NCBI GenBank assembly: GCA_963716205.1
Contig: OY970290.1
Location: 239,417 to 303,416, forward strand
Source: an uncultured bacterium
Lineage (GTDB): Bacteria > Patescibacteriota > Minisyncoccia > Phycocordibacterales > GWA1-40-21
Reading direction: 5' to 3'
Length of the DNA stretch: 64,000 nucleotides
In this document: piece by piece, positions 1 to 64,000 of the stretch
Layout of the letters: each line of letters begins with the position of its first letter
Position numbering within the stretch: position 1 is the first letter of the stretch
Notes under the pieces: generated by a model
The model's database searches: none
What the model saw: only the letters and a program-made list of their open reading frames with translations
What the model was told of the DNA's origin: nothing
Program-made: the position numbers and the translations under genes

Positions 1-220
1 ATGCTGTTGGGTCAGCTTATTTTCTGAAATCCTAAGCTTAAGCATGTTTTTTTTCTGGTATGTTGCCCGCGATGAAAAAAAATCGCTAGAAGAAAGGGAA
101 AGGAGTAGAGATATTGATCTCAGGAGAATAATCAAGTTTTAAAAATCTTTCAAAACCCCATCACGCTTTTGCGCGGCGGGGTTTTCTTTTTCTATTTTTT
201 ATACATGATATAATTCTTTC

Positions 221-1189
221 ATGAAAAAGATCAAAGTCGCAGTGCTTCGCGGCGGACCGAGCAGTGAATATGACGTATCTCTCAAGACGGGCAAAAGCGT
301 GATTGATAACTTGCCAAGCGGATATATTCCGACGGATGTTTTTATTTCCAAACGCGGCGAATGGCTCGTGGATGGCGCAGCGGTAGATCCGCAGAAAATT
401 TTCCAAGGCAATGATCTTGTTTTTAACGCGCTTCACGGCGACTACGGCGAGGACGGAAAGCTCCAGCAATTTCTCGACCACTGCCAGGTCAAATATACCG
501 GCAGCGGCGCGCTTGCATCAGCACTTGCCATGAACAAAGTCATGGCGAAAGAAATTTTTATTTCCGCCGGGCTCAAAACACCGATTTTCAAAGTTATCAA
601 GAAAAGCGAAATCACTGATGATATTGCCCACACAATCTTTACCACATTTCCCATGCCGGCTATCGTGAAGCCGAATGGAAGCGGATCGTCGGTCGGCGTA
701 TCGCTTGTCAAAAAAATATCTGAAATCATCCCCGCTCTCGATAAAGCATTGAAACATTCCGATACGGTCATTATCGAAGAATTTATTTCCGGCAGGGAAG
801 CGACCTGTGGCGTTATTGAAAAATTCAAGGGAAAAGAATTGTACCCGCTTCTGCCGATTGAGATAAAAAAGCCGAAAGAAAATAATTTTTTTGACTATGA
901 TGCAAAGTATTCCGGCAAGTCGGAGGAAATCTGCCCGGGGAATTTTTCCAAAAAAGAAACAGAAATGATCGAAGACATGGCGATCAAAGCGCATCAAGCG
1001 CTCGGTCTCCGGCATTATTCCAGATCAGACTTTATCGTGCATTCAAAGCGCGGCATATATATTCTGGAGACGAATACTCTGCCGGGTCTGACAAAAGAAT
1101 CACTTCTGCCGAAATCGCTTACTGCGGTCGGCTCATCACTTTCGCAATTTTTGGACCATGTTCTCGCTCTTGCTTTGGAACAAAAATAA
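221..1189 (+). CDS. ddl: D-alanine--D-alanine ligase
   Basis: 322-aa ORF with an ATP-grasp Ddl N-terminus (KVAVLRGGPSSEYDVSL...). Its length and C-terminal motifs (LETNTLPG) are typical of Ddl. Confidence 0.9.
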   Translation: MKKIKVAVLRGGPSSEYDVSLKTGKSVIDNLPSGYIPTDVFISKRGEWLVDGAAVDPQKIFQGNDLVFNALHGDYGEDGKLQQFLDHCQVKYTGSGALASALAMNKVMAKEIFISAGLKTPIFKVIKKSEITDDIAHTIFTTFPMPAIVKPNGSGSSVGVSLVKKISEIIPALDKALKHSDTVIIEEFISGREATCGVIEKFKGKELYPLLPIEIKKPKENNFFDYDAKYSGKSEEICPGNFSKKETEMIEDMAIKAHQALGLRHYSRSDFIVHSKRGIYILETNTLPGLTKESLLPKSLTAVGSSLSQFLDHVLALALEQK

Positions 1190-1229
1190 TTTGGAAAAAC
1201 CACGGGAATGTGTTAGTCTATTTTCTCAA

Positions 1230-1302
1230 GGGCCCGTAGTTCATCTGGTAGAACGCCTCATTTGCAATGAGGAGGTAAGCGGTTCGAGTCCGCTCGGGTC
1301 CA
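1230..1302 (+). tRNA. tRNA-Ala (anticodon TGC)
   Basis: 73-nt cloverleaf: acceptor gggcccg/cgggtcc, anticodon loop tttgcaa, T-loop ttcgagt. It has the G3:U70 alanine identity pair. The 3' end is ...ggtccacc. Confidence 0.85.
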
Positions 1303-2563
1303 CCTTAGCAGACTTAAGAGGCAGAAATGCCTCTTTTGTCTTGTAAAGACTGGCTATTTCGGGAGTTCCAAATAAATTATTTTCAAACGTCAACCCTAGA
1401 GGGAATTGGAACCATTGTAATTTAACTTTTGGTCCTATTTTCGCTTTTCGCCATATTTTACTTGGGTTTTTTAGGTATTCTTCGGCAATAGCCAGTGCTT
1501 TCTCAAAATTCATTTCTGTGTTCGGAATGATCGCCAGTGATGCATTTGCCTCACCTAAATCTCTATCAATCATTGCCAATTGTTGCTTTAAAACCGTATC
1601 TGGAATGATACCGTCCAGATTTTTCTTGATAATTCCTGACTGTTTTTCCGTAAGCTCGACAATATATTTTTTTAATCGACTTGCGTCTTTTTGTTGACCC
1701 TCTGTTGCTTTGACCAAGTTATTCTCAATGCATTTTTTTAGCTTTTCAAACTTATTATCATCGAACCGATATTTTTCTAAAAATTTCATAAAATTTTTTT
1801 CAAACTCGTCACGATTGTGATTGGAATCACTCCCACCAAAGCGATAGAAGGGATATTTTTTCAAACGGCCACCTCTGGACCAACTTCCAGTAAGTTTTTT
1901 GCCATTCTCATTTACAACAAATCTGCGGAGAGGGAAGTCTGGGTGATCAGTAATATGTGGTGAATTTTTTCTACCTTTATTTTTAAGTACTGACTGAACC
2001 TGATTAAAGAGCTCTTCAGAAATAATTGGCTCAAACACACCCTTGTGTCTTTCTCCAAATTTAATGATCCATCCAGCATAAAGTTCATTGGTAAGCATCG
2101 TATAGAAATACGATTTGCAAATAGGATTTTGTTTTTTGTTCAAGAGGCCATTTTTTGTTGTCACCATCCTTCTGACAACTTCCGTTGGATAGACACCAGA
2201 AGCAATAAGTTCAAAAGTTCGCTTTACAATTGGACACATCATTTCGTTTGGAGCTATCGTTGCCTTACCGGCCATTTTTACATTATCATATCCGATTGGT
2301 GCCATCCATACATAACGACCATCTCGCATGGCTTCTTTCATGCCACCTGCACAACGTTCAGATCTAATATCGTTATCGAATTGGGCGATATTCGCCATTG
2401 TATTCTCCATAAAGCGACCTACGGGTGTATTCTCAAAATGTTCCGAGGTTGATTTGATCTCAACCCCATAACGTTTCAAAAGAAGGCGAAGTTGACTGTA
2501 GTCGTCCGTGTTTCTGGAAAGACGGTCCAATTTATAAATAATCACTGCCGGAATACAATTCAA
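1241..2563 (-). pseudogene. large serine recombinase, 5'-truncated (catalytic resolvase domain missing); 3' end reads through the tRNA-Ala gene
   Basis: The product aligns with the intact recombinase at 7516..9066 starting from its ..IVYKIDRFSRN region, so about 75 N-terminal residues including the catalytic Ser are absent. The upstream frame holds only repeat-A sequence and a TAA. The C-terminal 21 codons are the reverse complement of the tRNA-Ala(TGC) gene. Confidence 0.7.
1318..1348 (+). terminator. hairpin gaggca-gaaa-tgcctc followed by ttttgtctt (repeat module M2, copy at the native tRNA-Ala)
   Basis: Perfect 6-bp stem with a GAAA loop and a T-run immediately 3' of tRNA-Ala. The same 30-mer recurs at 22626 and 24023. 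Confidence 0.6.
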
Positions 2564-2588
2564 ATCGAGGCGAATGTTCAGGCAGCCA

Positions 2589-2820
2589 GTTCCAATTCGT
2601 CCTCTTGTTTCTCGAAATGATTTCTGAAGTTTTTAATATACAAAAAAATATGGTTCCAATCCTGGAGGATGAGGTCCACAAACACTATTTTAATACCAGT
2701 ATTAAAATAAAGGCTTTAATCATAGATTTTTCAGAATAGAAAAAATTGAAATAGGAAACGACCCAAGCCGACTCGAACCACCAACGATGAAAGTTAGCCG
2801 TATTTTATGTTTTCACTCCT
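2589..2820 (+). repeat. composite repeat copy A (left arm gttccaattcgtcctc..., M1 core ggttccaatcctggaggatgaggtccac at 2652-2679, inverted T-arm-like M3 cgactcgaacc at 2769-2779)
   Basis: Direct sequence similarity to copy B (3664-3754) in the left arm and M1, and to copies C and D in M3. It abuts the truncated recombinase. Confidence 0.75.
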
Positions 2821-2929
2821 ACCATTCAGATCTTCATCAATTTGCGAAAAAAATTAAAAATGTTACCGTTATTAACGGACATAGTTCGTTAATAAAGAAC
2901 ACCGTCCAAATAATTAAAGGAGGTCAACC

Positions 2930-3529
2930 ATGAGCAATCTCATGCTCGATGTTGATCAAGCAGGTGAGTTGAAGGCTGCATTTCGGCGTGAAGGACCGTG
3001 GACGAATGGAGAGATCAAAATGCTCACGGAGCAAAAAGGTTTACTCAGAAAGTTTCGCGAAGTATTACTTGGCCACGCCAAGATTAATTTTCTCGACACG
3101 CTGATTGATTGTGATGCAGATCCTTATCGGCTTTTCGAAAAATGGAAAGTACGAACTCACAAAAAGGGCGGAAGTTGGTCTTTCAATCCCGAGGAGGTAG
3201 AACTTTTTCCAGTAATTAATTTTGGAAATGTTCGTATCAGGGATCTTGCCGATGAATTTGTCAAACTACCGATCCTGAATGCGAATGTTCTTGATCACCT
3301 CATCAAGAGGCCTTATCTGATGCCAGATGAGTGGGAAGGAAAAAGAATCCTGTTTGCCGGAACGATTTATGAGTCTGAGAGATCTTCCAGTCAAGGTTTG
3401 GAGCCAATCATTCGCTTTTTGGAGGTTAAAGGGACTCCGCATTATTTTGGTGGTGATACATTTCGTTCTTTTTACGGCACTCCACTTGAAGTGTATTCAG
3501 AAAATTGTGTTTTGCCGATTAGAAAGTAG
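2930..3529 (+). CDS. hypothetical protein (cassette-like ORF flanked by repeats A and B)
   Basis: 199-aa ORF with a strong SD (aaaggaggtcaaccATG) and a downstream terminator. Confidence 0.6.
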   Translation: MSNLMLDVDQAGELKAAFRREGPWTNGEIKMLTEQKGLLRKFREVLLGHAKINFLDTLIDCDADPYRLFEKWKVRTHKKGGSWSFNPEEVELFPVINFGNVRIRDLADEFVKLPILNANVLDHLIKRPYLMPDEWEGKRILFAGTIYESERSSSQGLEPIIRFLEVKGTPHYFGGDTFRSFYGTPLEVYSENCVLPIRK

Positions 3530-3542
3530 TTTTAGTTTTTAA

Positions 3543-3568
3543 AGGCGCGCTTACCCCGCGCCTTTTTT
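3543..3568 (+). terminator. rho-independent terminator
   Basis: Stem ggcgcg/cgcgcc with a 7-nt loop, followed by tttttt. Confidence 0.65.
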
Positions 3569-3663
3569 ATCCACACAACTTGTCGTTCTCGATAATTTTC
3601 TACCCCTTGGCAAAATATTTTTCAGGAGTAGGATTTATACTGAGACGAATATTTAGGCAACGA

Positions 3664-3754
3664 GTTCCAATTCGTCCTCATGTTTCTCAAAATGATTTCT
3701 AAAGTTTTTGATATACAAAAAAATCTGATTCCAATTCTGTAGGATGAGGTCCAC
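3664..3754 (+). repeat. composite repeat copy B (left arm plus M1 core gattccaattctgtaggatgaggtccac)
   Basis: About 85% identical to copy A over 91 bp. Confidence 0.75.
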
Positions 3755-3781
3755 TCTGGTAGATATTTTGACACAAAAAAA

Positions 3782-3811
3782 CACTCGCGATCATATCGCG
3801 AGTGTTTTTTT
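3782..3811 (+). terminator. hairpin cactcgcgat-cat-atcgcgagtg followed by a T-run
   Basis: 10-bp perfect stem followed by ttttttt. It could also serve the minus-strand small ORF. Confidence 0.6.
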
Positions 3812-3818
3812 GTAAGAT

Positions 3819-3986
3819 TTATTTCTTTTCTTCAGCCTTGCCTTTTGCTGACCAGCCCATGAGGATGCTGACGAGACCGAGAATGACAAGAGCCCACATT
3901 AAAAATGTAGAAAAGCTCGATACGAGACCGATCAAACCGAGTACCAGTAAAATGACTCCGACGACTAACAATGTATTTTTTTGCAT
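3819..3986 (-). CDS. small hydrophobic membrane protein (55 aa, two predicted TM helices)
   Basis: The reverse strand translates to MQKNTLLVVGVILLVLGLIGLVSSFSTFLMWALVILGLVSILMGWSAKGKAEEKK. It is below the 60-aa ORF-track cutoff. Note: the start should be 3984 to keep a whole number of codons. Confidence 0.4.
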   Translation of the reverse strand: MQKNTLLVVGVILLVLGLIGLVSSFSTFLMWALVILGLVSILMGWSAKGKAEEKK

Positions 3987-4035
3987 ATGTTTATTTTCTT
4001 AAGTTATAAATTAAATTATCTAATAAAACTTATTT

Positions 4036-4281
4036 TTATCCATTCAAATCTTTTTTTATCGTTTCAAAAACATCGCCGCTTATTTTATTCAATTTCTCAC
4101 CGACCTTTTTTGCCTGTCGCAGATATTTTTCACGCTGGGGCGTTTCTTTTTTCCATTCTTTCGCAAGCACCTTTACGGCTTTATCTGCTTTTTTATTTGC
4201 CTTCTTAATAAATGATCCCGTTTTCGCGATCGCACTTCTCACAGATGATTTTATTTTTTTAACAGTTTTTTGTTTTTTCAT
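4036..4281 (-). CDS. hypothetical small lysine-rich protein
   Basis: 81-aa ORF that is K-rich with no recognisable motif. Confidence 0.4.
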   Translation of the reverse strand: MKKQKTVKKIKSSVRSAIAKTGSFIKKANKKADKAVKVLAKEWKKETPQREKYLRQAKKVGEKLNKISGDVFETIKKDLNG

Positions 4282-4300
4282 AGATTGTAATTATATCATA

Positions 4301-4666
4301 CTATTTATTAATATCACTAATCATAACTTTTCGAAAATGCTTCACGCTAAAATACAAAGCAATAACAAAGGTAAATACGAGGCCTTGATCGGTCAGAAAG
4401 ATTCCTATAAGAGATGGAATTTGTGCATAAGTAATCGCGTGATTTTCAAAATATACAATAGCAAAGAGTGAGATGATAATATCAATACCTACCATCCAAC
4501 GCCTTTTCGAAGTCGTAAGTCCAGCCATGACTGATAAAAGGGCAATGGCACCTATCATAAAAATTGGATATTGGGGAAGAAATGTTCTGAAGCTCGGATA
4601 GGTGACAAGCATAATTATTGCTGCAAAAAGAAAAAGTTTGCTGACTATATTGTTTTCTAGATTCAT
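4301..4666 (-). CDS. hypothetical integral membrane protein
   Basis: 121 aa with four hydrophobic segments. Confidence 0.5.
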   Translation of the reverse strand: MNLENNIVSKLFLFAAIIMLVTYPSFRTFLPQYPIFMIGAIALLSVMAGLTTSKRRWMVGIDIIISLFAIVYFENHAITYAQIPSLIGIFLTDQGLVFTFVIALYFSVKHFRKVMISDINK

Positions 4667-5001
4667 AGGTTCACACTAGCACAGAGTCAGGTTTAATCCT
4701 AATACTATTGACTCATGCTGAAATATGATTTTTAACATTATTATTTCGTATATTCTGCAACATATTTTTTAATACGAACAATCTTAACAAGATATATTCT
4801 TTTCTGGTGTGTTACAATCATGGTTAAGATATGCGAAGGGAATTAATTCATTACATTGATTCTCGCAAATCTTTTTACTTTCCAACCTTATTTATTTTTA
4901 TTGTTGCATGCGCAGGTCGGACAACGTGTATGATAAAAAGAAAATTAAATTATTAATCAGTTAGTTCTAGTTAGTTAATTAAGTTATAATAATTATTATA
5001 T

Positions 5002-6660
5002 ATGAAAATATTCGATAAGCTTACAATAGCGGCATTTTTTTTGTTTGTTTTTAGTTTTTTTGTGCCGGCACTTACGTTTGCGGCAGGTCCTGCAATAGTC
5101 AATCTCGGATCCGCCAGTAATTATGTTATTCTTTCAAAAACAGCAATCACGACGACCGGAGTAACTTCAATTATTGGGAACATCGGCATTAGTCCTGCTT
5201 CTGCAAGCGCCTTGACCGGTTTTGGACAAACACTTGATAGTTCCGGTCAGTTTTCAACATCAGCACTTGTCAGTGGAAAAATATACGCATCAGATTATGC
5301 AGTTCCAACTCCGGCGACGATGAGTACGGCGATCAGCGATATGCAATCGGCATATGTCGATGCTGCAGGCAGAACTCCTGGTGTCGGCGCAAATTTGAAT
5401 GTTGGCGGCGGAACATTGAATGGACAAACATTTGTTCCCGGAACATACACATGGGGAAGCAATGTCGATATCACGGGAAATATTACACTTTCTGGTACTG
5501 CAAGCGATGTTTGGATTTTTCAAATCTCAGGAACATTGAGTCTTGAAGCAGGAAAAAATATTATCCTTGCCGGCGGTGCATTGCCACAAAATATTTTCTG
5601 GCAAGTTGCAGGAACGACAACGGTGTACCCGGGAGCTATTTTTAGCGGAGTTATTCTCGCAGGTCCCGGCGCGTCAACAATTGCATTTCAAAACGGCGCA
5701 GTTTTGAATGGACAAGCGCTTGGACAAACAGATGTCACTTTGATTGGAACTACCGTTTCATCAGTTCTCTTGATACCGCCAGTGGCGGCAGCAGCAAGTC
5801 AGAATGGGGGTGATTACACTGCCATAATACCAATAATTGGTATTACAAAAATTCCCACACCGCTTGCTTTATCCGGACCCGGTTCAGTTACATATAACTA
5901 TACAATTTGGAATGCTGGAAATAAGGTAGTTTTTGAACCCACATTGCCGTTAACAAATATTACTCTTACTGATGACAAATGTAGTCCAGTAACATATGTT
6001 TCCGGTGATACAAACAATAATAAAGAGCTTGACCCTGGCGAAACATGGAATTACACTTGTACAACAACACTTTCAACGACGACGACGAATACCGCCACGG
6101 TAACGGGTTACAGTGAGGATACCTATCATCCTGCAGTAGCTGCAATTGCGACTGCAATCAGCACCGTTGTCGTTGGCATACCGGCGGCAGCTCCCGTTGC
6201 CAGCGTAGCAGCACCGCTTATCAACGTTATCGAAGTACCAAATCGTTTGACCCCGTTTCCATTTGGAGGAGGAAGTGTTACTTACACGTATACCGTGACG
6301 AATCCTGGCGTAGTTGCAATACACGATGTGGCTCTTACTGACAATAAATGTGCTCCAGTTTCTCGAGTTTCTGGAGATACCAATAGCAATAATCTTCTTG
6401 ATCCGAATGAAACATGGATCTATACGTGTACAACGAACGTTCCCGTTTCAACGGCGTCTGTTGCCACAGTGAAAGGTGATGCGAACGGTTTTCCGGCTCT
6501 CGGCTACGCATATGCGAATGTTCTTGTAGCTACTCCAGGTCTTCCAAACACGGGATTTCCTGCAAATAGCAACATTTCATGGACAGTCATTATATTGGCA
6601 GCTCTTCTCGTCATCGTTTCAGTTTCACTTATTGTGACACTCAAGAAAAGAAAGATTTAG
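5002..6660 (+). CDS. LPXTG-anchored surface protein with a DUF3494 (ice-binding-like beta-helix) domain and two DUF11-like repeats
   Basis: Signal peptide, QNIFWQVAG-type motif, and duplicated LTD[DN]KC..VSGDTN..LDP.ETW.YTCTT modules. The C-terminus is LPNTG followed by a hydrophobic TM segment and KKRKI. Confidence 0.8.
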   Translation: MKIFDKLTIAAFFLFVFSFFVPALTFAAGPAIVNLGSASNYVILSKTAITTTGVTSIIGNIGISPASASALTGFGQTLDSSGQFSTSALVSGKIYASDYAVPTPATMSTAISDMQSAYVDAAGRTPGVGANLNVGGGTLNGQTFVPGTYTWGSNVDITGNITLSGTASDVWIFQISGTLSLEAGKNIILAGGALPQNIFWQVAGTTTVYPGAIFSGVILAGPGASTIAFQNGAVLNGQALGQTDVTLIGTTVSSVLLIPPVAAAASQNGGDYTAIIPIIGITKIPTPLALSGPGSVTYNYTIWNAGNKVVFEPTLPLTNITLTDDKCSPVTYVSGDTNNNKELDPGETWNYTCTTTLSTTTTNTATVTGYSEDTYHPAVAAIATAISTVVVGIPAAAPVASVAAPLINVIEVPNRLTPFPFGGGSVTYTYTVTNPGVVAIHDVALTDNKCAPVSRVSGDTNSNNLLDPNETWIYTCTTNVPVSTASVATVKGDANGFPALGYAYANVLVATPGLPNTGFPANSNISWTVIILAALLVIVSVSLIVTLKKRKI

Positions 6661-6686
6661 TTTTGTTTGCGCATTCTGAAAAATTT

Positions 6687-7286
6687 ATGCGCTCAAAAAT
6701 ATCATTTGCATGGTCGGTGGTGATCATCAGTATCACAGGGGTTATATGTTCCTGGATTATTATTTCTTTTCCAGCACCAAGCAGCAATGATCAGATTGTC
6801 GCACCGATTGCAAATATTATCGTTCCCAAACAAGTCATTGCAGAACTTCCAGCTCGCCTGATTATTCCTGCCATCCATATTAATGCTTTTATTGAATATG
6901 TTGGGCTTACATCGAGCGGCGCAATGGCTGTGCCGCAAGGTCCGAATGATGTCGCATGGTTTGATCTCGGTCCGCGTCCCGGATCAAGCGGAAGCGCGGT
7001 GATCGCGGGGCATGAAGGATGGAAAGACAACATACCGGCAGTATTTGACAGTCTGCATCAACTCAAAGCTGGAGACTTAATCTATATTGAAGATCAAAAG
7101 GGCGCGACCAGCACGTTTGTGGTGCAGAAAACTGAAATTTATGACCAGAACGGAAATTCTTCCACTGTGTTTAATTCAACTGACGGGCTCGCGCATTTGA
7201 ATCTCATTACCTGCGAAGGTGTGTGGAATGCGACGGAACAAAGCTATTCCAATCGAATTGTTGTATTTACTGATAAAGAAAATTAA
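6687..7286 (+). CDS. sortase (transpeptidase)
   Basis: N-terminal TM helix, conserved His (VIAGHEGW), and catalytic LITC motif. It lies directly downstream of its LPXTG substrate. Confidence 0.85.
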   Translation: MRSKISFAWSVVIISITGVICSWIIISFPAPSSNDQIVAPIANIIVPKQVIAELPARLIIPAIHINAFIEYVGLTSSGAMAVPQGPNDVAWFDLGPRPGSSGSAVIAGHEGWKDNIPAVFDSLHQLKAGDLIYIEDQKGATSTFVVQKTEIYDQNGNSSTVFNSTDGLAHLNLITCEGVWNATEQSYSNRIVVFTDKEN

Positions 7287-7328
7287 TAAAAAATAATAAA
7301 CAAAAATCGTTACCAAAGATTTTTATAG

Positions 7329-7402
7329 TGGGCGATACAAGATTCGGACTTGTGACCTCACGAATGTGAATCGTGCGCTCTAACCAACTGAGCTAATCGC
7401 CC
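7329..7402 (-). tRNA. tRNA-Val (anticodon CAC)
   Basis: The reverse complement folds as acceptor gggcgat/atcgccc, anticodon loop ttcacat. The T-loop is tccgaat, with C at position 55. Confidence 0.75.
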
Positions 7403-7504
7403 ATATTATTTTGTGTTTGATTTATAGCATAAAAAAGATTTTTATTCTATTTTTAACTTTGATTTTCTTCATTTTTTATATTACACTCCTTTCACTCAAT
7501 AAAA

Positions 7505-7580
7505 GGGCCGCTAGCTCACTTGGTAGAGCGCTTCCATGGCATGGAAGAGGTAACCGGTTCGATCCCGGTGCGGTCCACCA
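7505..7580 (+). tRNA. tRNA-Ala (anticodon GGC), CCA encoded
   Basis: Acceptor gggccgc/gcggtcc with G3:U70, anticodon loop atggcat, T-loop ttcgatc, and a 3' ACCA. Confidence 0.85.
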
Positions 7581-9066
7581 AAGCCGACGGATTGATCAAA
7601 TATTCCCGATAAACCTCATAAACTGGGCTTAGTTTTGCGGTTCCAAATTTCTCCCCAGAAAATATTATATTTCCATTAAATATCAAGTTTTGGAACCGTA
7701 GTCGCTTTTCAGGTCTTTCATTCAGTCTAAGCCAGGTTTCCGCTGTATTTCTAATGTAGTTAAAGCAGTACTCTAAAGCCTCATCCATATTTAAGCTCTC
7801 GATTTGCTTGTCGAATATTAAAGCTTCTTTCTGAACGATTTTCCGATTAGCAGAATCCTTTTGAGCCAGGAATTCTTCTTTCGTGTAGGTGCCAGATTCA
7901 AAGAGTTCATAAATGTTTTGTCTTCTAATCTCTAGTTCTCCGATTTCTTTTCGTATTTTCCCTTTTAGTTCATCGAATTGCTTGTAATTGTTTTTCCAGA
8001 TATCAACCACGATTGTTTTAAAAGCCTTTTCAAACTGAAACGTTGGATTGATCTCATGTAGATATTCGATGAATAATTGCTCAAACGATTCTTTAGGAAT
8101 GGATTTAGCATAATCGCACTTCTGTTTATGATGGTGATAGTAAGGATATCTGATACCTTTTCGCCCCGTAGAATAGCTGCCGGTAAATGATTGTTCACAG
8201 AATTTGCAGACCGCCAGCTTTCGAAGCGGGAAAGCCGGATTTTTTGCTAAATGTGGCGTGCTTTTGTGTTGTCTTCTTCCCGTTCCCTGGCAGGTGTTGA
8301 AAAGCTTCTCATCAATAATTGGTTCAAACTTTCCCTTTATATCAATGTCCCACACCCGGATAATTCCGCAATAAATTGGATTCTTGATAATCATCTCCAT
8401 GAGTTGTCGTGTAGGAGCGTAGCCATTTCGGGTAGAAAATCCTCGATCCTTCAAGTATTTGGCAAGTGACTTTAAAGTGTGATGGCCCTTAGCAAATTCC
8501 TCAAAAATAAGACGAATATACGGGACATATTTTGGGTCAGGGGTTAGGTTGGCACCCTGGGCCAGGCGATAGTAGCCGAGGGGGGCCGGCCATACCCAAA
8601 TGCCTTTCTTTAAACGCTCCCGCATTCCATTTACACATCTTTCAGTTCGGACGTTGTTATCAAATTCAGCGAATCCCGATAACATAACCTCCATCAGCTT
8701 TCCTGATGGCGTATCGTCTATTTTTTCGGAGACTGAACGAATTTCCGTTCCGTATCCCTGAAGTTTTTGTTTGGTAATCGCGTAATCAGTCTGATTGCGG
8801 GAAAACCGGTCAATCTTGTACACAATAAAGTATTTTATCGTGTTTTTCTTGTTCGAGCAAAAGGCTACTGCCTTTGTGAACTCGGTGCGATCCACAGTTT
8901 TGGCAGACTCTCCACGCTCAATAAATACCTCCGATACGGTTACTCCCTCCCGTACCGCATACTCTTTACACATCCGTTGCTGTGATTCAAGACTCGTACC
9001 ATCTACCTGTTCGAGTGAAGACACCCGACAATAGATTATTCCGTTTTTTGTTTCTCCATTTTGCAC
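7516..9066 (-). CDS. large serine recombinase (integrase), intact; 3' end embedded in tRNA-Ala(GGC)
   Basis: 516 aa with N-terminal IIYCRVSSLEQ (catalytic Ser), a recombinase domain, and a Cys-containing region. The last 21 codons are the antisense of the tRNA-Ala gene. Confidence 0.85.
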   Translation of the reverse strand: MQNGETKNGIIYCRVSSLEQVDGTSLESQQRMCKEYAVREGVTVSEVFIERGESAKTVDRTEFTKAVAFCSNKKNTIKYFIVYKIDRFSRNQTDYAITKQKLQGYGTEIRSVSEKIDDTPSGKLMEVMLSGFAEFDNNVRTERCVNGMRERLKKGIWVWPAPLGYYRLAQGANLTPDPKYVPYIRLIFEEFAKGHHTLKSLAKYLKDRGFSTRNGYAPTRQLMEMIIKNPIYCGIIRVWDIDIKGKFEPIIDEKLFNTCQGTGRRQHKSTPHLAKNPAFPLRKLAVCKFCEQSFTGSYSTGRKGIRYPYYHHHKQKCDYAKSIPKESFEQLFIEYLHEINPTFQFEKAFKTIVVDIWKNNYKQFDELKGKIRKEIGELEIRRQNIYELFESGTYTKEEFLAQKDSANRKIVQKEALIFDKQIESLNMDEALEYCFNYIRNTAETWLRLNERPEKRLRFQNLIFNGNIIFSGEKFGTAKLSPVYEVYREYLINPSALVDRTGIEPVTSSMPWKRSTK

Positions 9067-9263
9067 GGCGGTAATTTTTTCATATCACCATCTACTTGTC
9101 GAGGTACCAAAGGCGACATTTTGGAACCATTTTTCTCTTCTATAAAACAATCAAGCGCCAACTGAGCGTGGGTATAAATGAGATTCCTAATAACCTCCAC
9201 ATCCTCGTCGGGAGCATTTTTTAAAGTCGGCTCAATTTCTCTCATTTGTTCAATGCTAATCAT
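9036..9263 (-). CDS. hypothetical small protein overlapping the integrase start (possible directionality factor)
   Basis: 75-aa acidic ORF overlapping the integrase start by 31 nt. No motif is recognised. Confidence 0.3.
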   Translation of the reverse strand: MISIEQMREIEPTLKNAPDEDVEVIRNLIYTHAQLALDCFIEEKNGSKMSPLVPRQVDGDMKKLPPCKMEKQKTE

Positions 9264-9413
9264 GTTTTCATTTTGATCTTCCTGGAATATAGCGAAAGAC
9301 GGGGAATCTTTCCGTAATCAGCAGGTTGCCGATTTCGGCAACTTTCACCGTCTTCGCGGAATGATTGTCTTCTTTCACAATAGGTGGAGGTCGATTTTTA
9401 TTAAAATCAAAAC

Positions 9414-9731
9414 ATGTTTTATATGAGCACGTTTACAAAACCTTTAAAAAAGGGAAACCGGATTCGGATATGCCGGACGCTCGCGCGCTACACACAAGAG
9501 GAATTGTCATACCTCCTGGGCATTCCGACCACCACGCTTTCAAAATGGGAGAACAGGTCGCAGACTCCCTCGATCCATTATGCCATCGGTCTTTCGGTGG
9601 CACTCCACCGCTTGGTGGACGAAATCTTTTCGGATTATCGGAATGAGTGGGTGAAGATAATTAATCAAAGGGCGCAGATTCTTGAAAATAAAAAGTCGAA
9701 AAAAATTACGAACGATAACGATAAACGATAA
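9414..9731 (+). CDS. XRE-family helix-turn-helix transcriptional regulator
   Basis: The segment RTLARYTQEELSYLLGIPTTTLSKWENRSQTPS is a classic HTH_XRE. It is divergent from the integrase. Confidence 0.7.
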   Translation: MFYMSTFTKPLKKGNRIRICRTLARYTQEELSYLLGIPTTTLSKWENRSQTPSIHYAIGLSVALHRLVDEIFSDYRNEWVKIINQRAQILENKKSKKITNDNDKR

Positions 9732-9888
9732 CGAAAACGTTATGAAAAAAATAAACGTTATTGGCGGCGAATGGCGAACAGCATGGCACTGGGGATTTGC
9801 TATTTGAAAAGTAAGAAACCATGTAAAATATCGCTTTGATCCAGAGCATTCTTTCTATTTTACAAGCACTCAAAGGGAGGATATTTCA

Positions 9889-10107
9889 ATGGCAGTCACT
9901 CTCAAAAAAGAAGTCGTGGTTGATGAATGGTGGATGCTTGTCGAAGGAGCGGCAGACAAGGTTGAACAGGTTTTCAAGGATACCGAGGACAATATAAAAA
10001 AATCTAAGGCTCCCGACGTAACCTTTGAGCGGGTATCTATTCAGTCTCTATTGAACCCCCATGGGAACTCGTGGACGTGGGAGAAGATGAATTTCGGAAT
10101 TACATAG
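9889..10107 (+). CDS. hypothetical protein (possibly the N-terminal part of a frameshifted gene continuing at 10071)
   Basis: 72-aa ORF overlapping the next ORF by 37 nt in another frame. Confidence 0.35.
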   Translation: MAVTLKKEVVVDEWWMLVEGAADKVEQVFKDTEDNIKKSKAPDVTFERVSIQSLLNPHGNSWTWEKMNFGIT

Positions 10108-10880
10108 ACAAAATTCCTTTTGGCGGAAATTACCTTATTGAACGGAAAATCCTGGCTTCGCTTGGAGAGGAAAGACGAAAACAAATCACCAGTGAGATTG
10201 AGCAAAAACGAGAACAAAAGAAATTCACCAAGCCGCCGGAAGTCGAACATATTCCCAAACCTGCTGAAGAACCAAAGCAAGAACCGAAATATGAACCTGT
10301 CCGAGAAAAGACGGGAAAGAAAGAACGGGTATCAGACCTGCCTGTCGAGACTAGTCCGGCACAGACGGAAGAAAAAGGCACGTCACGCCATCAATATCTT
10401 CAAAGTCTCATTAAACGTATGGCCGAGGAAAAGGGATACAAAGCGACCGTCGAGGAATCAATTCCCGATGGTCGGGTTGATGTCGGTCTTCTAAAGAATG
10501 GGAAGAAAATTGCCTGTGAGATTTCCGTGACCAATGCCCCCGATAATGAATTAGGAAATATCGAAAAGTGTCTCAAGGCAGGATACGACAAAGTGCTCAT
10601 GTGTGCCCAGGACAAGAAACATTTGGAAAAGATACGGACCTTGGTTATGGAAAAGCTAACCGACTCCGCTCTTGAAAAAGTAATGTTTGTTGAACCCGAA
10701 GAACTTTTCTTTTATCTGGAAGAAGAAGCGGCCAAGGATTCAGGAAAGGAACAACGGGTTAAAGGCTATAAGGTAAAGGTGAATTACCAACCCTTAAACC
10801 AGGACGACAAGAAAAGGAAACGCGAGGCCGTGGCCCAGGTCATCCTCGGAGCTTTCAAAAGGTTGAAGGGGAAGGATTAG
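10071..10880 (+). CDS. hypothetical protein; C-terminal region weakly PD-(D/E)xK-like (GRVDVGLL...ACEIS)
   Basis: 269-aa ORF with a K/E/P-rich linker then a conserved-looking C-terminal domain. No firm assignment. Confidence 0.45.
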   Translation: MDVGEDEFRNYIDKIPFGGNYLIERKILASLGEERRKQITSEIEQKREQKKFTKPPEVEHIPKPAEEPKQEPKYEPVREKTGKKERVSDLPVETSPAQTEEKGTSRHQYLQSLIKRMAEEKGYKATVEESIPDGRVDVGLLKNGKKIACEISVTNAPDNELGNIEKCLKAGYDKVLMCAQDKKHLEKIRTLVMEKLTDSALEKVMFVEPEELFFYLEEEAAKDSGKEQRVKGYKVKVNYQPLNQDDKKRKREAVAQVILGAFKRLKGKD

Positions 10881-10965
10881 GATTTGGCCGTTTAAGACCT
10901 CGGCAGACTTTTTTAAAATAAAGTTGTGTTAAAATGAATTGCATAAAGATTAAAAGAAGAATCCA

Positions 10966-11568
10966 ATGAAAGATATAAAGTCAGAATCCATTTTAGTAAT
11001 GAAAATCGGCTACCATGGAGCCGAAGATATTGACACTATTATTGCGAGAAAAAAAGAAGAAGAAAAAAAATGCGGTCAAACCTATTGGGGTTATGGCGGG
11101 GTATTATGCCACCCAATCCGAGTTGTCCAAAATTTTGCATCGCAAGTCGGAACGAAAAAAATCAAAGTTCTTTTCAGTGTTACCAAATCCCCATTCCAAT
11201 CTGATCCGACGCGAGCAAAATATTTTTCCGAGGACGGAAAAACATGGTCACCATTACATGACAGCGCCAATGTTCTGGCATCAAAATTTGCAATAGTTCT
11301 TCGTTCTCTCAAAGCATGTAAAAAGACAATAGTTCTTAACGATTATTGTGTCCCAATAGGTCCTTCAAAGGGGCGTCCCCTTAACGAATATCTAAGATTT
11401 CGTGTTGATAAAGCGGTCGGAACATTATCGAACAAAAAGAACCTGGGTCCCCTTAAGAGTCTTCCGATCCAGTTTGAGGCTGATTTGGTCCCGCCTTACG
11501 CCATCTTGGTGAGTCACCAGCATCAACCTGAGTCCCATCATCCATCACAAATTTCCCTTCCTTATTGA
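10966..11568 (+). CDS. hypothetical protein
   Basis: 200-aa ORF whose 3' end overlaps the convergent recombinase fusion by 116 nt. Confidence 0.4.
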   Translation: MKDIKSESILVMKIGYHGAEDIDTIIARKKEEEKKCGQTYWGYGGVLCHPIRVVQNFASQVGTKKIKVLFSVTKSPFQSDPTRAKYFSEDGKTWSPLHDSANVLASKFAIVLRSLKACKKTIVLNDYCVPIGPSKGRPLNEYLRFRVDKAVGTLSNKKNLGPLKSLPIQFEADLVPPYAILVSHQHQPESHHPSQISLPY

Positions 11569-13984
11569 TATAAGCTGGAATTTTCCTGTCTTTGCTCCCA
11601 TAGAATTTAGGCATTGCATCATCTTTTATTTTTTGGCCCTCAAAAGGAGCCGGACAATTATAGACACGATCTAAAACAAGATTTGCCGACCGTAAACTAG
11701 GTCGGTCTTCGAGATGATATTGATGAATTTCACGAATCATTTCAGAAACTACATACCCGTGCTTGCATAAAAATTCTTGAATGTTCGCCATTGCTTCTCT
11801 ACTCCAATCTTCCTTATGAGCAAAAGGCAAAATAGCCATTCCCCAACTTGGAGCTGGTTTGCAAAATTCCATGCAACGTCCTAGAAATAGTTTCCCGCAT
11901 TCGCCCTTGTCAACTGATCCATAAGGAGGGTTCGTGTAGAACACTTCATGAGCGCCTTTATATTTTTCAGGGATTGGATCTCGAACATTGTAGCGATGAA
12001 CCGAAATAAGATCGGGAGGAAGGCGCAAGTCGTCGATTACTTGTTCAATAAATGCTAAAAGCCTTTCATCAAAATCGAAAATACGAATTTTGGCCGGTCC
12101 TTTGAAAACATCTCGATTAGCAAGATGCGCAATAACCAAACCCATACAATCGCCATCACCAACAAATGCAACGTCTCTGTATTTCAGATAATCAATTGCT
12201 AAAAGTGCCTGAGTTGCTTGGCTTCCGGGAAGCATAAAGACTTGATCTATTGAACGGATTGGACGTGGTCTATCTGGATGTTGCGTGACCTGTGCAACTA
12301 AATCCACAATAGCCGCATCAGGCCTCACCCCCAGGCTGAGAGCCACGTCTTTTTGCCACAGCCTCAGGTCAAGGCGGCGCTTTCGGATATGGTCCCCAAG
12401 GGTTGTTAGGCTCTTAGGGTAGGCAGGATTTTGTGGTTTTTTGGCCGATAATTGAAAGTTAATGAATGGCAACGCAGGAATGAGGTTGTGTTGCTTTTCA
12501 TTAGTCAATTCAGCGGTCGAGGGAATATAGGCGAGGGATATGGAAATATCATCCGAGCCTATAGTGATCCTATCGGTGATATTCTCGATGATCCGCCGTT
12601 TTTCTTCGAAAACCAGTTCTTTCCATTTGGAATAAAGGTCTTTGGCCTCGGATATGATCTCGTCACTTGAGAGGTATTTGATCTTGAGGAAGTCTATCTC
12701 TCCCTGAAGGTCCGGGAGCTGGGCCTTGACCTTCTCCAAGCGCTCTTCATTTTCCCGGAATTCGGTTCCAAAGGTCTTCACGCTGATCTCGTCGTTGTAA
12801 TAGGCTTTTTTTATCTTGTCCATTTGGCTTTCGATTTTGGCACGCTCTTTCTCAAGCCGCTCTAAGAGTTCCTGCTTTTCCTGAATGACCATATCGGCCC
12901 GTTCAAGGTGCTTGGAAATCTCAACCGGGGAAAAGAAGAAGTTTTTTAATTGTTCATGGAATATGGATTCAAGATCATCCGGGAGTATCTTGTTCCTGCA
13001 TTTGGCACAGGTATATTTCGACGCATTCGGCGGTATGGGCATCTTGCCCCCGCAGTGACAAAAGACGAAGCCGGTGAAAAGATGTGTTGGCCTTTTGGCG
13101 GGTTTCTTACGTTTCGATTCCTGTTCCCTTAAGATAGCGTTGCACTGATCCCACAATTCAGCAGAAACAATGGGCTCTACCTCGACATATTCCCATTCCG
13201 CTTTGGGCTTCATCACCCATGCTTTGCCGTCGCCCAGGCTCTTCGTGTAATTGAGCCGGTGCTTTCCTTTGGCCGTGGGGTCTTGGAGAAGACGGTCAAC
13301 AGTGGTATCGGAAAACTTTGAGCCTTTGCGCGTCCGATATCCCTTGTCATTGAGAATCCGGGCAACAGTTTTCTTGCGGTGATGTTCAAGGAAATATTCA
13401 AAGATGAGTTTTGCAATGGGAACCTCTTTGGGTTCAGGGATGAGTTGTTTGTCTTTCCAGCGATAACCGAAAGGAGCCTGACCGCCAAGGGGTTTGCCGA
13501 GCTTTGCCCGGATGGGGACAGAGGCGGCCACCCGCGAAGCGATTTCTTCCCGTTCCCATTGGGCCATGGCCGCGATCATGGTGTAGAAGAGACGACCAGC
13601 AGGGGTTGAAGTATCGATGGATTCTTGGAGGGAAATTAAATCGGCGTCACTCTCATTGAAGAGGTCGGCGAAATCTAAAAGCTCTCTAGTGTTTCGGGCA
13701 AGGCGAGCAAGTTTCGAGAAGATGAGTCCTGTGATATGGCCGGACTTAATATGCCCAAGCATCTTTTGAGCTTCCGGGTGGGCAATGACTGCTTTGCCGC
13801 TTACTGCCTCTAAGTGATAGACCTCTTTGACATTCCAACCCTTCGACTCTGCATAATACCGCGCCCGTTTCTCATGGTGTTCAGGGCTTTCCCCCCGCGC
13901 CTGATCTTCCGTTGAAACACGAATCCAAATACCGACGTTTTTCTTTCCTTGGTTTTTTTCCACGAGCGCACCTCCACAAATCAA
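11453..13984 (-). CDS. large serine recombinase fused to a C-terminal HTH plus DUF43/BpsA-like SAM-dependent transferase (methyltransferase-like) domain
   Basis: 843 aa with N-terminal IWIRVSTEDQ (catalytic Ser), a recombinase domain, a Cys cluster CHCGG..CAKC, and a coiled coil. After about residue 500 it continues with LGDHIRKRRLDLRLWQKDVALSLGV (HTH-like), VAFVGDGDCMGL (GDGD), and VFYTNPPYG (NPPY). Confidence 0.8.
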   Translation of the reverse strand: MICGGALVEKNQGKKNVGIWIRVSTEDQARGESPEHHEKRARYYAESKGWNVKEVYHLEAVSGKAVIAHPEAQKMLGHIKSGHITGLIFSKLARLARNTRELLDFADLFNESDADLISLQESIDTSTPAGRLFYTMIAAMAQWEREEIASRVAASVPIRAKLGKPLGGQAPFGYRWKDKQLIPEPKEVPIAKLIFEYFLEHHRKKTVARILNDKGYRTRKGSKFSDTTVDRLLQDPTAKGKHRLNYTKSLGDGKAWVMKPKAEWEYVEVEPIVSAELWDQCNAILREQESKRKKPAKRPTHLFTGFVFCHCGGKMPIPPNASKYTCAKCRNKILPDDLESIFHEQLKNFFFSPVEISKHLERADMVIQEKQELLERLEKERAKIESQMDKIKKAYYNDEISVKTFGTEFRENEERLEKVKAQLPDLQGEIDFLKIKYLSSDEIISEAKDLYSKWKELVFEEKRRIIENITDRITIGSDDISISLAYIPSTAELTNEKQHNLIPALPFINFQLSAKKPQNPAYPKSLTTLGDHIRKRRLDLRLWQKDVALSLGVRPDAAIVDLVAQVTQHPDRPRPIRSIDQVFMLPGSQATQALLAIDYLKYRDVAFVGDGDCMGLVIAHLANRDVFKGPAKIRIFDFDERLLAFIEQVIDDLRLPPDLISVHRYNVRDPIPEKYKGAHEVFYTNPPYGSVDKGECGKLFLGRCMEFCKPAPSWGMAILPFAHKEDWSREAMANIQEFLCKHGYVVSEMIREIHQYHLEDRPSLRSANLVLDRVYNCPAPFEGQKIKDDAMPKFYGSKDRKIPAYINKEGKFVMDDGTQVDAGDSPRWRKAGPNQPQTGSEDS

Positions 13985-14038
13985 TCAAACTTTTTGGTGA
14001 ATATGAATAGGATTAAATTGTATACGATTGTATACCTG

Positions 14039-14374
14039 CTAAGCCGTATCCTCAAGATCAAATATAGTATCGGCACTAAACGGTTTCGACGTATTTCCGT
14101 CGATCATCAGTTTGAGATATATGCCATACGCGGGAAGGTTCACGATATCACTTTGCCGGAAGACCGGCCAGAATTCATCAGAGAGCATCTTGGCATCTTC
14201 CGTTCCCACCCTAAACGAGATCATGGTTCCCACATTTCCCAAGATGGCCCTTCGAATATGTTCATCGACTTGATGAAGGTATTGGTTGACGAGGATCAGG
14301 TTCAAGCGGTATTTGCGCGCCTCTGAAAGAATATCTATAAACCCGGAAGTGGTGAAGCTTTGAAACTCGTCCAC
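14039..14374 (-). pseudogene. C-terminal fragment of a VirD4/TraG-type conjugative coupling protein
   Basis: Residues ...YVDEFQSF..EARKYRLNLILVNQYLHQV..AILGNVGTMISFRVGTEDAKMLSDEF match the C-terminal region of T4SS coupling ATPases (ILVNQ). The frame stays open upstream of the annotated Met, but no N-terminal ATPase or TM part is present. Confidence 0.5.
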
Positions 14375-14447
14375 ATAAAGATAGAAGTCCCGTCGTTTTT
14401 CTTCCGGTATCTATCATCCGCTCAAGGGAACATCCGCCGGAAATATC

Positions 14448-14879
14448 GTGGATACGCTCACCCAGTTCATCACCGGGAAAGGCTACAGCGTCCGCGTCGG
14501 CATGACCCCTTCTGAAGATATCTACGGCTATGTCAATGACAAGAAGGAGATCGTGCTCAAGGAGGGCGAGAGTTCCGACCATCAAGCTTTGGTTCTAGCT
14601 CATGAAATGTCGCACGCCCTTCTCGGTCATGTCGGTTCTTTCCAGAATCAAGCGGAGAAGGAACTTGAAGCCGAAACGTCTGCCTGGATCATTTGCCGCA
14701 ATCTCGGATTGCGGACTAATGAAACAAGTTTTGCTTACTTGGCAACATGGGCAAGCGGGCCGGAACAAGAAAAGAAGTTGGAAAAGGCCGCTTCTCGTGC
14801 CTGTCAGGTGGCGCAACTAATTTTGGAAGGTCTGGAAGCAATGAAGCAGATTTCCAGCCAGAAAGGAGAAATGGTATGA
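14448..14879 (+). CDS. HExxH metallopeptidase-like protein (ImmA/IrrE- or ArdC-C-terminal-like)
   Basis: LVLAHEMSHALLGH motif. GTG start. Its stop overlaps the next start (ATGA). Confidence 0.5.
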   Translation: MDTLTQFITGKGYSVRVGMTPSEDIYGYVNDKKEIVLKEGESSDHQALVLAHEMSHALLGHVGSFQNQAEKELEAETSAWIICRNLGLRTNETSFAYLATWASGPEQEKKLEKAASRACQVAQLILEGLEAMKQISSQKGEMV

Positions 14880-15145
14880 AAAAACTCGTCATCATCATCG
14901 ACGATGGAATGGTTGAGGACGTGCTCATCAGTTCCAAGGAACCGATGGACATTATGATCGTGGACTTTGACAAGAAGACCCTCGATCAATCGGCCTTGCA
15001 TGAACTGAGCGAACCGCACAACTTTGAAGACGTGGCCGCATTAGCCGATATCTACAAGTGGGATGCCTTCTACGATCCCAAACGGGTCAAGGAGGTCTTT
15101 GCAACACAAGAGCCGAAACACGCCTTTAATCCCAGCACTTCATAG
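14876..15145 (+). CDS. hypothetical protein
   Basis: 89-aa ORF with an SD (aggag) 9 nt upstream and translational coupling to the upstream gene. A strong terminator follows. Confidence 0.5.
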   Translation: MKKLVIIIDDGMVEDVLISSKEPMDIMIVDFDKKTLDQSALHELSEPHNFEDVAALADIYKWDAFYDPKRVKEVFATQEPKHAFNPSTS

Positions 15146-15164
15146 GAATTCCAATTCCTAGCAA

Positions 15165-15198
15165 AGCCCTATCGACAATCGATAGGGCTTTTTTTTTA
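15165..15198 (+). terminator. rho-independent terminator
   Basis: Hairpin agccctatcga-caa-tcgatagggct followed by ttttttttt. Confidence 0.8.
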
Positions 15199-15294
15199 CT
15201 TATCTCTGATTTTTTATTTTATAGAAATTCTGTTATAGTTAATCCGTAGTTGTGTCCGAGTTGGTTTGAAATCCCAAGTCAAGAAACTCCAAAT

Positions 15295-16317
15295 ATGAAA
15301 AATTATTTTTATTACAAAGATAAAAAAAAAGTCCTACCTGTTTTAGGTGAGGAAAAAAATAAACTGGCAAAAAAGAAACTCGACCACATTCTTAAGACCA
15401 AAAAGGAATTAATACCAGAACACTTTATCGAAAGGTGGTCAGAGGTGGCATTGTATAATCCTGGCGGTGATGTTGAAAAAGCAAATGCCATTTTGATCAA
15501 TCCGGAAGACGGCGCTTACGATCTATCGAACCCACTCAACGACATGACAGGAAAAGAATGGGTAAAGTTCAGTTGCAGTTGGTTTATTTTTAATGCTCTG
15601 CACAAAGACTTAAAGGAAGAGAGAGAAGTATCTCCAAATACTCAGGATCATCCAGCGACATTTTCTCCGACAATGATTGAGGGGTTTGTGAAATTCTTTA
15701 CAAAAAAGGGAGAAAACGTACTCGATCCTTTTTGCGGCATTGGAAGCACTATGGTTGCCTGCAAACGAACCGGAAGAGTCGGCTATGGTATTGAGCTTAA
15801 TAAAAAATATTATGATCTGTCGCTCAAGCGAACTCCGGAATTCAAAAAGACCATATTCAACGAAAATGCGGCCAATATCAAAAAACTGAATCTGCCAAAG
15901 ATTGCTTTTTCGATTTCATCGCCTCCGTACTGGGACATGCTTAACCGAAGTACCAAAGACTTCAAAAAGGATAGAACGAAAGACGGTTTCGATGTTAACT
16001 ATTCCGAAGCCGAAGAGGACTTGGGTAATATTGATAACTACGATCTGTTTTTGGAAAAATTAGCAAATATATATTTTGACATATTTGATCTACTCAAAGC
16101 CGGAGGGTATCTCGTGGTCATTGTGAAGAACCTTAAGAAAGAGGGTAAAATGTATCCATTGGCGTGGGACTTGGCTCGGCTTCTCTCGAAGAAGTATATG
16201 CTCAAAGATGAGAAGCTTTGGATACAAGACAAAGTCGGTCTTGCCCCCTACGGATACCCTTCAGCGTGGGCAAGCAACATACTGCATCATTACTGTTTAG
16301 TTTTTCAAAAGAAATAA
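15295..16317 (+). CDS. DNA methyltransferase (N4-cytosine/N6-adenine family, SPPY motif IV)
   Basis: Motif X/I HPATFSP..VLDPFCGIGST is followed by motif IV SISSPPYW. It overlaps or abuts the next MTase. Confidence 0.8.
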   Translation: MKNYFYYKDKKKVLPVLGEEKNKLAKKKLDHILKTKKELIPEHFIERWSEVALYNPGGDVEKANAILINPEDGAYDLSNPLNDMTGKEWVKFSCSWFIFNALHKDLKEEREVSPNTQDHPATFSPTMIEGFVKFFTKKGENVLDPFCGIGSTMVACKRTGRVGYGIELNKKYYDLSLKRTPEFKKTIFNENAANIKKLNLPKIAFSISSPPYWDMLNRSTKDFKKDRTKDGFDVNYSEAEEDLGNIDNYDLFLEKLANIYFDIFDLLKAGGYLVVIVKNLKKEGKMYPLAWDLARLLSKKYMLKDEKLWIQDKVGLAPYGYPSAWASNILHHYCLVFQKK

Positions 16318-16318
16318 C

Positions 16319-17947
16319 ATGTCTTTAACCATTTCACAAATTGTAAAAAACCTTGTCGATGTAAACGATATCAAACACGATCGGCAGTATTCGCGCGTGG
16401 CGAAACTTCATAAATATTGGTCAAGAAAACCTTGGTTTGTTATCGATCAATACATTGAGAAATATTCCAAAAAGGATCACGTCGTTTTGGACCCGTTTTG
16501 TGGTAGCGGAATTATTGGACTGCAATCAGTTTTAGCCAATAGAAATTTCATCGGTTACGACCTGAATCCTTTCGCTGTCTTTCTCGCAAAGAACTCTTTG
16601 CAGGTCGGTTATGACAACGCCTCTTTTGAAGAGGACTTCTCAGCGATTGAGCGGGCTGTTCGGGAGGAAATAATGCCTCTCTATGCGACCAAAGACAAAT
16701 ATATTCTGTATACCATTCTTGGAAAGAAAAATAGTAAGGACTATAACGCTGTCATCGCTGACAGTAATTTCCACAACAAGCAAAAAGTTAGTCTCTCTCA
16801 AGAATATCTAAATCCAATCATAAAATTTCCTAAGAACTTGAAGTATCCAGACAAGGACTTTCCAGAGAAATTTTATAAAGATCGTTTTTCTTATAAGGGT
16901 GTGAAGCGAGTGTCAGACATGTTCACCAAGAGGAACCTTCTTGCTTTGGCAACACTTCATATGGCTATCAACAAATTGCCTCTAAAAAACAGAGATTTGT
17001 TCATGCTTGCATTTACGAACACCCTATTGCATGTAAGTAAATTAAAAGCAGAAAATGTGCGGCCTCTTGGTGTAAATAACTTTTGGATTCCGGATGATTT
17101 TATTGAAGAGAATGTCTGGTGGAGGTTTGTAGACCGAGTCAATAATGTAAAAATGGCAAAGGAAGTTATTGCAGACAAGGCTTCCCGAAACGAGGTCTCG
17201 AAGCCTGTCTCTAAGATTTATAACAAGTCGTCTTTGAAGATGATTGAAATTAAGCCGGGTAGTGTTGACTATTTGATTACCGATCCTCCATACGGCGACA
17301 CCATCCAATACTCAGAGCTTTCATACATCTGGAATTGCTGGCTTGAGAAAGAGTTTGAGATTGAGAATGAAGTCATTATAAACCCTGTGCAAAAAAAGGG
17401 AGTGAACGAATACTACGATCAGCTCGCTACTTTTATCCGCGAAGCGAAAAGGGTTCTCAAAAAAGACGCTTACTTTACACTTGCATTCCACAACAAGGAT
17501 TTGAAAATTTGGATTAGCCTTGCCGAATTAATAAGAGATCATGGAATGGAATTGGTAGACATCTCTTCCTACGACACCTTCGGCAGTCCTTACAATAAAA
17601 ATTGGGCAAAATTTTCGCCCAAATCTGACTTCTATGTGACCTTTATAAATTCGAAAAATAAAGCAAGGGTTAAAAATAAAAAAGTTATCTATCCCAATGA
17701 TATTGCAGATGAGATCGTCAAATGCCTTGGCAAAAACAATGGCAAACTTTTTAATCTGAATAAGGCGTATGATCTGTTCGTAAGCGTAGTTATAAGTAAA
17801 ATATTTGATGGGTCGCAAGTCATTGAACACGAACGACTAAGTATTGAGAACATTATGAATCTTTTTCAGAACGTTCCACGAGATGAGAAGCATGGTAAGA
17901 AAAAGGAAACTGTTCAGATAAGTTTATTTGAACTACAACATGTTTAA
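16319..17947 (+). CDS. DNA methyltransferase (N6-adenine type, DPPY motif IV)
   Basis: N-terminal HKYWSRKP..VLDPFCGSGIIG (motif X/I) and LITDPPYGD (motif IV). 542 aa. Confidence 0.8.
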   Translation: MSLTISQIVKNLVDVNDIKHDRQYSRVAKLHKYWSRKPWFVIDQYIEKYSKKDHVVLDPFCGSGIIGLQSVLANRNFIGYDLNPFAVFLAKNSLQVGYDNASFEEDFSAIERAVREEIMPLYATKDKYILYTILGKKNSKDYNAVIADSNFHNKQKVSLSQEYLNPIIKFPKNLKYPDKDFPEKFYKDRFSYKGVKRVSDMFTKRNLLALATLHMAINKLPLKNRDLFMLAFTNTLLHVSKLKAENVRPLGVNNFWIPDDFIEENVWWRFVDRVNNVKMAKEVIADKASRNEVSKPVSKIYNKSSLKMIEIKPGSVDYLITDPPYGDTIQYSELSYIWNCWLEKEFEIENEVIINPVQKKGVNEYYDQLATFIREAKRVLKKDAYFTLAFHNKDLKIWISLAELIRDHGMELVDISSYDTFGSPYNKNWAKFSPKSDFYVTFINSKNKARVKNKKVIYPNDIADEIVKCLGKNNGKLFNLNKAYDLFVSVVISKIFDGSQVIEHERLSIENIMNLFQNVPRDEKHGKKKETVQISLFELQHV

Positions 17948-19034
17948 TCATATGGAAATATACAAAAAAGATTTTTTTAACATATTCAAAGCCAACTTTG
18001 ATTTCAAGATTGTTGAAACTGAAATGGGGCTGGCAGTCAAAATGCCCGCAAAGGAAGCTTTTATTTACAGCAGTATTACCGGTGCCGGGTACTTTGAAAA
18101 TCCAATCTATCCTTTTACCCCAAAAGGTCTGATGAAGCTTTTCTATAATGCATTCACCTATAAGTTCGTATCAGGTATTTTTGATAACGGTGTCCTCAAA
18201 AATACGCCGTACATTCTGTCGAAAGCAAAGAAGTATTTGTTTGAGGGCGATAAATATGTTGTCCCTATTGAATTTGAATCAGAAGAAAAATTGATCAATC
18301 TGCTCAAGGAAAAGTTTGATCATATTAAAAACCCAGAAAATTACATTATTCAGCGCATTGAGACAAGCAAGCAAGGCAACGGAATGGAACCATTCATGGA
18401 ATACCTTGCAGGCGAGTCTTTCCGACATCTTGGCTTCATTGTAGAGAATCAAATACCTCTTGCCCATGCAGTCGGCTCTCCGGATTTTGCTGGGTACGGT
18501 TTAAGTGACCTCATAATCAAGATAAGCGATTACGGATACCTATCAAGCGCCGGTTTTCACATGATTGAGTTGGCTCTCATTAGAAACTTTAAACAAGGGC
18601 CAAAGAACGAGAGTCACCATGTCACTCACGACTTTATTGTCGGTGAAGCAAAGACTGGGAGTCTGATCATGACCAAACAGTTGGAAAAATATCTCAATAC
18701 CGGACTATTTGATCAGGGATTTGAGATTCACCCTGCAAAGGCCAAGCCCTCAAAAGATTACTTCGGTTTGATCAGTTTGGATTCTGATTTCAAAATAAAA
18801 ATCACTCTCCCTGTAACTAAGCATACGGCGGAGAATCCGCTGTCACGGGAAGAGTATGCGATATGGCTTGGTAACTACATTAAGTTTTATCTAATTTCAA
18901 ATTTCACAAACGATGAGCTTAAGCAATTTTACATTGAACAGGAAGGTGAAGAGATAAATAAAGAGTCTGATCTTGTTAGTTTCGTCTTGGGGTTGGAGAC
19001 TGAAACAATTCTAGCAAAAATTAAATCCCTATAA
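17928..19034 (+). CDS. hypothetical protein, candidate PD-(D/E)xK nuclease (possible restriction component)
   Basis: 368 aa. E..SPDFAGYG...IVGEAKTG resembles the E/PD/ExK triad. It overlaps the MTase stop by 20 nt. Confidence 0.5.
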   Translation: MNYNMFNHMEIYKKDFFNIFKANFDFKIVETEMGLAVKMPAKEAFIYSSITGAGYFENPIYPFTPKGLMKLFYNAFTYKFVSGIFDNGVLKNTPYILSKAKKYLFEGDKYVVPIEFESEEKLINLLKEKFDHIKNPENYIIQRIETSKQGNGMEPFMEYLAGESFRHLGFIVENQIPLAHAVGSPDFAGYGLSDLIIKISDYGYLSSAGFHMIELALIRNFKQGPKNESHHVTHDFIVGEAKTGSLIMTKQLEKYLNTGLFDQGFEIHPAKAKPSKDYFGLISLDSDFKIKITLPVTKHTAENPLSREEYAIWLGNYIKFYLISNFTNDELKQFYIEQEGEEINKESDLVSFVLGLETETILAKIKSL

Positions 19035-19035
19035 T

Positions 19036-20049
19036 ATGGCATACTCCAGCGACGAAATTATTAAAAGAGAGATTCTAGATACCCTTGGTTATGAAACCAA
19101 TGGGATTAAACTTCGCATCTTTCCACAAAGCAGTAACGAAGATCAAAAGCCATTTTCAGAGGGCGGTCTTACTTTTGGGTTTAAAGGTGTTTCTTATGGT
19201 TCGTGTGATGCCGCATGGTATGTGGACGAAAAATGGGTAGACGGATTGAATGGCAAAGAAATAAACAAAAAGCCAGTGATTGCACTCGAAGGTACTGATG
19301 CTTTAAGTAGGAACTCGGCAGGCAATGCTCTCTATCAGCGATTTCATCATGCACTCGGTGGGGTAAAAAACGGCATCATTGGTGTTTATTATTTGAAAAA
19401 AGGCACTCAAAAAATCCAGCCAGACCTCTACGGCATGGCCTACTTTGCATCTAAGGTGGAAAAAGGAAAATATCTAATCACAGATGATCTCTCCGTCGTT
19501 AAGGATTTGCTGGATCGCTATCACAAACCCGCAGAATTTTCTGCTTACGTCAAAGCTTATTTGGAAAAGATGCACAAGATTTTTATAACTAAATTCAATG
19601 CCGCCTATGGTGGAGATTGGAAAAGGTTTGCAGAGCATCGATCGACAATCATACAAAACGACTACGTTATTAAATATGCTGGCCGAATGAGAAGAAATTT
19701 CACTGACGGATCACAGCGTGCAGGGCATATTGCTGTCGGTGAGATGTTTCTTACCAAATACTATTTTTACGATAAAATGTTTTACTATCTTTTTCCGAAA
19801 ATGACACATAATGATTTGGAGGTTCTTGATCACAATAAAACCACGGACAAAGAGTGGTTCCTTTTGCGAAATGAGCCTAACGTTGAAATAAAGACTATGG
19901 ACGATATTGCCGGACTTAGTCAGTCAACCCGAGAAGCGCTTTTGAGTATCCAAGATACCCCTCTCAAGGGAGAGGCTATGCGCACTTTTAATAAATGCAT
20001 GAAAACCATTGTCGAGGGATTTAAGTCTGGCAAGTTGAAGCTGAAATAA
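19036..20049 (+). CDS. hypothetical protein (operon partner)
   Basis: 337-aa ORF tightly packed between neighbours. No motif is recognised. Confidence 0.5.
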   Translation: MAYSSDEIIKREILDTLGYETNGIKLRIFPQSSNEDQKPFSEGGLTFGFKGVSYGSCDAAWYVDEKWVDGLNGKEINKKPVIALEGTDALSRNSAGNALYQRFHHALGGVKNGIIGVYYLKKGTQKIQPDLYGMAYFASKVEKGKYLITDDLSVVKDLLDRYHKPAEFSAYVKAYLEKMHKIFITKFNAAYGGDWKRFAEHRSTIIQNDYVIKYAGRMRRNFTDGSQRAGHIAVGEMFLTKYYFYDKMFYYLFPKMTHNDLEVLDHNKTTDKEWFLLRNEPNVEIKTMDDIAGLSQSTREALLSIQDTPLKGEAMRTFNKCMKTIVEGFKSGKLKLK

Positions 20050-20072
20050 TTGTAAAGTTAGTACGAAATCCT

Positions 20073-22451
20073 ATGAAAATTCGTAAAATCAAATCGATAA
20101 AGAACTACAAATCATTTACGGATTTTGAGTGGCAAAAGTTTTGCAAGAATAAAGATGGCCAAGAATCCATACTACAAAATTTTACTACTATTTTTGGCGA
20201 GAACGGATCAGGAAAATCTTCCGTCTGTGATATTTTAAAAAGCGTTTCTCAGTATCAGGACTTTCAAAATACTCCACCGGCTTTGACCGAAATAGAGCTG
20301 AATGATGGTAGTAATAATCAAATTCATAAATATGAAAACGGGGGATGGCTAACCCAAGTCGAGAAAAATTCGTTTCTATTTTTCGATGTTGATTTTATCA
20401 ATGCGAATGTTCATACACATGGTATTAGGTCAAGTAATCAGCAACAAGGCGCGCACACACAAAAAGCGGGTAAGCTAATAATTGATTTAGATGAACAGGC
20501 GAACAGTCTCAAAGAGATAGTTAAGACAAACCAAGACGCATTGGAAACACAAAAGATTATTAGCAAAGATATCTTAGGACAATCATTTACAGATAAAGAT
20601 AAAGAACTTTTCGAAATATATAAGGATGATGATGAAAAAACAAAACAAGAAAAACTTTCCAAAGCAGAAGAAGAACTAAAAACACTTGAAGAGGGATTAA
20701 CAAACCTTGAAAAGGTTAATAAAAAGTATAACGAAATAAATCTCATATCGGCAGTTGATCAAATAGCATTTTCTAATGATTTTTCTTCAAAAGAATTTTT
20801 CACTGAATTGTTTACCCGTCAAATAAAAGAAAAGGCACAAGATGATGCAGACGAGAAGATAAAAACGCATTTTGCAAAGCACAAACAGTTTATTGAGTCC
20901 GCCAAAGACCAAATACCCGAAAAATACAGCGACGAAAACTGTCCCCTTTGTATGCAACCGCTCAAAAACGCTATAAAAGTTATTGAGTACTACAGAACCG
21001 TCTTTGATCAAACCTATGAAAATGCTAAACAAAAATTTTTGGCCGACATTGAAACCGCAAAAAGCGAATTGGAAATAATAAAGTCAAACCTGAATTTATT
21101 GCCCTCTAAGGCAAATGAAGTATTTGACGCACTGGAAAAAATAAAAACAGATTTTGAAATCAAAGACATTTACAAGCTTGATGAAAAAACAAAATATACT
21201 GAAAAGTTTAGTGGTATTACCATAAAAGAAATTGATGATTCGCTCATGGCGTTAGAATCTCTGAAAAAAATTGAACGAAAGCAAGTGGAAATAGCAAATC
21301 TCTATGACGTGATCGCCGCAAAGCTTGTAAAAATCGTAAAATCAGTTGAGGGCATCAACGAACTTATTGCCGAAAAAAATAAATTGATAAGTGATTTCAA
21401 AAGTAAATATTCTGATCAAACCAAAATCACGGATGAACTACAGGAGAAAAATAAAAAGCAAATAGACTTGAACCAGTTAGTAGATTTTTTGAAAAGCGAA
21501 AAAATAAAACTCATAAAACTTCAAAACGATGCTTCTGCCAAAGAGAAAACATTATCGGAAAAATTGAAAAAGACACAGGAGGATTTGAAAACATATCTTG
21601 CCAAAACAATTCCAGAGAGTGTTATTTCACAAATGATAATTATTCTTAATAAGTTTAATTTGGGCTTCACCCTTGAACATATCAAACCCGCAGCCAATAC
21701 AAAGGAATATTCTTTTTCGTTCAAAATTACTGATCTAAAAGGAAATGAACGAGAAATGAAGGATGGATTATCAGAAGGTGAGAGACAGCTAATTTCTCTT
21801 GCCTTCTTCTTTGCGATTAATGAAAATTTGCAGAGCAAGGATCAAACCGTCTTAATTTTTGATGATCCGATAACAAGCTTAGACTCGCCAAACTTAAAAA
21901 TTCTTGCAGAGTTGATACACAAGGAGACTCAGGAATTTTCTCAGGTTATAGTTTTTACTCACCATCCACTATTTTTTAAGTATTTAGCAAAATGTGTAAA
22001 TCCAAATCCAAGCAAGTTTGGCGTTTTAAAGAATGTAGAAAAATTCGGTGGAAGTTTTATCTTTGTTGACCCTGGATTTGATTTGACCTCTGAAATCCAA
22101 AAATGCAATCAAGAAATTACTCAAAATGCCAAAAACGGTGATCTAAAACCAGAGGAAATTGCCTTAAAATATGGACAACTTTTACGATTGGCAGTTGAAA
22201 AATTTATCAAAAATGACTTACTGATGTGGGATAAGGAAAATAACTTTGATGGCATAACAGAAAATTTGAAACAAGGAAAAAATAAAATAGCTAAACTTTC
22301 CGATGACGATTTGGAAGTGATAACAAATATGTATAAATATTGTAATTACTCCAATCTCTTACACGCTGATAAGGAAACACCTTCCGCACTTTCTGAACTA
22401 ATGACACACATTGATAAATTTGATCAAATCTTGGATAAAGTGAAGGTTTAA
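20073..22451 (+). CDS. Rad50/RloC-like ABC-type ATPase with coiled coil and CxxC hook; putative abortive-infection/anticodon-nuclease-type defence protein
   Basis: Walker A FGENGSGKSS and about 450 aa of predicted coiled coil containing DENCPLCMQPL. The ABC signature is LSEGERQLISLAFFFA, Walker B is VLIFDDPITSLD, and the H-loop is VIVFTHH. A roughly 110-aa C-terminal domain follows. Confidence 0.65.
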   Translation: MKIRKIKSIKNYKSFTDFEWQKFCKNKDGQESILQNFTTIFGENGSGKSSVCDILKSVSQYQDFQNTPPALTEIELNDGSNNQIHKYENGGWLTQVEKNSFLFFDVDFINANVHTHGIRSSNQQQGAHTQKAGKLIIDLDEQANSLKEIVKTNQDALETQKIISKDILGQSFTDKDKELFEIYKDDDEKTKQEKLSKAEEELKTLEEGLTNLEKVNKKYNEINLISAVDQIAFSNDFSSKEFFTELFTRQIKEKAQDDADEKIKTHFAKHKQFIESAKDQIPEKYSDENCPLCMQPLKNAIKVIEYYRTVFDQTYENAKQKFLADIETAKSELEIIKSNLNLLPSKANEVFDALEKIKTDFEIKDIYKLDEKTKYTEKFSGITIKEIDDSLMALESLKKIERKQVEIANLYDVIAAKLVKIVKSVEGINELIAEKNKLISDFKSKYSDQTKITDELQEKNKKQIDLNQLVDFLKSEKIKLIKLQNDASAKEKTLSEKLKKTQEDLKTYLAKTIPESVISQMIIILNKFNLGFTLEHIKPAANTKEYSFSFKITDLKGNEREMKDGLSEGERQLISLAFFFAINENLQSKDQTVLIFDDPITSLDSPNLKILAELIHKETQEFSQVIVFTHHPLFFKYLAKCVNPNPSKFGVLKNVEKFGGSFIFVDPGFDLTSEIQKCNQEITQNAKNGDLKPEEIALKYGQLLRLAVEKFIKNDLLMWDKENNFDGITENLKQGKNKIAKLSDDDLEVITNMYKYCNYSNLLHADKETPSALSELMTHIDKFDQILDKVKV

Positions 22452-22496
22452 TAATGGCCTTAGACTGTCACACTTTTGGAGCGGCGTTTACACATC

Positions 22497-22800
22497 AAGC
22501 AACCGATTTTTCTTTTTCAGGAAAGTCAGGTATGTTTAAAGAGACGTGAAATTCCCAGAATTCCCTAAGACTTTTGAAAATTAGGTTCCAATTCTGTAAG
22601 GTGTGGTCCACTCTGGTGAACATTGGAGGCAGAAATGCCTCTTTTGTCTTTTAAAGATTAGCTATCTTGATGGTTTAAAGAAAAAATTTTTCTAAAAAAC
22701 AGACGGCTCTAATTATGGATAGAAATTAATGACCCAAGGCGACTCGAACCGATAACGAAAGTTAGCTGTATTTTGTTTCTTTCGTTCATACCAGACCTCC
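22497..22800 (+). repeat. composite repeat copy C (left arm ccgatttttctttttcaggaaa..gtgaaattcc, M1 22584-22611, hairpin M2 22626-22656, inverted T-arm-like M3 about 22704-22790)
   Basis: About 80% identical to copy D over about 280 bp. M2 and the flank also match the sequence downstream of tRNA-Ala(TGC). Confidence 0.8.
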
Positions 22801-22855
22801 CATCATTGACAAATCCCTACTAAATGTAATCATTCCTTTATTAATAAAACTAATC

Positions 22856-23881
22856 ATGGAAGGAAAAACTCATTTTGAAAATATTGTAGGTGGAACACAA
22901 GAAGAGAAAAATGAGATTTTGTATGAATTACAAAAGACTTTTGAAACTCGTTCAGAAAAGCTTACAAAATATGAACTAGAAAAAACTATAGAAGATATAG
23001 GGCTTATTAAAAATACGGAATTGGTTGTAGATAAAATTGTGAGTCAATATGGAGGCAAACCGAAATCAATATCACTTGATCATATATATATCCTCAAGCC
23101 GGGGTCGGTGCTCGAAATGACCGAGGGAAAATTAGCAAGGGGTCTTCACCAGCCAGTAGGGCTTAATATTGGTGTTGAGAAGAAAGAATCAAAATTATTA
23201 TTTGCAAGTACTATTGCACATGAACTTTTTCATCTGAAATCTTACAAATCTGCACGTAAAGGAGAATCGGTTGATGACATAAGATTATACAGAACTGGAC
23301 TTTCAATGATTGACATCAAGGATGAGTCAAAAAAGGCTGGCGAAGAAAAAGAATATTTTTCTCAACTAGAGGAAGCTGTTGTGGTTGAATGCACTAGAAA
23401 ATTTCTTGATAACATCAGTATGGATAAGGAATTTAGACCAGAAACAGAGGCAATTAAAAAAATCAAAAATTGGGTTACTGAATTTTATAAAAGACGAGGA
23501 ATATCTCAAGATAAAATAGAAGAATTTAATGATGAGATAAAATATATATCAGATCCAGAGAAGTGGGTTTCGGACGTAGAAAATGCATACACTGAAGAAA
23601 ATAGAAAGCAGGCATATGCAGCAGGAATGTTTGAGTCACTTTATAAAAATGGTTCCGCAGAATCTATGGAAAGATATACAGAAAGAAAAAAACTATATGA
23701 TCTTCTTGATAAATTAGTTTTAGAATCCAATAGAAAATATAAAAATCGTAATGAATTATTTGACGAGTTTGCAAAAGCAAATTTTTCTGGTAATTATCTG
23801 CCGTTGGCGAAAATAATTGAGAGTATTTTAGGAAAAGGGTCATTCAGAAAAATAGCAGAAGATTTTAGTAATAAATCTTAA
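22856..23881 (+). CDS. hypothetical HExxH-motif protein (putative metallopeptidase)
   Basis: 341 aa with IAHELFH and no signal peptide. A cassette-like ORF between repeats C and D. Confidence 0.5.
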   Translation: MEGKTHFENIVGGTQEEKNEILYELQKTFETRSEKLTKYELEKTIEDIGLIKNTELVVDKIVSQYGGKPKSISLDHIYILKPGSVLEMTEGKLARGLHQPVGLNIGVEKKESKLLFASTIAHELFHLKSYKSARKGESVDDIRLYRTGLSMIDIKDESKKAGEEKEYFSQLEEAVVVECTRKFLDNISMDKEFRPETEAIKKIKNWVTEFYKRRGISQDKIEEFNDEIKYISDPEKWVSDVENAYTEENRKQAYAAGMFESLYKNGSAESMERYTERKKLYDLLDKLVLESNRKYKNRNELFDEFAKANFSGNYLPLAKIIESILGKGSFRKIAEDFSNKS

Positions 23882-23892
23882 AACATAATGAT

Positions 23893-24170
23893 TAAGCAGC
23901 CGATTTTTCTTTTTCAGGAAAATCTGGTATGTCTACAGAATCGTGAAATTCCTGGAATGCCTTGATGCTCTCGTATATTTGATTCCAATTTCGTAAGATG
24001 AGGTCCACCCAAGCTGACAAAAGAGGCAGAAATGCCTCTTTTGTCTTGTAAGGGCTAGCTATCTTGGTATTTCCAAAATAATTTTTCTCTAAATATCCAA
24101 CGGCTCTAATTATGGATATAGATTAATGACCCTACACGACTCGAACCAATTTTGATAATTTTTTAGACAG
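23893..24170 (+). repeat. composite repeat copy D (left arm, M1 23981-24008, hairpin M2 24023-24053, M3 about 24101-24165)
   Basis: See copy C. M1 is gattccaatttcgtaagatgaggtccac. Confidence 0.8.
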
Positions 24171-24236
24171 TGTTACGCTATAGGAACAGATGTTATTTTT
24201 AGTTTTGGTATGAATCAGTATTAATTAAATAATAAA

Positions 24237-25283
24237 ATGTTCAATTTTTTACATAAAATTATATCAGCCATAGGTACTGCGATTGTTTCCGTAGGATTGC
24301 TTTTCACTGGGACGCACATATCAACCAAAATTCCTAATACACCTCTCGTAAGTACTTCCACTTCCCAAGTTGAAGTTGTAAGCACAAGCACAATAGTAAA
24401 TACAGGTTCTATAACTAAACCTTCTCCAGTTCAAACACCAACAATTGTGCAACCTCTAATCGTCTCTTGCAGTGCAGATATGGCAAATGCTTCTCCCGGA
24501 CAAACTATTATATGGACTGCACAAACATCAGGAGGTAATGGTAGTCATTCTTATACTTGGGCAGGGGATGGCGGTTTATCTAGTACCAATCAATCGCCAA
24601 CTATTTCCTGGTCATATAATTCTACGGGGATTATGAATGCGAGAGTGAGTGTGACTTCTGGAACACAAACAGTGAATGCTAACTGTAAAAATTCTGTTAT
24701 AGTCACTCAAGTAGAATCAGCACAAAACAATAATCAGAATCAAGTCCAAGCTCAAACAAATTCTCAAGAACAAGCTATCCAAAGTGTTATCACTGCTTAT
24801 ACACAAAAAGAAGGATCTATTCAGCAAGAAATTGATGATGTGCAAGGTCAAATGCAAGAATCACAAAATAATAATTGTTCTAATAATATTGGAGAAGGTG
24901 AGGGCGCACTTGAATGCACTGCAAGTGCTGAAGAGATAACAGCCAATGAAAGTTATGTTAGTAATTTACAGACACAAAATGGAATTTTACAAAAAGTTCA
25001 AGTAGAATTACAAAATGATATTTCCCAGGAGGTATCTCTGACTCAAGATCAGATTGATTCATATATGCAAAATATAACTATTCTTGGTCAAATTGATACA
25101 CTTGAACAACAAATCACTGCATTAAAAATAAAAAGTATCGGTGAGATAATGGGATATGAAACAAGTGGAGGTACAGAAGCTGTTGCTGAAGGTGAAGCAA
25201 ATTTGATAACGACACAAGAAAATGCACAGATTGATTCATTAAATTCACAGATTCAGGTTTTAGCTGCTGAACTGGTTCAATAA
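24237..25283 (+). CDS. hypothetical secreted/membrane-anchored protein with a PKD-like beta domain and a Q/N-rich coiled-coil tail
   Basis: N-terminal TM or signal segment, a Cys-bounded beta domain (CSADMANASPGQTIIWTAQTSGG...NC), and a glutamine-rich C-terminus. Confidence 0.5.
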   Translation: MFNFLHKIISAIGTAIVSVGLLFTGTHISTKIPNTPLVSTSTSQVEVVSTSTIVNTGSITKPSPVQTPTIVQPLIVSCSADMANASPGQTIIWTAQTSGGNGSHSYTWAGDGGLSSTNQSPTISWSYNSTGIMNARVSVTSGTQTVNANCKNSVIVTQVESAQNNNQNQVQAQTNSQEQAIQSVITAYTQKEGSIQQEIDDVQGQMQESQNNNCSNNIGEGEGALECTASAEEITANESYVSNLQTQNGILQKVQVELQNDISQEVSLTQDQIDSYMQNITILGQIDTLEQQITALKIKSIGEIMGYETSGGTEAVAEGEANLITTQENAQIDSLNSQIQVLAAELVQ

Positions 25284-25319
25284 AAATTGGCTCAAGAAGC
25301 TAGTTAATCTTCAAGGGAA

Positions 25320-25390
25320 CTATGAAATTCCCAGAACGCCTCTAGGCTTTCGTATATTGGGTTCCAATTCCGTATAATGAGGTCCACCAA
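25320..25390 (+). repeat. partial composite repeat copy E (gaaattcccagaa... plus M1 ggttccaattccgtataatgaggtccac)
   Basis: Matches the left arm and M1 of copies C and D but lacks M2 and M3. It lies 80 bp upstream of tRNA-Ala(CGC). Confidence 0.65.
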
Positions 25391-25466
25391 CGACGATGAA
25401 TTTTGTAAGACAAGGTCCACACAGAGTTTTTTATTTTATCGGAATATGTTAGAGTAGCAAACGCCT

Positions 25467-25537
25467 GGGCCTATAGTATAGTGGTAGCACGCGTCATTCG
25501 CATTGACGAGACGGCAGTCCGATTCTGCCTAGGTCCA
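25467..25537 (+). tRNA. tRNA-Ala (anticodon CGC)
   Basis: Acceptor gggccta/taggtcc with G3:U70, anticodon loop ttcgcat. The T-loop is tccgatt, with C at position 55. Confidence 0.7.
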
Positions 25538-25575
25538 CAAAAGCAGAAAATCTAAACTGCTTGATAAATAAATTT

Positions 25576-25647
25576 CGGAGCGTGGTGTAACGGTAACATG
25601 CATGATTCGGGTTCATGTGACTCCGGGTTCAAATCCCGGCGCTCCGA
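25576..25647 (+). tRNA. tRNA-Pro (anticodon CGG)
   Basis: Acceptor cggagcg/cgctccg, anticodon loop ttcgggt, T-loop ttcaaat. Confidence 0.8.
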
Positions 25648-25693
25648 CAAATGATTTTCAAATTTGGAAAAAATCCTGTATAATCACACAGAG

Positions 25694-27166
25694 ATGAAAA
25701 ATTTCTTTTCAAAAATAAAAATGTTTGCGCAGAAAAATAAATGGTGGACTGCGCTTATTTTTCTTGTCATTATCATCATACTTTTCATGATTTTCGGCAA
25801 GAAAAAATCTTCCGGACTGGAAACGGTGACAGTAGAGAAGCACGATATCACTCAAGTTGTCAGTGCCACGGGAAATGTCACTCCGCTTTCAGATCTTGAT
25901 CTTGCATTTCAGGCAAGCGGACAAGTCTCGCAGGTTGCGGTAGCTGTAGGCGATACCGTGTATCAAGGAGAATATCTCGCTTCGCTTTCAAATGCCGATC
26001 TTTCCGCTGCTCTCGAACAAGCAAAAGCCGGATTGCAGATTGAACAAGCAAAACTTGCCGACATGCAAAATGGAACTCCGCCGGAAGAATTGGCAGTTGC
26101 GCAGAATTCTTTGGATAACAGCATCACGAGCGCTTATACGACCTGTGATAATGCCATACACAATGATATCGATCAAATGTTTGAGAATCCGAAAACTCCA
26201 TCAGCCAAGATCATCATTCCGATGAATAATTTTCAACTGCAAAATACTATCGACAACGATCGATATACCATTGAACTGACGCTTACTGATTGGAATGCAA
26301 GCACTTCAGTTTCCGCGACATCAGCACTTGCTTCAATTGATGCAATAAAAAGTTTTGTTGATGAGATCGCTCTCGCACTCAATGAATCTTTGGGAGATTC
26401 AAGTATTTCGCAAGGAACAATTGATTCATATAAAACTATTGTTTCTGCTGACCGCGCAGCCATAGATCTTGCTCGTTCGAATATCACAACAGCAGAGGCA
26501 AATTATAATCTTGAACTCGCCGGCAACACTCCGGACTCCATCGCGGCGCAGCAAGCTGCGGTAGCGCAGGCGCAGGCAAATATTGATGCGGCACAGGCGC
26601 AACTCGATAAATCAATCATCTATTCACCGATCGACGGTGTCATTACAAATGTAAATGCAAAAGTCGGGGAGACGATGCAGCAGGGCGATGCCGCCATTTC
26701 CGTCATTTCATACGGACAATATGATATCGAATCGTATGTTCCGGAAGCCGATATCGCAAAAGTAAAAATCGGCGATCCTGCCACGACTACACTTGATGCT
26801 TATGGTTCCGATACTTTTTTCCCGACATCCGTCATTAAGATCGATCCGGGAGAGACAATTCTCGAAGATGTGCCGACATACAAAGTCACTTTGGCTTTTG
26901 CTTCAACTTCCGATCCGAGAATCAAATCCGGAATGACAGCGAATCTGGATATTCTGACCGATCAAAAAAATGATGTGCTTGCCGTTCCATCAAGATCCGT
27001 GTATGAAGATGGCACCCAGGAATACGTAGAGCTGATTGATCCTGCAAATCAAAAAAATACAATACAAACAGCGATCACGGTAGGCATACGCGGCGTCGAC
27101 GGATATGAGGAAATAGTTTCCGGTCTCAAAGAAGGCGATGTGATTCTCGCTTCGCCAAACATGTAA
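25694..27166 (+). CDS. HlyD/MacA-family periplasmic adaptor (membrane fusion protein) of an ABC exporter
   Basis: N-terminal TM anchor, long coiled-coil hairpin, and C-terminal beta-barrel region. It is followed by MacB-like ATPase and permease genes. A TATAAT at 25680 suggests the upstream in-frame TTG at 25664 is promoter, not coding. Confidence 0.7.
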   Translation: MKNFFSKIKMFAQKNKWWTALIFLVIIIILFMIFGKKKSSGLETVTVEKHDITQVVSATGNVTPLSDLDLAFQASGQVSQVAVAVGDTVYQGEYLASLSNADLSAALEQAKAGLQIEQAKLADMQNGTPPEELAVAQNSLDNSITSAYTTCDNAIHNDIDQMFENPKTPSAKIIIPMNNFQLQNTIDNDRYTIELTLTDWNASTSVSATSALASIDAIKSFVDEIALALNESLGDSSISQGTIDSYKTIVSADRAAIDLARSNITTAEANYNLELAGNTPDSIAAQQAAVAQAQANIDAAQAQLDKSIIYSPIDGVITNVNAKVGETMQQGDAAISVISYGQYDIESYVPEADIAKVKIGDPATTTLDAYGSDTFFPTSVIKIDPGETILEDVPTYKVTLAFASTSDPRIKSGMTANLDILTDQKNDVLAVPSRSVYEDGTQEYVELIDPANQKNTIQTAITVGIRGVDGYEEIVSGLKEGDVILASPNM

Positions 27167-27170
27167 AAAC

Positions 27171-27890
27171 GTGGCGCTTATCGAAACAAAAAATTTGTGG
27201 AAAGTCTACGACAATGAAGGGACAAAAACCGAAGCACTTCGAGGAGTTTCCCTCGATATTCAAAAAGGTGAATTTGTGGCAATCATGGGTCCTTCCGGTT
27301 CTGGAAAATCAACTTTGCTTCAAATTCTCGGACTTTTGGATAATCATACCGATGGCACCTATATTTTTTCCGACAAAGATGTCGGTTCATATAATCCGGA
27401 AGAAATTGCACGGATGCGCAACGAAAAAATGGGTTTTGTTTTCCAAGCATTCAATCTTTTGCCGCATGCATCCGTTCTCGATAATGTAAAGTTGCCGCTC
27501 ATGTATTCGAATATTCCCGAGGAGGAGTGGGATGTCCGCGCGCAGGAAGCGGTCATTGATGTCGGGCTTGAACACCGGATGTATCATCAGGCAACGCAGC
27601 TTTCGGGCGGTGAGAAACAAAGAGTGGCAATCGCCCGCGCACTGGTGAACGATCCGGAAGTTATTTTTGCCGACGAGCCGACGGGAAACCTGGATTCAAA
27701 ATCCGGCGAGGCGGTCATCGATATCATCCAAAAATTAAATACCGAAATGGGTCATACGATTATTTTGATTACCCACGAAACATACACGGCTGAATACGCG
27801 CAGAGGATTATCCGCTTGCATGATGGGCAGATACTCAGTGATGAAAAAGTTGTAAACAGAAAAACAAAAGCCGATGATTTTATAAAATAA
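27171..27890 (+). CDS. ABC transporter ATP-binding protein (MacB/LolD family)
   Basis: Walker [12 protein letters not shown], signature [15 protein letters not shown], and Walker [12 protein letters not shown]. Confidence 0.9.
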
Positions 27891-27891
27891 T

Positions 27892-29130
27892 ATGAAATTA
27901 AGGCATAGCATACAAACAGCAATTATCGGACTGACGACGCACAAGTCGCGCTCGGCATTGACGGTTCTTGGCGTTGTCATCGGCATTACATCAATTATTC
28001 TTGTCATGTCGCTCGGACAAGGCGCGCAGAATTTAATTCTTAGCCAGGTTAACGGGCTTGGCGCGACAACAATCGCTGTTATTCCGGGGAAAATTTCAGA
28101 TGGTCCCTCAAGCGCAGCACAAACGCTTTCCGATTCGCTCAAAGATTCGGATCTGACTGCCCTTGAAACAAAAGCAAATGTACCGTACGCAAAAGAGGTC
28201 ATGCCGATGGTTTTAGGAGGAGGAAATGCTATCTATGGAAATCAAGTGTATCAGATCAGCTTGTACGGCGGCGGAACACTCATGGCAGATATGTTTAATA
28301 TTACGGTTGGAGAAGGAGATTTTTTTACTGATGACGATGTGCTTTCAAAATCGCAGGTCGCGGTCATTGGCTATAAAGTAAAAGACCAGCTTTTTGGCGG
28401 CGATGAAGCAGTCGGACAGAAAATCAGAATTGGCAACAACACGTTCAAAGTCATCGGCGTTCTGCCGCAAAAAGGTCAATCCGGTCTAATTAATTTTGAT
28501 GACGCAGTCATCATGCCATATACGACCGCTCAAACGTATGTTCTCGGCATCAATTATTTCAACAGGATTATTGTTGAAGCGGATACCCAAGATCATATCG
28601 ATGCTACCGCAGCGGATATTACCGATACGTTGAGAAATGATCACAATATCACAGATCCAACACAGGATGATTTTTCCGTAGAAACATCGGCTGATATTGC
28701 ATCAACACTTGGCACAGTGACAAGCGCTCTGACGGCGTTTCTCGCGGCGGTAGCGGCGATATCCCTTGTTGTCGGAGGAATCGGCATTATGAATATCATG
28801 CTTGTATCGGTGACGGAGCGGACACGCGAAATCGGCCTGCGAAAAGCGCTTGGCGCCTGCGATCACGATATTCTGATCCAATTCTTACTTGAAGCGGTTA
28901 TGCTGACGGCGACCGGCGGAATCATCGGCATCTTGCTCGGAGGATTTCTTTCCTATGTCATATCCATTATTCTTACAGATGTGCTTGCTTTGAGCTGGAC
29001 ATTTATTTTCCCGTGGAATGCGGCAATACTCGGCATTATCGTTGCAAGTTTGGTCGGTCTGGTATTTGGTATTTATCCGGCACGCCAGGCATCGAAGAAA
29101 AGTCCGATGGAAGCATTGAGATATGAGTAA
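27892..29130 (+). CDS. ABC transporter permease (MacB/FtsX-type, four TM helices plus a large periplasmic domain)
   Basis: 412 aa with FtsX-like C-terminal TM helices. It is in an operon with the ATPase. Confidence 0.85.
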   Translation: MKLRHSIQTAIIGLTTHKSRSALTVLGVVIGITSIILVMSLGQGAQNLILSQVNGLGATTIAVIPGKISDGPSSAAQTLSDSLKDSDLTALETKANVPYAKEVMPMVLGGGNAIYGNQVYQISLYGGGTLMADMFNITVGEGDFFTDDDVLSKSQVAVIGYKVKDQLFGGDEAVGQKIRIGNNTFKVIGVLPQKGQSGLINFDDAVIMPYTTAQTYVLGINYFNRIIVEADTQDHIDATAADITDTLRNDHNITDPTQDDFSVETSADIASTLGTVTSALTAFLAAVAAISLVVGGIGIMNIMLVSVTERTREIGLRKALGACDHDILIQFLLEAVMLTATGGIIGILLGGFLSYVISIILTDVLALSWTFIFPWNAAILGIIVASLVGLVFGIYPARQASKKSPMEALRYE

Positions 29131-29171
29131 AATATGATACAATTTTTTTGTTATCAATTTAAATAAAATAT

Positions 29172-29402
29172 ATGGGATTTTTTAAAAACTTAGTGATGAA
29201 ACAGGCAATGAAATCGCAAATGAAAGGTCTACCGAAAGACCAGCAGGAAAAAGTGCTTGCGGCCATAGACAAAGATCCGGAATTTTTCGAAAATATAGCT
29301 AAGCAAATTAAGCAAAAAGAAAAGGAGGGGAAAGGCAAAATGGAAGCATCGATGCTCGTCATGCGGGAGAATCAAGACAAGTTGAGAAAGCTGATGATGT
29401 AA
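29172..29402 (+). CDS. hypothetical small K/E-rich protein
   Basis: 76-aa ORF followed by a strong bidirectional terminator. Confidence 0.35.
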   Translation: MGFFKNLVMKQAMKSQMKGLPKDQQEKVLAAIDKDPEFFENIAKQIKQKEKEGKGKMEASMLVMRENQDKLRKLMM

Positions 29403-29419
29403 AGAAAGAGAAAAAAGAA

Positions 29420-29452
29420 AAGCCCGGCGTGCAAGCGCGCCGGGCTTTTATT
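29420..29452. terminator. bidirectional rho-independent terminator
   Basis: Stem gcccggcg/cgccgggc flanked by A-run and T-run, between convergent genes. Confidence 0.8.
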
Positions 29453-29515
29453 GCAATAAAAAAAGCCGTTCCCCTCATAAAGGAACGGCCTTCGAATCTC
29501 GACGAAAGAATTTGG

Positions 29516-30583
29516 TTAGAAAGAAAAAGGAATACTGAGACTGCACTGCACATCACCAACGCTGTCATATTCCTCTGGACCAACACCAGGCAGCAATACC
29601 GGCGATTGATTCATCCTGAGTTCGGCGAGAACGGAACATCTAACATCCGTTCCGAATTCAACCCCAGCAGCGAGAACAGGTGTTACGCTGTTATCATTGC
29701 CAATCGGGAATTTTACACCACCCTGACTCGGATTTCCTGAATACCTCACATTTCCAGCGCCTAGACCAAAAACTAAAGACGCAGAATCTGTGAGTCGTTG
29801 GTAATTCTTTACCATCAAAGTGATCGGATGGTATACCGTAAACCCGTTATAACTTGAACCATAATCGTTCATGCCAACGGGATGACCGGTCGTATCTATC
29901 GACAAGCTCAAAGCATAATCTTGACATCTGATTTGAGCGAGAAGATTGAATTCCAACAATGTTGATGTACTCGGAAATTCCATTCCCGGTTGTAAAACTC
30001 CTGATCCGGAAAATTCAAACGGCATAAAACCCAACCCAAGTTGTCCCTCCCAGCCGCTTTTTTTCTTGACGACAATCGGCGTCGGAGTTCCAGTAACGAC
30101 TTTCGTTGGTGCGGAACTCGTGACAACTACTGTGGTTATTGGCGTCGATGATACAACCGGAGTCGGTGTCGCTAACACAGTCAGCTGTGCATTAAGCAAA
30201 GCTCGCGTTTTTGGCCCGACAAATCCGGAAGCAGTGAGTCCATGATCTTGTTGATAGTGCACCACGGCCTCTTTTGTCATATTCCCGAAATATCCGGTCG
30301 GCGTGACCTTCAATATCATTTGCAAGTTGACAACTTTGTCACCTGTGTTTTTGAAACCGAAATTCGAAGTGAATTGATATACCGGTTTCAATGCAGGTGA
30401 GACTGATGTCGGAACAGCGATTGGTACAGCGGTCGGAGTGTTTGATACCCCGTTCCGATGTATGTCCAGACTGACCGTAACACCATCCGCTCGCACTTGC
30501 GCACTGACCGCAAAAAGCAGCAGTGAAACAATTAATAGCAACATAAACTTTTTCATTTCTTCCTCCTTGTTAATGTGCAACAA
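29516..30583 (-). CDS. secreted protein with a peptidoglycan-binding-like segment and a Thr/Pro-rich linker
   Basis: Signal peptide MKKFMLLLIVSLLLFAVSAQVRA. AVVHYQQDHGLTASGFVGPKTRALL resembles a PG-binding repeat. The C-terminus ends ..SIPFSF. Confidence 0.5.
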   Translation of the reverse strand: MLHINKEEEMKKFMLLLIVSLLLFAVSAQVRADGVTVSLDIHRNGVSNTPTAVPIAVPTSVSPALKPVYQFTSNFGFKNTGDKVVNLQMILKVTPTGYFGNMTKEAVVHYQQDHGLTASGFVGPKTRALLNAQLTVLATPTPVVSSTPITTVVVTSSAPTKVVTGTPTPIVVKKKSGWEGQLGLGFMPFEFSGSGVLQPGMEFPSTSTLLEFNLLAQIRCQDYALSLSIDTTGHPVGMNDYGSSYNGFTVYHPITLMVKNYQRLTDSASLVFGLGAGNVRYSGNPSQGGVKFPIGNDNSVTPVLAAGVEFGTDVRCSVLAELRMNQSPVLLPGVGPEEYDSVGDVQCSLSIPFSF

Positions 30584-31073
30584 ACTAAATCAAAAATCCC
30601 TTCATCTTCATGGGGGATTCAAAATCAACTGACACTATCATATATTACATTATGTAAAGTGTCAAGTTATTTTTTGATAAATTTTTTAAGACTTTCCAAT
30701 AAAGGACATAAAAATTATAAAGGACATTTATGATAAATTGTAAAATGTCCTTTATAAATAAGCTTTATTTCGAATTCGATATTTTTTGATATATTTTTCA
30801 GAGAATGATACTTGGAGTAGTGTATTCACTTGACAAGATAATTCTTTGTGATACGATGTTGTTGTATAAAGCTCTTTATGAAGATTTTTTACATAGATTT
30901 TGTAAAAAAGTTCTTTATTCAACTCAATGTTTGCGTTTCTTTGTTTGAAACTCATATTGTTAGTTTCAGTTCAGTTTTTTGATCAAGTTTTATTTTAAAG
31001 TCATTTAAAAATTCAATTTAATTTAGCAATTACAACCACCATCGTGCGTTTGTTTTTAACCACCAAAATTATT

Positions 31074-31928
31074 ATGTTTACAAATTATCAAAAAATAAGC
31101 AGAGCCATAGGCAATTTTACAATAGTTGTCCTTTTAGCTGTTGCATCACTCAGTTTTGCTTCAGTAGCCCATGCGGACTACTTTGCAACAACAACATTGA
31201 CCTCAACAAGTTCAATGAATTTCTTTACAGTTCCTGCTGGAGTTACCAGTATTAATGCGACTCTTACTGCAGGCGGTGGCGGTGGCGGTGGCGGAGCATA
31301 CTCGTTTGGAGGTGGCGGTGGCGGAGCAGGAGGAGTATATTCTGTAGAAGCGATTCCAGTTATTCCTGGACAAATAATCGCATATACAGTTGGAGCAGGT
31401 GGTGTTGGTGGCACTAGTGGCTTTATAAATGTTGCAGGTGGAAATGGTGCTGATGGAGGAAATACCGTTTTGACTCTTGGAGCATCAGGTATTATGGAAA
31501 TTGGTGGAAAAGGAGGAATGGGAGCTATCTACGGAAATTCAAATAGTGGAAAAGGTGGACTCGCAGGCGGTCTTGGTGGAACAAATGGTACTAACGGTGA
31601 TGACCAGATAAATACTCAAAGAAATTACGGAGGCACTGGTGGTTCAACACCAAACGGTCTTGCCGGAATCGGAGGATATGGTGATGCTAATACATACAGA
31701 CTTCCAACAACTGGAACAAATGGTGCTGGAGGCGGAGCAGGAAGCGGATGGGCTTCTGGTGATGGCGTCTATCGTGATGCTGGTGCAAATGGCGGAGATG
31801 GTTCAATAGTACTTAGTTATTTTGCCGATCTTACTGCCTCCTGTTATTACCATTACTGGTTCAAGCACTCTTACACTTCAAGCAAGTTCAACTGGTGTTT
31901 ATGTAGATGCCGGAGCAACTGCACTTGA
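31074..31928 (+). CDS. glycine-rich N-terminal segment (signal peptide plus GGxGG repeats), probably the N-terminal part of the giant surface protein separated by a frameshift near 31820
   Basis: Signal peptide MFTNYQKISRAIGNFTIVVLLAVASLSFASVAHA then a Gly-rich domain. The frame ends in nonsense (..CYYHYWFKHS..) while the +1 frame continues as the adhesin. Confidence 0.5.
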   Translation: MFTNYQKISRAIGNFTIVVLLAVASLSFASVAHADYFATTTLTSTSSMNFFTVPAGVTSINATLTAGGGGGGGGAYSFGGGGGGAGGVYSVEAIPVIPGQIIAYTVGAGGVGGTSGFINVAGGNGADGGNTVLTLGASGIMEIGGKGGMGAIYGNSNSGKGGLAGGLGGTNGTNGDDQINTQRNYGGTGGSTPNGLAGIGGYGDANTYRLPTTGTNGAGGGAGSGWASGDGVYRDAGANGGDGSIVLSYFADLTASCYYHYWFKHSYTSSKFNWCLCRCRSNCT

Positions 31929-34900
31929 TAATGTTGATGGAGTGGTGCCGGTAACAACAACTTTTAATAATGTAAATCTTGCGGCAACAGGAACCTATTC
32001 TGTTGTCTATTCTGCTACCGATGCGGCTGGAAATACAGCTACAACTTCACGAACGGTGATTGTCATTGATACGACAGCGCCAGTTATAACTTTTGTTCCG
32101 GGCACGCAAGTTTTTGAAGCGACAGGCGCAACAACAACTCCAATATTAGCACCAATTATAGCTACGGATGCCTTTGGTCCAAGCCCGGTTATTACCTATT
32201 CACCCATTAGTTTTGGTCTCGGAACCACAACAGTCACTTGGACAGCAACTGATCCAAATACTGGAAATACTGTTATCGCCACATCCAGCGTTGTTATAAA
32301 GGACACAACTGCACCAGTAATTGTCCTTAACGGAACAAATCCGATGAATGTCCTTTATGGGTCTGTATTTATAGACCCAGGAGCGACAGCTTATGACCTT
32401 GTAGATGGAACAACTACAGTTACAACGACTTTTGATAATGTAAATACTGCAGCAACAGGAACATATTCTGTTGTTTATTCTGCTGTCGATTTGTCAGGAA
32501 ATGCAACAAGTTCAACACGAATTGTGAATGTTCTTGCAACTGCACCAGTTCTTACAACACTTTCTATTTCACCATTAAATTTAACAACAACAGTCGGCAC
32601 CACAACACAGTTTGTGGCTACAGCACTTGATCAATACGGAAATCCAATTGCAGCTTCCGTTTTCTGGGGACCATCAAATCCTTCTGTTGGAACAATCGGT
32701 TTCAATACAGGCTTGTTTAATGCAGTTTCAGTTGGAACAACGACAATCACGGCAATCAGCGGAGCATTTAATGCTACTACAACAGTCACCGTTGTTCCCC
32801 TTGTTGCCACGTCTTCACCTTCAGCGGTGACAATTACCAATTCAACATTAGGCGGAACATTTTTTGCTTCTTATATTCCAACACTTGCTGAAACTACAGT
32901 TGCACCAATTGGAACGACAACTGGCACTACGACAATTACAAATTCTACATTGTCTGGATCATGGAACGTAAATAATTCAACACTTACAACAACTACGCTC
33001 GGCACTTCAACATTGGATAATGTAATTTCTACAAATTCTGTCATTACAAATTCCAATGCTACAAATTGTACAATTCTTAATTCATCTATCGATGGTTATT
33101 TACTTTCAAATTGCTATGTTGCGAACTCAACCTTTGATCCTGGAGCAATTGTAAATTCAACCACGACAAGCGTATCAGGATCAGATGCATTTATATACGA
33201 TTCAACAGTTAGTAATTCAACCGTTTCAACATCAACTATCCATGGATCAACTATAGCTGATTCAATAGTTACGTTTAGCTCCGTTGCCACATCTACGATT
33301 ACGAATAATTCAAATGTTGCAAGTTCAACAATAATTTTGTCAAATATTGATAATTCGCAAGTTACGAATTCAACGATTACCAATAGCACGATAATTCTTG
33401 GTTCAGTGATTTCATCTTCAACATTGACCAATGTCACTGCTGCAAGTTCAACAATCACGAATACAACTTTGTCTGATGCGACAACTACAAATGCAGTCAT
33501 TGATAGCGGTACTATATATAGTGGAACAATTACGATTGGCGGAAATACATTTACTGTTACTGAACCAACCTTGCTTTCAGATTTGATTGAACCGACAATA
33601 ACTTCTGTTACGCCAAATTCTGGCTCAATTAATGGAGGAACAAATATTATTATTGATGGAACTAACTTTGCATCAAGTACAGCAACCGTTGGCGGAGTTT
33701 TGGCAACAAATATTATTGTTGCAAGCAGCACAGAAATTACAGCAACAACTCCAGCTGGAGCAGCGGGTGCAGCTGATGTCGTTGTTACAAACACTAATGA
33801 TGGAGGCATTGCCACTTCAACTGGAGGATTTATGTATACATCAGGCGGAGGATCGGGAAGTTCAACCAGTTCCGATGACACCTTGAGCAACTTGACGGTC
33901 TCAGCCGGAACGCTCGCACCAGCTTTTGCCGCAGGAACACTTTCATATACTGACACATTGCCAGCAGGAACCGTTATCATTCCGACAGTCACGGCGACGA
34001 CAAATGATGCAAACGCAACCGACACAATTACTCAAGCATCCGCTTTGCCGGGATCAGCAACCATTGCAGTCACGGCACAAGATGGAACGACCACACAAAC
34101 ATATACCGTTGCTTTCACGGTATCAGGCGGAGGATCGGGAAGTTCAACCAGTTCCGATGACACCTTGAGCAACTTGACGGTCTCAGCCGGAACGCTCGCA
34201 CCAGCTTTTGCCGCAGGAACACTTTCATATACTGACACATTGCCAGCAGGAACCGTTATCATTCCGACAGTCACGGCGACGACAAATGATGCAAACGCAA
34301 CCGACACAATTACTCAAGCATCCGCTTTGCCGGGATCAGCAACCATTGCAGTCACGGCACAAGATGGAACGACCACACAAACATATACCGTTGCTTTCAC
34401 GGTATCAGGCGGAGGATCGGGAAGTTCAACCAGTTCCGATGACACCTTGAGCAACTTGACGGTCTCAGCCGGAACGCTCGCACCAGCTTTTGCCGCAGGA
34501 ACACTTTCATATACTGACACATTGCCAGCAGGAACCGTTATCATTCCGACAGTCACGGCGACGACAAATGATGCAAACGCAACCGACACAATTACTCAAG
34601 CATCCGCTTTGCCGGGATCAGCAACCATTGCAGTCACGGCACAAGATGGAACGACCACACAAACATATACCGTTGCTTTCACGGTATCAGGCGGAGGATC
34701 GGGAAGTTCAACCAGTTCCGATGACACCTTGAGCAACTTGACGGTCTCAGCCGGAACGCTCGCACCAGCTTTTGCCGCAGGAACACTTTCATATACTGAC
34801 ACATTGCCAGCAGGAACCGTTATCATTCCGACAGTCACGGCGACGACAAATGATGCAAACGCAACCGACACAATTACTCAAGCATCCGCTTTGCCGGGAT

Positions 34901-36819
34901 CAGCAACCATTGCAGTCACGGCACAAGATGGAACGACCACACAAACATATACCGTTGCTTTCACGGTATCAGGCGGAGGATCGGGAAGTTCAACCAGTTC
35001 CGATGACACCTTGAGCAACTTGACGGTCTCAGCCGGAACGCTCGCACCAGCTTTTGCCGCAGGAACACTTTCATATACTGACACATTGCCAGCAGGAACC
35101 GTTATCATTCCGACAGTCACGGCGACGACAAATGATGCAAACGCAACCGACACAATTACTCAAGCATCCGCTTTGCCGGGATCAGCAACCATTGCAGTCA
35201 CGGCACAAGATGGAACGACCACACAAACATATACCGTTGCTTTCACGGTATCAGGCGGAGGATCGGGAAGTTCAACCAGTTCCGATGACACCTTGAGCAA
35301 CTTGACGGTCTCAGCCGGAACGCTCGCACCAGCTTTTGCCGCAGGAACACTTTCATATACTGACACATTGCCAGCAGGAACCGTTATCATTCCGACAGTC
35401 ACGGCGACGACAAATGATGCAAACGCAACCGACACAATTACTCAAGCATCCGCTTTGCCGGGATCAGCAACCATTGCAGTCACGGCACAAGATGGAACGA
35501 CCACACAAACATATACCGTTGCTTTCACGGTATCAGGCGGAGGATCGGGAAGTTCAACCAGTTCCGATGACACCTTGAGCAACTTGACGGTCTCAGCCGG
35601 AACGCTCGCACCAGCTTTTGCCGCAGGAACACTTTCATATACTGACACATTGCCAGCAGGAACCGTTATCATTCCGACAGTCACGGCGACGACAAATGAT
35701 GCAAACGCAACCGACACAATTACTCAAGCATCCGCTTTGCCGGGATCAGCAACCATTGCAGTCACGGCACAAGATGGAACGACCACACAAACATATACCG
35801 TTGCTTTCACGGTATCAGGCGGAGGATCGGGAAGTTCAACTCCGGTCACGTCGATTAATATTGTTCCGGCAAATCCGACAATCGCACCAGGAGCCACTCA
35901 AACATTTACTTTGACTGATCAGAATAATAATCCGCTTTCAACGACAACCGCATGGTCAAGTTCAGATGCAACAATCGGCACAATTGATCCGGCGAGCGGA
36001 TTGTTCAATGCAATTGCAGTCGGACAAACAACAATTACTGCTACAGTTGATGCATTAACTGCAACAACGGTAGTGACAGTTTCTACAAGCACACCGGTAA
36101 CTCCGCCAGCTCCAGTAAGTTCGGGAGGGGGAGGCGCAACGCAGCATACTCCACCAACAATTGTAATTCTTGGCGATAATCCAGTTTCAATTGTTGCCGA
36201 TTCAGCATACACGGATGCTGGAGCAAAAGCATACGATGCCAATGACAATACAATCACTCAAAATATTATTGTCTCAAACAACGTCAACACTGCGGTCGCA
36301 GGATCATATACAGTAAAATATACTGTTACAGATAGTCATGACAATACAACAACGGCAACACGAACGGTGAATGTTACGCCAGCACCAGCAGCAGTTGCAA
36401 CGACAAGCACAGCTACAACCGGAGGAACAAATGTTACCGCTTCAACTTCTTCAACATCAGTTTCAACAAATACAGCAACAGTTCCTGCTACGACAACTAT
36501 AACCTTGACACAAACACCGGTGGTAACAACCGGAGGAAATGGAGTTACTTCAAACAATACTGGTACCAATAGTATTCCGTTTGTTGATCTTGGAAATACA
36601 CTTCCGGTGAAAACAGTTGCGACAACTTCCGTTTCAACGACGACAAGCCCTGCAACATCAAGCGTTGCCGAAACGGTTTCAACTACAACTGCGACAAATC
36701 TCTTGGCGACAGTAGCTCTCGCATTCTCAAGTATTTCGAAAAATTTGATTGCGATTATCCTTTCTATCATCGTTCTCATATTTGCAGTGTTTGCGGTCTA
36801 TAAAGTTCAGAGAGATTAA
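31822..36819 (+). CDS. giant cell-surface adhesin-like protein
   Basis: Domains visible in the translation: DUF5011 Ig-like domains (PVITF..GATA.D.VDG..TYSVVYSA.D..GN), Big_2 (ISPLNLTTTVGTTTQFVATALD), an N-S-T-rich repeat region, IPT/TIG (PTITSVTPNSGSINGGTNIIIDGTNF), seven identical 94-aa cadherin-like beta-sandwich repeats (LSNLTVSAGTLAPAFAAGTLSYT...), Big_2, DUF5011, and a Thr-rich stalk. It ends in a C-terminal TM anchor IAIILSIIVLIFAVFAVYKVQRD. Confidence 0.8.
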   Translation: MPILLPPVITITGSSTLTLQASSTGVYVDAGATALDNVDGVVPVTTTFNNVNLAATGTYSVVYSATDAAGNTATTSRTVIVIDTTAPVITFVPGTQVFEATGATTTPILAPIIATDAFGPSPVITYSPISFGLGTTTVTWTATDPNTGNTVIATSSVVIKDTTAPVIVLNGTNPMNVLYGSVFIDPGATAYDLVDGTTTVTTTFDNVNTAATGTYSVVYSAVDLSGNATSSTRIVNVLATAPVLTTLSISPLNLTTTVGTTTQFVATALDQYGNPIAASVFWGPSNPSVGTIGFNTGLFNAVSVGTTTITAISGAFNATTTVTVVPLVATSSPSAVTITNSTLGGTFFASYIPTLAETTVAPIGTTTGTTTITNSTLSGSWNVNNSTLTTTTLGTSTLDNVISTNSVITNSNATNCTILNSSIDGYLLSNCYVANSTFDPGAIVNSTTTSVSGSDAFIYDSTVSNSTVSTSTIHGSTIADSIVTFSSVATSTITNNSNVASSTIILSNIDNSQVTNSTITNSTIILGSVISSSTLTNVTAASSTITNTTLSDATTTNAVIDSGTIYSGTITIGGNTFTVTEPTLLSDLIEPTITSVTPNSGSINGGTNIIIDGTNFASSTATVGGVLATNIIVASSTEITATTPAGAAGAADVVVTNTNDGGIATSTGGFMYTSGGGSGSSTSSDDTLSNLTVSAGTLAPAFAAGTLSYTDTLPAGTVIIPTVTATTNDANATDTITQASALPGSATIAVTAQDGTTTQTYTVAFTVSGGGSGSSTSSDDTLSNLTVSAGTLAPAFAAGTLSYTDTLPAGTVIIPTVTATTNDANATDTITQASALPGSATIAVTAQDGTTTQTYTVAFTVSGGGSGSSTSSDDTLSNLTVSAGTLAPAFAAGTLSYTDTLPAGTVIIPTVTATTNDANATDTITQASALPGSATIAVTAQDGTTTQTYTVAFTVSGGGSGSSTSSDDTLSNLTVSAGTLAPAFAAGTLSYTDTLPAGTVIIPTVTATTNDANATDTITQASALPGSATIAVTAQDGTTTQTYTVAFTVSGGGSGSSTSSDDTLSNLTVSAGTLAPAFAAGTLSYTDTLPAGTVIIPTVTATTNDANATDTITQASALPGSATIAVTAQDGTTTQTYTVAFTVSGGGSGSSTSSDDTLSNLTVSAGTLAPAFAAGTLSYTDTLPAGTVIIPTVTATTNDANATDTITQASALPGSATIAVTAQDGTTTQTYTVAFTVSGGGSGSSTSSDDTLSNLTVSAGTLAPAFAAGTLSYTDTLPAGTVIIPTVTATTNDANATDTITQASALPGSATIAVTAQDGTTTQTYTVAFTVSGGGSGSSTPVTSINIVPANPTIAPGATQTFTLTDQNNNPLSTTTAWSSSDATIGTIDPASGLFNAIAVGQTTITATVDALTATTVVTVSTSTPVTPPAPVSSGGGGATQHTPPTIVILGDNPVSIVADSAYTDAGAKAYDANDNTITQNIIVSNNVNTAVAGSYTVKYTVTDSHDNTTTATRTVNVTPAPAAVATTSTATTGGTNVTASTSSTSVSTNTATVPATTTITLTQTPVVTTGGNGVTSNNTGTNSIPFVDLGNTLPVKTVATTSVSTTTSPATSSVAETVSTTTATNLLATVALAFSSISKNLIAIILSIIVLIFAVFAVYKVQRD
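33841..35839 (+). repeat. seven perfect tandem copies of a 282-bp unit (plus 25 nt of an eighth) inside the adhesin gene
   Basis: Unit starts at 33841, 34123, 34405, 34687, 34969, 35251, and 35533. The eighth begins at 35815 and diverges after gaagttcaac. The copies appear 100% identical. Confidence 0.95.
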
Positions 36820-36835
36820 TTCTCAAATAAAAAGG

Positions 36836-36866
36836 CGGCGCGCGCAAAGCGGGCCGCTTTTTTATT
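36836..36866 (+). terminator. GC-rich hairpin plus T-run terminator
   Basis: ggcggcgcgcgcaaagcgggccgc followed by ttttttatttg. Confidence 0.6.
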
Positions 36867-36903
36867 TGTATTTTATGAATTTTCTGATAAAGTAGTTTTT
36901 ACC

Positions 36904-38001
36904 ATGAATCTATCCATCGGCATCGTCGGTCTTCCAAATGTCGGCAAATCAACCCTTTTCAACGCGCTTACGAGAAAAAGCGTGCTCGTTGCCAATTATC
37001 CGTTCGCCACTATTGATCCATCGGTCGGCGTTGTTGCCGTGCCGGACGAAAGACTTTGGAAACTTTCAGAATTTTCAAAATCCGCAAAGACATTGCCGGC
37101 AGCAATCGAGTTTGTAGACATCGCGGGATTGGTCAAGGGCGCATCGGCAGGCGAGGGTTTGGGCAATAAATTCTTGACGAATATTCGCGAGACAGATGCC
37201 ATTGCTGAAGTTGTCAGAATTTTTGAAGACGACAATATTATTCACGTGGCAAATAAAGTTGAACCGCTTTCCGACATTGAAACGATTAATCTCGAACTTG
37301 TTCTTGCAGATCTCGCGACAGTGACAAAACGAATCCAGAATCTTGTCAGTGAAATAAAACGGGGAAGCAAGACTGCTGTTGTGGAAAATGCCGGATTGGA
37401 AAAAATTAAACTTGTGCTTGAAAATGGAAAATTTGCGCAGGCCGTGACGCTTGATGAAAAAGAAATGATAGAAGTGAAAAAACTTTGTCTTCTGACGATG
37501 AAGCCGATACTTTATATATTGAATAAAAAAGCTGGCGGGAAAAATCTGGATGAATTGAATGACGAACGATACAAAAAACTTTTACAATTTTTCAAAGAAA
37601 ATAATGCAAAATATGTTATCGTGGATGCAGGTATTGAACAAGAGCTCAAGGATTTGGAAGGGAACGACAAAGTTGAAATGCGCGAAGGTCTCGGCGTCAA
37701 AGACGACGGCATCAACGATTTGATTAAAGCCGGCTATGACCTGCTTGGGCTCATTACCTATTTCACGACTGGCGAAGATGAAACCCGCGCGTGGACGATA
37801 CAAAAAGGTTGGACTGCGCCGGAAGCTGGCACTGCGATCCACGGAGATTTTAAGGAGAAATTTGTGCGAGCAGAAGTCATTGAATGGGATAAACTTCTCG
37901 CATCAGAATCCTACGCCAAAGCCCGCGAAAAAGGATTATTGAGAACGGAAGGAAAAGAATATGTGGTCAAAGATGGCGATGTCATCGAGTTTAAAATCTA
38001 G
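36904..38001 (+). CDS. ychF: ribosome-binding ATPase YchF (Obg-family GTPase)
   Basis: N-terminal SIGIVGLPNVGKSTLFNALT. 365 aa with a C-terminal TGS-like domain. Confidence 0.9.
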   Translation: MNLSIGIVGLPNVGKSTLFNALTRKSVLVANYPFATIDPSVGVVAVPDERLWKLSEFSKSAKTLPAAIEFVDIAGLVKGASAGEGLGNKFLTNIRETDAIAEVVRIFEDDNIIHVANKVEPLSDIETINLELVLADLATVTKRIQNLVSEIKRGSKTAVVENAGLEKIKLVLENGKFAQAVTLDEKEMIEVKKLCLLTMKPILYILNKKAGGKNLDELNDERYKKLLQFFKENNAKYVIVDAGIEQELKDLEGNDKVEMREGLGVKDDGINDLIKAGYDLLGLITYFTTGEDETRAWTIQKGWTAPEAGTAIHGDFKEKFVRAEVIEWDKLLASESYAKAREKGLLRTEGKEYVVKDGDVIEFKI

Positions 38002-38075
38002 CATTGACACAACACTAATTTTCATATAAGGTTCTGAACGAAGGTTTCAAAAACTGCAGCTATAAAGGAGCGGTC

Positions 38076-38639
38076 ATGAAAAAGTTCTTTACAATATTGT
38101 TCATGTTCTTGGTGTTTTCATTGATCCAAAATTCTGCTCTCACCCAGACGAATGGGAAATTTCCAGTTTGGCAGACCGTCCTCGGCACGAATATCAATAG
38201 CGCTGACGGTTTCCGCGGAGCTTTGAGATTACAGAGTTACAAAATCGATGATATGGCGGATTTCATTCTCGGAAAGATTATTTTTCCGACGGATGAGACC
38301 AAGTTAATCAAGCTGGTTAAAGTATCAATGAAGGATCTTGGTTTGAAAGATGATACAACCGGAATTGATATTTATAAAAAAGCAGTGGGGCAGGGATTAC
38401 AACTTTGTCCACGTGAAGTTGGTCCAAGACTTGCTCTGCAATATATGGATCAGCCAAACGGTGATGAAGTAGTCGTTGCTTCAGAACCGATTGCTGGTCC
38501 GAGCGCCATGCCGGTGTCCCTTGTTTTTCGAATCAGCCGACTTGTTGACGGTGTGCATTTGCTCGAAGTCGCAAGCGGTGATTTGAATCATGTTTGGCAT
38601 CCGTCTTCTGACACAAAATTTATTTTTATGTTACCGTAA
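38076..38639 (+). CDS. hypothetical secreted protein (paralog of 38759..39208)
   Basis: Signal peptide. Shares FPVW[QK]T and V[KR]VS[MI][KE]DLG motifs with the downstream ORF. Confidence 0.55.
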   Translation: MKKFFTILFMFLVFSLIQNSALTQTNGKFPVWQTVLGTNINSADGFRGALRLQSYKIDDMADFILGKIIFPTDETKLIKLVKVSMKDLGLKDDTTGIDIYKKAVGQGLQLCPREVGPRLALQYMDQPNGDEVVVASEPIAGPSAMPVSLVFRISRLVDGVHLLEVASGDLNHVWHPSSDTKFIFMLP

Positions 38640-38658
38640 GGCAAACGCAGAAATAAAA

Positions 38659-38682
38659 GCCCTCGAATCCGAGGGCTTTTTT
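38659..38682 (+). terminator. rho-independent terminator
   Basis: Stem gccctcg/cgagggc with an aatc loop, followed by ttttttg. Confidence 0.75.
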
Positions 38683-38758
38683 GTTTGACAAAATATGAAA
38701 TCTACGATAAAATGACAACTGAAGGTTTAAAACCAATGTTGTTTGAAGGAGGAAGTGG

Positions 38759-39208
38759 ATGAAAAAGCTAATGCCGTTGTCATTATTTGCATTGTTTGTG
38801 TCTGTGGCGGTCGCAAATGCTTTTCCTGTTTGGAAAACTATTACGACTGAAAAAGGGAATATTCATCTGGTTCGAGTGAGCATTGAAGATCTTGGTTTCG
38901 AATATAACCCGACCTATATCGAGATAAATGCTCGCGCAATTGATCTTGGTTTGCAATCTGGATCAGAGAAAATTGCAAATGAATTGCGCGGGCAATATAA
39001 AGATCAGCAGGCTGGCGAACATCTTTATGTAATGACCAATCCGGTAAATGGGAAGTTCAAGGTTTATGATCTTTACCGTTCAGAGAAGAGGATAGATGAA
39101 CCTTACTCGACATTGCATAGTGATGACGAGACGAAAGATTTCCTTGACGACTACAAGTATGATTATAAATCAGTTGGCGAACACTACTTTGTGTTCGTTA
39201 CCAAATGA
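38759..39208 (+). CDS. hypothetical secreted protein (paralog)
   Basis: Signal peptide with an SD (ggaggaagtggATG). Confidence 0.55.
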   Translation: MKKLMPLSLFALFVSVAVANAFPVWKTITTEKGNIHLVRVSIEDLGFEYNPTYIEINARAIDLGLQSGSEKIANELRGQYKDQQAGEHLYVMTNPVNGKFKVYDLYRSEKRIDEPYSTLHSDDETKDFLDDYKYDYKSVGEHYFVFVTK

Positions 39209-39219
39209 TTTTTGTTTGA

Positions 39220-39256
39220 GGCCTTGCGGGTTATACCGCAGGGCCTTTATTTTTTC
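39220..39256 (+). terminator. rho-independent terminator
   Basis: 10-bp stem ggccttgcgg/ccgcagggcc followed by a T-run. The minus-strand gene's stop lies inside the stem. Confidence 0.75.
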
Positions 39257-40349
39257 TTGTTAAAATCCACACGGAAACCAAAGTCGTAATGGGCACCGCA
39301 AGAATGAGCCCAATCGAGCCGATCATAATGCGTACGATTTCCGCGGAGAAAATTTCTTTGTTGATCATATAGGCGAGGTTTCCCGTTTGCAAAATATAAA
39401 ATAAGAGCAAAAGCGGCAATGCGACGCCGACATAGGCGATTGCCAGAGTGTTGACAAGAGCGCCGATATGCTCGCGTCCCATGCGAATGGCACGCTCATA
39501 TAATTTTCGCTTCGGCATATCCGGTGCAGCAGTTTTTAATTCTTCAACGGCGATCGCTTGGCTTATGGCGACATCATAAAGCACACCAAGAAGCCCGATC
39601 ATGATTCCGCCGAGCAGAAGTCCGAGCATATTGATTGAGCCGTTTGTGCCCAGATTCAAAGACACTGCTTCTTCAGTCCCGTAGCCAGTCAGATACGTGA
39701 AATGCACTGCCCATGTAGCGAGTGCTCCGGTGATAGCGATAGTTGCAATCATGCCGAGTACCGCTGAAGTGGTTGTTTTATTAAATCCATGCGTGATATA
39801 TGAACCGATGATAATAATAAGCGCTGAAATGCCGAGCGTCATCAATATCGGCGAGAAGCCGTGCAAAATTCCTGGGAGCAGGACAAAAACAATCAATGCA
39901 AAACTTCCGATCAAGCTGATTAATCCGCGCACACCTTGCCGTCCGCCAAAAATAAAAAGCATAAGAAGAAAAATCCCGACAAGAGTCATGACTTCGGGCA
40001 AGCGATACGGCTCATCGACCGAATATGAGTCGGTTCCTCCGGCAAGTGTGGCCGGCGTGTATGTTGTATAGAAAATTTCGCCTTTTGTCAGATTATAATA
40101 ATCATTATCCACAGTAACAATAGTTCCTGTTTTATTACCATCAAGAATTTCCGCCTGAATGACCTGATAATTGCTTTTAAGATTTGTTCCGGGAACATTT
40201 TCAATCTGCTGGCTTACAATATCAAGCACCTGTGCTTTCAAGGTACTGACCGCGGTTACTGTTTCTTCTCCGTTCGTTTGCGCGTGCACAATTCCAAAAA
40301 AAGAAAAGAAAATGATGAAAAACAAACCGGAAAAAAATATTTTTTTCAT
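39231..40349 (-). CDS. YibE/F-like polytopic membrane protein
   Basis: 372 aa. Signal or TM segment, about 100-aa extracytoplasmic domain, then 7-8 TM helices. Confidence 0.55.
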   Translation of the reverse strand: MKKIFFSGLFFIIFFSFFGIVHAQTNGEETVTAVSTLKAQVLDIVSQQIENVPGTNLKSNYQVIQAEILDGNKTGTIVTVDNDYYNLTKGEIFYTTYTPATLAGGTDSYSVDEPYRLPEVMTLVGIFLLMLFIFGGRQGVRGLISLIGSFALIVFVLLPGILHGFSPILMTLGISALIIIIGSYITHGFNKTTTSAVLGMIATIAITGALATWAVHFTYLTGYGTEEAVSLNLGTNGSINMLGLLLGGIMIGLLGVLYDVAISQAIAVEELKTAAPDMPKRKLYERAIRMGREHIGALVNTLAIAYVGVALPLLLLFYILQTGNLAYMINKEIFSAEIVRIMIGSIGLILAVPITTLVSVWILTRKNKGPAV

Positions 40350-40475
40350 AGATTCATTCTAACTTTTTAAAGATAATTTGTATATTATTATTTTTTATGA
40401 ATATATTTGTATATATTTTAAATACATGGTATAATTCTTCTTAGACGTTTGACATATCATTTTGGGGAGGAAGTC

Positions 40476-41171
40476 ATGACATCATTTCTGGTGGCAGTAT
40501 TCGCGGGAATCGCTACATTTTTTGGTGGAAAACTCGCGCTCAAGTTTCGCGACAAAATTCACTTCATGTTAAGTGTCAGCGCGGGAGCAGTAATGGCCGT
40601 TGCGTTTTATGATCTCTTGACAGAAGCTTTGGAGACAGGAAAAGAATTCAGCTACGAACCAAAAACCATTATCGCATGCTGCAGTATCGGCTGGATTCTC
40701 TACATGCTGCTTGATCGCTGGGCAGGCAAAGACGGAGATACTCGCGGAAATTTAGGAGCAGGGAGTCTTACAATTCATAGCTTATTTGATGGTCTTGCTA
40801 TAGGATTGTCATTTGCGTGGTCGGATAAAACAGGTTGGCTTGTGTCAGTTGCAATTTTAGCCCATGATCTTTCCGATGGAATGAACACGGTCAATCTGAG
40901 TATGTTTGGCAATGGGCGAAAGGAGATTGCTGAACGATGGCTCTACGCAGATGCCTTTGCTCCTTTTGTCGGAGTTTGCCTCACACATTTGTTTATCATT
41001 CCTCGTGTGTATACCCCGATTATTTTTGCTGTTCTTTCAGGTTTTTTCTTTTATATCGGAGGAAGCAATTTGGTCATAGAAAGTTACCATAAACACAAAA
41101 AATTTTGGATAACTGCTACGACTATCGCAACTATGGCGCTCCTATATTGGGTTATAGAAATTGCCGGATAA
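40476..41171 (+). CDS. ZIP-family divalent metal transporter (ZupT-like)
   Basis: HSLFDGLAIG and LAHDLSDGM metal-binding-type motifs in TM helices. SD ggggaggaag upstream of the ATG. Confidence 0.65.
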   Translation: MTSFLVAVFAGIATFFGGKLALKFRDKIHFMLSVSAGAVMAVAFYDLLTEALETGKEFSYEPKTIIACCSIGWILYMLLDRWAGKDGDTRGNLGAGSLTIHSLFDGLAIGLSFAWSDKTGWLVSVAILAHDLSDGMNTVNLSMFGNGRKEIAERWLYADAFAPFVGVCLTHLFIIPRVYTPIIFAVLSGFFFYIGGSNLVIESYHKHKKFWITATTIATMALLYWVIEIAG

Positions 41172-41267
41172 AGAAGCCAGTTTTATTGCAATGAAATCCG
41201 CATTATTACAAATGGTGCGGATTTTTTATTGCCCAAAGTTGAAAAAATGCTATAAATAAAGTTCGAA

Positions 41268-42341
41268 ATGAAAGCAAAGAAACAAAAAGTATTTGTGGGA
41301 ATGTCCGGCGGAGTGGACAGCTCGGCATCTGCAGCATTGCTGAAAGAACAAGGATATGATGTTATCGGAGTTTTTATCAAGGTCTGGCAGCCAGAGTTTT
41401 TTGAGTGTACCTGGCGGCAGGATCGCCTTGATGCCATGCGCGTCTGTGCCAAGCTTGATATTCCGTTTATTACTCTGAATCTTGAAAAAGAATACAAAAA
41501 AGAAGTAGTGGAGTATATGATCAACGAATATAAAGCGGGGCGGACGCCGAACCCAGATGTCATGTGCAACAAATACATCAAGTTCGGCGGATTTTTTGAT
41601 TTTGCAATGAAGCACGGCGCGGATTTTGTTGCTACAGGGCATTATGCACGGGTGAAAAATATAAAAAATAAAACTGAACTTTTGGCAGGAAAGGATACAA
41701 ATAAAGATCAGTCGTATTTTCTCTGGACTTTGACGCAAAAGCAATTGGCAAAAACTTTATTTCCGATAGGCGATATTGATAAGCCGGAAGTGCGAAAACT
41801 CGCGGAAAAATTTGGTTTGGCGACAGCGGTGAAAAAAGACAGCCAAGGGCTTTGCTTTATCGGTAAGATCGATATGAAAGATTTCTTGAAAAATTATATC
41901 AAAGAAAAAAAAGGAAATGTGTTGAATGAAAAGGGGGAAATCATCGGTGAACACGATGGAGCGTTTTATCTGACGATCGGACAGCGGCATGGTTTCCGGA
42001 TTTTGGAAAAAACTCCGTCTGATGCGCCGTATTATATTGTTGAAAAAAATGTCATGAAAAATATCATTATCGTCTCGCAAAATCCGAAGAAAATTTCAGG
42101 GCAGGCATCAAAAATCGTGAAATTAAAAAATGTCAGCTGGACGGCAGGCGAGCCAAAATTATCAAAAAAATATTCCGCGCGCATTCGCTACCGAGCACCA
42201 CTTGAAGCTTGCAGGATAAAAAAATCCAGCGGAAATTTTGAGCTTCATTTCAAAAATCCGCAAAAAGCGGTTACGGAAGGTCAGTCTGCAGTTATGTATG
42301 ATAAAGAAATTTGTTTGGGAGGTGGAATAATCAGTGATTGA
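41268..42341 (+). CDS. mnmA: tRNA-specific 2-thiouridylase MnmA
   Basis: PP-loop VGMSGGVDSS, conserved Cys, 357 aa. Confidence 0.9.
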   Translation: MKAKKQKVFVGMSGGVDSSASAALLKEQGYDVIGVFIKVWQPEFFECTWRQDRLDAMRVCAKLDIPFITLNLEKEYKKEVVEYMINEYKAGRTPNPDVMCNKYIKFGGFFDFAMKHGADFVATGHYARVKNIKNKTELLAGKDTNKDQSYFLWTLTQKQLAKTLFPIGDIDKPEVRKLAEKFGLATAVKKDSQGLCFIGKIDMKDFLKNYIKEKKGNVLNEKGEIIGEHDGAFYLTIGQRHGFRILEKTPSDAPYYIVEKNVMKNIIIVSQNPKKISGQASKIVKLKNVSWTAGEPKLSKKYSARIRYRAPLEACRIKKSSGNFELHFKNPQKAVTEGQSAVMYDKEICLGGGIISD

Positions 42342-42406
42342 CACATCTAAATTTTGAGTGTATTTTTAATTGCAGAAAGATCTTAAATTCAAAGGAGGTG
42401 CTTTTC

Positions 42407-42844
42407 GTGCTTGAACTGACAATGAATAGTCCGATAACCGTTGAGAAAGTTTTGCAGGCTCTTGGGAGAGCTTACGAAGAGCGTATACGTGAATATTTGC
42501 GAAATGAACAATCTCCTATGCTTCCGGAACTAGAATCATTGAGTGAGTTCGTTGATATTACGGAATTTTCTCCAAAGAGTCTCATTGATTCCGCAGACTT
42601 GTTTTATAAGTGTTTTGAAAATGTTCTTTTACGTTTTCGATCCATGCAAACAAAGAATGAACATATTACTCATACACATGAGGAGTTTGAAGCTCTTAAA
42701 AAATGTGTTCAGCTTGCTACCTTGAGAGAGTGCGGCACATTGATCCAGTGCTATTACGATGAGAGCGTAGACTGGGCATTCGGCTACATTGTCGTAGAAA
42801 CAGCAAAAAAGGTAATGCGTGGCGAACAACTTCAGGACAGGTAA
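42407..42844 (+). CDS. hypothetical protein
   Basis: GTG start 8 nt after the SD aaaggagg. A terminator follows. Confidence 0.45.
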   Translation: MLELTMNSPITVEKVLQALGRAYEERIREYLRNEQSPMLPELESLSEFVDITEFSPKSLIDSADLFYKCFENVLLRFRSMQTKNEHITHTHEEFEALKKCVQLATLRECGTLIQCYYDESVDWAFGYIVVETAKKVMRGEQLQDR

Positions 42845-42854
42845 CAATTTAAGT

Positions 42855-42888
42855 TCGCGGTGTCAGTACTGACACCGCGACTTTTTAA
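42855..42888 (+). terminator. rho-independent terminator
   Basis: 26-nt perfect palindrome tcgcggtgtcagtactgacaccgcga followed by ttttt. Confidence 0.8.
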
Positions 42889-42926
42889 TTTTTTCATTTT
42901 CGTCCTTTATGATACCATAATATCGT

Positions 42927-43778
42927 ATGCAAAACTTCTCTGTCATCAAGCAAAACGGCGAGCGGCAGGCTTTTGATCCGAGAAAACTCGAGGCGTCTTT
43001 GCGGAAAATAGGCACCAAAGAATCCGTCATTCAGGAAGTTCTTATCGAAGTCGGCAAAAAAGCTTTTGACGGCATTACGACTGCGCAGATTTATCGCAAT
43101 GCATATTCTATCCTCCGCAAAAAACACAGACCGACTGCCATCCGGTATTCTTTGAAAAAAGCCGTCGCATCGCTTGGTCCGACCGGCTTTCCGTTTGAGA
43201 AATTCGTGGCGGAAATTTTCAAAGCGCAAGGATATGAAACATTGACGGACCAGATTGTCAAAGGCAAATGCGTGGAACATGAAATCGATATCGTGGCGTG
43301 GAAAAATGAAGAACTAATCATGGTCGAAGCAAAATTCCACACGGATTTCAATCTGAAATCAGATCTGAAAATAGTTTTATATGTCAAAGCCCGCTACGAT
43401 GATATTTTTGGCAACAATTACACCTTTGGCGCAAAAGTCAGAAAGCTGACGGAGGGTTGGATTATTACAAATACCAAATTCAGCGCGACTGCGATCCAAT
43501 ACGGCGCATGTCAGCCAGCACTTAAATTTATCGGCTGGAATTATCCGCATGACAACGATCTCCATCACATGATAGCAAAGTATGGTCTGATACCGCTGAC
43601 AGCGCTTACTTCATTGAATACAATGGAAAAAGGATTATTGCTTTCTCGCGGAATCGTTTTGTCAAAAGCGCTGCTTGATCGGAAAATCTTGGAGGATTTG
43701 AATTTTGATGATAGAAAAATCCGCTCCATTCAGGATGAAGTCAATGAGCTTGCGGTATCGCTCAAAGAAACTTTATAA
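42927..43778 (+). CDS. ATP-cone domain protein fused to a restriction-endonuclease-like (Mrr_cat-type PD-(D/E)xK) domain
   Basis: N-terminal VIKQNGERQAFDPRKLEASL.. is an ATP-cone. FEKFVAEIFKAQGYE..HEIDIVAW..VEAKFH is a Mrr-like catalytic core. Confidence 0.6.
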   Translation: MQNFSVIKQNGERQAFDPRKLEASLRKIGTKESVIQEVLIEVGKKAFDGITTAQIYRNAYSILRKKHRPTAIRYSLKKAVASLGPTGFPFEKFVAEIFKAQGYETLTDQIVKGKCVEHEIDIVAWKNEELIMVEAKFHTDFNLKSDLKIVLYVKARYDDIFGNNYTFGAKVRKLTEGWIITNTKFSATAIQYGACQPALKFIGWNYPHDNDLHHMIAKYGLIPLTALTSLNTMEKGLLLSRGIVLSKALLDRKILEDLNFDDRKIRSIQDEVNELAVSLKETL

Positions 43779-43780
43779 AT

Positions 43781-44371
43781 ATGCCGACAAAAACCGAACA
43801 ATTGAAAAAAATAAAAGATGAGGTTTTGAACTTGAAAGATTCTCCTTTATATCAATACCGAACAGAAAATAAATATTTTCCTGTCATCGGGGAGGGAAGC
43901 CATGATGCCGAAATCATGTTTGTCGGCGAAGCGCCCGGAAGAAATGAAGCAAAGACCGGCAGACCGTTTTGCGGTGCGGCGGGGAAAATTCTTGATACGC
44001 TTTTGGCGCATGCCGGTATCGAACGGAAAAATGTGTATATCACAAACATTGTCAAAGACCGTCCGCAACAAAACAGAGATCCCTTACCGAGCGAGATCAA
44101 AATATACGGCCCTTTTTTAGACCGACAGATTGATATTATCCAGCCGAAAATTATCGCTACACTCGGCAGATATTCGATGGATTATATTATGAAGAAATTC
44201 GACCTTATTTCTGAACTTCAGCCGATAGGAAAAGCTCACGGAAAGGAGTTTGAGGCGCAAGCGAGCTATGGACCCATAAAAATAGCCGTTTTATACCATC
44301 CCGCTGTTGCTGTTTATGATTCGCGCAAAATTGACGAATTGAAAAAAGATTTTGAAATTTTGAAGAAATAA
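43781..44371 (+). CDS. uracil-DNA glycosylase, family 4
   Basis: MFVGEAPG and GRPFCGAAGKILD motifs, with HPA near the C-terminus. Confidence 0.8.
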   Translation: MPTKTEQLKKIKDEVLNLKDSPLYQYRTENKYFPVIGEGSHDAEIMFVGEAPGRNEAKTGRPFCGAAGKILDTLLAHAGIERKNVYITNIVKDRPQQNRDPLPSEIKIYGPFLDRQIDIIQPKIIATLGRYSMDYIMKKFDLISELQPIGKAHGKEFEAQASYGPIKIAVLYHPAVAVYDSRKIDELKKDFEILKK

Positions 44372-44426
44372 TACCTCTTGATATAATACATATCTAAACT
44401 TTTTAAAAATTTAATTTAATAAAATT

Positions 44427-45008
44427 ATGTACGAACAGAAAAATTTCGACGGTTTGCTTGGGATAAAAGGTTTGAGCGACACGATGCTCAAAAATCATTT
44501 CACGCTCTATGGCGGCTATGTGACGAATTTCAATAAGCTTAATGATACTTTAGTTGCAATGGAAAAAGACGGAAAATTTGGCGCATCGGAATACGCGGAG
44601 CTCAATCGCCGGCTCGGCTGGGAATGGAACGGTATGCGATTGCATGAGCTTTACTTTGAAAATATGACGAAAAATTTCTTGCCAATGAATAAAAATTCTG
44701 AATTATCAAAAAATATTGTGAAAGAATTCGGTTCATTTGAAATGTGGGAAAAAGATTTCAGGTCAATGGCAGCGATGCGAGGCATCGGCTGGATTATTCT
44801 TTATCATGACACAAAAGTAAACAGACTTTTCAATATCTGGGTCAATGAGCACGATGTCGGTCATCTTGCCGGCGCAACACCGCTTTTGGTGATGGATGTC
44901 TTCGAACATGCCTACATGACTGACTACGGCATCAAGCGCGTGGATTATATCAATGTGTTCATGCAGAGTATTGATTGGAAGGAAGTGGAAGGAAGAATGG
45001 AAAAATGA
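44427..45008 (+). CDS. Fe/Mn superoxide dismutase-like protein
   Basis: DVFEHAYM (compare D-x-WEHAYY) and an N-terminal HH-like helix region. 193 aa. Confidence 0.6.
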   Translation: MYEQKNFDGLLGIKGLSDTMLKNHFTLYGGYVTNFNKLNDTLVAMEKDGKFGASEYAELNRRLGWEWNGMRLHELYFENMTKNFLPMNKNSELSKNIVKEFGSFEMWEKDFRSMAAMRGIGWIILYHDTKVNRLFNIWVNEHDVGHLAGATPLLVMDVFEHAYMTDYGIKRVDYINVFMQSIDWKEVEGRMEK

Positions 45009-45066
45009 TACTATAGAAATGGAAAGTAACCTTGCAATTTTTAAAAATCCTTAAAGGAGGCAGGGC

Positions 45067-45459
45067 ATGGGAATGAACAGAAGCGAACTCATGGACAAAT
45101 TTCTTCTTGGTCTCATGTCTATTGATCCGGAAAGGTTGGAATCTTCAAAAATAAAGATCAATTACAGGGATGAATTCATAATTGGAACCATCAAAGATCG
45201 AGGGATGAGACGCCTACTCGGTTTTATCTGGCTGCTCAATAAAATCTTGGAAGATGAAATAGAATCTAACTCTGAAGAAATCGAGAAAATAAATTTTTTC
45301 ATCGAGACAGCGTGGAACAACTTTCAAAAATTTGCGGAAAAAGAATTTCCAGTGATCAGGGAATTCGATGATACATACGAATTTGGTTTCCGGGAAGGAT
45401 GGACGATGGTTATCGTGAGCAAGAGTCCAAATCGCAATCTTTTTTTAGGTTCAAGTTAG
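45067..45459 (+). CDS. hypothetical protein
   Basis: 130-aa ORF with an SD (aaggaggcagggcATG) and a downstream terminator. Confidence 0.45.
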   Translation: MGMNRSELMDKFLLGLMSIDPERLESSKIKINYRDEFIIGTIKDRGMRRLLGFIWLLNKILEDEIESNSEEIEKINFFIETAWNNFQKFAEKEFPVIREFDDTYEFGFREGWTMVIVSKSPNRNLFLGSS

Positions 45460-45477
45460 TTGCAGTTTTGTTTTAAA

Positions 45478-45511
45478 GGCTTTGGAGTTTCACAATTCCA
45501 AAGCCTTTTTA
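45478..45511 (+). terminator. rho-independent terminator
   Basis: Stem ggctttgga/tccaaagcc followed by ttttt. Confidence 0.7.
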
Positions 45512-45539
45512 ATTTCTCATTTTGTGTTATATTTTAAAA

Positions 45540-47369
45540 ATGCAATCATCCGAAATTCGAGAGCGATATATGAAATTCTTCGAGAAAAGAGGACATGCCA
45601 TCATTCCGTCTGCATCGCTCGTGCCTGAAAATGATCCGTCATCACTTTTTAATACCGCAGGAATGCAGCCGCTCGTGCCATATCTTTTGGGTGCAAAACA
45701 TCCTGCTGGAACGTGTCTTGTGGATGTCCAGAAATGCGTCCGCACTATAGATATTGAGGATGTCGGTGACAATCGCCACCTGACATTTTTTGAGATGCTT
45801 GGCAATTGGTCGCTCGGAGATTATTTCAAAAAGGAGGCGATTGAATACAGCATGGATTTTTTGACATCGAAATCTGAAGGTCTCGGACTTGATCCGAAGC
45901 GACTTTATATAACAGCGTTCAAAGGCGAAGATGGAATTCCGCGCGACGAAGATTCTATAAAATTTTGGAAAGAAAATTTTGAAAAGAAAAATATCAAAGC
46001 TGAAGTTGCTGGAACTAATGAAATGATAAAAGATGATATCAGGATCATTCCTCTTGGGAAAGATGACAATTTTTGGATTGCCGGAAATACCGGTCCGTGC
46101 GGACCGGATACGGAAATGTTTTATGATGTTGCCGAAGGCGGAAAAGTGGAAGGAGATTTTCATGACCTTGTGAAAGCGGGAAGAATTATCGAGATTTGGA
46201 ACGACGTGTTCATGGAATTCAATAAAACCGCGGACGGAAAATATGAAAGACTGAAAAAGCCGAATGTGGATACCGGCATGGGACTTGAGCGTACGACGGT
46301 GGTGATGCAAGGGAAAAATAATGTTTTTGAAACGGATATTTTCGCGCCGGTCATCGCTGAAATAAAAAAACTTGCCAGAAATTACAATGAAAAATCGGCA
46401 CGGATAATTGCCGACCACGTCCGTGCCGCAACATTTCTGATTGCCGACGGCGTTACACCGTCAAATACCGAGCAAGGTTACGTGCTCCGAAGGCTTTTGA
46501 GGAGGGCTGCCAGATGCGTGGATCAGATAGGCTTGGTCCAAGAAAGTAAAACCGAACGCAGCGACCTTTCGTATATCGCGGAATTATTCGTAAGGCAAAA
46601 TATGTCCGCGTATCCATATCTCGCTGCCGAATCTGATAAAATTTTCAAAGAAATCGAAATGGAGGAAGAAAAGTTCAGGAAAACTTTGGCAAATGGCTTG
46701 AAATCTTTTAATATGTTTGCTGCAAATGGTATTTCTGGTGAAGTAGCGTTCATGCTTTTTTCAACGTATGGTTTTCCTATTGAATTAACTGAAGAATTAG
46801 CCAGGGAAAGAGGTTTGAGCGTTGATAAGGTAAGTTTTAATTATTTCATGAAAAAACATCAAGAAATTTCTCGCGCTGGAAGTGAACAAAAATTCAAAGG
46901 CGGATTGGCATCAACAGGCGAGATGGAAACAAAATATCATACTGCGACGCACACACTTTTGGCGGCTTTGCAAAAAGTTTTGAAATCCGAAATCGTTCAG
47001 AAGGGAAGCAATATCACGGCGGAGCGATTGCGTTTTGATTTCAACTGGCCAGAGAAATTAACAGCGGAGCAATTGAAAGAAGTTGAGGATCTGGTGAATG
47101 AAAAGATCAAGGAAAAGCTTCCAGTCCAAATGATTGAGATGCCGAAAGAAGAGGCGCAGAAAATCGTCACGACATTCAACATTGATCTTTCAAAATATGC
47201 TGACACGGTCAAGGTGTATAAAATCGGCGTGAAAGACGGAAAATATTTCAGTATCGAATTCTGCGGCGGCCCGCATGTCAAAAATACCGGCGAGCTCGGA
47301 CATTTCAAAATCGTAAAAGAAGAAGCGTCAAGTGCCGGTGTCAGAAGGATCAAAGCGGTATTGGAATAA
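45540..47369 (+). CDS. alaS: alanine--tRNA ligase (short form: catalytic, tRNA-recognition, and editing domains, no C-Ala domain)
   Basis: Class II AlaRS motifs (FNTAGMQP, FFEMLGNWS), the editing-domain HTATH, and CGGPHV. Confidence 0.85.
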   Translation: MQSSEIRERYMKFFEKRGHAIIPSASLVPENDPSSLFNTAGMQPLVPYLLGAKHPAGTCLVDVQKCVRTIDIEDVGDNRHLTFFEMLGNWSLGDYFKKEAIEYSMDFLTSKSEGLGLDPKRLYITAFKGEDGIPRDEDSIKFWKENFEKKNIKAEVAGTNEMIKDDIRIIPLGKDDNFWIAGNTGPCGPDTEMFYDVAEGGKVEGDFHDLVKAGRIIEIWNDVFMEFNKTADGKYERLKKPNVDTGMGLERTTVVMQGKNNVFETDIFAPVIAEIKKLARNYNEKSARIIADHVRAATFLIADGVTPSNTEQGYVLRRLLRRAARCVDQIGLVQESKTERSDLSYIAELFVRQNMSAYPYLAAESDKIFKEIEMEEEKFRKTLANGLKSFNMFAANGISGEVAFMLFSTYGFPIELTEELARERGLSVDKVSFNYFMKKHQEISRAGSEQKFKGGLASTGEMETKYHTATHTLLAALQKVLKSEIVQKGSNITAERLRFDFNWPEKLTAEQLKEVEDLVNEKIKEKLPVQMIEMPKEEAQKIVTTFNIDLSKYADTVKVYKIGVKDGKYFSIEFCGGPHVKNTGELGHFKIVKEEASSAGVRRIKAVLE

Positions 47370-47398
47370 AATCAAAGAATTGTTATAATAGTGGGCAT

Positions 47399-48583
47399 AT
47401 GCTCTCTTTTTCTTTCAAAAACAAACCTTCCTTGCATTTAGTTTTTGATATTCGAGACTCATCCGTCACGCTCGCTGCGGCGAAATTTGAAAAAAATAAA
47501 AAGCCGGAGCTCGTGCTGTGCCAGAATTTTCCCATCAAAGCTGAAAATGAAAATGATCAGGAAAAATATCTTGCCGCAATGTTTTCTACACTTGATGAAG
47601 CGATTCTTACCATCCGAAAATCATTGGTGCAGATCGGTCATACTGAAAAAATAGAAAAACATTTCTTTTTCATCGGATCGCCGTGGAGCGTCTCGCAGAG
47701 CAAATCGATCACGGTGACGAAAGACAGGCCGTTTGAGATCACCAATACGATATTCGAGAAAATCATTACCGGAGAAGAAACGGAAACGGAAAAAAGCATG
47801 AGACAGGATTCTTTTCCAGGCGGATGGCAAGTGCTCGAAGAAAAAATTCTCGAGACCAAACTTGGCGGCTATGTCATTGAAAATATATTCGGCAAAAAAA
47901 CTGATGATCTTGCAGTAGAATTATTCGTTTCGTTCATTCCATCCAAAATCAAAAACAAACTATATTCCATTGCGGATGCACAATTCGGAAAACACGAGCA
48001 AAACCATGTCGGCTCGTCTATCCTTCCGTCGTATTCTTTTTTGCGGGACGCATATCCGGATAAAGATAATTTTATTTGTGCGGATATCGGCGATTATTTG
48101 ACCGACATATATGTGGTCAGAGATAATGTCATTTTTGCGGTTGCATCAATGCCGTTCGGCGAAAAAGACATCGTGCAGTCTGCGGCAAAAAAAACGAAAA
48201 CATCGGAATCCATTGTGTCGTCATCTATTGCGATTCATCGTGCCGGCAACGATAACGGCAGCACTCAAAAAGATTTTGAAACAAATATTATCGGTCAGGA
48301 AATCTTGGTTTGGTTGGCGAAGATCGGCGAGTTGCTTTCAAAAATGGTCGGTGAATTTGGCATTTCCAAAAATCTTTTTATCATTCCCCGAAGCGAACTT
48401 TCGCGTTTTATCGCAGAGTATGCTAGTTCAAAAGAGCATCCAATTAAAGTTTTTGAAAAAGAAATGGAAGTATTTATCGTTGACGATCAGGTCATAAACG
48501 ATGCTATCACAAATGCGAAAGTTTTTGAAAATGAGCCTGGCATAAAAATCGATCTTTTGTTTCTCAACAGAACAATAGGATAG
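47399..48583 (+). CDS. hypothetical actin-fold (FtsA/PilM-like) protein
   Basis: VFDIRDSSVTLAAA near the N-terminus and ICADIGDYLTDIYVV resemble ASKHA phosphate-binding motifs. Confidence 0.45.
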   Translation: MLSFSFKNKPSLHLVFDIRDSSVTLAAAKFEKNKKPELVLCQNFPIKAENENDQEKYLAAMFSTLDEAILTIRKSLVQIGHTEKIEKHFFFIGSPWSVSQSKSITVTKDRPFEITNTIFEKIITGEETETEKSMRQDSFPGGWQVLEEKILETKLGGYVIENIFGKKTDDLAVELFVSFIPSKIKNKLYSIADAQFGKHEQNHVGSSILPSYSFLRDAYPDKDNFICADIGDYLTDIYVVRDNVIFAVASMPFGEKDIVQSAAKKTKTSESIVSSSIAIHRAGNDNGSTQKDFETNIIGQEILVWLAKIGELLSKMVGEFGISKNLFIIPRSELSRFIAEYASSKEHPIKVFEKEMEVFIVDDQVINDAITNAKVFENEPGIKIDLLFLNRTIG

Positions 48584-48635
48584 ATTTGGTGTATAATGAT
48601 TCCGCAGAAATTATAACGAATAATAAATCAACACA

Positions 48636-50033
48636 ATGGCGCGAAAACTCATACAAGATATTTTTGTAAATGACAAGCCGGCGGATATCGTCCGGAAAGA
48701 TGTATCCGGCAAAAAAGAAGAGCCGAAAGAAGATTCAAAAAAAACTGAGTCAAATCAGAAAAAAGAATTTTTTGCCAAACGACAGGATTTCAAGAAAATT
48801 TTTACGGAAAGGAAAAAAGGTCTCGAAGTCATTGAGAGATATGACGAGCCGGAAGAAAAAATTTCAAAAAACTCACATATTTTCATTTGGATTATCTGTA
48901 TCATTGCGGTCGGCACGCTGCTCTTTTTTGTTTCATCCATTTTTTCCACCGCTGTCCTAACGATAACACCAAAGTCCGAGCCGGTAACATTGAATGATTT
49001 GTTTATGATTACAACATCGACAAGCACGGCTCAAAGTCTTGATTTACACTATCAGATAGAGACGCTTACGGAAACTATGTCACAGCCTCTCACAACAAAT
49101 GGCAGCAACAATGTTTCAGTAAAAGCGACAGGGAAAGCTATTATTTACAATGACTATAGCGCCGTGACCCAGCGGCTTATTACGAACACCCGTTTAGAAA
49201 CAACTGACGGTCTTATATATAGAATAACCGAACCGGTGGATGTGCCGGGGATTAAAACAGTGAATGGAGTCCAAACTCCTGGAAGCGTGGAGGTGACTAT
49301 CGTTGCCGATGCCCCAGGGACACAATATAATATGAAGCTTACGGACTTCAAGGGAGATTTCACCATACCAGGTTTTGAAGGTACGCCCCAATACAGCGGA
49401 TTTTATGCGCGGCTTTCAGCGGATGCCACTGGCGGCTATGTTGGAACCGCAAAGACCGTTTCCGCCGATGTTCTTTCCGCTGGCAGGACTGAATTGAAAA
49501 ATACTATTCAAGCCCAGCTGATAAAAGATATTTATTCTCAAAATCCAGATCAGGATACTATTTTCAAGAATGATTACTTTGTGACATACACTGATCTGCC
49601 GGACGCGGCAGACGCGACCAATTATACGATTTCCGAATCAGCGACCATGTATGCCATTGCATTCAACAAAAGCGAGCTCGCAGCTTTCATCGCGGAGGAT
49701 AAATTACCGGATTACGATAATTCTCCAGTCAATGCAATTTGGAATGACGACATGTCCGTTACGGTTTCTGGTATGACAGCTACGCCGTGGCTTGAAAATC
49801 AATTGAAAGCGACATTTTCCGGAGACGGCACTATTGTGTGGTCATATGATTCCAATAAAATCCTTGATGAAATAAAAGGTCAGGATAAATCCGTCCTTTC
49901 CGATATTTTGAATGAAAGCACCAGTTCAATCACTCAAATGACAGCGAGTATTATGCCGGCGTGGGACAATACATTCCCGAAAAATACCGCGAAAATCAAA
50001 ATTATCGATTCGGTGATGGATCAAGCGCAATAA
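48636..50033 (+). CDS. hypothetical membrane-anchored protein (charged N-terminus, single TM, large extracytoplasmic domain)
   Basis: 465-aa ORF with a TM segment IFIWIICIIAVGTLLFFVSSIF. Confidence 0.45.
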   Translation: MARKLIQDIFVNDKPADIVRKDVSGKKEEPKEDSKKTESNQKKEFFAKRQDFKKIFTERKKGLEVIERYDEPEEKISKNSHIFIWIICIIAVGTLLFFVSSIFSTAVLTITPKSEPVTLNDLFMITTSTSTAQSLDLHYQIETLTETMSQPLTTNGSNNVSVKATGKAIIYNDYSAVTQRLITNTRLETTDGLIYRITEPVDVPGIKTVNGVQTPGSVEVTIVADAPGTQYNMKLTDFKGDFTIPGFEGTPQYSGFYARLSADATGGYVGTAKTVSADVLSAGRTELKNTIQAQLIKDIYSQNPDQDTIFKNDYFVTYTDLPDAADATNYTISESATMYAIAFNKSELAAFIAEDKLPDYDNSPVNAIWNDDMSVTVSGMTATPWLENQLKATFSGDGTIVWSYDSNKILDEIKGQDKSVLSDILNESTSSITQMTASIMPAWDNTFPKNTAKIKIIDSVMDQAQ

Positions 50034-50417
50034 AAATCCATAATGCAGTTGAGAAAATCTAGAAAAGTATTTTTGGCGCTTGGAGCCACCGCACTTTTAT
50101 TTTTTGCCGGTTTTGCCATTGCTGAAAATTCCTCAGGAAATGTTGCAAACCAGACTAGGCGCGGACAAGCATTGGTATCCCAATCAGTTATTGTTTTTTA
50201 AAATGGCACTAAAATCGCTCTTGATCATAAAAGAAGCCCCCAAAATGGGGACTCGGTAGTGCTGTGTTGAACGGGGGCGGATAAGCTAGAGAAACTACCC
50301 TTACAAATCAAGTTTGGAATCAATATCGGTGGTTTAATGGTGGAATTCGACTTTAGAAACAAAGTATCATTGACTCTCCCTCTATAATTTGTTAGTATAA
50401 GCCGTCGTTAATTAAAA

Positions 50418-50639
50418 ATGCCAATACCAAATAAAATCAAGGAAAGTGCTACCGGTATCGTGCTTGAAGCATTCCCGAACGCATTGTTCAAGGTCAAACT
50501 TGACAATGAAAAAGGCGAACTACTTTGCTATCTTGCCGGAAAAATGCGCCTTCACCGGATAAAGATTTTGATAGGAGATCGGGTGGATGTGGTGCTCGAT
50601 GAATACGGCGGAAAGGGCAGAATAACCAGGAGACTTTAA
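50418..50639 (+). CDS. infA: translation initiation factor IF-1
   Basis: 73 aa with an S1-like fold sequence ..[18 protein letters not shown].. Confidence 0.9.
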
Positions 50640-50644
50640 ATAAT

Positions 50645-50761
50645 ATGAAAGTAAAAGCTTCAGTAAAAAATATTTGTGCGAAATGCAGGACTTTGCGAAG
50701 AAAGGGCAGAGTGCATGTTGTCTGTACGTCAAATCCTCGACATAAGCAAAGACAGGGATAA
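50645..50761 (+). CDS. rpmJ: 50S ribosomal protein L36
   Basis: 38 aa, [38 protein letters not shown]. Below the ORF-track size cutoff. Confidence 0.85.
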
Positions 50762-50815
50762 AAGGGGTTGATTTTTTATGAAAGAAATGCTAGTCTAACA
50801 GTTCTTGTAATTTTT

Positions 50816-51196
50816 ATGCGCATCGCAGGTATCACAATTCCAGAAAACAAAAGATTGAAAGTCGGACTTACGGTGCTCTACGGCATCGGTCTTCCGCTTG
50901 CGAGGCAGATATTGGTTCAAGCAAAAGTCAGCGGCGACAAAAAGCCGGCAGAATTGACAGCTGATGAAGAGGCAAAAATCAGAAAAATCGTTGAAGCGAG
51001 AAAGATAGAAGGAGATTTGAAAAGAGAAGTTGCCGGAAATATCAAGCGGCTCAAAGATATCAAAAGTTTCCGTGGTTCGCGACATATGAAAAAGCTTCCG
51101 TCTCGCGGCCAAAGAACCAAGACCAATTCCCGAACACTCCGTGGCAACACCAGAAAGACCATGGGCACCGGCAGAAAGAAGGAGGACAAAAAATAA
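50816..51196 (+). CDS. rpsM: 30S ribosomal protein S13
   Basis: MRIAGITIPENKRLKVGLTVLYGIG... Confidence 0.9.
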   Translation: MRIAGITIPENKRLKVGLTVLYGIGLPLARQILVQAKVSGDKKPAELTADEEAKIRKIVEARKIEGDLKREVAGNIKRLKDIKSFRGSRHMKKLPSRGQRTKTNSRTLRGNTRKTMGTGRKKEDKK

Positions 51197-51216
51197 TATC
51201 TAATACATAACGAACA

Positions 51217-51651
51217 ATGGGTAAGAAACGAATAGTAAAAACGGAAGATACAAAAGAAGGAGCAAAAGCGGCTCTGGAAGTAAAAAAATCATCAAAGAAA
51301 CGAGTTGATGCGGGTATTTTGTATGTTCAATCCACATATAATAATACAATGGTCCTTTTGACCGACAAAAAAGGAAATGCACTTCTCGCGTCATCCGCAG
51401 GCGCGCTTGGTTTCAAAGGTGCAAAGAAAGGTACGCCGTTTGCAGCTGCAAAAGTCGGCGAAGTGCTCGGTGAAAAAGCCATGGATTTCGGACTGAAAGA
51501 AATTGATGTCGTTGTCAAAGGCGTCGGCTCGGGACGAGAGTCAGCTATCCGGGGTTTCATTTCAAAAGGCGGCGTAAACATTACCAATATCAAAGACGAA
51601 ACGCCGGTGCCGCACAATGGTCCGAAGCCGAAGAAACCGCGAAGAGTATAA
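51217..51651 (+). CDS. rpsK: 30S ribosomal protein S11
   Basis: Conserved S11 core ..NTMVLLTDKKGNALLASSAG.. Confidence 0.9.
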   Translation: MGKKRIVKTEDTKEGAKAALEVKKSSKKRVDAGILYVQSTYNNTMVLLTDKKGNALLASSAGALGFKGAKKGTPFAAAKVGEVLGEKAMDFGLKEIDVVVKGVGSGRESAIRGFISKGGVNITNIKDETPVPHNGPKPKKPRRV

Positions 51652-51663
51652 TTTAATTTCAAT

Positions 51664-52269
51664 ATGATAACAGGAAAAAGATACAAAATAGCAAAGAGAC
51701 TCGGCGCAAGCGTTTTTGAAAAAACGCAGGGCAAAAAGTTTGCCTTGAGAATGGATGCAAAAAAAGCAGCTCGACCGAAGAGAGCAGGATCGGATTTCGG
51801 CGTACAGCTTATTGAAAAGCAGAGAGCAAAAGTTACCTACGGTGTCGGTGAGAAACAGTTCAAAAATTCCGTCCAAAAAATCCTCAACAAAAAATCATCA
51901 AATATAAATGAAGCTCTTGTCGCGGAGCTTGAAACGCGGCTCGACAATGTCATCTATCGCCTTGGTTTTGCAAAATCACGCCAGGCGGCGCGACAGATGG
52001 TCAATCACGGACACATCAATATCAACGGCAAAAGACAATCGATTCCTTCTTATAAAGTGAGTGTCGGAGATGTCATTGCGATACGGGAGGGAAGCTTGAA
52101 GAAAGGATTGTTCACGGATTTGAATGACCGGCTGAAAGAGCAGAGAATCCCTTCATGGCTCGCGCTTGATGCAGCAAAGAGGGAAGCGAAAGTGCAGGGT
52201 ATGCCGAAGATTGCGCCGAATGAAATTGCCTTCGATGTTTCAGCGATATTCCAGTATTACAGCAAATAA
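51664..52269 (+). CDS. rpsD: 30S ribosomal protein S4
   Basis: S4 domain ..YRLGFAKSRQAARQMVNHGHI.NG.. Confidence 0.9.
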   Translation: MITGKRYKIAKRLGASVFEKTQGKKFALRMDAKKAARPKRAGSDFGVQLIEKQRAKVTYGVGEKQFKNSVQKILNKKSSNINEALVAELETRLDNVIYRLGFAKSRQAARQMVNHGHININGKRQSIPSYKVSVGDVIAIREGSLKKGLFTDLNDRLKEQRIPSWLALDAAKREAKVQGMPKIAPNEIAFDVSAIFQYYSK

Positions 52270-52319
52270 AAATATCATTTAGTTAGCAAAAATTTTATTA
52301 ATTTTAATAAAGAAAAAAT

Positions 52320-53279
52320 ATGCCCGATCAATATAAAATAATATTGCCATCAAAACCAAAAATCATCGCCGAAGATGCGCATTCCGGAACGTATGAAATC
52401 GAAGGTTTGTATCCGGGATACGGACACACGCTTGGAAATTCTTTAAGAAGAATCATCCTTTCGTCAATTCCGGGAGTCGCGATCATTTCAGTCAAGATAA
52501 ACGGCGCCGAGCACGAATTTTCCACACTCAAAGGTGTCAAAGAAGATGTGATCAATATTATTTTGAATTTGAAGCAGGTTCGGTTCAAAGTCGTCAATGA
52601 TGAGCTTCAGACAGTTGAATTAAAAATCAAAGGTGTGAGCGAAGTGACAGCTGGAGACATCAAAGTTCCCGGTCAGGTTGAAGTTTTGAATCCTGAACAT
52701 CATATCGCATCGATTACCGACAAGAATACGGAGCTTGTCATTGAAATGAAAATCCAGAAAGGCCTCGGATTCGTGCCGAAAGAAATCATCCAGAAAAATA
52801 AAATGGAAATAGGAATGATTGCACTTGATGCCATTTTTACTCCCATCAGAAGAGTGAACTATGATGTGGAAAATATGCGCGTCGGTGACAGGACTGATTT
52901 CAATAAATTGAAGATATCAATAGAAACGGACGGTTCGATTACACCGAAAGAAACGCTTGAAAAATCCATCTTTATTATGATAGAACAGTTGAAGGCAATT
53001 GTCGGTTTTGAAGAGCCGGTGGAAGAGAAACTCGAGAAGAAATCGGAAAAAGGCTCGGGCGAAGAAAAAGAAGTTGATGCAGAATTTTTGAAAACACGGA
53101 TCGAAGGATTGGATTTGTCGGTCAGAACGGTTAATGCGCTTTCTGCCGCAAACATTCGCACGGTCGGCGGCTTGGCAAAAAAGAAGGAAAAAGATCTGAC
53201 GGATATTGACGGTCTCGGCGCAAAAGGCATTCAGGAAATCAAAAAAGTCTTGTCAAACTACGGCATCACATTGAAATAA
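52320..53279 (+). CDS. rpoA: DNA-directed RNA polymerase subunit alpha
   Basis: N-terminal ..GHTLGNSLRRIILSS.. and a C-terminal alpha-CTD. Confidence 0.9.
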   Translation: MPDQYKIILPSKPKIIAEDAHSGTYEIEGLYPGYGHTLGNSLRRIILSSIPGVAIISVKINGAEHEFSTLKGVKEDVINIILNLKQVRFKVVNDELQTVELKIKGVSEVTAGDIKVPGQVEVLNPEHHIASITDKNTELVIEMKIQKGLGFVPKEIIQKNKMEIGMIALDAIFTPIRRVNYDVENMRVGDRTDFNKLKISIETDGSITPKETLEKSIFIMIEQLKAIVGFEEPVEEKLEKKSEKGSGEEKEVDAEFLKTRIEGLDLSVRTVNALSAANIRTVGGLAKKKEKDLTDIDGLGAKGIQEIKKVLSNYGITLK

Positions 53280-53288
53280 TCCATTATC

Positions 53289-53636
53289 ATGTTACATTCC
53301 AACAAGAACAAACAGCTATCAAGAATGAGAAACGGAAGAAATGCGCTCATCAAAACGCTCGGTGTTTCTCTTGTCCGCGACGGCAAAATAACCACAACAG
53401 TTATCAAAGCGAAAGTTTTGAAATCATTCATCGAGAAGCTGGTGACAAAAGGAAAAGCTGGAACGCTCGCTGCACACAAGCTTTTGGCAAAAAATATCGG
53501 TCCGACTGCTGCGCAGAAAATTGTCAAAGTGATTGCGCCGAAATATAAAGACAGAAATGGCGGCTACACGAGAGTGATCAAGATGAAAAGAAGAACATCG
53601 GATGGTGCAAGCATGGCGGTCATAGAATTTGTATAA
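53289..53636 (+). CDS. rplQ: 50S ribosomal protein L17
   Basis: Typical L17 sequence and position after rpoA. Confidence 0.9.
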   Translation: MLHSNKNKQLSRMRNGRNALIKTLGVSLVRDGKITTTVIKAKVLKSFIEKLVTKGKAGTLAAHKLLAKNIGPTAAQKIVKVIAPKYKDRNGGYTRVIKMKRRTSDGASMAVIEFV

Positions 53637-53645
53637 TAAAAATAT

Positions 53646-53996
53646 ATGGAAAAGAAAATTTACACAATAGATGCGACGGGAGGAAAAATTGGCAGGGTAG
53701 CGACAAAAGTTGTGACGATTTTGACTGGTAAAAACAGAGCGGATTATGCTCGCAATAAAGTTTTTGATGTTCAAGTAGTGATCAATAATGCTTCAAAGCT
53801 CGATATCGCTGAAAGTAAACTTGGAAATATGTATAAAAGATATTCTGGATATCCTGGCGGACTTTCTGAAAAAAGTATGGAGCAGATTATCGAGAAGAAA
53901 GGCAAAGCTGCAATATTAAAACTTGCCATTTCTGGAATGATTCCGCACAACAAACTCAAATCAAGGATTATCAAGAATGTTTTGATCAACGAATAA
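53646..53996 (+). CDS. rplM: 50S ribosomal protein L13
   Basis: ..IDATGGKIGRVATKVV.. Confidence 0.9.
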   Translation: MEKKIYTIDATGGKIGRVATKVVTILTGKNRADYARNKVFDVQVVINNASKLDIAESKLGNMYKRYSGYPGGLSEKSMEQIIEKKGKAAILKLAISGMIPHNKLKSRIIKNVLINE

Positions 53997-54001
53997 AATT
54001 T

Positions 54002-54430
54002 ATGGAAAAAACAACAAAAACAAAATCAGAAAGCGGAGCACGATATGTGGAAGCTGTCGGAAGACGAAAAACTTCGATCGCCCGAGTCCGAGCAACTCCA
54101 TCTGCAAAAGGTTCTATTTCCATCAATGGTGGAAAAAACGTTAATGATTATTTTAAAGTGGAAGCACATCAGATTTCTGCGCTTGAATCTTTGAAAAAGG
54201 GAGGTAAAGAAAACGAGCTTACCATTACTGCGATGATTTCCGGCGGCGGGATCAATTCTCAAGCGGAAGCTTTGAGGCACGCTATTGCCAGAGTTCTCAT
54301 CAAGATGGATCCGGCGCTCCGAAAGGATTTGAAAAAAGAAGGATTCCTCAAAAGAGATCCTCGGGCAAAAGAGAGACGAAAGTTTGGCCTCAAAAAAGCG
54401 AGAAAGGCTCCTCAGTGGTCAAAAAGATAA
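54002..54430 (+). CDS. rpsI: 30S ribosomal protein S9
   Basis: ..VGRRKTSIARVR.. and a C-terminal ..KKARKAPQWSKR. Confidence 0.9.
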   Translation: MEKTTKTKSESGARYVEAVGRRKTSIARVRATPSAKGSISINGGKNVNDYFKVEAHQISALESLKKGGKENELTITAMISGGGINSQAEALRHAIARVLIKMDPALRKDLKKEGFLKRDPRAKERRKFGLKKARKAPQWSKR

Positions 54431-54437
54431 AAGAAAA

Positions 54438-54467
54438 TCCCCGAGAAATATTCCTCGGGGATTTTTT
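54438..54467 (+). terminator. rho-independent terminator of the ribosomal-protein operon
   Basis: Stem tccccgag/ctcgggga followed by tttttt. Confidence 0.75.
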
Positions 54468-54470
54468 ATA

Positions 54471-54506
54471 AAAAAAAGCCCGTTTCCTCCTGAAAGGAAA
54501 CGGGCG
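54471..54506 (-). terminator. rho-independent terminator for the minus-strand small ORF
   Basis: Stem gcccgtttcc/ggaaacgggc preceded on the + strand by aaaaaaaa, giving a T-run on the minus strand. Confidence 0.65.
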
Positions 54507-54527
54507 GGTCAGCTTGAAAGGGGAGAT

Positions 54528-54647
54528 TAGTTGTTCTCGTCATCTGCCATCTGGCCGTTTCCTTGGGCACTTGTGACTCCAAAGAGTTTGACGAAAGCGG
54601 ACAGCTCTCCCTGATCTTCATTCTCGATGCTTTTGTTGTTCATGGAA
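54528..54647 (-). CDS. small acidic protein (39 aa)
   Basis: MNNKSIENEDQGELSAFVKLFGVTSAQGNGQMADDENN. SD GGAGGA 7 nt upstream, and its own terminator. Confidence 0.4.
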
Positions 54648-54765
54648 CTTCCTCCGGTAAAAAATCACTGCATTTCTGAAACTAGAATTAGTTTAGCATA
54701 TCATTGATAATATGTCAAGTATATTACGTAATATAAAACTTGATTTATAAAAAAAGTATGATAAA

Positions 54766-55317
54766 ATGGCTATAAATATGAACAAAAACGACGAAAATAA
54801 CGACATAATATATGATGAGAATGAAACTCTGGAAGAGCTAGTCAAAAAGCTGAAAGAAAGGATAAAAACTCTTGAAAAAGAAAAACAGGAATACATGAAC
54901 GGCTGGCAAAGGGAGCGCGCCGATTTCGTCAATTACAAAAAACGGGTTGAGAATGAAAAGCTCGAGGTTATCAAATACGGAAATGAAAATCTGGTTTCCG
55001 AGCTTGTGCCCGTGCTTGACTCTTTTGAAATGGCCTTTGCAAATAAAGAGGCTTGGGAAAAGGCGGACAAAAATTGGCGGATTGGCGTGGAATATATTCA
55101 TTCGCAGCTCATCAAAATTCTCGATGAAAACGGTTTGAAAATAATGGATCCTCTCGGCGAGAAATTTGATCCAAAATTTCATGTTGCAGAAGAACATATT
55201 GAAACGGAGGATGAAAAGCAAGACGGCATCATTACAAAAGTAGTGAAGAAAGGATATATGCTCAGCGGTAGAGTAATCATCGCACCGAAAGTTGTTGTGG
55301 CGGAGTATAAGAAATAG
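54766..55317 (+). CDS. grpE: nucleotide exchange factor GrpE
   Basis: Coiled-coil N-terminus and a C-terminal GrpE core (..WQRERADFVNYKKR..). Confidence 0.85.
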   Translation: MAINMNKNDENNDIIYDENETLEELVKKLKERIKTLEKEKQEYMNGWQRERADFVNYKKRVENEKLEVIKYGNENLVSELVPVLDSFEMAFANKEAWEKADKNWRIGVEYIHSQLIKILDENGLKIMDPLGEKFDPKFHVAEEHIETEDEKQDGIITKVVKKGYMLSGRVIIAPKVVVAEYKK

Positions 55318-55330
55318 TATAATAAAAGCT

Positions 55331-55633
55331 ATGTTAGCAATCCAAAAACAACCGAAATTTTTGAGAAAAACAATGCGCTTGCCGAATGGAGAGCTCGTTT
55401 TGGTTGTGTTTGAATTGATTGAAACCAATGGCAAAGTTATTGCAAAAGCAGTTTATGGAGAAATATTGCAGAGCATGGTTCCGGCACAGGAGACGATGGT
55501 CGCACTTCCGGTTTATTTTGAAAGACAGAATATTGTACCTGTCGTCAGTCCATTTTTTGCATATGTTTCAAAATTGGTAAAAGATTTTTCATTCGTTACC
55601 TCCCAATCCACTCGGGCGCCGAATTTTATATAA
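55331..55633 (+). CDS. hypothetical protein between grpE and dnaK
   Basis: 100-aa ORF. No motif is recognised. Confidence 0.35.
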   Translation: MLAIQKQPKFLRKTMRLPNGELVLVVFELIETNGKVIAKAVYGEILQSMVPAQETMVALPVYFERQNIVPVVSPFFAYVSKLVKDFSFVTSQSTRAPNFI

Positions 55634-55717
55634 AACGCCAAAGAAAATTTCTTTGGCATAACAAAAGTATTATTAGTACTTGTTTTTTAAATTATTCATT
55701 ATTAACTTATCAAAATT

Positions 55718-57616
55718 ATGTCAAAAATTATAGGAATAGATTTGGGAACGACATTTTCGGCGATGGCGGTGATGGAGGGAAATGCTCCCAAGATCATTGA
55801 GAATGCCGAGGGCGCAAGAACCACACCGTCTATCGTTGCAACGACCAAGACCGGAGAGAGACTCGTTGGACTTTTGGCGCGCAGACAGGCAGTGACCAAT
55901 CCGAAAAACACGATTTTTCAGATTAAAAGATTTATGGGTCACCTGTATGATGATGCCGGTGTGCAGAAAGACAAAGCATCGGTTTCATTTGATGTCTTAA
56001 AATCCGCAAATGGCGGCGTGGAAGTTGCGATGGGCGGGAAGAATTACCGACCAGAAGAAGTTTCCGCAATGATCTTGCAGAAATTGAAAGCGGATGCGGA
56101 AGCGAGGCTCGGAGAAAAGATCACTGACGCGGTCATTACTGTGCCGGCATATTTCAACGACTCGCAGAGACAGGCGACAAAAGATGCGGGACAGATCGCA
56201 GGACTCAATGTTTTGAGAATCATCAACGAGCCGACGGCAGCCGCGCTTGCATACGGTTTGAACAAAAACAAAAATGAAAAGATCGCGGTGTACGATTTCG
56301 GAGGCGGAACATTTGATGTTTCGATCTTGGAAATCGGAGACAGCGTGGTTGAAGTCAGATCGACTGATGGCGACTCGCACCTCGGTGGACGCGATATCGA
56401 CAAGAAGATTGTTGACTGGCTTGCGGATCAATTCATGAAAGAAAACGGAATTGATTTGAGGAAAGATTCTTTGTCGCTTCAGAGACTTGATGAAGCTGCA
56501 GAAAAAGCAAAGATAGAGCTTTCGACTGCACTTGAAACGGAAATAAATATTCCGTTTGTCACATCGGATGCAAACGGTCCAAAGCATTTGTTGGTAAAAT
56601 TATCGAGAGCGACTTTGGAAAATCTCACAAAAGAATTTATTGATCGATCAATTGAGATTTCAAAGCGAGCGATTTCAGCTTCACCATTCAAGATTGAAGA
56701 TATCAACGAAGTGATCATGGTCGGCGGACAGACGAGAATGCCAGCAATTGTTGCTGCAGTCAAAGCTTTGTTTGGAAAGGAGCCGAATCTCACGGTGAAT
56801 CCGGATGAAGTGGTGGCGCTCGGCGCTGCGGTGCAGGGTGGAATTTTGCGTGGTGATGTCAAAGATGTTCTGCTTCTTGATGTCATTCCGCTTGCACTTG
56901 GTATTGAAACGATGGGCGGAGTGGCGACGCACTTGGTGGAAAAAAACACGACCATTCCGACTTCTCGAAGTCAGGTATTTTCGACGGCGGCGGACAATCA
57001 AACCTCGGTGGAAATCCATATTGTGCAAGGCGAGCGCTCAATGGCGAAAGACAATAAATCGCTCGGGAAATTCATTCTTGATGGGATCGCACCAGCACCA
57101 CGAGGTATTCCGCAAGTGGAGGTCACTTTTGATGTGGATGCAAACGGAATTCTCAACGTCAAAGCAAAAGATAAAACGACGGGCAAAGAGCAGTCCATAC
57201 GAATTGAGGCGAGCTCGGGTCTGAAAAAAGAGGACATTGAAAAAATGCAAAAAGATGCCGAGATGCATGCGGAAGAGGACAAAAAACAAAAGGAAGTTGT
57301 CGAGGTGAAAAATGTTGCCGAGCAAATGATGTATACTGCCGAAAAATCAATCAAAGACAACAAAGACAAAATTCCGGCGGAAATTATCAAAAGTGTAACG
57401 GATGCAGTTACTGATGTAAGAACGGCAAATGCCGGATCGGACATCACTCTTATCAAATCAAAGACTGAAGCTCTTTCGACCGAGATGCAGAAAATAGGCG
57501 AAGCGATGGCAAAAGCAAATCAGGCAAATCCGGGGCAAACTGCGGGCACGGAAAATAAAGGAGATAATGTGAAAGATGCCGAATACAAAGAGACGGGCAC
57601 TGATGAAAAGAAATAA
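55718..57616 (+). CDS. dnaK: molecular chaperone DnaK (Hsp70)
   Basis: [16 protein letters not shown], and other Hsp70 signatures. 632 aa. Confidence 0.95.
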
Positions 57617-58500
57617 TGGCACAAAAAGATTATTACAAAATTCTCGGCGTGGAGAAGAACGCAAGTGCGGAAGATATTAAAAAAGCTTTTCGGAAACTTG
57701 CGCTCGAACATCATCCTGATAAAGGCGGCAACGCAGAAAAGTTCAAAGAAGTGAGCGAGGCTTACAGTGTGCTTAGCGATCCTGCAAAACGCACGCAATA
57801 CGACACCTATGGAAACGCAGGTCCGCAAGCTTCATACGGTGCGGGCGGATTTGGAGCGGGTCAGGGTTTTGAAGGATTTGATTTTTCCGGCTTTCAGCAG
57901 GGGCAGAATTTTGATTTTGATCTCGGAGATATTTTCGGCGAATTTTTCGGAGGAAATTTTTCCCGGCGGCAGAAAAAAGGCAGGGATATTTCCGTGGATT
58001 TGGAAATCTCATTTCATGAATCAGTTTTTGGCGCACAAAAACAGATACGATTTACAAAGACTTCAGAGGGGAAATTGAAAGAAGAAAAATTCACGGTAAG
58101 CATACCCGCTGATATCAATGACGGGCAAACGCTCCGGCTTCCGAATGCCGGCGAGCCGATAGCAGGCGGCATGAACGGTGATTTGTTTATCAGAGTTCAT
58201 GTCAAAGACGATCATCTCTTCAAAAAAGAAGGCAAAAATCTTGTTACAGAATTGAATATCAAATTAACCGATGCCGTGCTCGGCGCGAAATATCAGCTCA
58301 AAACGCTTGATGGCGATATTGAATTGAAAATTCCGGAAGGCGTGGAGTTTGGCCAAACGCTTCGCGTTAAAGGCAAAGGAATTCCGTATGGTTCTAGCAA
58401 GCGCGGTGATTTGTTTGTGAAGATCAATATCAAAACACCAAACAAGCTTTCGCGGAAAGCAAAAGAGAATTTTGAAAATCTGAAAAAAGAAGGATTGTAG
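57616..58500 (+). CDS. dnaJ: DnaJ-family co-chaperone (J domain plus G/F region plus C-terminal domains, no zinc finger)
   Basis: The J domain has HPD. No CxxCxGxG repeats. Its start overlaps the dnaK stop. Confidence 0.8.
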
Positions 58501-58522
58501 AATTACAATTCGAAAATTCAAA

Positions 58523-58551
58523 AGAGCGGCGCCTTCAGCGCCGCTCTTTTG
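58523..58551 (+). terminator. rho-independent terminator
   Basis: Stem agagcggcgc/gcgccgctct followed by tttt. Confidence 0.8.
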
Positions 58552-58624
58552 AATTTCTTTTCATTTATCCACAGTTTTTTCTTGTTACCTTGCTTCCCGG
58601 ATCTAAAAATGATCTAATTGGATC

Positions 58625-59071
58625 ATGTTAAAGATCAAGAAAATAAGCAACAAAGAATCTGGAAATTCAGGAGAAAAAGAAATTGTTAAGATTGTTCCAT
58701 GTCCAAATTGTGGAAAAAAATTAATGTTGCTCCCAGCTAATTATCCGTTATTTGATGTTCAATGTACAGGATGTTCTTTTCGCGCACAAGTAAAAACAAA
58801 CAAAAATAAACCAAAATCAGTTGTTTTTGGTGCCGGGTGGCAGATTATGAATAAAGTTTTAAAGTCTGGATATATGACACCGCCACTTTTTCTTAATTTT
58901 AAATGGGAAGAAAAAGAAAAATTTAAACAAGAAATACGATTCTATCCATTTGTGCCAAAAAAGAATTTATCTAATTATACACTTTCAAAAACTGCTCATC
59001 GGGCAAATTATGAAATGTTCACTTATGTTGAAATGGACAAGTTACCATATTTTTTAGTATTCAAAAAATAA
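58625..59071 (+). CDS. hypothetical protein with a CxxC...CxxC zinc-ribbon-like N-terminus
   Basis: 148 aa with CPNCGKK..CTGCSF. Confidence 0.45.
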   Translation: MLKIKKISNKESGNSGEKEIVKIVPCPNCGKKLMLLPANYPLFDVQCTGCSFRAQVKTNKNKPKSVVFGAGWQIMNKVLKSGYMTPPLFLNFKWEEKEKFKQEIRFYPFVPKKNLSNYTLSKTAHRANYEMFTYVEMDKLPYFLVFKK

Positions 59072-59072
59072 T

Positions 59073-59819
59073 ATGTCCGAATACTACAAAGGCACACGGG
59101 GAGCAGCGTGGAATTATGGCGGGAGGAATTGGAAACTGAGCCGGTCCAAAATAGATTTGTTTTTGGAATGCCCGCGATGCTTTTATCTCGACAACAAGCT
59201 CGGCGTGAAGCGCGTGCCGGGATTTCCATTTTCTATCAATAGCGCAGTGGATCATCTTTTGAAACAAGAATTTGATGCGCACCGGATAAAAGGCGAGCAG
59301 CATCCGATACAAAAAGAATACGGAGTGGACGCCAAGCCTGCGCCGCACGATGAGCTCGATGAATGGAGAAGAAATTTCGGCGGGGTGCGATACTTGCACG
59401 AGTCGACGGGAATGCTGATCACCGGAGCCATCGATGACCTTTGGATAAATAGTAAAGGCGAATATATTGTTGTTGATTATAAAGCCACAGCAAAAGAAGA
59501 AGCAGTCACCGAGCTTGATAAAGAATGGCAAGATGGATACAAAAGGCAGATGGAAGTGTATCAATGGCTTTTGCGGAAAAATGGATTAAAGGTAATTGAT
59601 ACTGGATATTTTGTTTATTGCACCGGCAGGATGGACAGGAAAGCGTTTGATAAGAGGATAGATTTTGATGTAAACTTGATTTCGTATAAAGGGTCTGATA
59701 CATGGGTGGAAAAAACTTTGCTTGATATCAAAAAATGTCTAGATGGCAAAATGCCAGCTACAGGCGCGGATTGCGATTGGTGCGCGTATTGGGATGCGAG
59801 GGAAAAGTTTGAAAAATAA
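59073..59819 (+). CDS. PD-(D/E)xK nuclease of the RecB/Cas4-like type with Cys pairs
   Basis: GAIDD..VVDYK (D..D.K) and QMEVYQWLL (QxxxY). N-terminal CPRC and C-terminal CDWC. Confidence 0.55.
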   Translation: MSEYYKGTRGAAWNYGGRNWKLSRSKIDLFLECPRCFYLDNKLGVKRVPGFPFSINSAVDHLLKQEFDAHRIKGEQHPIQKEYGVDAKPAPHDELDEWRRNFGGVRYLHESTGMLITGAIDDLWINSKGEYIVVDYKATAKEEAVTELDKEWQDGYKRQMEVYQWLLRKNGLKVIDTGYFVYCTGRMDRKAFDKRIDFDVNLISYKGSDTWVEKTLLDIKKCLDGKMPATGADCDWCAYWDAREKFEK

Positions 59820-59832
59820 TTTTAATAAAAAT

Positions 59833-60243
59833 ATGAATACAAAAATAAGAAATCAAGAATGGTACAGCCAGCTGAAGAAGCCGAAGTTTGCTCCGCCCGC
59901 ATCAGTTTTCGGTCCGGTATGGACGTTTCTTTATGCGATTATCGTTGTTTCATTTGTCTATGTTGCTTATCTTTATCTCGAGAATCAAATACCGTTTATT
60001 GTTTTTCTGCCGTTTTTCCTCAATTTGATTTTCAATGTTATTTTTGTGCCGATTCAGTTTGGTTTGAAAAATAATCTGCTTGCTGCAATTGATATTTTAT
60101 GTGTTCTTACAACGATCATTTGGTTTTTTGTTGCGATTTTCCCTTACGCTTCATGGGTTTTATATGTCAACATTCCGTATTTGTTATGGGTTGTTTTTGC
60201 CACGGTATTGCAGATAACGGTGACGTGGCTCAATAGGAAATAG
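59833..60243 (+). CDS. TspO/MBR-family tryptophan-rich membrane protein
   Basis: WYSQLKKPKFAPPASVFGPVWTFLY motif with five TM helices. Confidence 0.7.
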   Translation: MNTKIRNQEWYSQLKKPKFAPPASVFGPVWTFLYAIIVVSFVYVAYLYLENQIPFIVFLPFFLNLIFNVIFVPIQFGLKNNLLAAIDILCVLTTIIWFFVAIFPYASWVLYVNIPYLLWVVFATVLQITVTWLNRK

Positions 60244-60549
60244 ACTGTGGATAACTTTTTATTTGACTTTGAATATCGTTTCCTATATACTCTAAAAGCT
60301 TTATATGGAATGAGTTGCGGGTGCAAGCGCCAAAAATACTAGGCAGATAAGTTGCAAAGATCTTGCTTAAAAAAATAAGATAAAATTTTAGAGAGGAAAT
60401 CGGATACCTTGAAGGGAGAGGTGTCTATTTTGTTTTGTATAATTTACACTTACAAAAATTTTCTTTCCAGATTCCGTCGCTCTTATTTTTTTGCGCAAGA
60501 TATACTTTTATCAGCTGATTTTACCAACGTTTATTATTTTTTTATAAAC

Positions 60550-64000
<3,451 letters not shown>

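Follow-up and report, generated by a model that had tools for sequence, protein, structure and literature searches.

A truncated serine integrase gene ending inside tRNA-Ala(TGC) and a clade of large serine recombinases with a probable attP in their own coding sequence

Introduction

Why should the gene of a large serine recombinase (LSR) run on, without a stop, into the antisense strand of a tRNA gene? The question is raised by the first part of the 64,000-nt stretch of Patescibacteria DNA analysed here (the window), where a recombinase open reading frame (ORF) on the minus strand ends within tRNA-Ala(TGC). An initial annotation proposed that an element had integrated there through an attP located in the 3' end of its own integrase gene. 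We consider it very likely (probability roughly 0.85) that positions 1230-2700 are the attL of a decayed element at the 3' end of tRNA-Ala(TGC), and that its integrase belongs to a clade carrying attP in its own gene. Table 1 lists the features concerned.

Table 1. Features at and around the tRNA-Ala genes of the window
Feature	Positions	Strand	Description
tRNA-Ala(TGC)	1230-1302	+	Host gene, whose 3' part serves as the B-type (host-side) attachment-site arm
Truncated LSR	1241-2563	-	440 codons, open; no catalytic Ser; putative attL-form integrase relic
Core GGTCCAC	1297-1303	+	Acceptor end, discriminator A and first C; minus strand reads ..V-D
Hairpin	1309-1344 (extended stem); 1316-1335 (8-bp stem)	+	GAAA loop, followed by TTTTG
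Repeat copy A	2550-2679	+	P-type (element-side) arm, ending in core 2673-2679
Second decayed unit	2680-3747	+	Inverted tRNA-Ala-like 3' fragment 2757-2787; ORF 2930-3529 (+) of unknown function; terminator of that ORF
Repeat copy B	3625-3754	+	P-type arm and core 3748-3754; tail remnant 3653-3754 (-)
19-bp-stem terminator	3773-3813	+	Just right of copy B
tRNA-Ala(GGC)	7505-7577	+	Second occupied target; core 7572-7578; ARAGORN, Rfam
int2, full-length LSR	7516-9066	-	516 aa; Resolvase, Recombinase and Zn-ribbon domains
Island absent from L116	7582-25426		int2 element, itself comprising defence-type cargo and a third LSR; two one-ORF units; stubs
attP-type junction between units	22494-22695	+	P-type arm, core 22605-22611, integrase 3' remnant with hairpin
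Second attP-type junction	23891-24092	+	Core 24002-24008; minus strand has 38 integrase codons in frame into the alternative tail
Right end of tRNA-Ala(GGC) array	25323-25420	+	P-type arm and core 25381-25387, then 7-codon arm stub and core 25414-25420
tRNA-Ala(CGC)	25467-25537	+	Core 25532-25538, own terminator directly after; unoccupied attB-like site; ARAGORN, Rfam

The junction between the integrase gene and tRNA-Ala(TGC)

The tRNA was called at 1230-1304 by ARAGORN and at 1230-1302 by the Rfam tRNA profile (67.1 bits). It folds as a cloverleaf, with G3:U70 and the discriminator A73 present in the sequence, and its identity as tRNA-Ala(TGC) is confirmed. The final 20 codons of the integrase ORF (VDPSGLEPLTSSLQMRRSTR) and its stop (1241-1303) are the antisense of this gene, the TGA stop being the antisense of TCA in the D-loop. 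The ORF does stay open through the adjoining hairpin and into the tRNA, as the initial annotation had described. That hairpin, previously placed at 1318-1348, which is approximately right (Table 1), was flagged as terminator-like on the plus strand and sits inside the 3' coding region of the integrase (codons ..KTKEAFLPL..). Strong hairpins whose stems differ in sequence were found at the equivalent place in 15 of 20 family members, with a mean z of -3.3 in per-sequence folding against mononucleotide shuffles only; they were missing in the other five and in int2, the full-length LSR of the window. RNAalifold retrieved no consensus hairpin and fixed-column pair counts were no better than those of shuffles, because members differ in the register of the stem and the length of the loop. 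The hairpin in the coding region probably acts as a new terminator for tRNA-Ala(TGC).

GGTCCAC is the sole block common to all att-type sites and is invariant across the seven that were aligned. The window contains nine copies, all on the plus strand and all in att-like contexts, compared with an expectation of 2.5 +/- 1.4 on both strands. Since only this block is common to all sites, the recombination partner appears to be the extreme 3' end of the tRNA, a refinement of the tRNA 3' half proposed originally, and the tRNA-encoded peptide would be host DNA rather than an element-borne tRNA half. The crossover presumably takes place within GGTCCAC and is bounded to these 7 bp only.

Loss of the catalytic domain

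The truncated product aligned with the Pfam Resolvase profile at positions 66-145 only, whereas int2 matched positions 2-144 and retains the motif YCRVSS; full-length homologues have the catalytic domain as well. The alignment between the two products begins at residue 75 of int2, and the first ~66-80 residues of an LSR, the catalytic serine among them, are missing from ORF 1241-2563. In tblastn searches (E up to 10) with the first 100 residues of five full-length homologues, the closest ones, residues 1 to ~80 matched the window at 9057-8782 only, and the matches from 2560 downward started at residue 67-81; hence no catalytic domain lies upstream of the ORF in any frame, and the proposed absence of about 75 N-terminal residues was borne out. 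The Recombinase domain (PF07508) was detected at residues 111-195 (E 1.6e-08). The Zn-ribbon profile (PF13408) matched int2 and not the truncated product, and the family consensus has no cysteines in this segment.

The truncated start adjoins repeat copy A, which shares 85% identity with copy B (3625-3754). A detached alternative tail, VDLILQDWNHIFLYIKNFRNHFEKQEDELELAA, is encoded on the minus strand by 2578-2679 of copy A, whose GTTCCA motif lies 21 nt from the core. The repeat had been reported in place of the lost N-terminus; being an element-side arm with an alternative-tail remnant, it indicates that the integration module is decayed. Judging from its domain content, the product of 1241-2563 is a truncated derivative of an LSR and not a functional member; it is predicted to be an inactive relic that cannot catalyse recombination, and the module as a whole appears to be a fossil.

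A very unlikely alternative is that the ORF encodes a domesticated, catalytically dead DNA-binding protein at the tRNA-Ala junction, for instance one that blocks integration or excision, in which the recombinase, zinc-ribbon-like and coiled-coil domains would have been kept. This would agree with the fully open frame and with a second N-truncated copy in loci L001/L002, which has an open frame of ~389 codons at the same ddl-tRNA-Ala(TGC) position and a slightly different break point. However, the window copy is 68% identical to the L001/L002 copy and 74% identical to the full-length homologue P0002. The two truncated copies are thus not mutual closest relatives and represent independent recent events, whose open frames need no selection; a shared ancestral truncation was rejected because full-length genes are nearer to the window copy. 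Moreover, truncated copies are rare (~4 among the best 120 homologues), and no promoter or start signal stands out at ORF 1241-2563.

Integrase tails and attachment sites across the family

Homologues of the LSR numbered 801 at E<1e-10, with names that included Nomurabacteria, Paceibacterota and Parcubacteria. Among the best 120 of these, 72 had an antisense-tRNA peptide as their C-terminus, and most of the others had a non-tRNA tail, predicted to be a helix, that starts right after Val-Asp (GTGGAC, that is, the core GTCCAC). In 41 of the 65 readable metagenome loci, ARAGORN called an antisense tRNA gene in which the integrase ORF ends or through which it reads. The tRNAs targeted were Ala(TGC/GGC/CGC), Glu, Lys, Arg and Gln, and homologues with identities as low as 32% still showed this pattern. 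In the loci L003, L041 and L067, the ORF reads through the core into the alternative tail, while in complete elements (n=6, 5.7-8.4 kb) the tRNA and integrase 3' end are found on one side and the P arm and terminator on the other, with the detached tail preserved as an intact ORF at the far end (attR). The two classes of C-terminus part exactly after Val-Asp, at the core, which places the attP core inside the integrase coding sequence, as the initial annotation had proposed. These tails support the assignment of the antisense-tRNA C-terminus to the attL form and of the non-tRNA helix tail to the attP form.

Attachment-site geometry was compared in the left arms only, since the right host arm is not conserved. 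The distance from the core to the distal motif is 16 nt in 33 tRNA-type arms, where the motif reads GTTCGA, and 21 nt in 17 element-type arms, where it reads GTTCCA. This spacing matches the offset of LSR sites, in which the distal motif of attP is shifted 5 bp outward with respect to that of attB (Rutherford et al. 2013, PMC3783163), and is consistent with B-type and P-type arms, respectively.

In the AF2 model of an attP-form homologue, the tail is a confident helix (499-522). The model of homologue P0046 contains beta-hairpins and a long helical hairpin at 344-420, and its alignment with the SPbeta integrase spans 514 columns; in Foldseek searches, the homologue model matched the SPbeta, Bxb1 and phiC31 integrases with E from 1e-18 to 1e-10. 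A pN below pS in 10 of 12 short pairs gives weak support to selection on the alternative tail. Part of the conservation seen there is accounted for by the arm motif TGGAAC at the DNA level, which translates as the residues WN. An ssrA-like degron was considered for the tails in the window, which end in -LAA, -LVA, -SAA and -SVA, and was rejected, as tails at other loci do not end in this way. A small conserved ORF overlaps the integrase start and is a candidate partner only, as a recombination directionality factor (RDF). Our literature search retrieved no description of this LSR clade, and a large group of LSRs with the recombination site inside their own gene is apparently undescribed.

An ddl protein search followed by contig inspection identified two relatives, L116 and L117, with the same ddl...tRNA...yknX backbone and no integrase. 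Both carry the same three tRNA-Ala genes, tRNA-Val and tRNA-Pro as the window backbone, so that the uninterrupted tRNA-Ala(TGC) expected of an empty site does occur after ddl. L116 keeps the hairpin alone after its tRNA, a scar. L006, the only close ddl match in the contig scan, was discarded as an empty site because no tRNA follows its ddl.

These comparisons bear on two further explanations. That the overlap is a coincidence of gene packing, in which the ORF happens to meet no stop before the neighbouring tRNA and contains no recombination site, would be a fair question for one locus: by our own arithmetic (stop frequency 3/64), an antisense frame stays open over the 21 codons with a probability of ~0.36, which is not significant alone. 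It is recurrence in the family that gives the open frame weight. Those 72 homologues and 41 loci, with five tRNA identities, agree in junction, frame and Val-Asp boundary, alternative tails start exactly at the core, detached tails are found at the opposite end of the elements and relatives possess the tRNA without the integrase, making coincidence barely credible. We regard as extremely improbable, too, that tRNA-Ala is cargo of the element rather than its host target. Mobile elements and phages do sometimes carry tRNA genes, and the window has three tRNA-Ala genes within 25 kb; nevertheless, L116 and L117 have the same tRNA genes in the same backbone without any integrase, and the attP-form loci L003 and L005 carry no tRNA, the only likeness to one left of their core being the short GTTCCA motif.

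Decayed arrays at tRNA-Ala genes

Two tRNA-Ala genes of the window carry decayed arrays, and a third is an empty site. At tRNA-Ala(TGC), repeat copy B is likely the attR of the array, and the terminator to its right is probably the displaced native terminator of the tRNA, on the B' side; attR flanks at other family loci have terminator hairpins too. The P-type repeats could not be assigned to a single integrase lineage: they resemble the tail of L085, an int2-type relative, at least as much as the tails of the closest int1 relatives, and also that of L041, an int1-type relative. Repeat A may therefore not be the integrase's own arm.

At the second target, the last 20 codons of int2 are the antisense of tRNA-Ala(GGC). 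The limits of the island that follows were defined by blastn against L116, and its cargo by Pfam. Including the decayed unit at tRNA-Ala(TGC), three short units (2680-3747, 22612-24001 and 24009-25380) of 1.1-1.4 kb each contain exactly one intact ORF on the plus strand, and two of them have in common a 260-nt junction module (78% identity), in which the integrase is broken at the same point and the same inverted tRNA-like fragment occurs. Such regularity could suggest integrase-less mini-elements or cassettes mobilised in trans, a serine-recombinase cassette array, rather than deletion remnants. We consider this unlikely. The units were seen in one window only, and elsewhere ordinary decay was found: L001 has an internally deleted integrase and L116 nothing but the scar. 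The array may have undergone local duplication or internal recombination, either of which can explain the common module, and no free circular form is known.

Proposed mechanism

In this LSR clade, the attP core (GTCCAC, read as Val-Asp) would lie ~25-45 codons before the integrase stop. In the free form, the ORF would run on into the other end of the element and encode the C-terminal helix. Recombination with the acceptor end of the tRNA would leave the helix tail at the far end, attR, and the integrated integrase ORF would run backwards through the tRNA gene, whose D-loop would supply the stop. The tRNA would be kept intact, with the hairpin inside the integrase coding region taking the place of its terminator. 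In the window copy, a deletion would then have removed the catalytic domain and all of the cargo, joining codon ~75 to the P-type arm of repeat A.

The arrays would arise by repeated hits on an occupied site, made possible by the lack of constraint on the right arm of the host side. Tandem arrays do not fit the canonical rule for LSRs, under which recombination is restricted to attP with attB, and homologous recombination could account for them instead. The exchange of tails may itself influence directionality or stability. A combined reading, in which tail exchange is a built-in switch and occupied tRNA genes stay landing pads for serial accumulation, is tentative, and we would rate it as doubtful.

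Comparison with known systems

The clade is close to the integrases of phiC31, Bxb1, A118/LI and SPbeta (SprA) in fold, domain order and short att sites with a 5-bp offset of the distal motif. To our knowledge, canonical phage serine integrases have their attP outside the integrase ORF and insert at intergenic sites or in protein genes. Like this clade, archaeal integrases of the SSV1 type (type I) have attP in the integrase ORF and a tRNA target, and integration partitions their gene. They use tyrosine chemistry, however, and partitioning leaves two large pieces of the gene, neither of them functional, while the enzymes described here have serine-recombinase domains and fold and would keep all folded domains.

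A partial precedent is the SPbeta-like Bacillus phage Goe14, whose LSR has attP in its own C-terminal coding region; integration alters the integrase C-terminus and, in the authors' speculation, the long form is the integrating enzyme and the short form the excising one (bioRxiv 10.1101/2021.11.22.469490). The target of Goe14 is a protein gene, spoVK, with a 3-bp AAG core, and 131 residues are lost (bioRxiv 10.1101/2021.11.22.469490). In contrast, the targets here are tRNA 3' ends, with the tRNA preserved, ~25-45 residues are swapped for ~12-20 antisense-tRNA codons and the arrangement is conserved across a large clade.

Insertion at tRNA genes, in some cases by serine recombinases, is also a feature of tycheposons and phiRSM. 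The enzyme of phiRSM is small and targets a tRNA gene. Ralstonia phiRSM is cited for a resolvase-like serine recombinase through which it both integrates and excises. Most tycheposons of Prochlorococcus use tyrosine recombinases, 27 of 937 tycheposon-type elements carrying an LSR, and islands build up from their tandem arrays, which include partial tRNAs and degraded integrases. In most tycheposons, a partial tRNA is duplicated, whereas only 7 bp are common to the ends here, and an intragenic attP or tail swap is described for neither tycheposons nor phiRSM. Islander-type islands have a tRNA gene at one end, a displaced piece of tRNA, tens of bp long, at the other and a tyrosine integrase, unlike the elements here, whose ends have only GGTCCAC in common and whose integrase is of the serine family.

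An integron-like array, defined by a tyrosine IntI, attI, folded attC and single-ORF cassettes, was rejected as an identity for the one-ORF units. The region has no tyrosine recombinase, the junctions consist of P arm, core and integrase 3' stubs rather than attC-like palindromes and the only resemblance is one ORF per unit. In mycobacteriophages with integration-dependent immunity, as Broussard and co-workers reportedly described in 2013, attP lies in a coding region and integration alters the C-terminus and behaviour of the protein. That gene, however, is a repressor and the integrase a tyrosine recombinase, while any functional consequence in the present clade is hypothetical.

Biological implications

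The window copy, being inactive, matters only as a pointer to its family: an LSR clade with an intragenic attP and hundreds of members in the poorly understood Patescibacteria and beyond. Genome annotation should leave untrimmed any ORF that continues into an antisense tRNA gene, instead of treating the overlap as an artefact, and integrase/antisense-tRNA junctions pinpoint the boundaries of islands. Serine integrases are among the main tools of genome engineering. The short sites of this clade, with an anatomy readable from sequence (tRNA T-arm and acceptor arm, 7-bp core, P arm), offer many candidate orthogonal integrase/att pairs in which a conserved tRNA gene is attB.

The location of attP inside the integrase gene would give two natural protein isoforms of one serine integrase, making the proposed RDF-independent route to directionality directly testable. 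If tail exchange is a switch, integration would be the task of the free form, which has the C-terminal helix, and the antisense-tRNA form would behave otherwise (e.g. excise, be degraded or be autoinhibited), providing directionality control without an RDF or on top of one. If occupied tRNAs remain landing pads, the tRNA-Ala genes of Patescibacteria would gather small defence-carrying elements and one-gene units serially, with truncated integrases possibly acting as site-blocking proteins.

The truncated integrase at tRNA-Ala(TGC)

The initial annotation described a serine integrase lacking its catalytic N-terminal part and ending in the antisense of tRNA-Ala(TGC). It is confirmed in every particular, and its interpretation as a decayed integration module with attP inside the integrase 3' end is supported. 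ARAGORN called the tRNA, the Rfam tRNA model matched 1230-1302 (67.1 bits), the region folds as a cloverleaf followed by a hairpin, and G3:U70 and discriminator A73 are present in the sequence. The tRNA antisense supplies the last 20 codons of ORF 1241-2563 (VDPSGLEPLTSSLQMRRSTR), whose stop codon is the antisense of the D-loop TCA. The ORF product matched Resolvase profile positions 66-145 only, followed by the Recombinase domain, and aligned with the 516-aa full-length large serine recombinase (LSR) encoded at 7516-9066 (int2) at 30% identity, from the latter's residue 75 to its end. The window was compared with the first 100 residues of each of the five closest full-length homologues. Residues 1 to ~80 matched only at int2, 2560 downward was matched only from residue 67-81, and no catalytic domain lies hidden upstream of the truncated ORF in any frame. 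Since the nucleophile is missing, the truncated gene cannot recombine DNA and is an inactive relic. A deletion fused its codon ~75 to a P-type arm (arm X, the element-side att arm), here repeat copy A, which adjoins the truncated start.

An independently truncated integrase occupies the same site in loci L001/L002. It is 68% similar to the window copy, against 74% for full-length genes; because the full-length genes are closer, the two truncations are separate events and give no evidence of domestication. In family alignments, cysteines are missing from the truncated integrase's close family in the segment where int2 carries zinc-ribbon cysteines, and this family has no PF13408 match. It may represent a zinc-less zinc-ribbon variant.

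Features of the window, with positions in other loci where indicated
Feature	Position	Strand	Remarks
tRNA-Ala(TGC)	1230-1304	+	ARAGORN
Serine recombinase ORF (truncated)	1241-2563	-	440 codons; Pfam
Repeat copy A	2550-2679	+	Directly upstream of truncated ORF; 85% identity to 3625-3754
tRNA-Ala(GGC)	7505-7577	+	ARAGORN
Full-length recombinase int2	7516-9066	-	Ends in antisense of tRNA-Ala(GGC), tail VDRTGIEPVTSSMPWKRSTK
Small ORF overlapping integrase start	9036-9263 (window); L003 4389-4616; L005 9751-10023; L038 9805-10053; L048 9787-9987	- (window)	66-90 aa
Third LSR	11453-13984	-	843 aa; inside island
Core: tRNA / integrase 3' end	1297, 7572	+	
Core: arm X / integrase 3' stub	22605, 24002	+	
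Core: arm X / unrelated sequence or terminator	2673, 3748, 25381, 25414	+	
Core: tRNA / own terminator	25532	+	tRNA-Ala(CGC)
One-ORF units between att-type junctions	2680-3747, 22612-24001, 24009-25380		1.1-1.4 kb
Inverted, decayed tRNA-Ala 3' end	2757-2787, 22728-22758, 24125-24155		T-arm + acceptor

Antisense-tRNA tails across the family

Used as a protein query, the truncated ORF retrieved 801 homologues (E<1e-10), and the few with source names came mostly from Nomurabacteria, Pacebacteria/Paceibacterota and Parcubacteria, that is, from Patescibacteria. Among the best 120, 72 end in ..VD[PR]xG[LFI]EPxT..ST[RNS], the antisense of tRNA-Ala, and most others carry a different tail that starts directly after the same VD (e.g. 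VDFGAQFWNSFAKECEYLIEILRESEHQ). A metagenome scan with the family alignment yielded 80 loci, 65 with a readable 3' end, and in 41 of these 65 the integrase ORF either stops inside an ARAGORN-called antisense tRNA gene or reads through one, the targets being Ala(TGC), Ala(GGC), Ala(CGC), Glu(TTC/CTC), Lys, Arg and Gln. This ending persists down to 32% identity, and several further loci have tRNA-type tails at contig ends. Because so many of the best homologues and readable loci share the arrangement, it is a property of a whole LSR clade and not peculiar to the window locus.

Target switching inside the clade looks frequent. The more distantly related loci L049, L052, L073-L092, L104 and L105 (32-38% identity), mostly from soil or sediment, end in antisense tRNA-Glu, Lys, Arg or Gln, and the core of L086 is GGTCAC. 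L005, a 205-kb contig, encodes at 10001-11527 an attP-form integrase (one with an alternative, non-tRNA tail) with the mutated core GCGCAC and the tail VRL.., and has no tRNA within 10 kb of it. VirD4-like, TraG-like, ArdC and RadC genes neighbour this integrase, possibly a relative that is conjugative or has become immobilised; such genes surround the attP-form integrases in both L003 and L005.

Core copies, site geometry and complete elements

The core GGTCCAC comprises the tRNA-Ala acceptor-stem end, the discriminator and the first C, and is the only invariant block across aligned att sites. The window holds nine copies, all on the + strand (expected 2.5 +/- 1.4 for both strands). Every copy falls into one of four junction contexts, and these look as attL, attP-type, attR and empty attB junctions should. 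On the minus strand, the integrase stub is in frame with GTG GAC (Val-Asp, VD) and, beyond it, with arm X, where peptides such as VDLILRNWNQIYESIKAFQEFHDSVDIPDFPEKEKSAA are encoded. Of the five detached tails in the window, four (2578-2679, 3653-3754, 22495-22611 and 23892-24008, minus strand) end in -LAA, -LVA, -SVA or -SAA. These endings resemble an ssrA-like degradation tag, a reading that we rejected, as they are absent from the tails of other loci.

The distance from the core to the upstream GTTC(G/C)A was compared across all loci. In tRNA arms, GTTCGA (T-loop) begins 16 nt ahead of GTCCAC (n=33 sites); in X-type arms, GTTCCA begins 21 nt ahead of it (n=17 sites). This difference agrees with the established rule for large serine integrases that the attP distal motif lies constantly 5 bp further out than that of attB (a finding attributed to Rutherford et al. 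2013). The conserved FGT codons of the integrase (window ~1363-1371; same offset in 20 family loci) place GGTTCCAAA, the P-arm motif in direct orientation, ~60 nt right of the core, which may be a coding coincidence or a putative accessory binding site.

Complete elements occur in six loci: a tRNA / integrase 3' end junction bounds one side, and 5.7-8.4 kb away an arm X / core / flank junction marks the far end. In two loci (L048, L063), a clear terminator hairpin forms the flank beyond the far-end core. Each far end carries a detached tail as an intact ORF (24-47 codons); therefore, excision would restore the long integrase. Together with the family-wide divergence of tails after VD, these far-end tails bear out the proposed position of attP.

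An AF2 model of the attP-form homologue P0046 (mean pLDDT 81) shows the LSR layout, including a long coiled coil (344-420), and in Foldseek it matched the integrases of SPbeta, Bxb1, phiC31 and LI (E 1e-18 to 1e-10). The core-encoded residues form a low-confidence linker, and the alternative tail a helix (499-522; block pLDDT 82-84 over 501-520). Tail pairs gave pN<pS in 10 of 12 comparisons, weak evidence of protein-level selection on the tail, and its conserved WN residues are also the arm motif TGGAAC.

The hairpin after the core

Read on the strand of the tRNA, the stem at 1316-1335 with its TTTTG resembles a terminator; it lies within the integrase codons KTKEAFLPL. Of 20 family members, 15 have a strong hairpin with U-runs after it in the 42 nt beyond the core (mean z -3.3); the hairpin is absent from the other five and from int2. 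Stems differ among members (GAGGCA/UGCCUC, GACGC/GCGUC, CCGG/CCGG), and the protein motifs vary with them (EAFLPL vs DAFSAS/DAISAS); a formal covariation test failed because of register shifts among members. We infer that the element provides the tRNA with a terminator, replacing the displaced native one.

Empty sites and arrays

The search of related genomes for tRNA-Ala(TGC) without an integrase retrieved L116 and L117 (Ddl identity to the window's 78% and 76%). They share the window's backbone of ddl, tRNA-Ala(TGC), tRNA-Val + tRNA-Ala(GGC), tRNA-Ala(CGC), tRNA-Pro and yknX/macB-like genes, and they carry no integrase. The 17.8-kb island at tRNA-Ala(GGC) is confirmed, because window 7582-25426 is missing from L116, which has 390 nt there. 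After the tRNA-Ala(TGC) core, L117 continues into unrelated sequence; in L116, a ~40-nt piece (7084-7125) matches the integrase 3' end including the hairpin (CGTAGAGTACTTAGATGCCGAAATGGCATTTTT). This stub can be read as a scar left by an earlier element, and appears to have been kept as a tRNA terminator after the remainder was lost.

Decayed units form arrays at two tRNA-Ala genes in the window. For the TGC array, the right end is inferred to lie at 3748, where a terminator with a 19-bp stem follows arm X. The arrays would have arisen by repeated integration beside the tRNA, enabled by an unconstrained right host arm; by inspection, the right-hand host flanks of empty and attR sites show no conservation. 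Repeated integration conflicts with the canonical attP x attB rule, and the alternative is that homologous recombination made the arrays.

Each one-ORF unit has exactly one intact + ORF (199, 341 and 348 aa, the last with a weak PKD match), and two have a common 260-nt junction module (78% identity). These cassette-like units could be integrase-less mini-elements. Inverted tRNA-like copies (81% complementary to 1275-1300) sit ~85-125 nt right of three att-type cores, each just upstream of the single + ORF; one is flagged terminator-like on the minus strand (2782-2757). Elsewhere, seven copies of a 282-nt unit, 100% identical, lie head to tail at window 33840-35831.

Cargo and neighbouring genes

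The cargo of complete elements is defence-like. Other loci carry a KAP NTPase and an AAA_15 ATPase, and Pfam assigned a 792-aa AAA_13 ATPase in the island's cargo at window 15250-22451, alongside two ORFs without a match. By eye alone, 15250-17947 holds two large DNA methyltransferase-like ORFs. Taken together, the island's cargo looks like a restriction or defence cluster. The third LSR has its C-terminus fused to a BpsA_C-like domain (branched-chain polyamine synthase C-terminal; Pfam E 1.8e-24) and no tRNA overlap at its 3' end. The small ORF recurs in conserved form across family loci, with the motif LDYLASILVEAFLDKKEYERKQ, and is missing beside the truncated integrase; its window copy had no BLAST match and resembles the family by eye only. 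This ORF may encode a directionality factor or a regulator.

Relation to known systems

SSV1-type tyrosine integrases offer a mechanistic analogy, as reportedly does the integration-dependent immunity of mycobacteriophages. Serine recombinases at tRNA genes are exceptions, seen in some tycheposons with LSRs and in phiRSM. A literature search of limited coverage returned no description of an LSR clade with antisense-tRNA tails. The closest precedent for an intragenic attP is Bacillus phage Goe14, whose authors speculate on a regulatory role (bioRxiv 10.1101/2021.11.22.469490).

What the first reader, a model, noticed from the sequence alone, without database searches (positions are those of the whole stretch)
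2589..3754. A single ORF bounded by direct repeats A and B, joined to the truncated integrase
Copies A (2589-2679) and B (3664-3754) share about 85% identity. Each has two ttccaattc boxes and the gaggtccac core. They flank the 199-aa hypothetical gene 2930-3529 as direct repeats.

Copy A also carries the inverted T-arm-like module seen in copies C and D. Copy A replaces the 5' end of the integrase gene.

This looks like one more cassette of the same family, using a variant left arm.
Basis: seen in the sequence. Interest (0 to 1): 0.6.

Follow-up and report, generated by a model that had tools for sequence, protein, structure and literature searches.

The report
Leftover ends of tRNA-targeting mobile elements
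The two repeats around the 199-aa gene are the cut-off last 33 codons of serine-recombinase genes, left by mobile elements that inserted into a tRNA-Ala gene; the locus is a fossil, but it exposes a recombinase family whose recombination site lies inside its own gene.

Summary
Copies A and B are real direct repeats, longer than reported (2550-2679 and 3625-3754; 130 nt, 85%), ending sharply at GGTCCAC.

They are not cassette arms of a new kind. On the minus strand each is the last 33 codons, stop codon and 3'UTR of a large serine recombinase (LSR) gene, cut at GGTCCAC. That block is also the 3' acceptor end of the three tRNA-Ala genes in the window.

In this LSR family of candidate-phyla-radiation bacteria, attP lies inside the recombinase gene. 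Integration into a tRNA 3' end leaves the gene body reading into the antisense tRNA. The tail goes to the far end of the element.

Support:
- Of the best 120 homologs, 90 end in antisense-tRNA peptides and 15 in W-N tails. One (P0002) nearly matches A/B.
- Detached tails lie 2.5-8 kb upstream in 12 of 21 related loci.
- The tail's T-loop-like box sits 5 bp further from the core than the tRNA's T-loop, the known LSR attP/attB rule.

A and B diverged mainly at third codon positions, so they come from two separate elements. The locus is a decayed array at tRNA-Ala(UGC), with a catalytically dead recombinase fused to tail A. Cassette mobility is not shown, and the inverted T-arm module is unexplained.

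The parts
1230..1304 (+). tRNA-Ala(UGC), intact. Its 3' acceptor end carries the crossover core GGTCCAC (1297-1303). It forms the B arm of the attL-type junction.
   Evidence: ARAGORN; Rfam tRNA 67 bits; core matches.
1241..2563 (-). Rec1, an N-terminally truncated large serine recombinase pseudogene. The recombinase proper is 1305-2563. The ORF runs in frame through the core (..KSAKVD|PSGLEPLTSSLQMRRSTR*) into the antisense tRNA. A hairpin at 1316-1335 encodes the conserved K.KEAFLP motif and looks like a terminator for the tRNA.
   Evidence: Translation; Pfam Resolvase from profile position 66 plus Recombinase; homologs about 78 aa longer at the N-terminus; terminator-like hairpin.
2550..2679 (-). 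Copy A, an attR-type P arm. Tail codons 2581-2679 read VDLILQDWNHIFLYIKNFRNHFEKQEDELELAA. Stop codon at 2578-2580. About 15 nt of 3'UTR follow, down to the deletion scar at 2563. Proximal box GGTTCCAATCC at 2653-2663 (NWN codons; predicted zinc-ribbon-domain motif). Core GGTCCAC at 2673-2679.
   Evidence: (tail HMM E = 3.8e-11).
2680..2756 (.). Flank to the right of core A. AT-rich, with a perfect 11-bp hairpin at 2686-2709. It does not look like recombinase coding sequence. It starts A-rich, like the flanks of unoccupied tRNA-Ala sites in relatives.
2757..2830 (+). The 'module'. It is an inverted (antisense) copy of the 3' T-arm and acceptor part of tRNA-Ala: GACCCAAGCCGACTCGAACC, 18/20 to the antisense of tRNA-Ala(UGC). 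About 50 nt more are shared with the module at 22728. Origin and role are unexplained.
   Evidence: (D10).
2930..3529 (+). ORF199, a real conserved gene of unknown function. Its conserved leader lies at about 2874-2929, and a GC hairpin plus T-run follows at about 3541-3570.
   Evidence: 176 homologs in Patescibacteria; leader 89% identical to L083/L084; AlphaFold model pLDDT 80.8 with no PDB match; hairpin read directly from the sequence.
3568..3754 (-). Copy B with its longer 3'UTR, an attR-type P arm of a second P0002-like element. Tail codons 3656-3754 read VDLILQNWNQIFLYIKNFRNHFEKHEDELELVA. Stop codon at 3653-3655. UTR homologous to L001 at 3568-3652. Box GATTCCAATTC at 3728-3738. Core at 3748-3754.
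   Evidence: E = 9.4e-12; 169 nt, 80% to L001.
3755..3813 (+). Flank to the right of core B. It begins TCTGGT (reads ..TRVD on the minus strand, as at copy C), possibly a short recombinase 3'-end remnant. A 19-bp terminator-like hairpin lies at 3773-3813.
7505..9263 (-). Reference example in the same window: tRNA-Ala(GGC) 7505-7580 on the + strand, the full-length recombinase Rec2 (7516..9066) reading ..SALVD|RTGIEPVTSSMPWKRSTK* into the antisense tRNA, and a conserved 75-aa ORF (9036..9263) overlapping its start.
22494..25420 (-). Far end of the 15-kb Rec2 element (tail C, 22498-22612), followed by two recombinase-less one-gene units bounded by tails D (23895-24009) and E (25307-25388). A tiny further tail start lies at 25400-25420. 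C and D are each followed by a Rec1-type recombinase 3'-end remnant and a module.
   Evidence: (D3, D4, D6, D10).

Best explanation
Copies A and B are fossil right-end junctions (attR-type) of integrative elements that use a large serine recombinase (LSR) and target the 3' end of tRNA-Ala.

How the family works. The attP site lies inside the recombinase's own gene, about 25-55 codons before the stop. Crossover occurs in a short block shared with the tRNA acceptor end, here GGTCCAC. Integration cuts the gene in two. The body stays next to the tRNA and reads through the core into the antisense tRNA until a stop codon. The last about 33 codons, the stop and the 3'UTR (the 'tail') end up at the other end of the element.

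What A and B are. Each is one such tail from a P0002-like recombinase gene. Their core-proximal 'ttccaattc' box doubles as the NWN codons and as a T-loop mimic. It is placed 5 bp further from the core than the tRNA's own T-loop, which is what is expected of a P-type half-site for the recombinase's zinc-ribbon domain.

History of the locus. A and B come from two separately acquired, related elements. A third element of a different LSR subfamily (Rec1) sits next to tRNA-Ala(UGC). A later deletion removed the catalytic N-terminus of Rec1 and everything up to 15 nt beyond the stop codon of tail A. So 1305-3754 is a decayed tandem array and is probably immobile today.

Shown: what the repeats are, the split-gene architecture, the 5-bp shift, and the independent origin of A and B. 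Inferred: the order of events. It remains open whether ORF199 is surviving cargo of the outer element or chromosomal DNA.
For: 1. All five copies read as one open minus-strand frame ending in a stop.
2. Rec1 and Rec2 both read in frame through GTGGAC into antisense tRNA-Ala.
3. Among the best 120 Rec2 homologs, 90 end in antisense-tRNA peptides (..LVTLRGIEP....VDPSGLEP..) and 15 end in 14-53-aa W-N tails. P0002 ends ..LKNWNQIFLYIKNFRHNFDKQEADLELIA.
4. L001 DNA aligns with the reverse complement of A and B through the stop codon into the 3'UTR: about 25 nt for A and about 85 nt for B, with 169 nt at 80% for B.
5. The two tail types are interspersed in the family. P0047 (W tail) is 86.8% identical to P0050 (tRNA tail).
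6. In 15 of 21 close genomic relatives the recombinase 3' end overlaps an antisense tRNA (Glu, Ala, Lys, Arg). Twelve of the 21 carry a tail-like mini-ORF 2.5-8 kb upstream on the same strand.
7. The T-loop-like box lies 5 bp further from the core in the tail than in the tRNA in 8 of 9 comparisons, with one tie at 4/5. This matches the rule published for LSR att sites (PMC3783163).
8. A and B differ at 11 nt in 33 codons. By codon position the differences are 1, 2 and 8; 7 codon changes are synonymous and 4 are not. They therefore diverged as coding sequence.
9. Rec1 is about 30% identical to the Rec2/P0002 lineage.
10. Related ddl-tRNA-Ala(UGC) loci have no recombinase and no tail after the tRNA.
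Against: - The flank right of core A does not look like a recombinase 3' end. A simple tandem-array model needs a further deletion starting exactly at the core, or else ORF199 is chromosomal and B arrived by a separate event.
- Canonical LSRs do not recombine attP with attL or attR, so how tandem arrays form is not explained.
- Three units (A-B, C-D, D-E) share the layout core, 77-117 nt, module, gene, tail. That looks more regular than random decay.
- No experiment or read-level evidence for either recombination state of this locus was available.
Confidence: 0.75

Rival explanations
1. The A-B unit is a live, non-autonomous gene cassette. Its tail-plus-core repeats would be recombination sites used in trans by the intact recombinase Rec2. 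ORF199, like the C-D and D-E units, could then be excised as a circle and re-inserted at tRNA-Ala sites, giving an integron-like system run by a serine recombinase.
For: - Three one-gene units share the same layout, and copies C and D share a 260-nt block at 78%.
- An independent array of tail-flanked small ORFs lies next to tRNA-Val in L023.
- The module of unit D-E matches the tRNA-Ala of another lineage (19/20 to L091's) better than this genome's, so that unit was imported.
- An intact Rec2 with very similar P arms is present in the window.
Against: - A and B both carry P-type left half-sites. Canonical LSRs do not recombine two such sites (PMC3783163).
- No circular junction or A/B-fused empty site was seen. 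L088 has the same arrangement, and L089 ends inside the repeats.
- ORF199 homologs elsewhere sit in housekeeping neighbourhoods with no tails and no tRNA.
- A and B diverged as coding sequence rather than as conserved non-coding sites.
Confidence: 0.12
2. Copy A is the terminal right junction of the array. Everything from 2680 through ORF199 is native chromosome downstream of tRNA-Ala(UGC). Copy B is the last remnant of an unrelated insertion of a P0002-like element into a secondary, tRNA-like site beyond ORF199.
For: - The flank right of A begins A-rich with a hairpin, like unoccupied tRNA-Ala flanks in L094 and L131.
- L091/L092, which have ddl and tRNA-Ala(UGC) but no recombinase, carry an inverted T-arm copy 83 nt after the tRNA. 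That resembles the 77 nt plus module found after core A.
- ORF199 has host-like G+C: 0.427, against 0.412 for the window and 0.33-0.36 for the other units.
- Its family is chromosomal elsewhere.
Against: - The left junction of such a second insertion is gone and no secondary site can be identified.
- ORF199 is not syntenic with tRNA-Ala in any relative.
- Modules also occur inside the tRNA-Ala(GGC) array, where they cannot be native flank.
Confidence: 0.3
3. A and B arose by local duplication of one sequence, through unequal crossing-over or replication slippage, and have since drifted apart.
For: They are direct repeats 1075 nt apart at 85-88% identity.
Against: - Eight of the 11 coding differences are at third codon positions, and 7 of 11 changed codons are synonymous. 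My binomial estimate for at least 8 of 11 at one position is about 0.009. Neutral drift of a dead duplicate would not give this.
- B keeps about 60 nt more of the L001-like 3'UTR than A.
- The flanks on either side are unrelated.
Confidence: 0.03

Closest known systems
att sites of large serine integrases (Listeria A118/LI, Bxb1, phiC31), as described by Rutherford et al. 2013, PMC3783163
   Same: - The recombinase has Resolvase, Recombinase and zinc-ribbon domains.
- The sites are short and share only a small core.
- One recognition motif appears in both partners, 5 bp further from the centre in attP than in attB.
- Hybrid junctions flank the inserted element.
   Different: - The target is the 3' end of tRNA genes. 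A 2014 survey stated that serine integrases were not known to target tRNA genes (PMC4383910).
- attP lies inside the recombinase's own coding sequence, so integration exchanges the enzyme's C-terminus.
- Tandem arrays occur, which the canonical pairing rules do not predict.
tRNA-linked genomic islands in tandem arrays, including tycheposons (bioRxiv 10.1101/2020.12.28.424599)
   Same: - Site-specific insertion next to a tRNA.
- Successive insertions push older elements outward.
- Degenerate remnants remain: fragmented integrases and extra att copies.
- A minority of tycheposons (27 of 937) carry a large serine recombinase.
   Different: - In those islands the repeats are partial tRNA copies.
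- Here only 7 nt are shared with the tRNA. The rest of the repeat is the recombinase's own 3' coding end, with a T-loop mimic.
Archaeal SSV-type 'suicidal' integrases (PMC8371274)
   Same: The recombination site lies within the integrase gene, tRNA genes are the targets, and integration partitions the gene into two pieces at the two ends of the element.
   Different: - Those are tyrosine recombinases and are reported as exclusive to archaea.
- Their split separates the N-terminal part from the catalytic domain and inactivates the enzyme.
- Here a bacterial serine recombinase loses only its last 25-55 residues. All recognised domains stay in one piece.
Integration-dependent immunity of mycobacteriophages such as BPs (PMC3694055)
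   Same: - attP lies inside the 3' part of a coding sequence, so the free and integrated forms express proteins with different C-termini.
- In that system the removed C-terminus is a degradation tag.
- Several tails here end in tag-like LAA, LVA, SAA, SVA, VAA.
   Different: - There the split gene is the repressor and the integrase is a tyrosine recombinase.
- Here the split gene is the serine recombinase itself.
- Any effect on protein stability is untested.
Integron gene cassettes
   Same: One ORF lies between repeated recombination-site-like sequences, arranged in arrays.
   Different: - No IntI-type tyrosine recombinase is present.
- The repeats have no attC-like internal inverted repeat.
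- ORF199 carries its own conserved leader.
- The ORFs point away from the tails, not in one common orientation behind a shared promoter.

Membership tests
Large serine recombinase integrative element (att junctions) | A recombinase with Resolvase, Recombinase and zinc-ribbon domains is encoded at the junction | tested here: met
   Rec2 has all three domains. Rec1, next to copy A, has Resolvase (from profile position 66) and Recombinase only. It is truncated and lacks the catalytic serine region.
Large serine recombinase integrative element (att junctions) | A short identical core is shared by the element end and the target, with unrelated flanks | tested here: met
   GGTCCAC is shared by A, B, C, D, E and the three tRNA-Ala 3' ends. 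Similarity between A and B stops exactly there.
Large serine recombinase integrative element (att junctions) | The zinc-ribbon-domain motif lies 5 bp further from the centre in attP half-sites than in attB half-sites | tested here: met
   The best shift is 5 in 8 of 9 tRNA/tail pairs from the window and six other loci, with one tie at 4/5. The rule is taken from PMC3783163. That the box is the actual protein-binding motif is inferred.
Large serine recombinase integrative element (att junctions) | Both hybrid junctions (attL and attR) bound one element | tested here: inconclusive
   This is met for the Rec2 element (tRNA-Ala(GGC) to tail C) and for 12 related loci. A and B are both attR-type arms. 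Their own left junctions are lost or shared.
Large serine recombinase integrative element (att junctions) | Recombination between the sites is catalysed by the enzyme | not testable with these tools
   This needs an in vitro or in vivo assay, or junction-spanning reads.
Integron gene cassette | IntI tyrosine recombinase with attI and a common promoter | tested here: not met
   The only recombinases in the locus and in related loci are serine recombinases.
Integron gene cassette | An attC site with an imperfect internal inverted repeat | tested here: not met
   The inverted-repeat scan of 2560-2960 finds nothing inside copy A. The repeat is an open reading frame on the minus strand.
SSV-type suicidal integrase | attP lies inside the integrase gene, which is partitioned on integration | tested here: met
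SSV-type suicidal integrase | A tyrosine recombinase whose catalytic domain is separated from the N-terminal part | tested here: not met
   This is a serine recombinase, and only the last 33-38 codons are detached.
Integration-dependent switch by removal of a C-terminal tag | The C-terminus removed on integration is a degradation tag | tested here: inconclusive
   Endings of the type [AVILSQT][AVI]A occur in 4 of 5 window tails and 4 of 16 W-tail homologs. The background is 1 of 104 other recombinase homologs and 3 of 120 ORF199 relatives. The sequences are related to one another, and no stability data exist.
tRNA-linked genomic island or tycheposon-like tandem array | A full tRNA at one end and a partial tRNA copy at the other | tested here: not met
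   Only 7 nt of the tRNA are repeated. The T-loop-like box in the tail is a 5-bp-shifted mimic inside coding sequence, not a tRNA fragment.

The most novel reading that the evidence does not exclude
By placing attP inside its own 3' coding end, this recombinase family would use integration as a switch. The free element would make a recombinase with a structured C-terminal helix that often ends in a degradation-tag-like LAA or LVA. The integrated element would make a version ending in antisense-tRNA codons. This would change the enzyme's stability or directionality without outside input. The tail-flanked one-gene units would then be pieces of former hosts or cargo that the recombinase can capture and shuffle between tRNA sites, forming a serine-recombinase cassette system.
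Probability: 0.2. Interest if true: 0.8.

Novelty: new variant of a known kind. Interest (0 to 1): 0.55.

Why it matters
The A-B pair itself is debris. It matters as a clean example of an architecture I could not find described in the papers searched. Two features stand out:
- Large serine recombinases that target tRNA 3' ends. Reviews state they were not known to do this.
- A recombination site carried inside the recombinase gene, a trait reported as exclusive to archaeal tyrosine integrases.

Practical consequences:
- Three quarters of the closest database entries for this family (90 of the best 120) are annotated with C-termini that are really antisense tRNA.
- att sites of hundreds of such recombinases can be read directly from the gene plus the tRNA. 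That is useful for integrase prospecting.
- The C-terminal swap gives a testable idea for how directionality or stability of a serine integrase might be set without, or in addition to, a directionality factor.

Tried and rejected
1. Chance or low complexity as the source of the repeat: rejected.
2. Structured RNA: Rfam at E <= 1 over 1-27000 finds only the five tRNAs and sub-threshold noise. Nothing matches the repeats or the module.
3. Empty site or circle:
   - Two Logan contigs carry the exact ORF199. L088 has the same arrangement. L089 is 1036 nt, equals window 2692-3727, and has no junction.
   - Five metagenome relatives with ddl and tRNA-Ala(UGC) have no recombinase or tail, but their flanks are too diverged to serve as a true empty site.
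5. Viral origin: IMG/VR holds no relative closer than 32%, so the elements are not recognisable phages.
6. I first read the C and D junctions as hybrids of two recombinase subfamilies. I withdrew that as proof, because a Rec1-type recombinase with an intact VDLGVQFWN.. tail exists in L059.
7. The module as a functional tRNA or as continued recombinase coding sequence: ARAGORN and Rfam do not call it, its T-stem does not pair, and the recombinase frame has stops.
8. The distal 'ttccaattc' box (2589-2598): it is the ELEL codons and is not conserved in L001 (GATTTAGAAC), so it is probably coincidental.
9. Circularity of the intact-tail contigs L001 and L002: no terminal overlap.
Full report
**Observation.** Copies A and B exist and are significant.
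- The repeat finder gives 2550-2679 against 3625-3754: 130 nt, 85%, ungapped.
- The pairwise alignment shows identity running from about 2567 to 2679, then collapsing right after GGTCCAC.
- blastn gives 113 nt at 88.5%, E = 6e-36.
- The module is 78 nt to the right of A (2757-2787), not in it. B has none.

**What the repeat is.** GGTCCAC is also the 3' acceptor end of tRNA-Ala(UGC) at 1230-1304, tRNA-Ala(GGC) at 7505-7580 and tRNA-Ala(CGC) at 25467-25538. Three more copies of the repeat end in the same block: C at 22494-22612, D at 23891-24009 and E at 25307-25388.

On the minus strand all five copies are one open frame that ends in a stop, while the other frames are broken:

| Copy | Minus-strand reading |
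|---|---|
| A | VDLILQDWNHIFLYIKNFRNHFEKQEDELELAA* |
| B | VDLILQNWNQIFLYIKNFRNHFEKHEDELELVA* |
| C | VDHTLQNWNLIFKSLREFWEFHVSLNIPDFPEKEKSVA* |
| D | VDLILRNWNQIYESIKAFQEFHDSVDIPDFPEKEKSAA* |
| E | VDLIIRNWNPIYESLEAFWEFHSSLED* |

Both recombinase ORFs of the window read in frame through GTG GAC into the antisense tRNA:
- Rec1, truncated: ..KSAKVD|PSGLEPLTSSLQMRRSTR*
- Rec2, full length, with Resolvase, Recombinase and zinc-ribbon domains..SALVD|RTGIEPVTSSMPWKRSTK*

The repeat is therefore the detached 3' end of such a gene.

**Evidence from relatives.** The Rec2 search returned 1,272 homologs at E <= 1e-20.
- Of the best 120, 90 end just after a conserved ..S.LV with antisense-tRNA peptides (GIEP, GFEP, RIEL). 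Fifteen end with a 14-53-residue tail carrying W-N and a hydrophobic helix pattern.
- P0002 is 74% identical to Rec2 and ends ..LVTLCLKNWNQIFLYIKNFRHNFDKQEADLELIA. Its contig L001 has no tRNA.
- L001 aligns with the reverse complement of A and B through the stop codon into the 3'UTR. A's homology ends exactly at 2563. B's continues about 85 nt, with 169 nt at 80% overall.
- The two tail types are interspersed in the family. P0047 (W tail) is 86.8% identical to P0050 (tRNA tail), and P0053 is 84% identical to P0046. The tail type is therefore a state of the element, not a lineage trait.
- In 21 close genomic relatives, 15 recombinases overlap an antisense tRNA (Glu, Ala, Lys, Arg). Twelve of the 21 carry a tail-like mini-ORF 2.5-8 kb upstream on the same strand, which is the far end of the element.
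- Rec1-type recombinases behave the same way at tRNA-Lys, tRNA-Leu and tRNA-Ala. One has an intact VDLGVQFWN.. tail.

**Mechanistic fit.** I anchored tRNA and tail sequences on the shared core. The tRNA T-loop (GGTTCGAGT) lies 11-13 nt from the core. A T-loop-like box in the tail (GGTTCCAAT, the NWN codons) lies 16-18 nt from it. The best offset is 5 bp in 8 of 9 comparisons across the window and six other loci, with one tie at 4/5. The distal box is the ELEL codons, is not conserved in L001, and is probably coincidental.

An AlphaFold model of P0002 predicts the tail as a helix with pLDDT about 90 in its first half. The tail is therefore likely a real part of the protein as well as a DNA site.

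**History of 1305-3754.**
- A and B differ at 11 nt in their 33 codons. Eight differences are at third positions, and 7 of 11 changed codons are synonymous. They diverged while coding, so they come from two elements and not from a local duplication. C against D shows no such bias.
- Rec1 is only about 30% identical to the P0002/Rec2 lineage and lacks about 78 N-terminal residues.
- The junction at 2563 therefore joins a dead recombinase of one element to the 3'UTR of another element's tail. It is a deletion scar.
- I read the region as a decayed tandem array at tRNA-Ala(UGC).
- The same pattern holds at tRNA-Ala(GGC). A 15-kb element next to the tRNA carries an intact Rec2, a conserved 75-aa partner ORF, an HTH repressor, a second recombinase, two methyltransferases and an AAA_13 ATPase. 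Recombinase-less one-gene units lie distally.
- L023 shows the same arrangement.
- Tandem accretion with degenerate remnants is known for tRNA islands.

**What remains open.**
1. *Is ORF199 cargo or chromosome?* It belongs to a real family of 176 Patescibacteria homologs with a very conserved N-terminus. Elsewhere these homologs sit among housekeeping genes with no tails or tRNAs, and they keep a conserved leader. Its G+C is host-like. The flank right of core A is not recombinase-like. It resembles unoccupied tRNA-Ala flanks.
2. *What is the module?* It is an antisense copy of the T-arm and acceptor part of tRNA-Ala, starting right at the core.
   - A's copy is 18/20 and C's is 19/21 to this genome's tRNA-Ala(UGC).
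   - D's copy is 19/20 to the tRNA-Ala of L091, a different lineage.
   - L091/L092 have a perfect 15-nt inverted T-arm copy 83 nt after their tRNA-Ala.
   - In L021, 170-nt units that begin with an inverted tRNA-Glu 3' fragment occur three times, one of them inside the recombinase reading frame.
   - I have no mechanism for these.
3. *How do tandem arrays form?* Canonical rules forbid attP x attL recombination.

**Comparison and novelty.** The closest known systems are:
- large serine integrase att sites, which share the mechanism and the 5-bp rule;
- tRNA-island tandem arrays, which share the accretion and decay;
- archaeal SSV-type suicidal integrases, which also have attP inside the integrase gene but are tyrosine enzymes, described as exclusive to archaea, and inactivated by the split;
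- integration-dependent immunity, where attP lies in a coding 3' end and integration removes a C-terminal tag.

A 2014 survey states that serine integrases were not known to target tRNA genes. The large LSR survey I could search does not mention tRNA at all. I found no description of this architecture, but my literature access is limited.

One lead is suggestive only. Eight of 21 tails end in LAA, LVA, SAA, SVA, VAA, LIA or QAA, against about 1-3% in control sets.

**Verdict.** The finding is a correctly observed fossil. The cassette interpretation is only partly right. The value lies in the family architecture it reveals.

Noticed in passing
window 33840-35831 (inside ORF 31822..36819, + strand, 1665 aa): Seven head-to-tail copies of a 282-nt unit (94 codons), all 100% identical, inside a very large ORF. 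Perfect identity suggests recent expansion or concerted evolution of a repeat domain.
   Followed up: no
window 11453..13984 (-): A second large serine recombinase (Resolvase plus Recombinase) inside the 15-kb element. It is 843 aa and is fused to a C-terminal BpsA_C-like (branched-chain polyamine synthase) domain, which is an unusual fusion.
   Followed up: no
window 9036..9263 (-); L001 1834-2088; L002 3179-3406; also L003, L006, L007, L015, L016, L018, L020, L023: A conserved 75-84-aa ORF with no Pfam match lies immediately upstream of the recombinase and overlaps its start (39-48% identity between elements). A divergent HTH_3 repressor-like gene sits next to it (window 9414..9731). It is a candidate directionality factor or regulator.
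   Followed up: partly
L021 4817-5250 and 11441-11692: A unit of about 170 nt that begins with a 19-20-nt inverted copy of the tRNA-Glu 3' end occurs three times: twice just after tRNA-Glu and once at the recombinase 3' end. The 583-aa recombinase ORF reads ..SSLV|APRGIGP.. through the third copy and still ends in a W-N tail (..EKSWNFLQFINFN*).
   Followed up: partly
L023 3589-5924 (+) and 13010-14670 (-): An independent genome with arrays of tail-like repeats. Three lie upstream of its recombinase. Three lie on the other strand next to tRNA-Val(GAC), each separated by one small ORF and a hairpin.
   Followed up: partly
Public protein databases (P0004-P0120 and many of P0241-P0390): Most database entries of this recombinase family carry C-termini such as ..LVTLRGIEPRFKP or ..VDPTGFEPVTSSLQMKRSTN. 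These are translations of antisense tRNA genes, so their annotated ends reflect the integrated state.
   Followed up: yes
L094 about 2860-2890; L090, L094, L131 just after tRNA-Ala(UGC): L094 has a direct partial copy of the tRNA-Ala 3' end (GCGGTTCGCTCGGGTCCACC) about 170 nt downstream of the tRNA. In L090, L094 and L131 the last 5 nt of the tRNA (TCCAC) form the start of a long terminator hairpin.
   Followed up: no
window 25400-25420: A further tiny relic lies between copy E and tRNA-Ala(CGC): a core plus the first codons of a tail (VDLVLQN) fused to a recombinase-end remnant (..SSSLVD).
   Followed up: partly
window 22856..23881 (+): The ORF of unit C-D (341 aa, no Pfam match) contains an HExxH motif (IAHELFH), suggesting a metallopeptidase-like protein.
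   Followed up: no
L139 397-1886 (IMG/VR contig): Three adjacent partial matches to the ORF199 family (29-67% identity) on a 5-kb viral-collection contig, as if a repeated or fragmented copy were present.
   Followed up: no

Follow-up and report, generated by a model that had tools for sequence, protein, structure and literature searches.

In a 64,000-nucleotide stretch of DNA (the window), the gene of a large serine recombinase ends inside the gene of tRNA-Ala(GGC), on the opposite strand. The locus raises the question of whether this overlap is a local oddity or the product of integration, and to what kind of element the recombinase belongs. The recombinase, int2, is very probably the integrase of a non-phage island, E2, with its attP located within the 3' end of the integrase gene, so that integration splits the gene.

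The int2 gene is located at 7516-9066 on the minus strand. It starts with GTG and encodes 516 amino acids containing the Pfam domains Resolvase, Recombinase and Zn_ribbon_recom. The resolvase-type catalytic domain (PF00239, E=6e-31) covers residues 10-156 and contains the YCRVSS motif, with IIYCRVSSLEQ at residues 10-20. It is followed by PF07508 at residues 179-261 and a PF13408 zinc ribbon at 280-336. S16, S17, R14 and other residues are invariant across the int2 family, as are C287, C290 and C317. Every invariant family residue is kept in int2 and no loss-of-function substitution was present at the catalytic residues. Sequence similarity of the family to solved large serine integrases was confined to the catalytic domain. 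The AF2 model of P0002, a relative 74% identical to int2, had a mean pLDDT of 86. Long helices were predicted at 342-389 and 395-418, in line with the coiled-coil insertion in the zinc ribbon domain of large serine integrases, and the native tail was predicted as a helix at 504-528. The top Foldseek matches of this model were the full-length integrases of SPbeta, Bxb1 and phiC31 and the C-terminal domain of the LI integrase. E values against large serine integrases ranged from 3e-19 to 3e-11, and the matched structures included full-length cryo-EM structures. The domain order (resolvase, recombinase, zinc ribbon with coiled coil) is shared with phiC31, Bxb1, Listeria A118/LI and SPbeta SprA, which likewise have short att sites with few shared central bases.

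The tRNA-Ala(GGC) gene, which is the host target gene and the B arm of attL, lies at 7505-7580 on the plus strand (ARAGORN; Rfam 56.2 bits). The overlap with int2 is 65 nt (7516-7580) and comprises the stop codon, 20 full codons and 2 nt. Codons 1-496 of int2 are the element-encoded body. The last 20 codons, from the attachment core onward, are antisense to the tRNA and encode VDRTGIEPVTSSMPWKRSTK. The stop codon, TGA, is the reverse complement of tRNA positions 12-14. The Pfam domains, the overlap and the tRNA call bear out the original prediction that this ORF is a large serine integrase with a 3' end antisense to tRNA-Ala(GGC), and the ORF was open through 7581 with no earlier stop. The gene had also been described as intact and full length. 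This holds for the catalytic and DNA-binding domains, which are complete, but not for the native C-terminal helix, which is replaced by a tRNA-encoded peptide.

The same arrangement was observed throughout the relatives of int2. At least 1392 homologues were identified, and of 599 stretches matched by pattern in species-representative genomes at least 576 encoded a relative. A tRNA-antisense peptide forms the end of 93 of the 120 closest homologues. A native tail, with a conserved C-terminal helix and an invariant Trp-Asn, was present in about 18 of the top 120 (~15%). Gene context was drawn from 80 loci from GTDB species-representative genomes. Among the close relatives in this set nearly all integrase ORFs end within an opposite-strand tRNA, and across the 80 loci at least eight tRNA types were found at integrase ends (Glu, Ala, Lys, Arg, Met, Asn, Ser and Pro). 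Opposite-strand tRNA ends extended to relatives of 31-35% identity in the Myxococcota and Acidobacteriota. The frame and geometry of the overlap recur in dozens of independent species. The overlap is thus far beyond chance and a family trait rather than a local oddity, and a split serine integrase at a tRNA is a layout common to hundreds of relatives. The presence of two integrases at two tRNA-Ala isoacceptors had been considered unusual. It is normal for this family, as the whole clade targets tRNA 3' ends.

Native tails were located apart from their integrases by tblastn with native tail sequences. Five displaced tails were found in the window, all on the integrase strand, and a displaced tail was found 3.8-8.9 kb upstream of the integrase in seventeen other loci. 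All 22 displaced tails were open. In 15 of the 17 loci attL and attR could be mapped to a shared core of 6-13 bp located at the tRNA 3' end; in the other two (L029 and L031) the automatic core search chose an unrelated repeat. Tail T3, of 38 codons, lies at 22495-22611 on the minus strand, about 15 kb from int2, and has the sequence VDHTLQNWNLIFKSLREFWEFHVSLNIPDFPEKEKSVA. It is an intact ORF in frame with int2 and forms the P' arm of the attR of E2, with the attR core at 22605-22611. Island E2 spans ~7579-22611 (15 kb). Junction alignment showed an integrase 3' remnant joined via the core to a tail at both T3 and T4, the tail of the neighbouring cassette. The position of displaced native tails at the far ends of elements argues that attP lies within the 3' end of the integrase gene. 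The lineage of T3 differs from that of the tail of P0002, the closest native-tail relative of int2, and the P0002 tail matches tails T1 and T2 of another array at tRNA-Ala(TGC). Because of this difference E2 may be a fusion of two adjoining elements, and T3 may not be the original tail of int2. The size of E2, compared with 4-9 kb for elements at other loci, agrees with a fusion.

E2 is the first member of a tandem array. The insert at tRNA-Ala(GGC) totals 17.8 kb and consists of the 15-kb island, which carries defence genes, two 1.4-kb cassettes and a 33-bp stub. Cassette E3 (22612-24008, 1397 bp) has about 75 nt of int1-type 3' remnant at its left end, one 341-aa ORF on the plus strand and tail T4 (23892-24008) at its right end. 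Cassette E4 (24009-25387, 1379 bp) has an int1-type 3' remnant, one 348-aa PKD-like ORF on the plus strand and tail T5 (25304-25387) at its right end. The stub of an older element (25388-25420) contains the end of an integrase body (..SSSL) fused to the start of a tail, with another GGTCCAC core. It is followed by the host B' flank (25421-25466, plus strand) and by tRNA-Ala(CGC) at 25467. A second array of similar build was found at 1230-3811. The tRNA-Ala(TGC) gene lies at 1230-1304 with its core at 1297-1303, and the N-truncated integrase int1 (1241-2563, minus strand) ends antisense to it with the frame and stop (TGA) seen in int2. The two loci had been predicted to have the same architecture, and they do. 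Tail T1 (2578-2679, minus strand), a cassette of 1.07 kb that carries a 199-aa ORF and tail T2 (3653-3754, minus strand), and a host B' flank complete the second array.

An empty site was observed in the relative L163 (74-76% nucleotide identity). It contains, in order, tRNA-Val, tRNA-Ala(GGC), 393 bp, tRNA-Ala(CGC) and tRNA-Pro, without the 17.8-kb insert. The tRNA-Ala(GGC) at this syntenic site is identical at 74 of 74 positions, showing that the tRNA is conserved in this relative, and is followed by AAAG compared to CAAAG in the window. Homology between the window and L163 stops directly after GGTCCAC and resumes at window position 25427. The L163 spacer (393 bp with one 95-aa ORF) is unrelated to the B' flank of the window, and the ancestral attB is therefore deduced rather than seen. 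The original reading of int2 as the left boundary of an integrated element is supported.

The overlap could also be an artefact or a fossil, in which the tRNA is owned by the element or a dead gene in an immobile remnant reads through by chance. The truncation of int1 and the cassettes without integrases indicate that decay is common at the locus, and E2 is possibly a fused composite. However, the tRNA is host-borne, being identical and syntenic in L163 where the element is missing, and the overlap recurs with one frame and geometry at at least eight tRNA types. The full set of invariant residues in int2, its partner ORF and XRE gene, and the intact in-frame tail also count against a fossil, which was judged improbable.

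The attL core GGTCCAC (7572-7578, plus strand) corresponds to tRNA positions 68-74. The att site had been expected around this sequence, which is common to all junctions of the window and is also the terminal sequence of its three tRNA-Ala genes. The CA at 7579-7580 is contributed by the element and completes the encoded CCA of tRNA-Ala(GGC). A tRNA-Ala(GGC) fragment was sought in the window as the far boundary of the element and was absent, with the 7-bp core alone repeated, because this boundary consists of integrase sequence instead. The crossover dinucleotide probably lies within the last 4 bp of the core, at tRNA positions 71-74. A 4-bp block shared among 15 attL/attR pairs of other loci falls on the same positions. 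In a dyad-symmetry scan attP and attB both peaked at a centre between tRNA positions 71/72. This signal was carried by two positions only (GG....CC) and the scan was therefore not relied upon for the crossover. The GAAY motif was observed 5 bp further out in the P' (tail-side) arm than in the B arm in 19 of 19 pairs. The serine integrase ZD motif is at bp 16-24 in attP compared to 11-19 in attB (Rutherford et al. 2013, PMC3783163), and the 5-bp GAAY offset is this canonical attP/attB geometry.

The proposed mechanism is as follows. E2 would have entered via a serine-recombinase crossover in the last bases of tRNA-Ala(GGC). The attP of the clade would sit within the 3' end of the integrase ORF, where the conserved Leu-Val codons (TTG GTN) and the next one or two are the reverse complement of the tRNA CCA, discriminator and acceptor end. 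The integrase body, with all catalytic and DNA-binding domains, would remain at attL and read into the tRNA antisense to a chance stop. The native tail (~27-40 codons; a putative amphipathic helix with the invariant Trp-Asn) would be moved to attR at the other end of the element. The DNA encoding the tail would also serve as the P' arm, mimicking the tRNA acceptor/T-arm. The T-loop-like GAAY in this arm falls inside TGG-AAY, the Trp-Asn codons, and its distance from the crossover is 5 bp greater than in the tRNA. The tRNA stays intact, since no more than 4 bases are swapped and these are identical. Repeated integration at one tRNA would give the tandem array of E2, the two single-gene cassettes and the stub. 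Recombination of the core at 7572-7578 with that at 22605-22611 during excision would restore an integrase of 534 aa, and E2 is presumably still mobile.

The cargo of E2 (9732-22494, Pfam/PHROG) included a second serine recombinase fused to a BpsA_C-like domain (11453-13984), a TraG-D_C fragment, an IrrE-like peptidase, two type II methyltransferases, an AAA_13/PDC-S06 defence-type ATPase and unknown ORFs. The layout had originally been called prophage-like. On that reading the locus would be the left border of a prophage whose integrase, excisionase and repressor make up a lambda-like switch, and the integrase, the small ORF and the divergent XRE/CI-like regulator do form a compact module that is conserved in L081. 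In contrast, no capsid, terminase, tail or lysis families were found in the 7.6-25.4 kb region (Pfam, PHROGs) and there was no PHROG structural match. No close relatives of int2 were found in IMG/VR, where the best matches were mostly partial and had identities of 25-33%. The size of most related elements is 4-9 kb, and one relative carries a relaxase, a coupling protein and a primase, in addition to the TraG-D_C fragment of E2. With methyltransferases and a defence-type ATPase as cargo, the prophage-like description was not upheld and a prophage is highly improbable.

The helical 75-aa partner ORF of int2 is located at 9036-9263 on the minus strand and is a candidate RDF or accessory protein. 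It overlaps the start of int2 by 31 nt, an overlap that had been noted originally. A 150-bp gap (9264-9413) separates it from the divergent XRE/HTH_3 regulator (9414-9731, plus strand; Pfam and PHROG repressor families). This putative divergent control region holds an inverted repeat at 9296-9354 whose arms are 28 nt long, and promoter-like matches in it were no more frequent than in shuffled controls. An XRE gene of close similarity holds the same position in L081. A homologue of the 75-aa ORF lies directly upstream of the integrase in about 35 related loci (tblastn on fetched loci); a word-indexed homologue search gave 2 matches only. The XRE gene and the small upstream ORF are conserved partners of the integrase. 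As would be expected of an RDF, the 75-aa ORF is small, element-encoded and integrase-associated, and its single-sequence model was a helical hairpin of modest confidence (mean pLDDT 65). It had no Pfam family and no PHROG match. Searched by profile against the PDB, where integrase complexes with an RDF are present, it matched nothing below E=0.1, so that no resemblance to a known RDF was seen in Pfam, PHROG or PDB. RDFs do not form one family, and the dissimilarity is therefore compatible with an RDF role.

As attP lies inside the integrase ORF, integration replaces the C-terminal helix. It would then fall to the long form of the enzyme to integrate, and any excision would be left to the short tRNA-tailed form. 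It is conceivable, although doubtful, that swapping the helix for a peptide encoded by the tRNA works as a built-in switch of direction. The long form, made from the circular element only, would be integration-competent, and the short form, made from the integrated copy only, would either excise without needing a classical RDF or be locked. Expression of the short form would be damped by convergent tRNA transcription. Such an enzyme would be a self-toggling serine integrase that records its state in its own gene through the recombination it catalyses. The probability that the exchange is instead a neutral by-product of element compactness was placed a little below even. Either tail would then work, and direction would come from the coiled coil and a separate factor, perhaps the 75-aa ORF, as in phiC31 and Bxb1. 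The tRNA-encoded tails range from ~5 to >30 aa, varying in length and sequence with the tRNA and stop position, and are therefore not selected as such. The conserved small partner gene is also consistent with neutrality, as is the requirement of canonical serine integrases for an RDF (PMC3783163). The native amphipathic helix, however, is conserved far past the ~25-bp reach of a half-site. The W-N is invariant in 44 of 44 tails, a hydrophobic pattern is held at W+3, +4, +7, +10 and +13, and tail conservation spans Patescibacteria to Acidobacteriota. This conservation and the open reading frames of all displaced copies argue that the helix matters to the protein, and the small ORF resembled no known RDF in Pfam, PHROG or the PDB. 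The two-isoform gene structure allows a specific and cheap test of direction control.

Serine integrases are regarded as avoiding tRNA genes, whereas the int2 clade targets them systematically. According to the TIGER survey (Mageeney et al. 2020, PMC7192596) tRNA-gene use by S-Ints "has not been reported previously"; the S-Int islands that it flagged at t(m)RNA genes (14 of 297) were a small, unproven minority with no mechanism described. Compared by description only, these 14 islands likewise have a serine integrase at a tRNA site, while in int2 a whole clade has the trait with a defined att anatomy. The clade differs from known large serine integrases in its tRNA 3' end target and in having attP inside the integrase ORF, and in the elements that carry it, which are small non-phage islands, mostly of Patescibacteria. 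The C-terminal tail was not discussed in a phiC31 structural preprint that was checked for it. Integrases of the SSV1 type (fusellovirus, Sulfolobus) likewise have att within the integrase gene, which is interrupted by integration at a tRNA (PMC5861418). They are tyrosine recombinases of archaeal viruses, in contrast to the bacterial serine recombinases of the int2 clade, where only the last 27-40 codons are removed and the integrated copy stays an open gene. The integrated integrase therefore keeps all catalytic and DNA-binding domains. Tyrosine-integrase islands of the Islander/TIGER type share insertion at the tRNA 3' end, a preserved tRNA, a tRNA-proximal integrase and tandem arrays. E2 falls outside the Islander definition, with neither a displaced tRNA fragment nor a tyrosine integrase. 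Islander-type islands have the displaced tRNA fragment as a long direct repeat, whereas the int2 clade has a 6-13 bp core only, and a displaced stretch of integrase sequence serves as the mark of the distal end. Tycheposons of Prochlorococcus are also cargo elements stacked at tRNA genes, some with about one cargo gene, but 910 of 937 use tyrosine recombinases and no split integrase is described. No description of the int2 family or its split layout was found in the literature searched, which was partially covered.

The att anatomy of the clade can be read straight from genomes. Since the distal end is marked by the integrase piece, hundreds of natural enzymes can be paired with predicted attL, attR, attP and attB sites. 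For the insertion of large DNA, serine integrases are the tools of choice, and the 3' ends of tRNAs are conserved as landing sites. The locus also shows how defence genes and single-gene cassettes are gained by small-genome Patescibacteria and become stacked at tRNA genes.

In many distant Acidobacteriota relatives, located on large contigs, the native tail was kept and no tRNA lay closer than 10 kb; these genes may be internal array members or have att placed differently. A conserved inverted tRNA-3'-like block (~2757-2824, 22728-22793 and 24125-24150) was considered as a structured RNA and rejected, as fold z-scores were -0.4 to +1.3 and no Rfam match was found. An intrinsic terminator was present at ~3782-3811 in the host B' flank of the second array, and terminator hairpins were frequent in the host-side flanks of displaced-tail loci.

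tRNA-Ala(GGC) was called at 7505-7580 on the plus strand by both ARAGORN and Rfam. The integrase gene int2 (7516-9066, minus strand) lies opposite it and specifies a 516-aa product from a GTG start. A profile check of this ORF found Resolvase, Recombinase and zinc-ribbon domains with the motif IIYCRVSSLEQ, identifying it as a serine recombinase. The antisense overlap described earlier is real: int2 ends in 65 nt, comprising the stop, 20 codons and 2 nt, that are reverse-complementary to tRNA-Ala(GGC). A like architecture had been proposed at 1230 and was found there: tRNA-Ala(TGC) (1230-1304) is overlapped by int1, an N-terminally truncated recombinase (1241-2563), with identical frame and stop. 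Int1 and int2 are only 30% identical. The 75-aa ORF (9036-9263), 150-bp gap and XRE gene (9414-9731) also matched the earlier description. The architecture originally described is correct and its explanation is wider than first proposed. In the public annotation int2 (P0001) has 502 aa and starts at an internal Met (MSSLEQ), so that the catalytic motif loses its beginning. Starting from the GTG at 9066 restores MQNGETKNGIIYCRVSS, matching the homologues (the discrepancy spans 9025-9066). An inverted repeat at 9296-9354 (28-nt arms, 79% complementarity between them) occupies part of the divergent region that separates the small ORF from the XRE gene, and may be an operator.

The relative L163, a contig from a metagenome, shares 74-76% nucleotide identity with the window. 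It has the same gene order of ddl, tRNA-Ala(TGC) and, further on, tRNA-Val (minus strand), tRNA-Ala(GGC), tRNA-Ala(CGC), tRNA-Pro and an HlyD-like gene. tRNA-Ala(GGC) is syntenic and identical at 74/74 positions, and its presence in L163 with no element makes it a host gene. Homology ends right after GGTCCAC and restarts at window position 25427. The distance from tRNA-Ala(GGC) to tRNA-Ala(CGC) is 434 bp in L163 compared to 17.9 kb in the window. The region from 7579 to about 25420 is therefore an insertion, and the integrase stands at the left end of an integrated element as originally predicted. The L163 junction GGTCCAC|AAAG (5317-5320) is an unoccupied site with no encoded CCA, so the CA at 7579-7580, which completes the encoded CCA, was supplied by the element. 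As the L163 spacer differs from the host flank in the window, the ancestral attB is an inferred one. Directly 3' of tRNA-Ala(TGC), at 3116-3160, L163 also retains 14 codons of an integrase (KNAISASKYSTVD, antisense) together with a hairpin. This is the scar of a lost element and now forms the 3' flank of that tRNA. Between the two arrays of the window, 5002-7286 encodes a sortase and a surface protein of 552 aa whose C-terminus is LPxTG-like. L163 lacks an equivalent of this region, and relatives therefore vary across the whole interval between tRNA-Ala(TGC) and tRNA-Val.

The native C-terminal tails of related integrases were used as tblastn queries against the window. Five tail remnants were found, all on the integrase strand and every one an open reading frame: T1 (2578-2679), T2 (3653-3754), T3 (22495-22611), T4 (23892-24008) and T5 (25304-25387). 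Joining int2 to T3 at the core gives an in-frame protein of 534 aa. A tail remnant was present on the same strand 3.8-8.9 kb upstream of a tRNA-tailed integrase in 17 other loci. A common attL/attR core of 6-13 bp was mapped in 15 of these 17; at the other two (L029 and L031) the automatic search chose an unrelated repeat. The mapped core is the reverse complement of the (CCA)-discriminator-acceptor end of the tRNA, beyond which attL runs into the tRNA and attR into the tail. A terminator hairpin is frequent on the host-side flank of attR, as expected 3' of a tRNA gene. Every junction in the window shares GTGGACC (GGTCCAC on the tRNA strand). The displaced tails and core junctions place attP within the 3' end of the integrase ORF itself, so that integration partitions the gene. 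The enzyme targets the final bases of tRNA genes.

All aligned attL/attR pairs agree over a block of 4 bp, at tRNA positions 74 to 71. The crossover dinucleotide must fall within this block, leaving the tRNA unaltered. A dyad-symmetry scan centered on positions 71/72 but rested on two positions only and was given little weight. The tail-coding DNA resembles the tRNA acceptor and T-arm. In 19/19 pairs the distance to the core is exactly 5 bp greater for the tail GAAY, within the invariant Trp-Asn codons TGG-AAY, than for GAAC in the tRNA's T-loop. In attP of the LI integrase the zinc-ribbon-domain motif spans bp 16-24, compared to bp 11-19 in attB (PMC3783163). The tRNA-side and tail-side arms follow this 5-bp rule, their geometry being the attP-versus-attB offset of serine integrases.

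By its domains and predicted fold int2 is a large serine integrase. The model of P0002, a homologue 74% identical to int2, had a pLDDT of 86 and its top matches were the full-length SPbeta, Bxb1 and phiC31 integrases. The native tail was predicted as a helix at 504-528 (pLDDT about 75). The Trp-Asn pair is invariant in 44/44 tails, hydrophobic positions W+3, +4, +7, +10 and +13 are kept, this pattern reaches about 60 bp from the crossover and so past a half-site, and displaced copies are intact in 22/22 cases. Such conservation suggests that the native helix is probably functional at the protein level. The circular element would encode the form with the native helix, which would perform integration. 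The integrated copy would lack the helix, end in an incidental tRNA-encoded peptide and be the sole form available for excision. Its transcript would have to run antisense through an expressed tRNA gene. Tail exchange may control the direction of recombination. Alternatively, the exchange may be a tolerated by-product, with the 75-aa ORF acting as the recombination directionality factor. Homologues of this ORF are found directly upstream of the integrase in about 35 loci, which makes it a real partner gene; it had no match in Pfam, PHROG or PDB-profile searches.

The insertion at tRNA-Ala(GGC) is a tandem array. Element E2 (about 7579-22611, 15 kb) begins with int2 and ends with T3. It is followed by cassettes E3 (22612-24008) and E4 (24009-25387), each with one ORF and its own tail at the end, and by a 33-bp stub (25388-25420) in which the end of an integrase body is fused to the start of a tail and whose right end holds another copy of the core. 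The left ends of E3 and E4 are int1-type 3' remnants of about 75 nt, joined at the core to the tail of the preceding element. Their ORFs are unrelated, and their ends match at 81% identity across 128 and 65 bp. This layout is the one predicted for successive integrations at one tRNA, each newcomer's tail being set against the older integrase body. The second array, at tRNA-Ala(TGC), consists of the truncated int1, T1, a 1.07-kb cassette, T2 and a host terminator (about 3782-3811). The native-tail relative closest to int2 has a tail that matches T1 and T2 of this other array and differs in lineage from T3. E2 may be a fusion of two neighboring elements.

The single-ORF cassettes (2680-3754, 22612-24008 and 24009-25387) are 1.1-1.4 kb long; their cargo is unrelated and their ends (integrase 3' remnant and tail) are conserved. 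They resemble non-autonomous units which a resident integrase could move in trans. About 140 bp from the core they share a conserved block (about 2757-2824, 22728-22793 and 24125-24150) containing an inverted motif resembling a tRNA 3' end, TGACCCAAGGCGACTCGAACC on the plus strand. This block gave no RNA-fold signal and no Rfam match. The int1-type last codons (KTKEAFLPL) hold a terminator-like hairpin, AGAGGCAgaaaTGCCTCT, with a T-run on the tRNA strand (1317-1337, about 22625-22650 and about 24022-24047). An integrated element therefore supplies a terminator directly 3' of the tRNA.

A database search (E ≤ 1e-10) returned 1392 homologues. Tails were analyzed in the best 120 of the 1392, most of them unnamed and from metagenomes. 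Of these, 93 end in tRNA-antisense peptides (GIEP, GFEP, RIEL and others) after a conserved S-x-L-V. These peptides are the antisense reading of the T-loop GGTTCGAnnCC. About 18/120 have a longer tail with the motif LV......WN.I...L..W..F. Among 80 loci from GTDB species genomes, close relatives were largely Patescibacteria and their integrase ORFs terminate within an opposite-strand tRNA, which is tRNA-Glu in most cases, with Ala, Lys, Arg and Met also represented. In Myxococcota and Acidobacteriota, more distant relatives (31-35% identity) likewise end in tRNA-Glu, Asn or Pro. The overlap is a family trait. Other distant relatives (L050-L073, from Acidobacteriota and other loci) lie on large contigs that lack a tRNA within 10 kb, and retain the native tail. 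In L053 another free copy of the tail follows 2.8 kb downstream (14296-14370), and L051 has a tRNA-Pro at 5.4 kb downstream. Both observations point tentatively to tandem arrays where a newcomer's tail re-completes an old integrase body.

Canonical large serine integrases are similar in site geometry but differ in tRNA targeting and the split gene. SSV1-type archaeal tyrosine integrases also have the att site within the integrase gene (PMC5861418). The enzyme family and domain of life differ, and only the last 27-40 codons are removed here. The TIGER survey described t(m)RNA gene use by serine integrases as previously unreported, with only 14/297 candidate cases (PMC7192596). Surveys of mycobacterial prophages also attribute tRNA sites to tyrosine integrases. 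A full-text literature search of incomplete coverage found no description of the split-integrase clade, and one may exist elsewhere. Elements splitting their own integrase gene at tRNA 3' ends are apparently an undescribed, clade-wide variant of serine-integrase elements.

The element had been described as prophage-like, which was not borne out. No virion, packaging or lysis families were found in the island with Pfam and PHROGs, and relatives in IMG/VR were only 25-33% identical and mostly partial. E2 cargo included an IrrE-like peptidase, a TraG-D_C fragment, two type II methyltransferases, an AAA_13/PDC-S06 ATPase and a second, unrelated serine recombinase fused to a BpsA_C-like domain. The last is an 843-aa ORF (11453-13984, minus strand) in which a large serine recombinase, sharing 28% identity with int2 across the first 300 aa, is in frame with a branched-chain polyamine synthase C-terminal domain (PF01861). 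Local GC content is 0.45-0.51 compared to about 0.40 nearby. The region 15250-22451 looks like defense cargo. It encodes the two methyltransferases, two uncharacterized ORFs which are possible nucleases, and the AAA_13 ATPase (792 aa), which matches PDC-S06, a PADLOC candidate system. Two native-tail relatives were also compared. L082 is surrounded by relaxase, coupling-protein and primase genes, and L081 has the XRE, small ORF and integrase module as in the window followed by an OLD-like ATPase.

Follow-up and report, generated by a model that had tools for sequence, protein, structure and literature searches.

Large serine recombinases (LSRs) like phiC31, Bxb1, A118 Int, CcrB and XisF combine a Resolvase domain carrying a catalytic serine with a Recombinase domain, a four-cysteine zinc ribbon and a coiled coil, and their attP sites have inverted arms around a 2-nt core. 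Attachment sites can also lie within genes, and Broussard et al. reportedly described in 2013 temperate mycobacteriophages with attP inside the repressor gene, which undergoes integration-dependent truncation. The gene comM is a known insertion hotspot for mobile elements, including AbaR and other islands (PMC11472951). The BpsA_C fold (Pfam PF01861, formerly DUF43) forms the catalytic C-domain of BpsA, an N4-bis(aminopropyl)spermidine synthase (PDB 5XNC, 6J27) of polyamine pathways. Here we analyze a single ORF in which an LSR with all the hallmarks above runs in frame into a BpsA_C-like transferase.

The window, the whole 64,000-nucleotide stretch analyzed here, comes from an uncultured bacterium, and the nearest relatives are MAGs labelled FCPU426 and Patescibacteria. 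We found the 843-aa ORF exactly where a sequence-only reading had placed it, on the minus strand, along with every string quoted in that reading: ITIGSDDISISLAYIP, which ends at P488; VAFVGDGDCMGL, with GDGD at residues 609-612; and VFYTNPPYG, with NPPY at 685-688. The frame is open, with no stop codon between the recombinase and transferase parts, and the Pfam profile matches (Resolvase, Recombinase and BpsA_C) are far beyond chance. The 843-aa frame opens with a TTG; residue 8, a GTG at nt 13963, is likely the real start, with a GGAGG ~7 nt 5' of it and homologs that begin at the same GTG. The ORF is a mosaic of three pieces (residues 1-501, 502-553 and 554-843), laid out in the locus as follows.

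10071..10880, plus strand: orf269, a backbone gene in the element family that the recombinase belongs to (tblastn matches, same relative orientation)
10966..11568, plus strand: partner gene of the BpsA-like gene, 200 aa, convergent and overlapping (homologous partner in L004, L006 and L008)
11453..13984, minus strand: chimeric ORF, 843 aa, or 836 aa from the likely start at 13963
11456..12325, minus strand: BpsA_C-like SAM-dependent transferase, residues 554-843 (Pfam PF01861, alignments, fold neighbours)
11921-11932, minus strand: NPPY of the transferase
12149-12160, minus strand: GDGD of the transferase
12326..12481, minus strand: 5' third of the tandem-HTH gene, residues 502-553 (alignment A1 with 640-aa relatives; DNA match to L009)
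12327..12342, no strand: rearrangement junction, CTG GGG GTG / AGG CCT GAT (blastn end points; codon comparison with L003, L004, L006 and L008)
12468..12495, no strand: intact attP core, GCAACACA-ACCTCATTCC-TGCGTTGC, with 8-bp inverted arms (palindrome and L002/L009 homology limits)
12992..13063, minus strand: zinc-ribbon cysteines C309, C311, C326 and C329, all four invariant in alignment A1
13124..13432, minus strand: Recombinase domain, residues 185-287 (Pfam PF07508, E 2.1e-20)
13505..13930, minus strand: serine-recombinase catalytic domain, residues 19-160, with Ser24 in RVSTEDQ (Pfam PF00239, E 2.5e-29)
14063..14410, minus strand: 3' remnant, ~350 nt, of a TraG/TrwB-type coupling-protein gene (blastn to L002 and L003; PF12696 on a 111-aa ORF)
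14448..14879, plus strand: ArdC-like gene, its C-terminal (metallopeptidase) half (blastn to the ArdC gene of L003; Peptidase_M78 and MPTase-PolyVal matches)

The N-terminal ~500 aa were read from the outset as a complete LSR, and the Resolvase and Recombinase matches bear this out: judged by alignment, residues 1-501 are a whole LSR of the same extent as the 500-aa integrated form of its relatives. The catalytic S24 is invariant across the 12 sequences of alignment A1, and the window copy keeps every A1-invariant recombinase residue. A coiled-coil region (~340-470) follows the zinc-ribbon cysteines; the zinc-ribbon profile PF13408 has no match in the 843-aa protein and is precomputed for several homologs. 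Top NCBIfam matches are to CcrB and XisF, each far under the equivalog cut-off, while in PHROGs the recombinase matches PHROG 95 'integrase' (2e-107). The recombinase core is expected to keep its fold and its action on attP.

What distinguishes this family from phiC31, Bxb1, A118 Int, CcrB and XisF is that attP lies within the reading frame. Homology to L002, an attR-type locus in which the recombinase adjoins the comM 5' part ending ...AAMNP*, stops at 12481, and homology to the attL-type L009 begins at 12482, pointing to the CA at 12481-12482 as the crossover dinucleotide. The recombinase is absent upstream in 70 loci carrying the tandem-HTH (HTH-HTH) gene, 53 of which adjoin the comM 3' part starting CPCGY..., and the split point of comM in relatives falls between ...AAMNP and CPCGY.... 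Compared together, attP (the window and L003), attR (L002) and attL (53 loci) all converge on the palindrome's CA core, and comM takes the part of attB. These site comparisons show comM to be the apparent integration target of the window's LSR family, with attP inside its ORF.

Because the att site is within coding sequence, integration changes the C-terminus of the protein, which in the LSRs named above is not known to be set by integration state. In the unintegrated (attP) form, the recombinase ORF continues into a tandem-XRE-HTH gene on the other side of attP and reaches ~640 aa; in the integrated form it reads only 8 codons of antisense comM before it stops, at ~500 aa, and the two homolog classes accordingly part after residue ~501 in alignment A1. 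The window carries the attP arrangement, and a search of it for a comM fragment found none. We also considered whether the 640-aa recombinase-HTH proteins arose when integration fused the recombinase to an XRE gene of the host, and rejected this origin, as the host flank is comM in the same 53 of 70 split loci and the HTH-HTH gene is on the element side. The family shares its target with AbaR and other comM islands, although AbaR inserts by Tn7-like transposition rather than through an LSR. It resembles the mycobacteriophage systems in that an att site in coding sequence lets integration alter how a regulatory or recombination protein ends at its C-terminus; those systems, however, use tyrosine integrases and cut a repressor, whereas here, in a family known from sequence alone, the serine recombinase ORF itself is joined to or parted from a tandem-HTH protein. 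We found no description of this LSR family in the literature on comM and serine recombinases.

In the window copy, unlike in known LSRs, the HTH tail has been swapped after 51 codons for an unrelated enzyme. The sequence follows the 640-aa class only as far as ...SLGV553 (alignment A1), its DNA being 91% identical to that of L009 as far down as 12342, and then switches, mid first HTH, to codon 11 of the transferase gene; blastn homology ends at 12342 on the HTH side and at 12327 on the transferase side, and the two sides may share a 2-nt 'TG' microhomology. Of an XRE HTH of ~55 residues, the first ~26 are retained. The break falls directly after ...LGV, ahead of the ...T..NWE helix, and the recognition helix and second HTH are gone; no second copy of the missing part was found in the window. 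The sole HTH match in the ORF, to TIGR03070 at 528-553, is weak (E 0.078), and Pfam HTH_3 (PF01381), detected in intact relatives, is not detected here. The proposed HTH-like segment is therefore present, but only as a partial XRE HTH without its recognition helix, and such a half HTH would be unable to bind DNA.

The transferase gene is also incomplete at the junction. Where its relatives start MFGEELRRYLKPDPA.VDLVAQ, the window enters at R554-PDAAIVDLVAQ (alignment A2); a codon-level comparison showed no ATG of the gene's own, no Shine-Dalgarno site and none of the first 10 conserved codons. We saw no Shine-Dalgarno-like motif at any start-like codon in frame near the junction. With its own start and ribosome-binding site lost, the transferase would be made only as a C-terminal passenger on the recombinase.

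Since the data are metagenome-derived, the join could be an artefact, either a chimeric assembly or two separate genes run together because a stop or frameshift near 12330 was missed. The same 843-aa product is encoded on Logan contig L001, from an independent assembly, which aligns to the window over 16.46 kb with 0 mismatches and matches it exactly at the fusion junction. The two assemblies may share reads (Logan run ERR11563597) and differ by 2 indels, both of them outside the 843-aa ORF, yet two different assemblers arrived at an identical junction. We found no direct or inverted repeats at the junction that could have caused an assembly chimera, and a missed stop would leave the loss of the transferase's first 10 codons and of the other two-thirds of the HTH-HTH gene unexplained. 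We therefore regard an artefact as very unlikely.

An active-looking recombinase beside an intact attP also raises the possibility that the enzyme made the junction itself through a pseudo-att site. The attP at 12468-12495 is, however, intact and ~140 nt from the junction; inspection by eye found no GCAACRCA/TGCGTTGC arms at 12300-12350; and family members share one crossover, CA in the palindrome. This origin appears extremely improbable.

The C-terminal part was predicted to be transferase-like, and a Pfam check places a BpsA_C SAM-transferase fold at 571-765 (E 1.8e-24, well over the gathering score). Relatives are normally stand-alone genes of ~285-330 aa with just ~25 residues ahead of the domain, and the ~130-aa N-terminal domain of BpsA is missing in the whole subfamily; matches to the PDB structures begin at chain residue ~127-144. 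Of the two signatures that the sequence-only reading had named, GDDD and (D/N)PPY, the NPPY is present, but the GDDD is actually GDGD ('vgdgdcmgl' in the window aligns to 'lgdddltgl' in 6J27) and so is not the BpsA-type catalytic motif. In alignment A6, G54, D55 and D57 are invariant and G56 nearly so (GDGD), as are N130, P131 and P132 with Y133 nearly so (NPPY, motif IV of the class-I SAM fold), whereas BpsA has TDP(V/P)E at the position of the near-invariant NPPY. Every family-invariant residue of A6 is kept in the window copy. The fold neighbours of the transferase include the NPP(Y/F) amino-methyltransferases METTL5 and PH1948 (m6A RNA), although it has no sequence-level family match to these or to N6-adenine DNA methyltransferases. 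No methyltransferase model of Pfam, NCBIfam or PADLOC scored above chance (a type II adenine methyltransferase model gave E 0.21), and no target-recognition domain was identified in the transferase.

Unlike BpsA, this subfamily occurs with a convergent partner in mobile and defense contexts rather than in polyamine pathways. The BpsA-like gene usually sits with a homologous copy of this partner, in otherwise unrelated surroundings, and in the window all A5-invariant partner residues are kept. None of the 78 homologs of the partner has a Pfam domain; its AF2 model has a pLDDT of 92. The protein shows a weak YTH/EVE-like fold resemblance. PADLOC and PHROGs gave no match for the BpsA-like protein, the partner or orf269, and we found no description of the gene pair in the literature on DUF43/BpsA_C.

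We next asked how widespread the fusion is. PF01861 is absent from all 120 best recombinase matches; the 96 listed BpsA-like relatives from a 5.8-billion-protein set do not exceed 340 aa and have PF01861 as their sole domain; and the best 150 of 443 matches in a set of 1.84 billion representatives reach 494 aa at most, with none of fusion length, although clustered databases may hide a fusion behind a shorter representative, as with the window protein itself, which is filed under the 502-aa P0001. A degenerate DNA scan of JGI metagenomes for the junction returned 0 matches and carries little weight, as its positive control, the stand-alone N-terminus, found only 2 genes. By these searches the recombinase-transferase join is found only in the window's genome (n=1), and the earlier suggestion that the combination is undescribed agrees with them.

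A singleton is not what would be expected of a selected bifunctional protein, in which the recombinase brings the transferase to DNA sites, integration state regulates the transferase, or integration is coupled to modification or self-protection. Such a protein would fit the open frame, the family-invariant residues retained by both catalytic parts (A1, A6), the natural tolerance of the recombinase family for a C-terminal extension (the ~640-aa forms) and a transferase that, without its own start, is expressible only as a fusion. Against this, the join is unique among billions of proteins, it cuts the HTH before its recognition helix and drops the conserved N-terminal segment of the transferase, adjoining element genes are truncated, and the usual partner of the transferase remains a separate convergent gene, which suggests that the module was simply captured. 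We consider selection for a joint function very unlikely. Reading the fusion as an architecture with coupled function is not supported: it is a singleton in an eroded element, both partners are cut away from domain boundaries, and the listed relatives of the transferase are short. We found no evidence that recombination and transferase chemistry are coupled.

The flanking conjugation genes (TraG/TrwB, ArdC) are eroded too. The coupling-protein gene, which normally precedes the recombinase and whose counterparts in L002 and L003 encode 361 and 392 aa, is reduced to its 3' end, and the ArdC N-terminal half and the genes between are deleted. On the other side, tblastn placed orf269 downstream of the HTH-HTH gene, at a distance of 1.5-5.3 kb, in 10 loci, and differing genes filled the interval in the 9 loci examined; its presence beyond the fusion indicates that the element continues past it, and the BpsA-like gene and its partner occupy the variable cargo slot of the element.

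Together our results argue that the ORF is very probably a young, one-off chimera that goes back to an illegitimate (non-site-specific) event, a deletion or a cargo swap, in a degraded integrative/conjugative-type element. Such an event would join the 5' third of the HTH gene to codon 11 of the transferase, in frame by a roughly 1-in-3 chance, and the transferase would then ride as a C-terminal passenger of the recombinase. In no locus did we find the presumed parent, with the HTH-HTH gene intact and a whole BpsA-like gene after it, so the deletion is deduced rather than observed. The invariant residues of recombinase, transferase and partner are all kept and the coding sequences themselves thus show no sign of decay, which fits a recent event but also a tolerated or useful fusion. 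That the chimera is expressed and functional, with an NPPY-type SAM-dependent transferase in place of its DNA-binding tail, seems to us a distant prospect; if true, it would be a recombinase carrying a base- or protein-modifying activity to its partners in synapsis or to the att site of its own element.

The fusion carries little weight as a new architecture; it shows, as a snapshot, how genes fuse by accident while mobile elements decay, and it warns against inferring function from a fusion seen once. Of more interest are two by-products of the analysis. The first is a conserved gene pair, a BpsA-fold NPPY-type transferase and its ~200-aa partner, that moves in mobile and defense contexts. 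The second is a widespread comM-targeting LSR family, which adds a new integrase set whose attP and attB sequences are well defined and which, being fused to a tandem-HTH protein only when unintegrated, could hold a built-in sensor of integration state.

The 843-aa ORF that the sequence-only reading described as a large serine recombinase (LSR) fused to a transferase lies exactly where it was placed, at 11453..13984 on the minus strand, reading from a TTG; its true start is likely the GTG at residue 8, because GGAGG lies upstream and homologs begin there. Gene calling on a Logan contig from an independent assembly gave the same 843-aa product, and this contig matched 16.46 kb of the window with 0 mismatches and 2 indels, both outside the fusion ORF. 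Pfam assigned three domains to it:

Residues 19-160, Resolvase (E 2.5e-29)
Residues 185-287, Recombinase (E 2.1e-20)
Residues 571-765, BpsA_C/PF01861 (E 1.8e-24)

We searched 5.8 billion proteins with the full fusion ORF and obtained 5455 recombinase matches, of which the best 120 form two length classes, about 500 and about 640 aa, with intermingled identities. The first is recombinase only (91% identity for the homolog P0001), and the second, about 41 of the 120, adds two XRE-type HTHs (79% for P0002). Aligned, the classes are collinear with each other and with the window protein until residue ~501 (...QRN-F/L), and the N-terminal recombinase is complete. Past this point the 500 class terminates with R(D/G)SW.P.. 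and a stop, and the 640 class runs IPALPFC...LGDH.RKRRLDL...LGV.E.T..NWE... into its second HTH. The fusion ORF tracks the 640 class only to ...VALSLGV553, then diverges into RPDAAIVDLVAQVTQHPDRPRP; of the HTH-HTH gene that the element carries, the proposed HTH segment is just the first third.

We also looked for orthologous fusions. PF01861 occurred in none of the best 120 recombinase matches, and residues 556-843 retrieved 96 proteins, all PF01861 only and ≤340 aa (identity up to 77% over 95-99% of the query). Running HMMER against 1.84 billion cluster representatives, where clustering may conceal fusions behind shorter representatives, gave 443 matches, the longest among the best 150 being 494 aa. 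Stand-alone relatives start MFGEELRRYLKPDPA.VDLVAQVTQHPDRPRP, and the window copy joins at R554-PDAAIVDLVAQ. The junction codons are CTG GGG GTG / AGG CCT GAT GCG GCT in the window, CTA GGA GTC / GAC AAA ATG in the HTH parent type, and TAC CTG / AAG CCT GAC CCG GCG in stand-alone genes, there preceded by ATG TTC GGC GAA GAA CTC CGG AAG and a Shine-Dalgarno site; the window copy therefore lacks the ATG, the Shine-Dalgarno site and 10 codons that its relatives conserve. Judged by blastn end points, the junction lies at 12327-12342, with microhomology of 'TG' at most. Since none of the nearby in-frame start-like codons (residues 547, 553, 560, 584) has a Shine-Dalgarno-like motif, the transferase would be translatable only as a passenger of the recombinase.

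The two recombinase classes appear to be two states of one element family that targets comM. P0001 (502 aa) is encoded at the attR-type locus L002, where the recombinase adjoins a comM/yifB-type gene (Lon_C, ChlI, Mg_chelatase) that is convergent and truncated at its 3' end; the product of this comM/yifB-type gene terminates in ...FMLAAAMNP, precisely where the recombinase ends. Scanning GTDB species genomes with the HTH-HTH tail yielded 337 matches, nearly all starting at tail residue 1-3; among 79 loci fetched, 70 had no upstream recombinase and 5 were fused. The comM 3' part, starting ...CPCGYYTDPSKECTC...ISGPLLDRIDLH, lies on the opposite strand at the boundary in 53 of these 70 split loci. 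With its 5' part at the recombinase and its 3' part at the HTH-HTH gene, comM is therefore split between AAMNP and CPCGY, and the inserted element carries the recombinase at one end and the HTH-HTH gene at the other. A conserved TTG, tail codon 4, provides the first in-frame start of the HTH-HTH gene in 26/70 split loci.

At the DNA level, window homology to L002 stops at 12481 and homology to the attL-type locus L009 (91% identity) starts at 12482. The shared CA, which we infer to be the crossover dinucleotide of the family, is the centre of an 8-bp-armed palindrome, GCAACACA-ACCTCATTCC-TGCGTTGC (12468-12495), also recovered by a blind terminator scan. The comM split and these end points together indicate that the 640-aa proteins show the same elements in their attP configuration, either unintegrated or passenger. 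The window carries an intact attP, and integration into comM would separate a ~500-aa recombinase from the tandem-HTH gene, the two forming one ~640-aa ORF in the attP configuration. Many attP-configured copies are on long contigs, and those of the window and the attP-type locus L003 lie within composite islands holding another serine recombinase.

In the window this second LSR has a zinc-ribbon domain (7516..9066, minus strand, 516 aa), and its last ~21 codons are antisense to tRNA-Ala(ggc) at 7505-7580; it appears to be another recombinase ORF running across its own att site.

The element itself is incomplete. Beside the fusion ORF we found:

10071..10880, orf269, a backbone gene of the element family with homologs in 10 other loci
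14063-14410, TraG/TrwB coupling-protein remnant, the last ~350 nt only (a 111-aa ORF matches PF12696)
14448-14879, C-terminal half of an ArdC-like gene, directly after the remnant

Ahead of the recombinase, L003 and L002 encode a TraG/TrwB-type coupling protein of 361-392 aa, and the genes between coupling protein and ArdC in L003 (RadC-type and others) are absent from the window. The remnant and the ArdC-like half adjoin at a second deletion junction, 14410-14544. On the other flank, orf269 follows the HTH-HTH gene at a distance of 1.5-5.3 kb in nine loci examined, where the relative orientation is the same and the genes between differ; this interval is a variable cargo slot. In the window the slot holds the BpsA-like module, whose 5' edge intrudes into the HTH gene; the missing HTH part is not present elsewhere in the window, nor is there a fragment of comM.

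The fusion ORF is a three-piece mosaic: an entire recombinase, then the opening third of the HTH-HTH gene, then a BpsA-like gene that lacks its start. We propose that they were joined through non-site-specific rearrangement in an element bearing another deletion scar, on the opposite flank of the recombinase. We rejected a junction made by the recombinase itself, as the join lies about 140 nt from the intact attP and has no att-like arms. All three proteins (recombinase, transferase, partner) retain their invariant residues, so the event is recent or tolerated; this could also suit a functional neo-fusion, which we consider improbable. The recombinase-transferase combination is a singleton in every database view available; a metagenome junction scan gave 0 hits but was insensitive. 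Given the mosaic, the non-site-specific join, the second scar and this singleton status, the fusion is probably an accidental in-frame join and not the new architecture suggested earlier.

The transferase assignment holds for the PF01861 fold, but the BpsA N-terminal domain and GDDD loop, two defining features of BpsA, are missing. Solved BpsA enzymes match through the catalytic C-domain only (E 1e-10, chain residues ~144-316 of ~374). BpsA has GDDD and TDP(V/P)E, whereas the window protein has GDGD (609-612), matched earlier to the GDDD signature, and NPPYG, its NPPY at 685-688 as quoted. Across the BpsA-like subfamily N-P-P is invariant and Y nearly so; the transferase looks more like an amino-methyltransferase than BpsA. 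Three unrelated sequenced loci, plus one more that is listed but lacks DNA, show each stand-alone gene followed by an ORF of ~200-265 aa that has no Pfam match, is convergent and usually overlaps it. The window shows this arrangement too; the coordinates there and in related loci are:

10966..11568, plus strand, convergent partner gene
10966-12325, module copy in the window
8001-9408, module copy in L004
3094-4737, module copy in L006
8001-9663, module copy in L008

The partner ORFs are homologous, their uncharacterised family numbering at least 78; PADLOC and PHROGs gave no match for transferase or partner. The ~290-aa, BpsA-fold, NPPY-type and presumably SAM-dependent transferase and its partner form a conserved convergent two-gene module. 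It occurs in mobile and defence-island settings, with neighbours that include Replic_Relax, NACHT, a type I R-M system and RadC. Partner fold matches are weak and YTH/EVE/McrB-N-like only, just a hint of a 'writer plus reader' pair.

From the extent of the Logan contig, window 7522-23985, the island would measure about 16.5 kb, with tRNA-Ala(ggc) and a repeat as its boundaries. Inside it, 15250-22451 encodes two N6_N4-type DNA methyltransferases, two ORFs without family matches and a 792-aa AAA_13/SMC-like ATPase; from its PADLOC matches (including PDC-S06, mad2, mad3 and mad8) this is a candidate methylation-associated defence cluster. A tRNA 3' end with its downstream sequence recurs in copies (73-85% identity; 1297-1387, 22494-22753, 23891-24150, 25323-25388) close to tRNA-Ala(tgc) and upstream of tRNA-Ala(cgc)/tRNA-Pro. 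The copies flank two ORFs of ~340 aa where GC is low (0.32-0.36); it looks as if small integrated elements had accreted in tandem at tRNA genes. Elsewhere, a 1665-aa ORF (31822..36819) contains seven perfect (100% identical) 282-nt tandem repeats at 33840-35831, with local GC of about 0.51 against about 0.41 elsewhere.

By kind, the recombinase is a large serine recombinase, and the fusion in itself amounts to ordinary decay of a genome. A shallow literature search found neither the attP-in-ORF LSR family nor the BpsA-fold/partner pair described; mycobacteriophages have integration-dependent systems with which the LSR family may be compared. Of more interest than the fusion are that pair and the attP-inside-ORF arrangement of a comM-targeting LSR family, under which integration would switch the recombinase from one form to another, of 640 aa with HTHs and of 500 aa.
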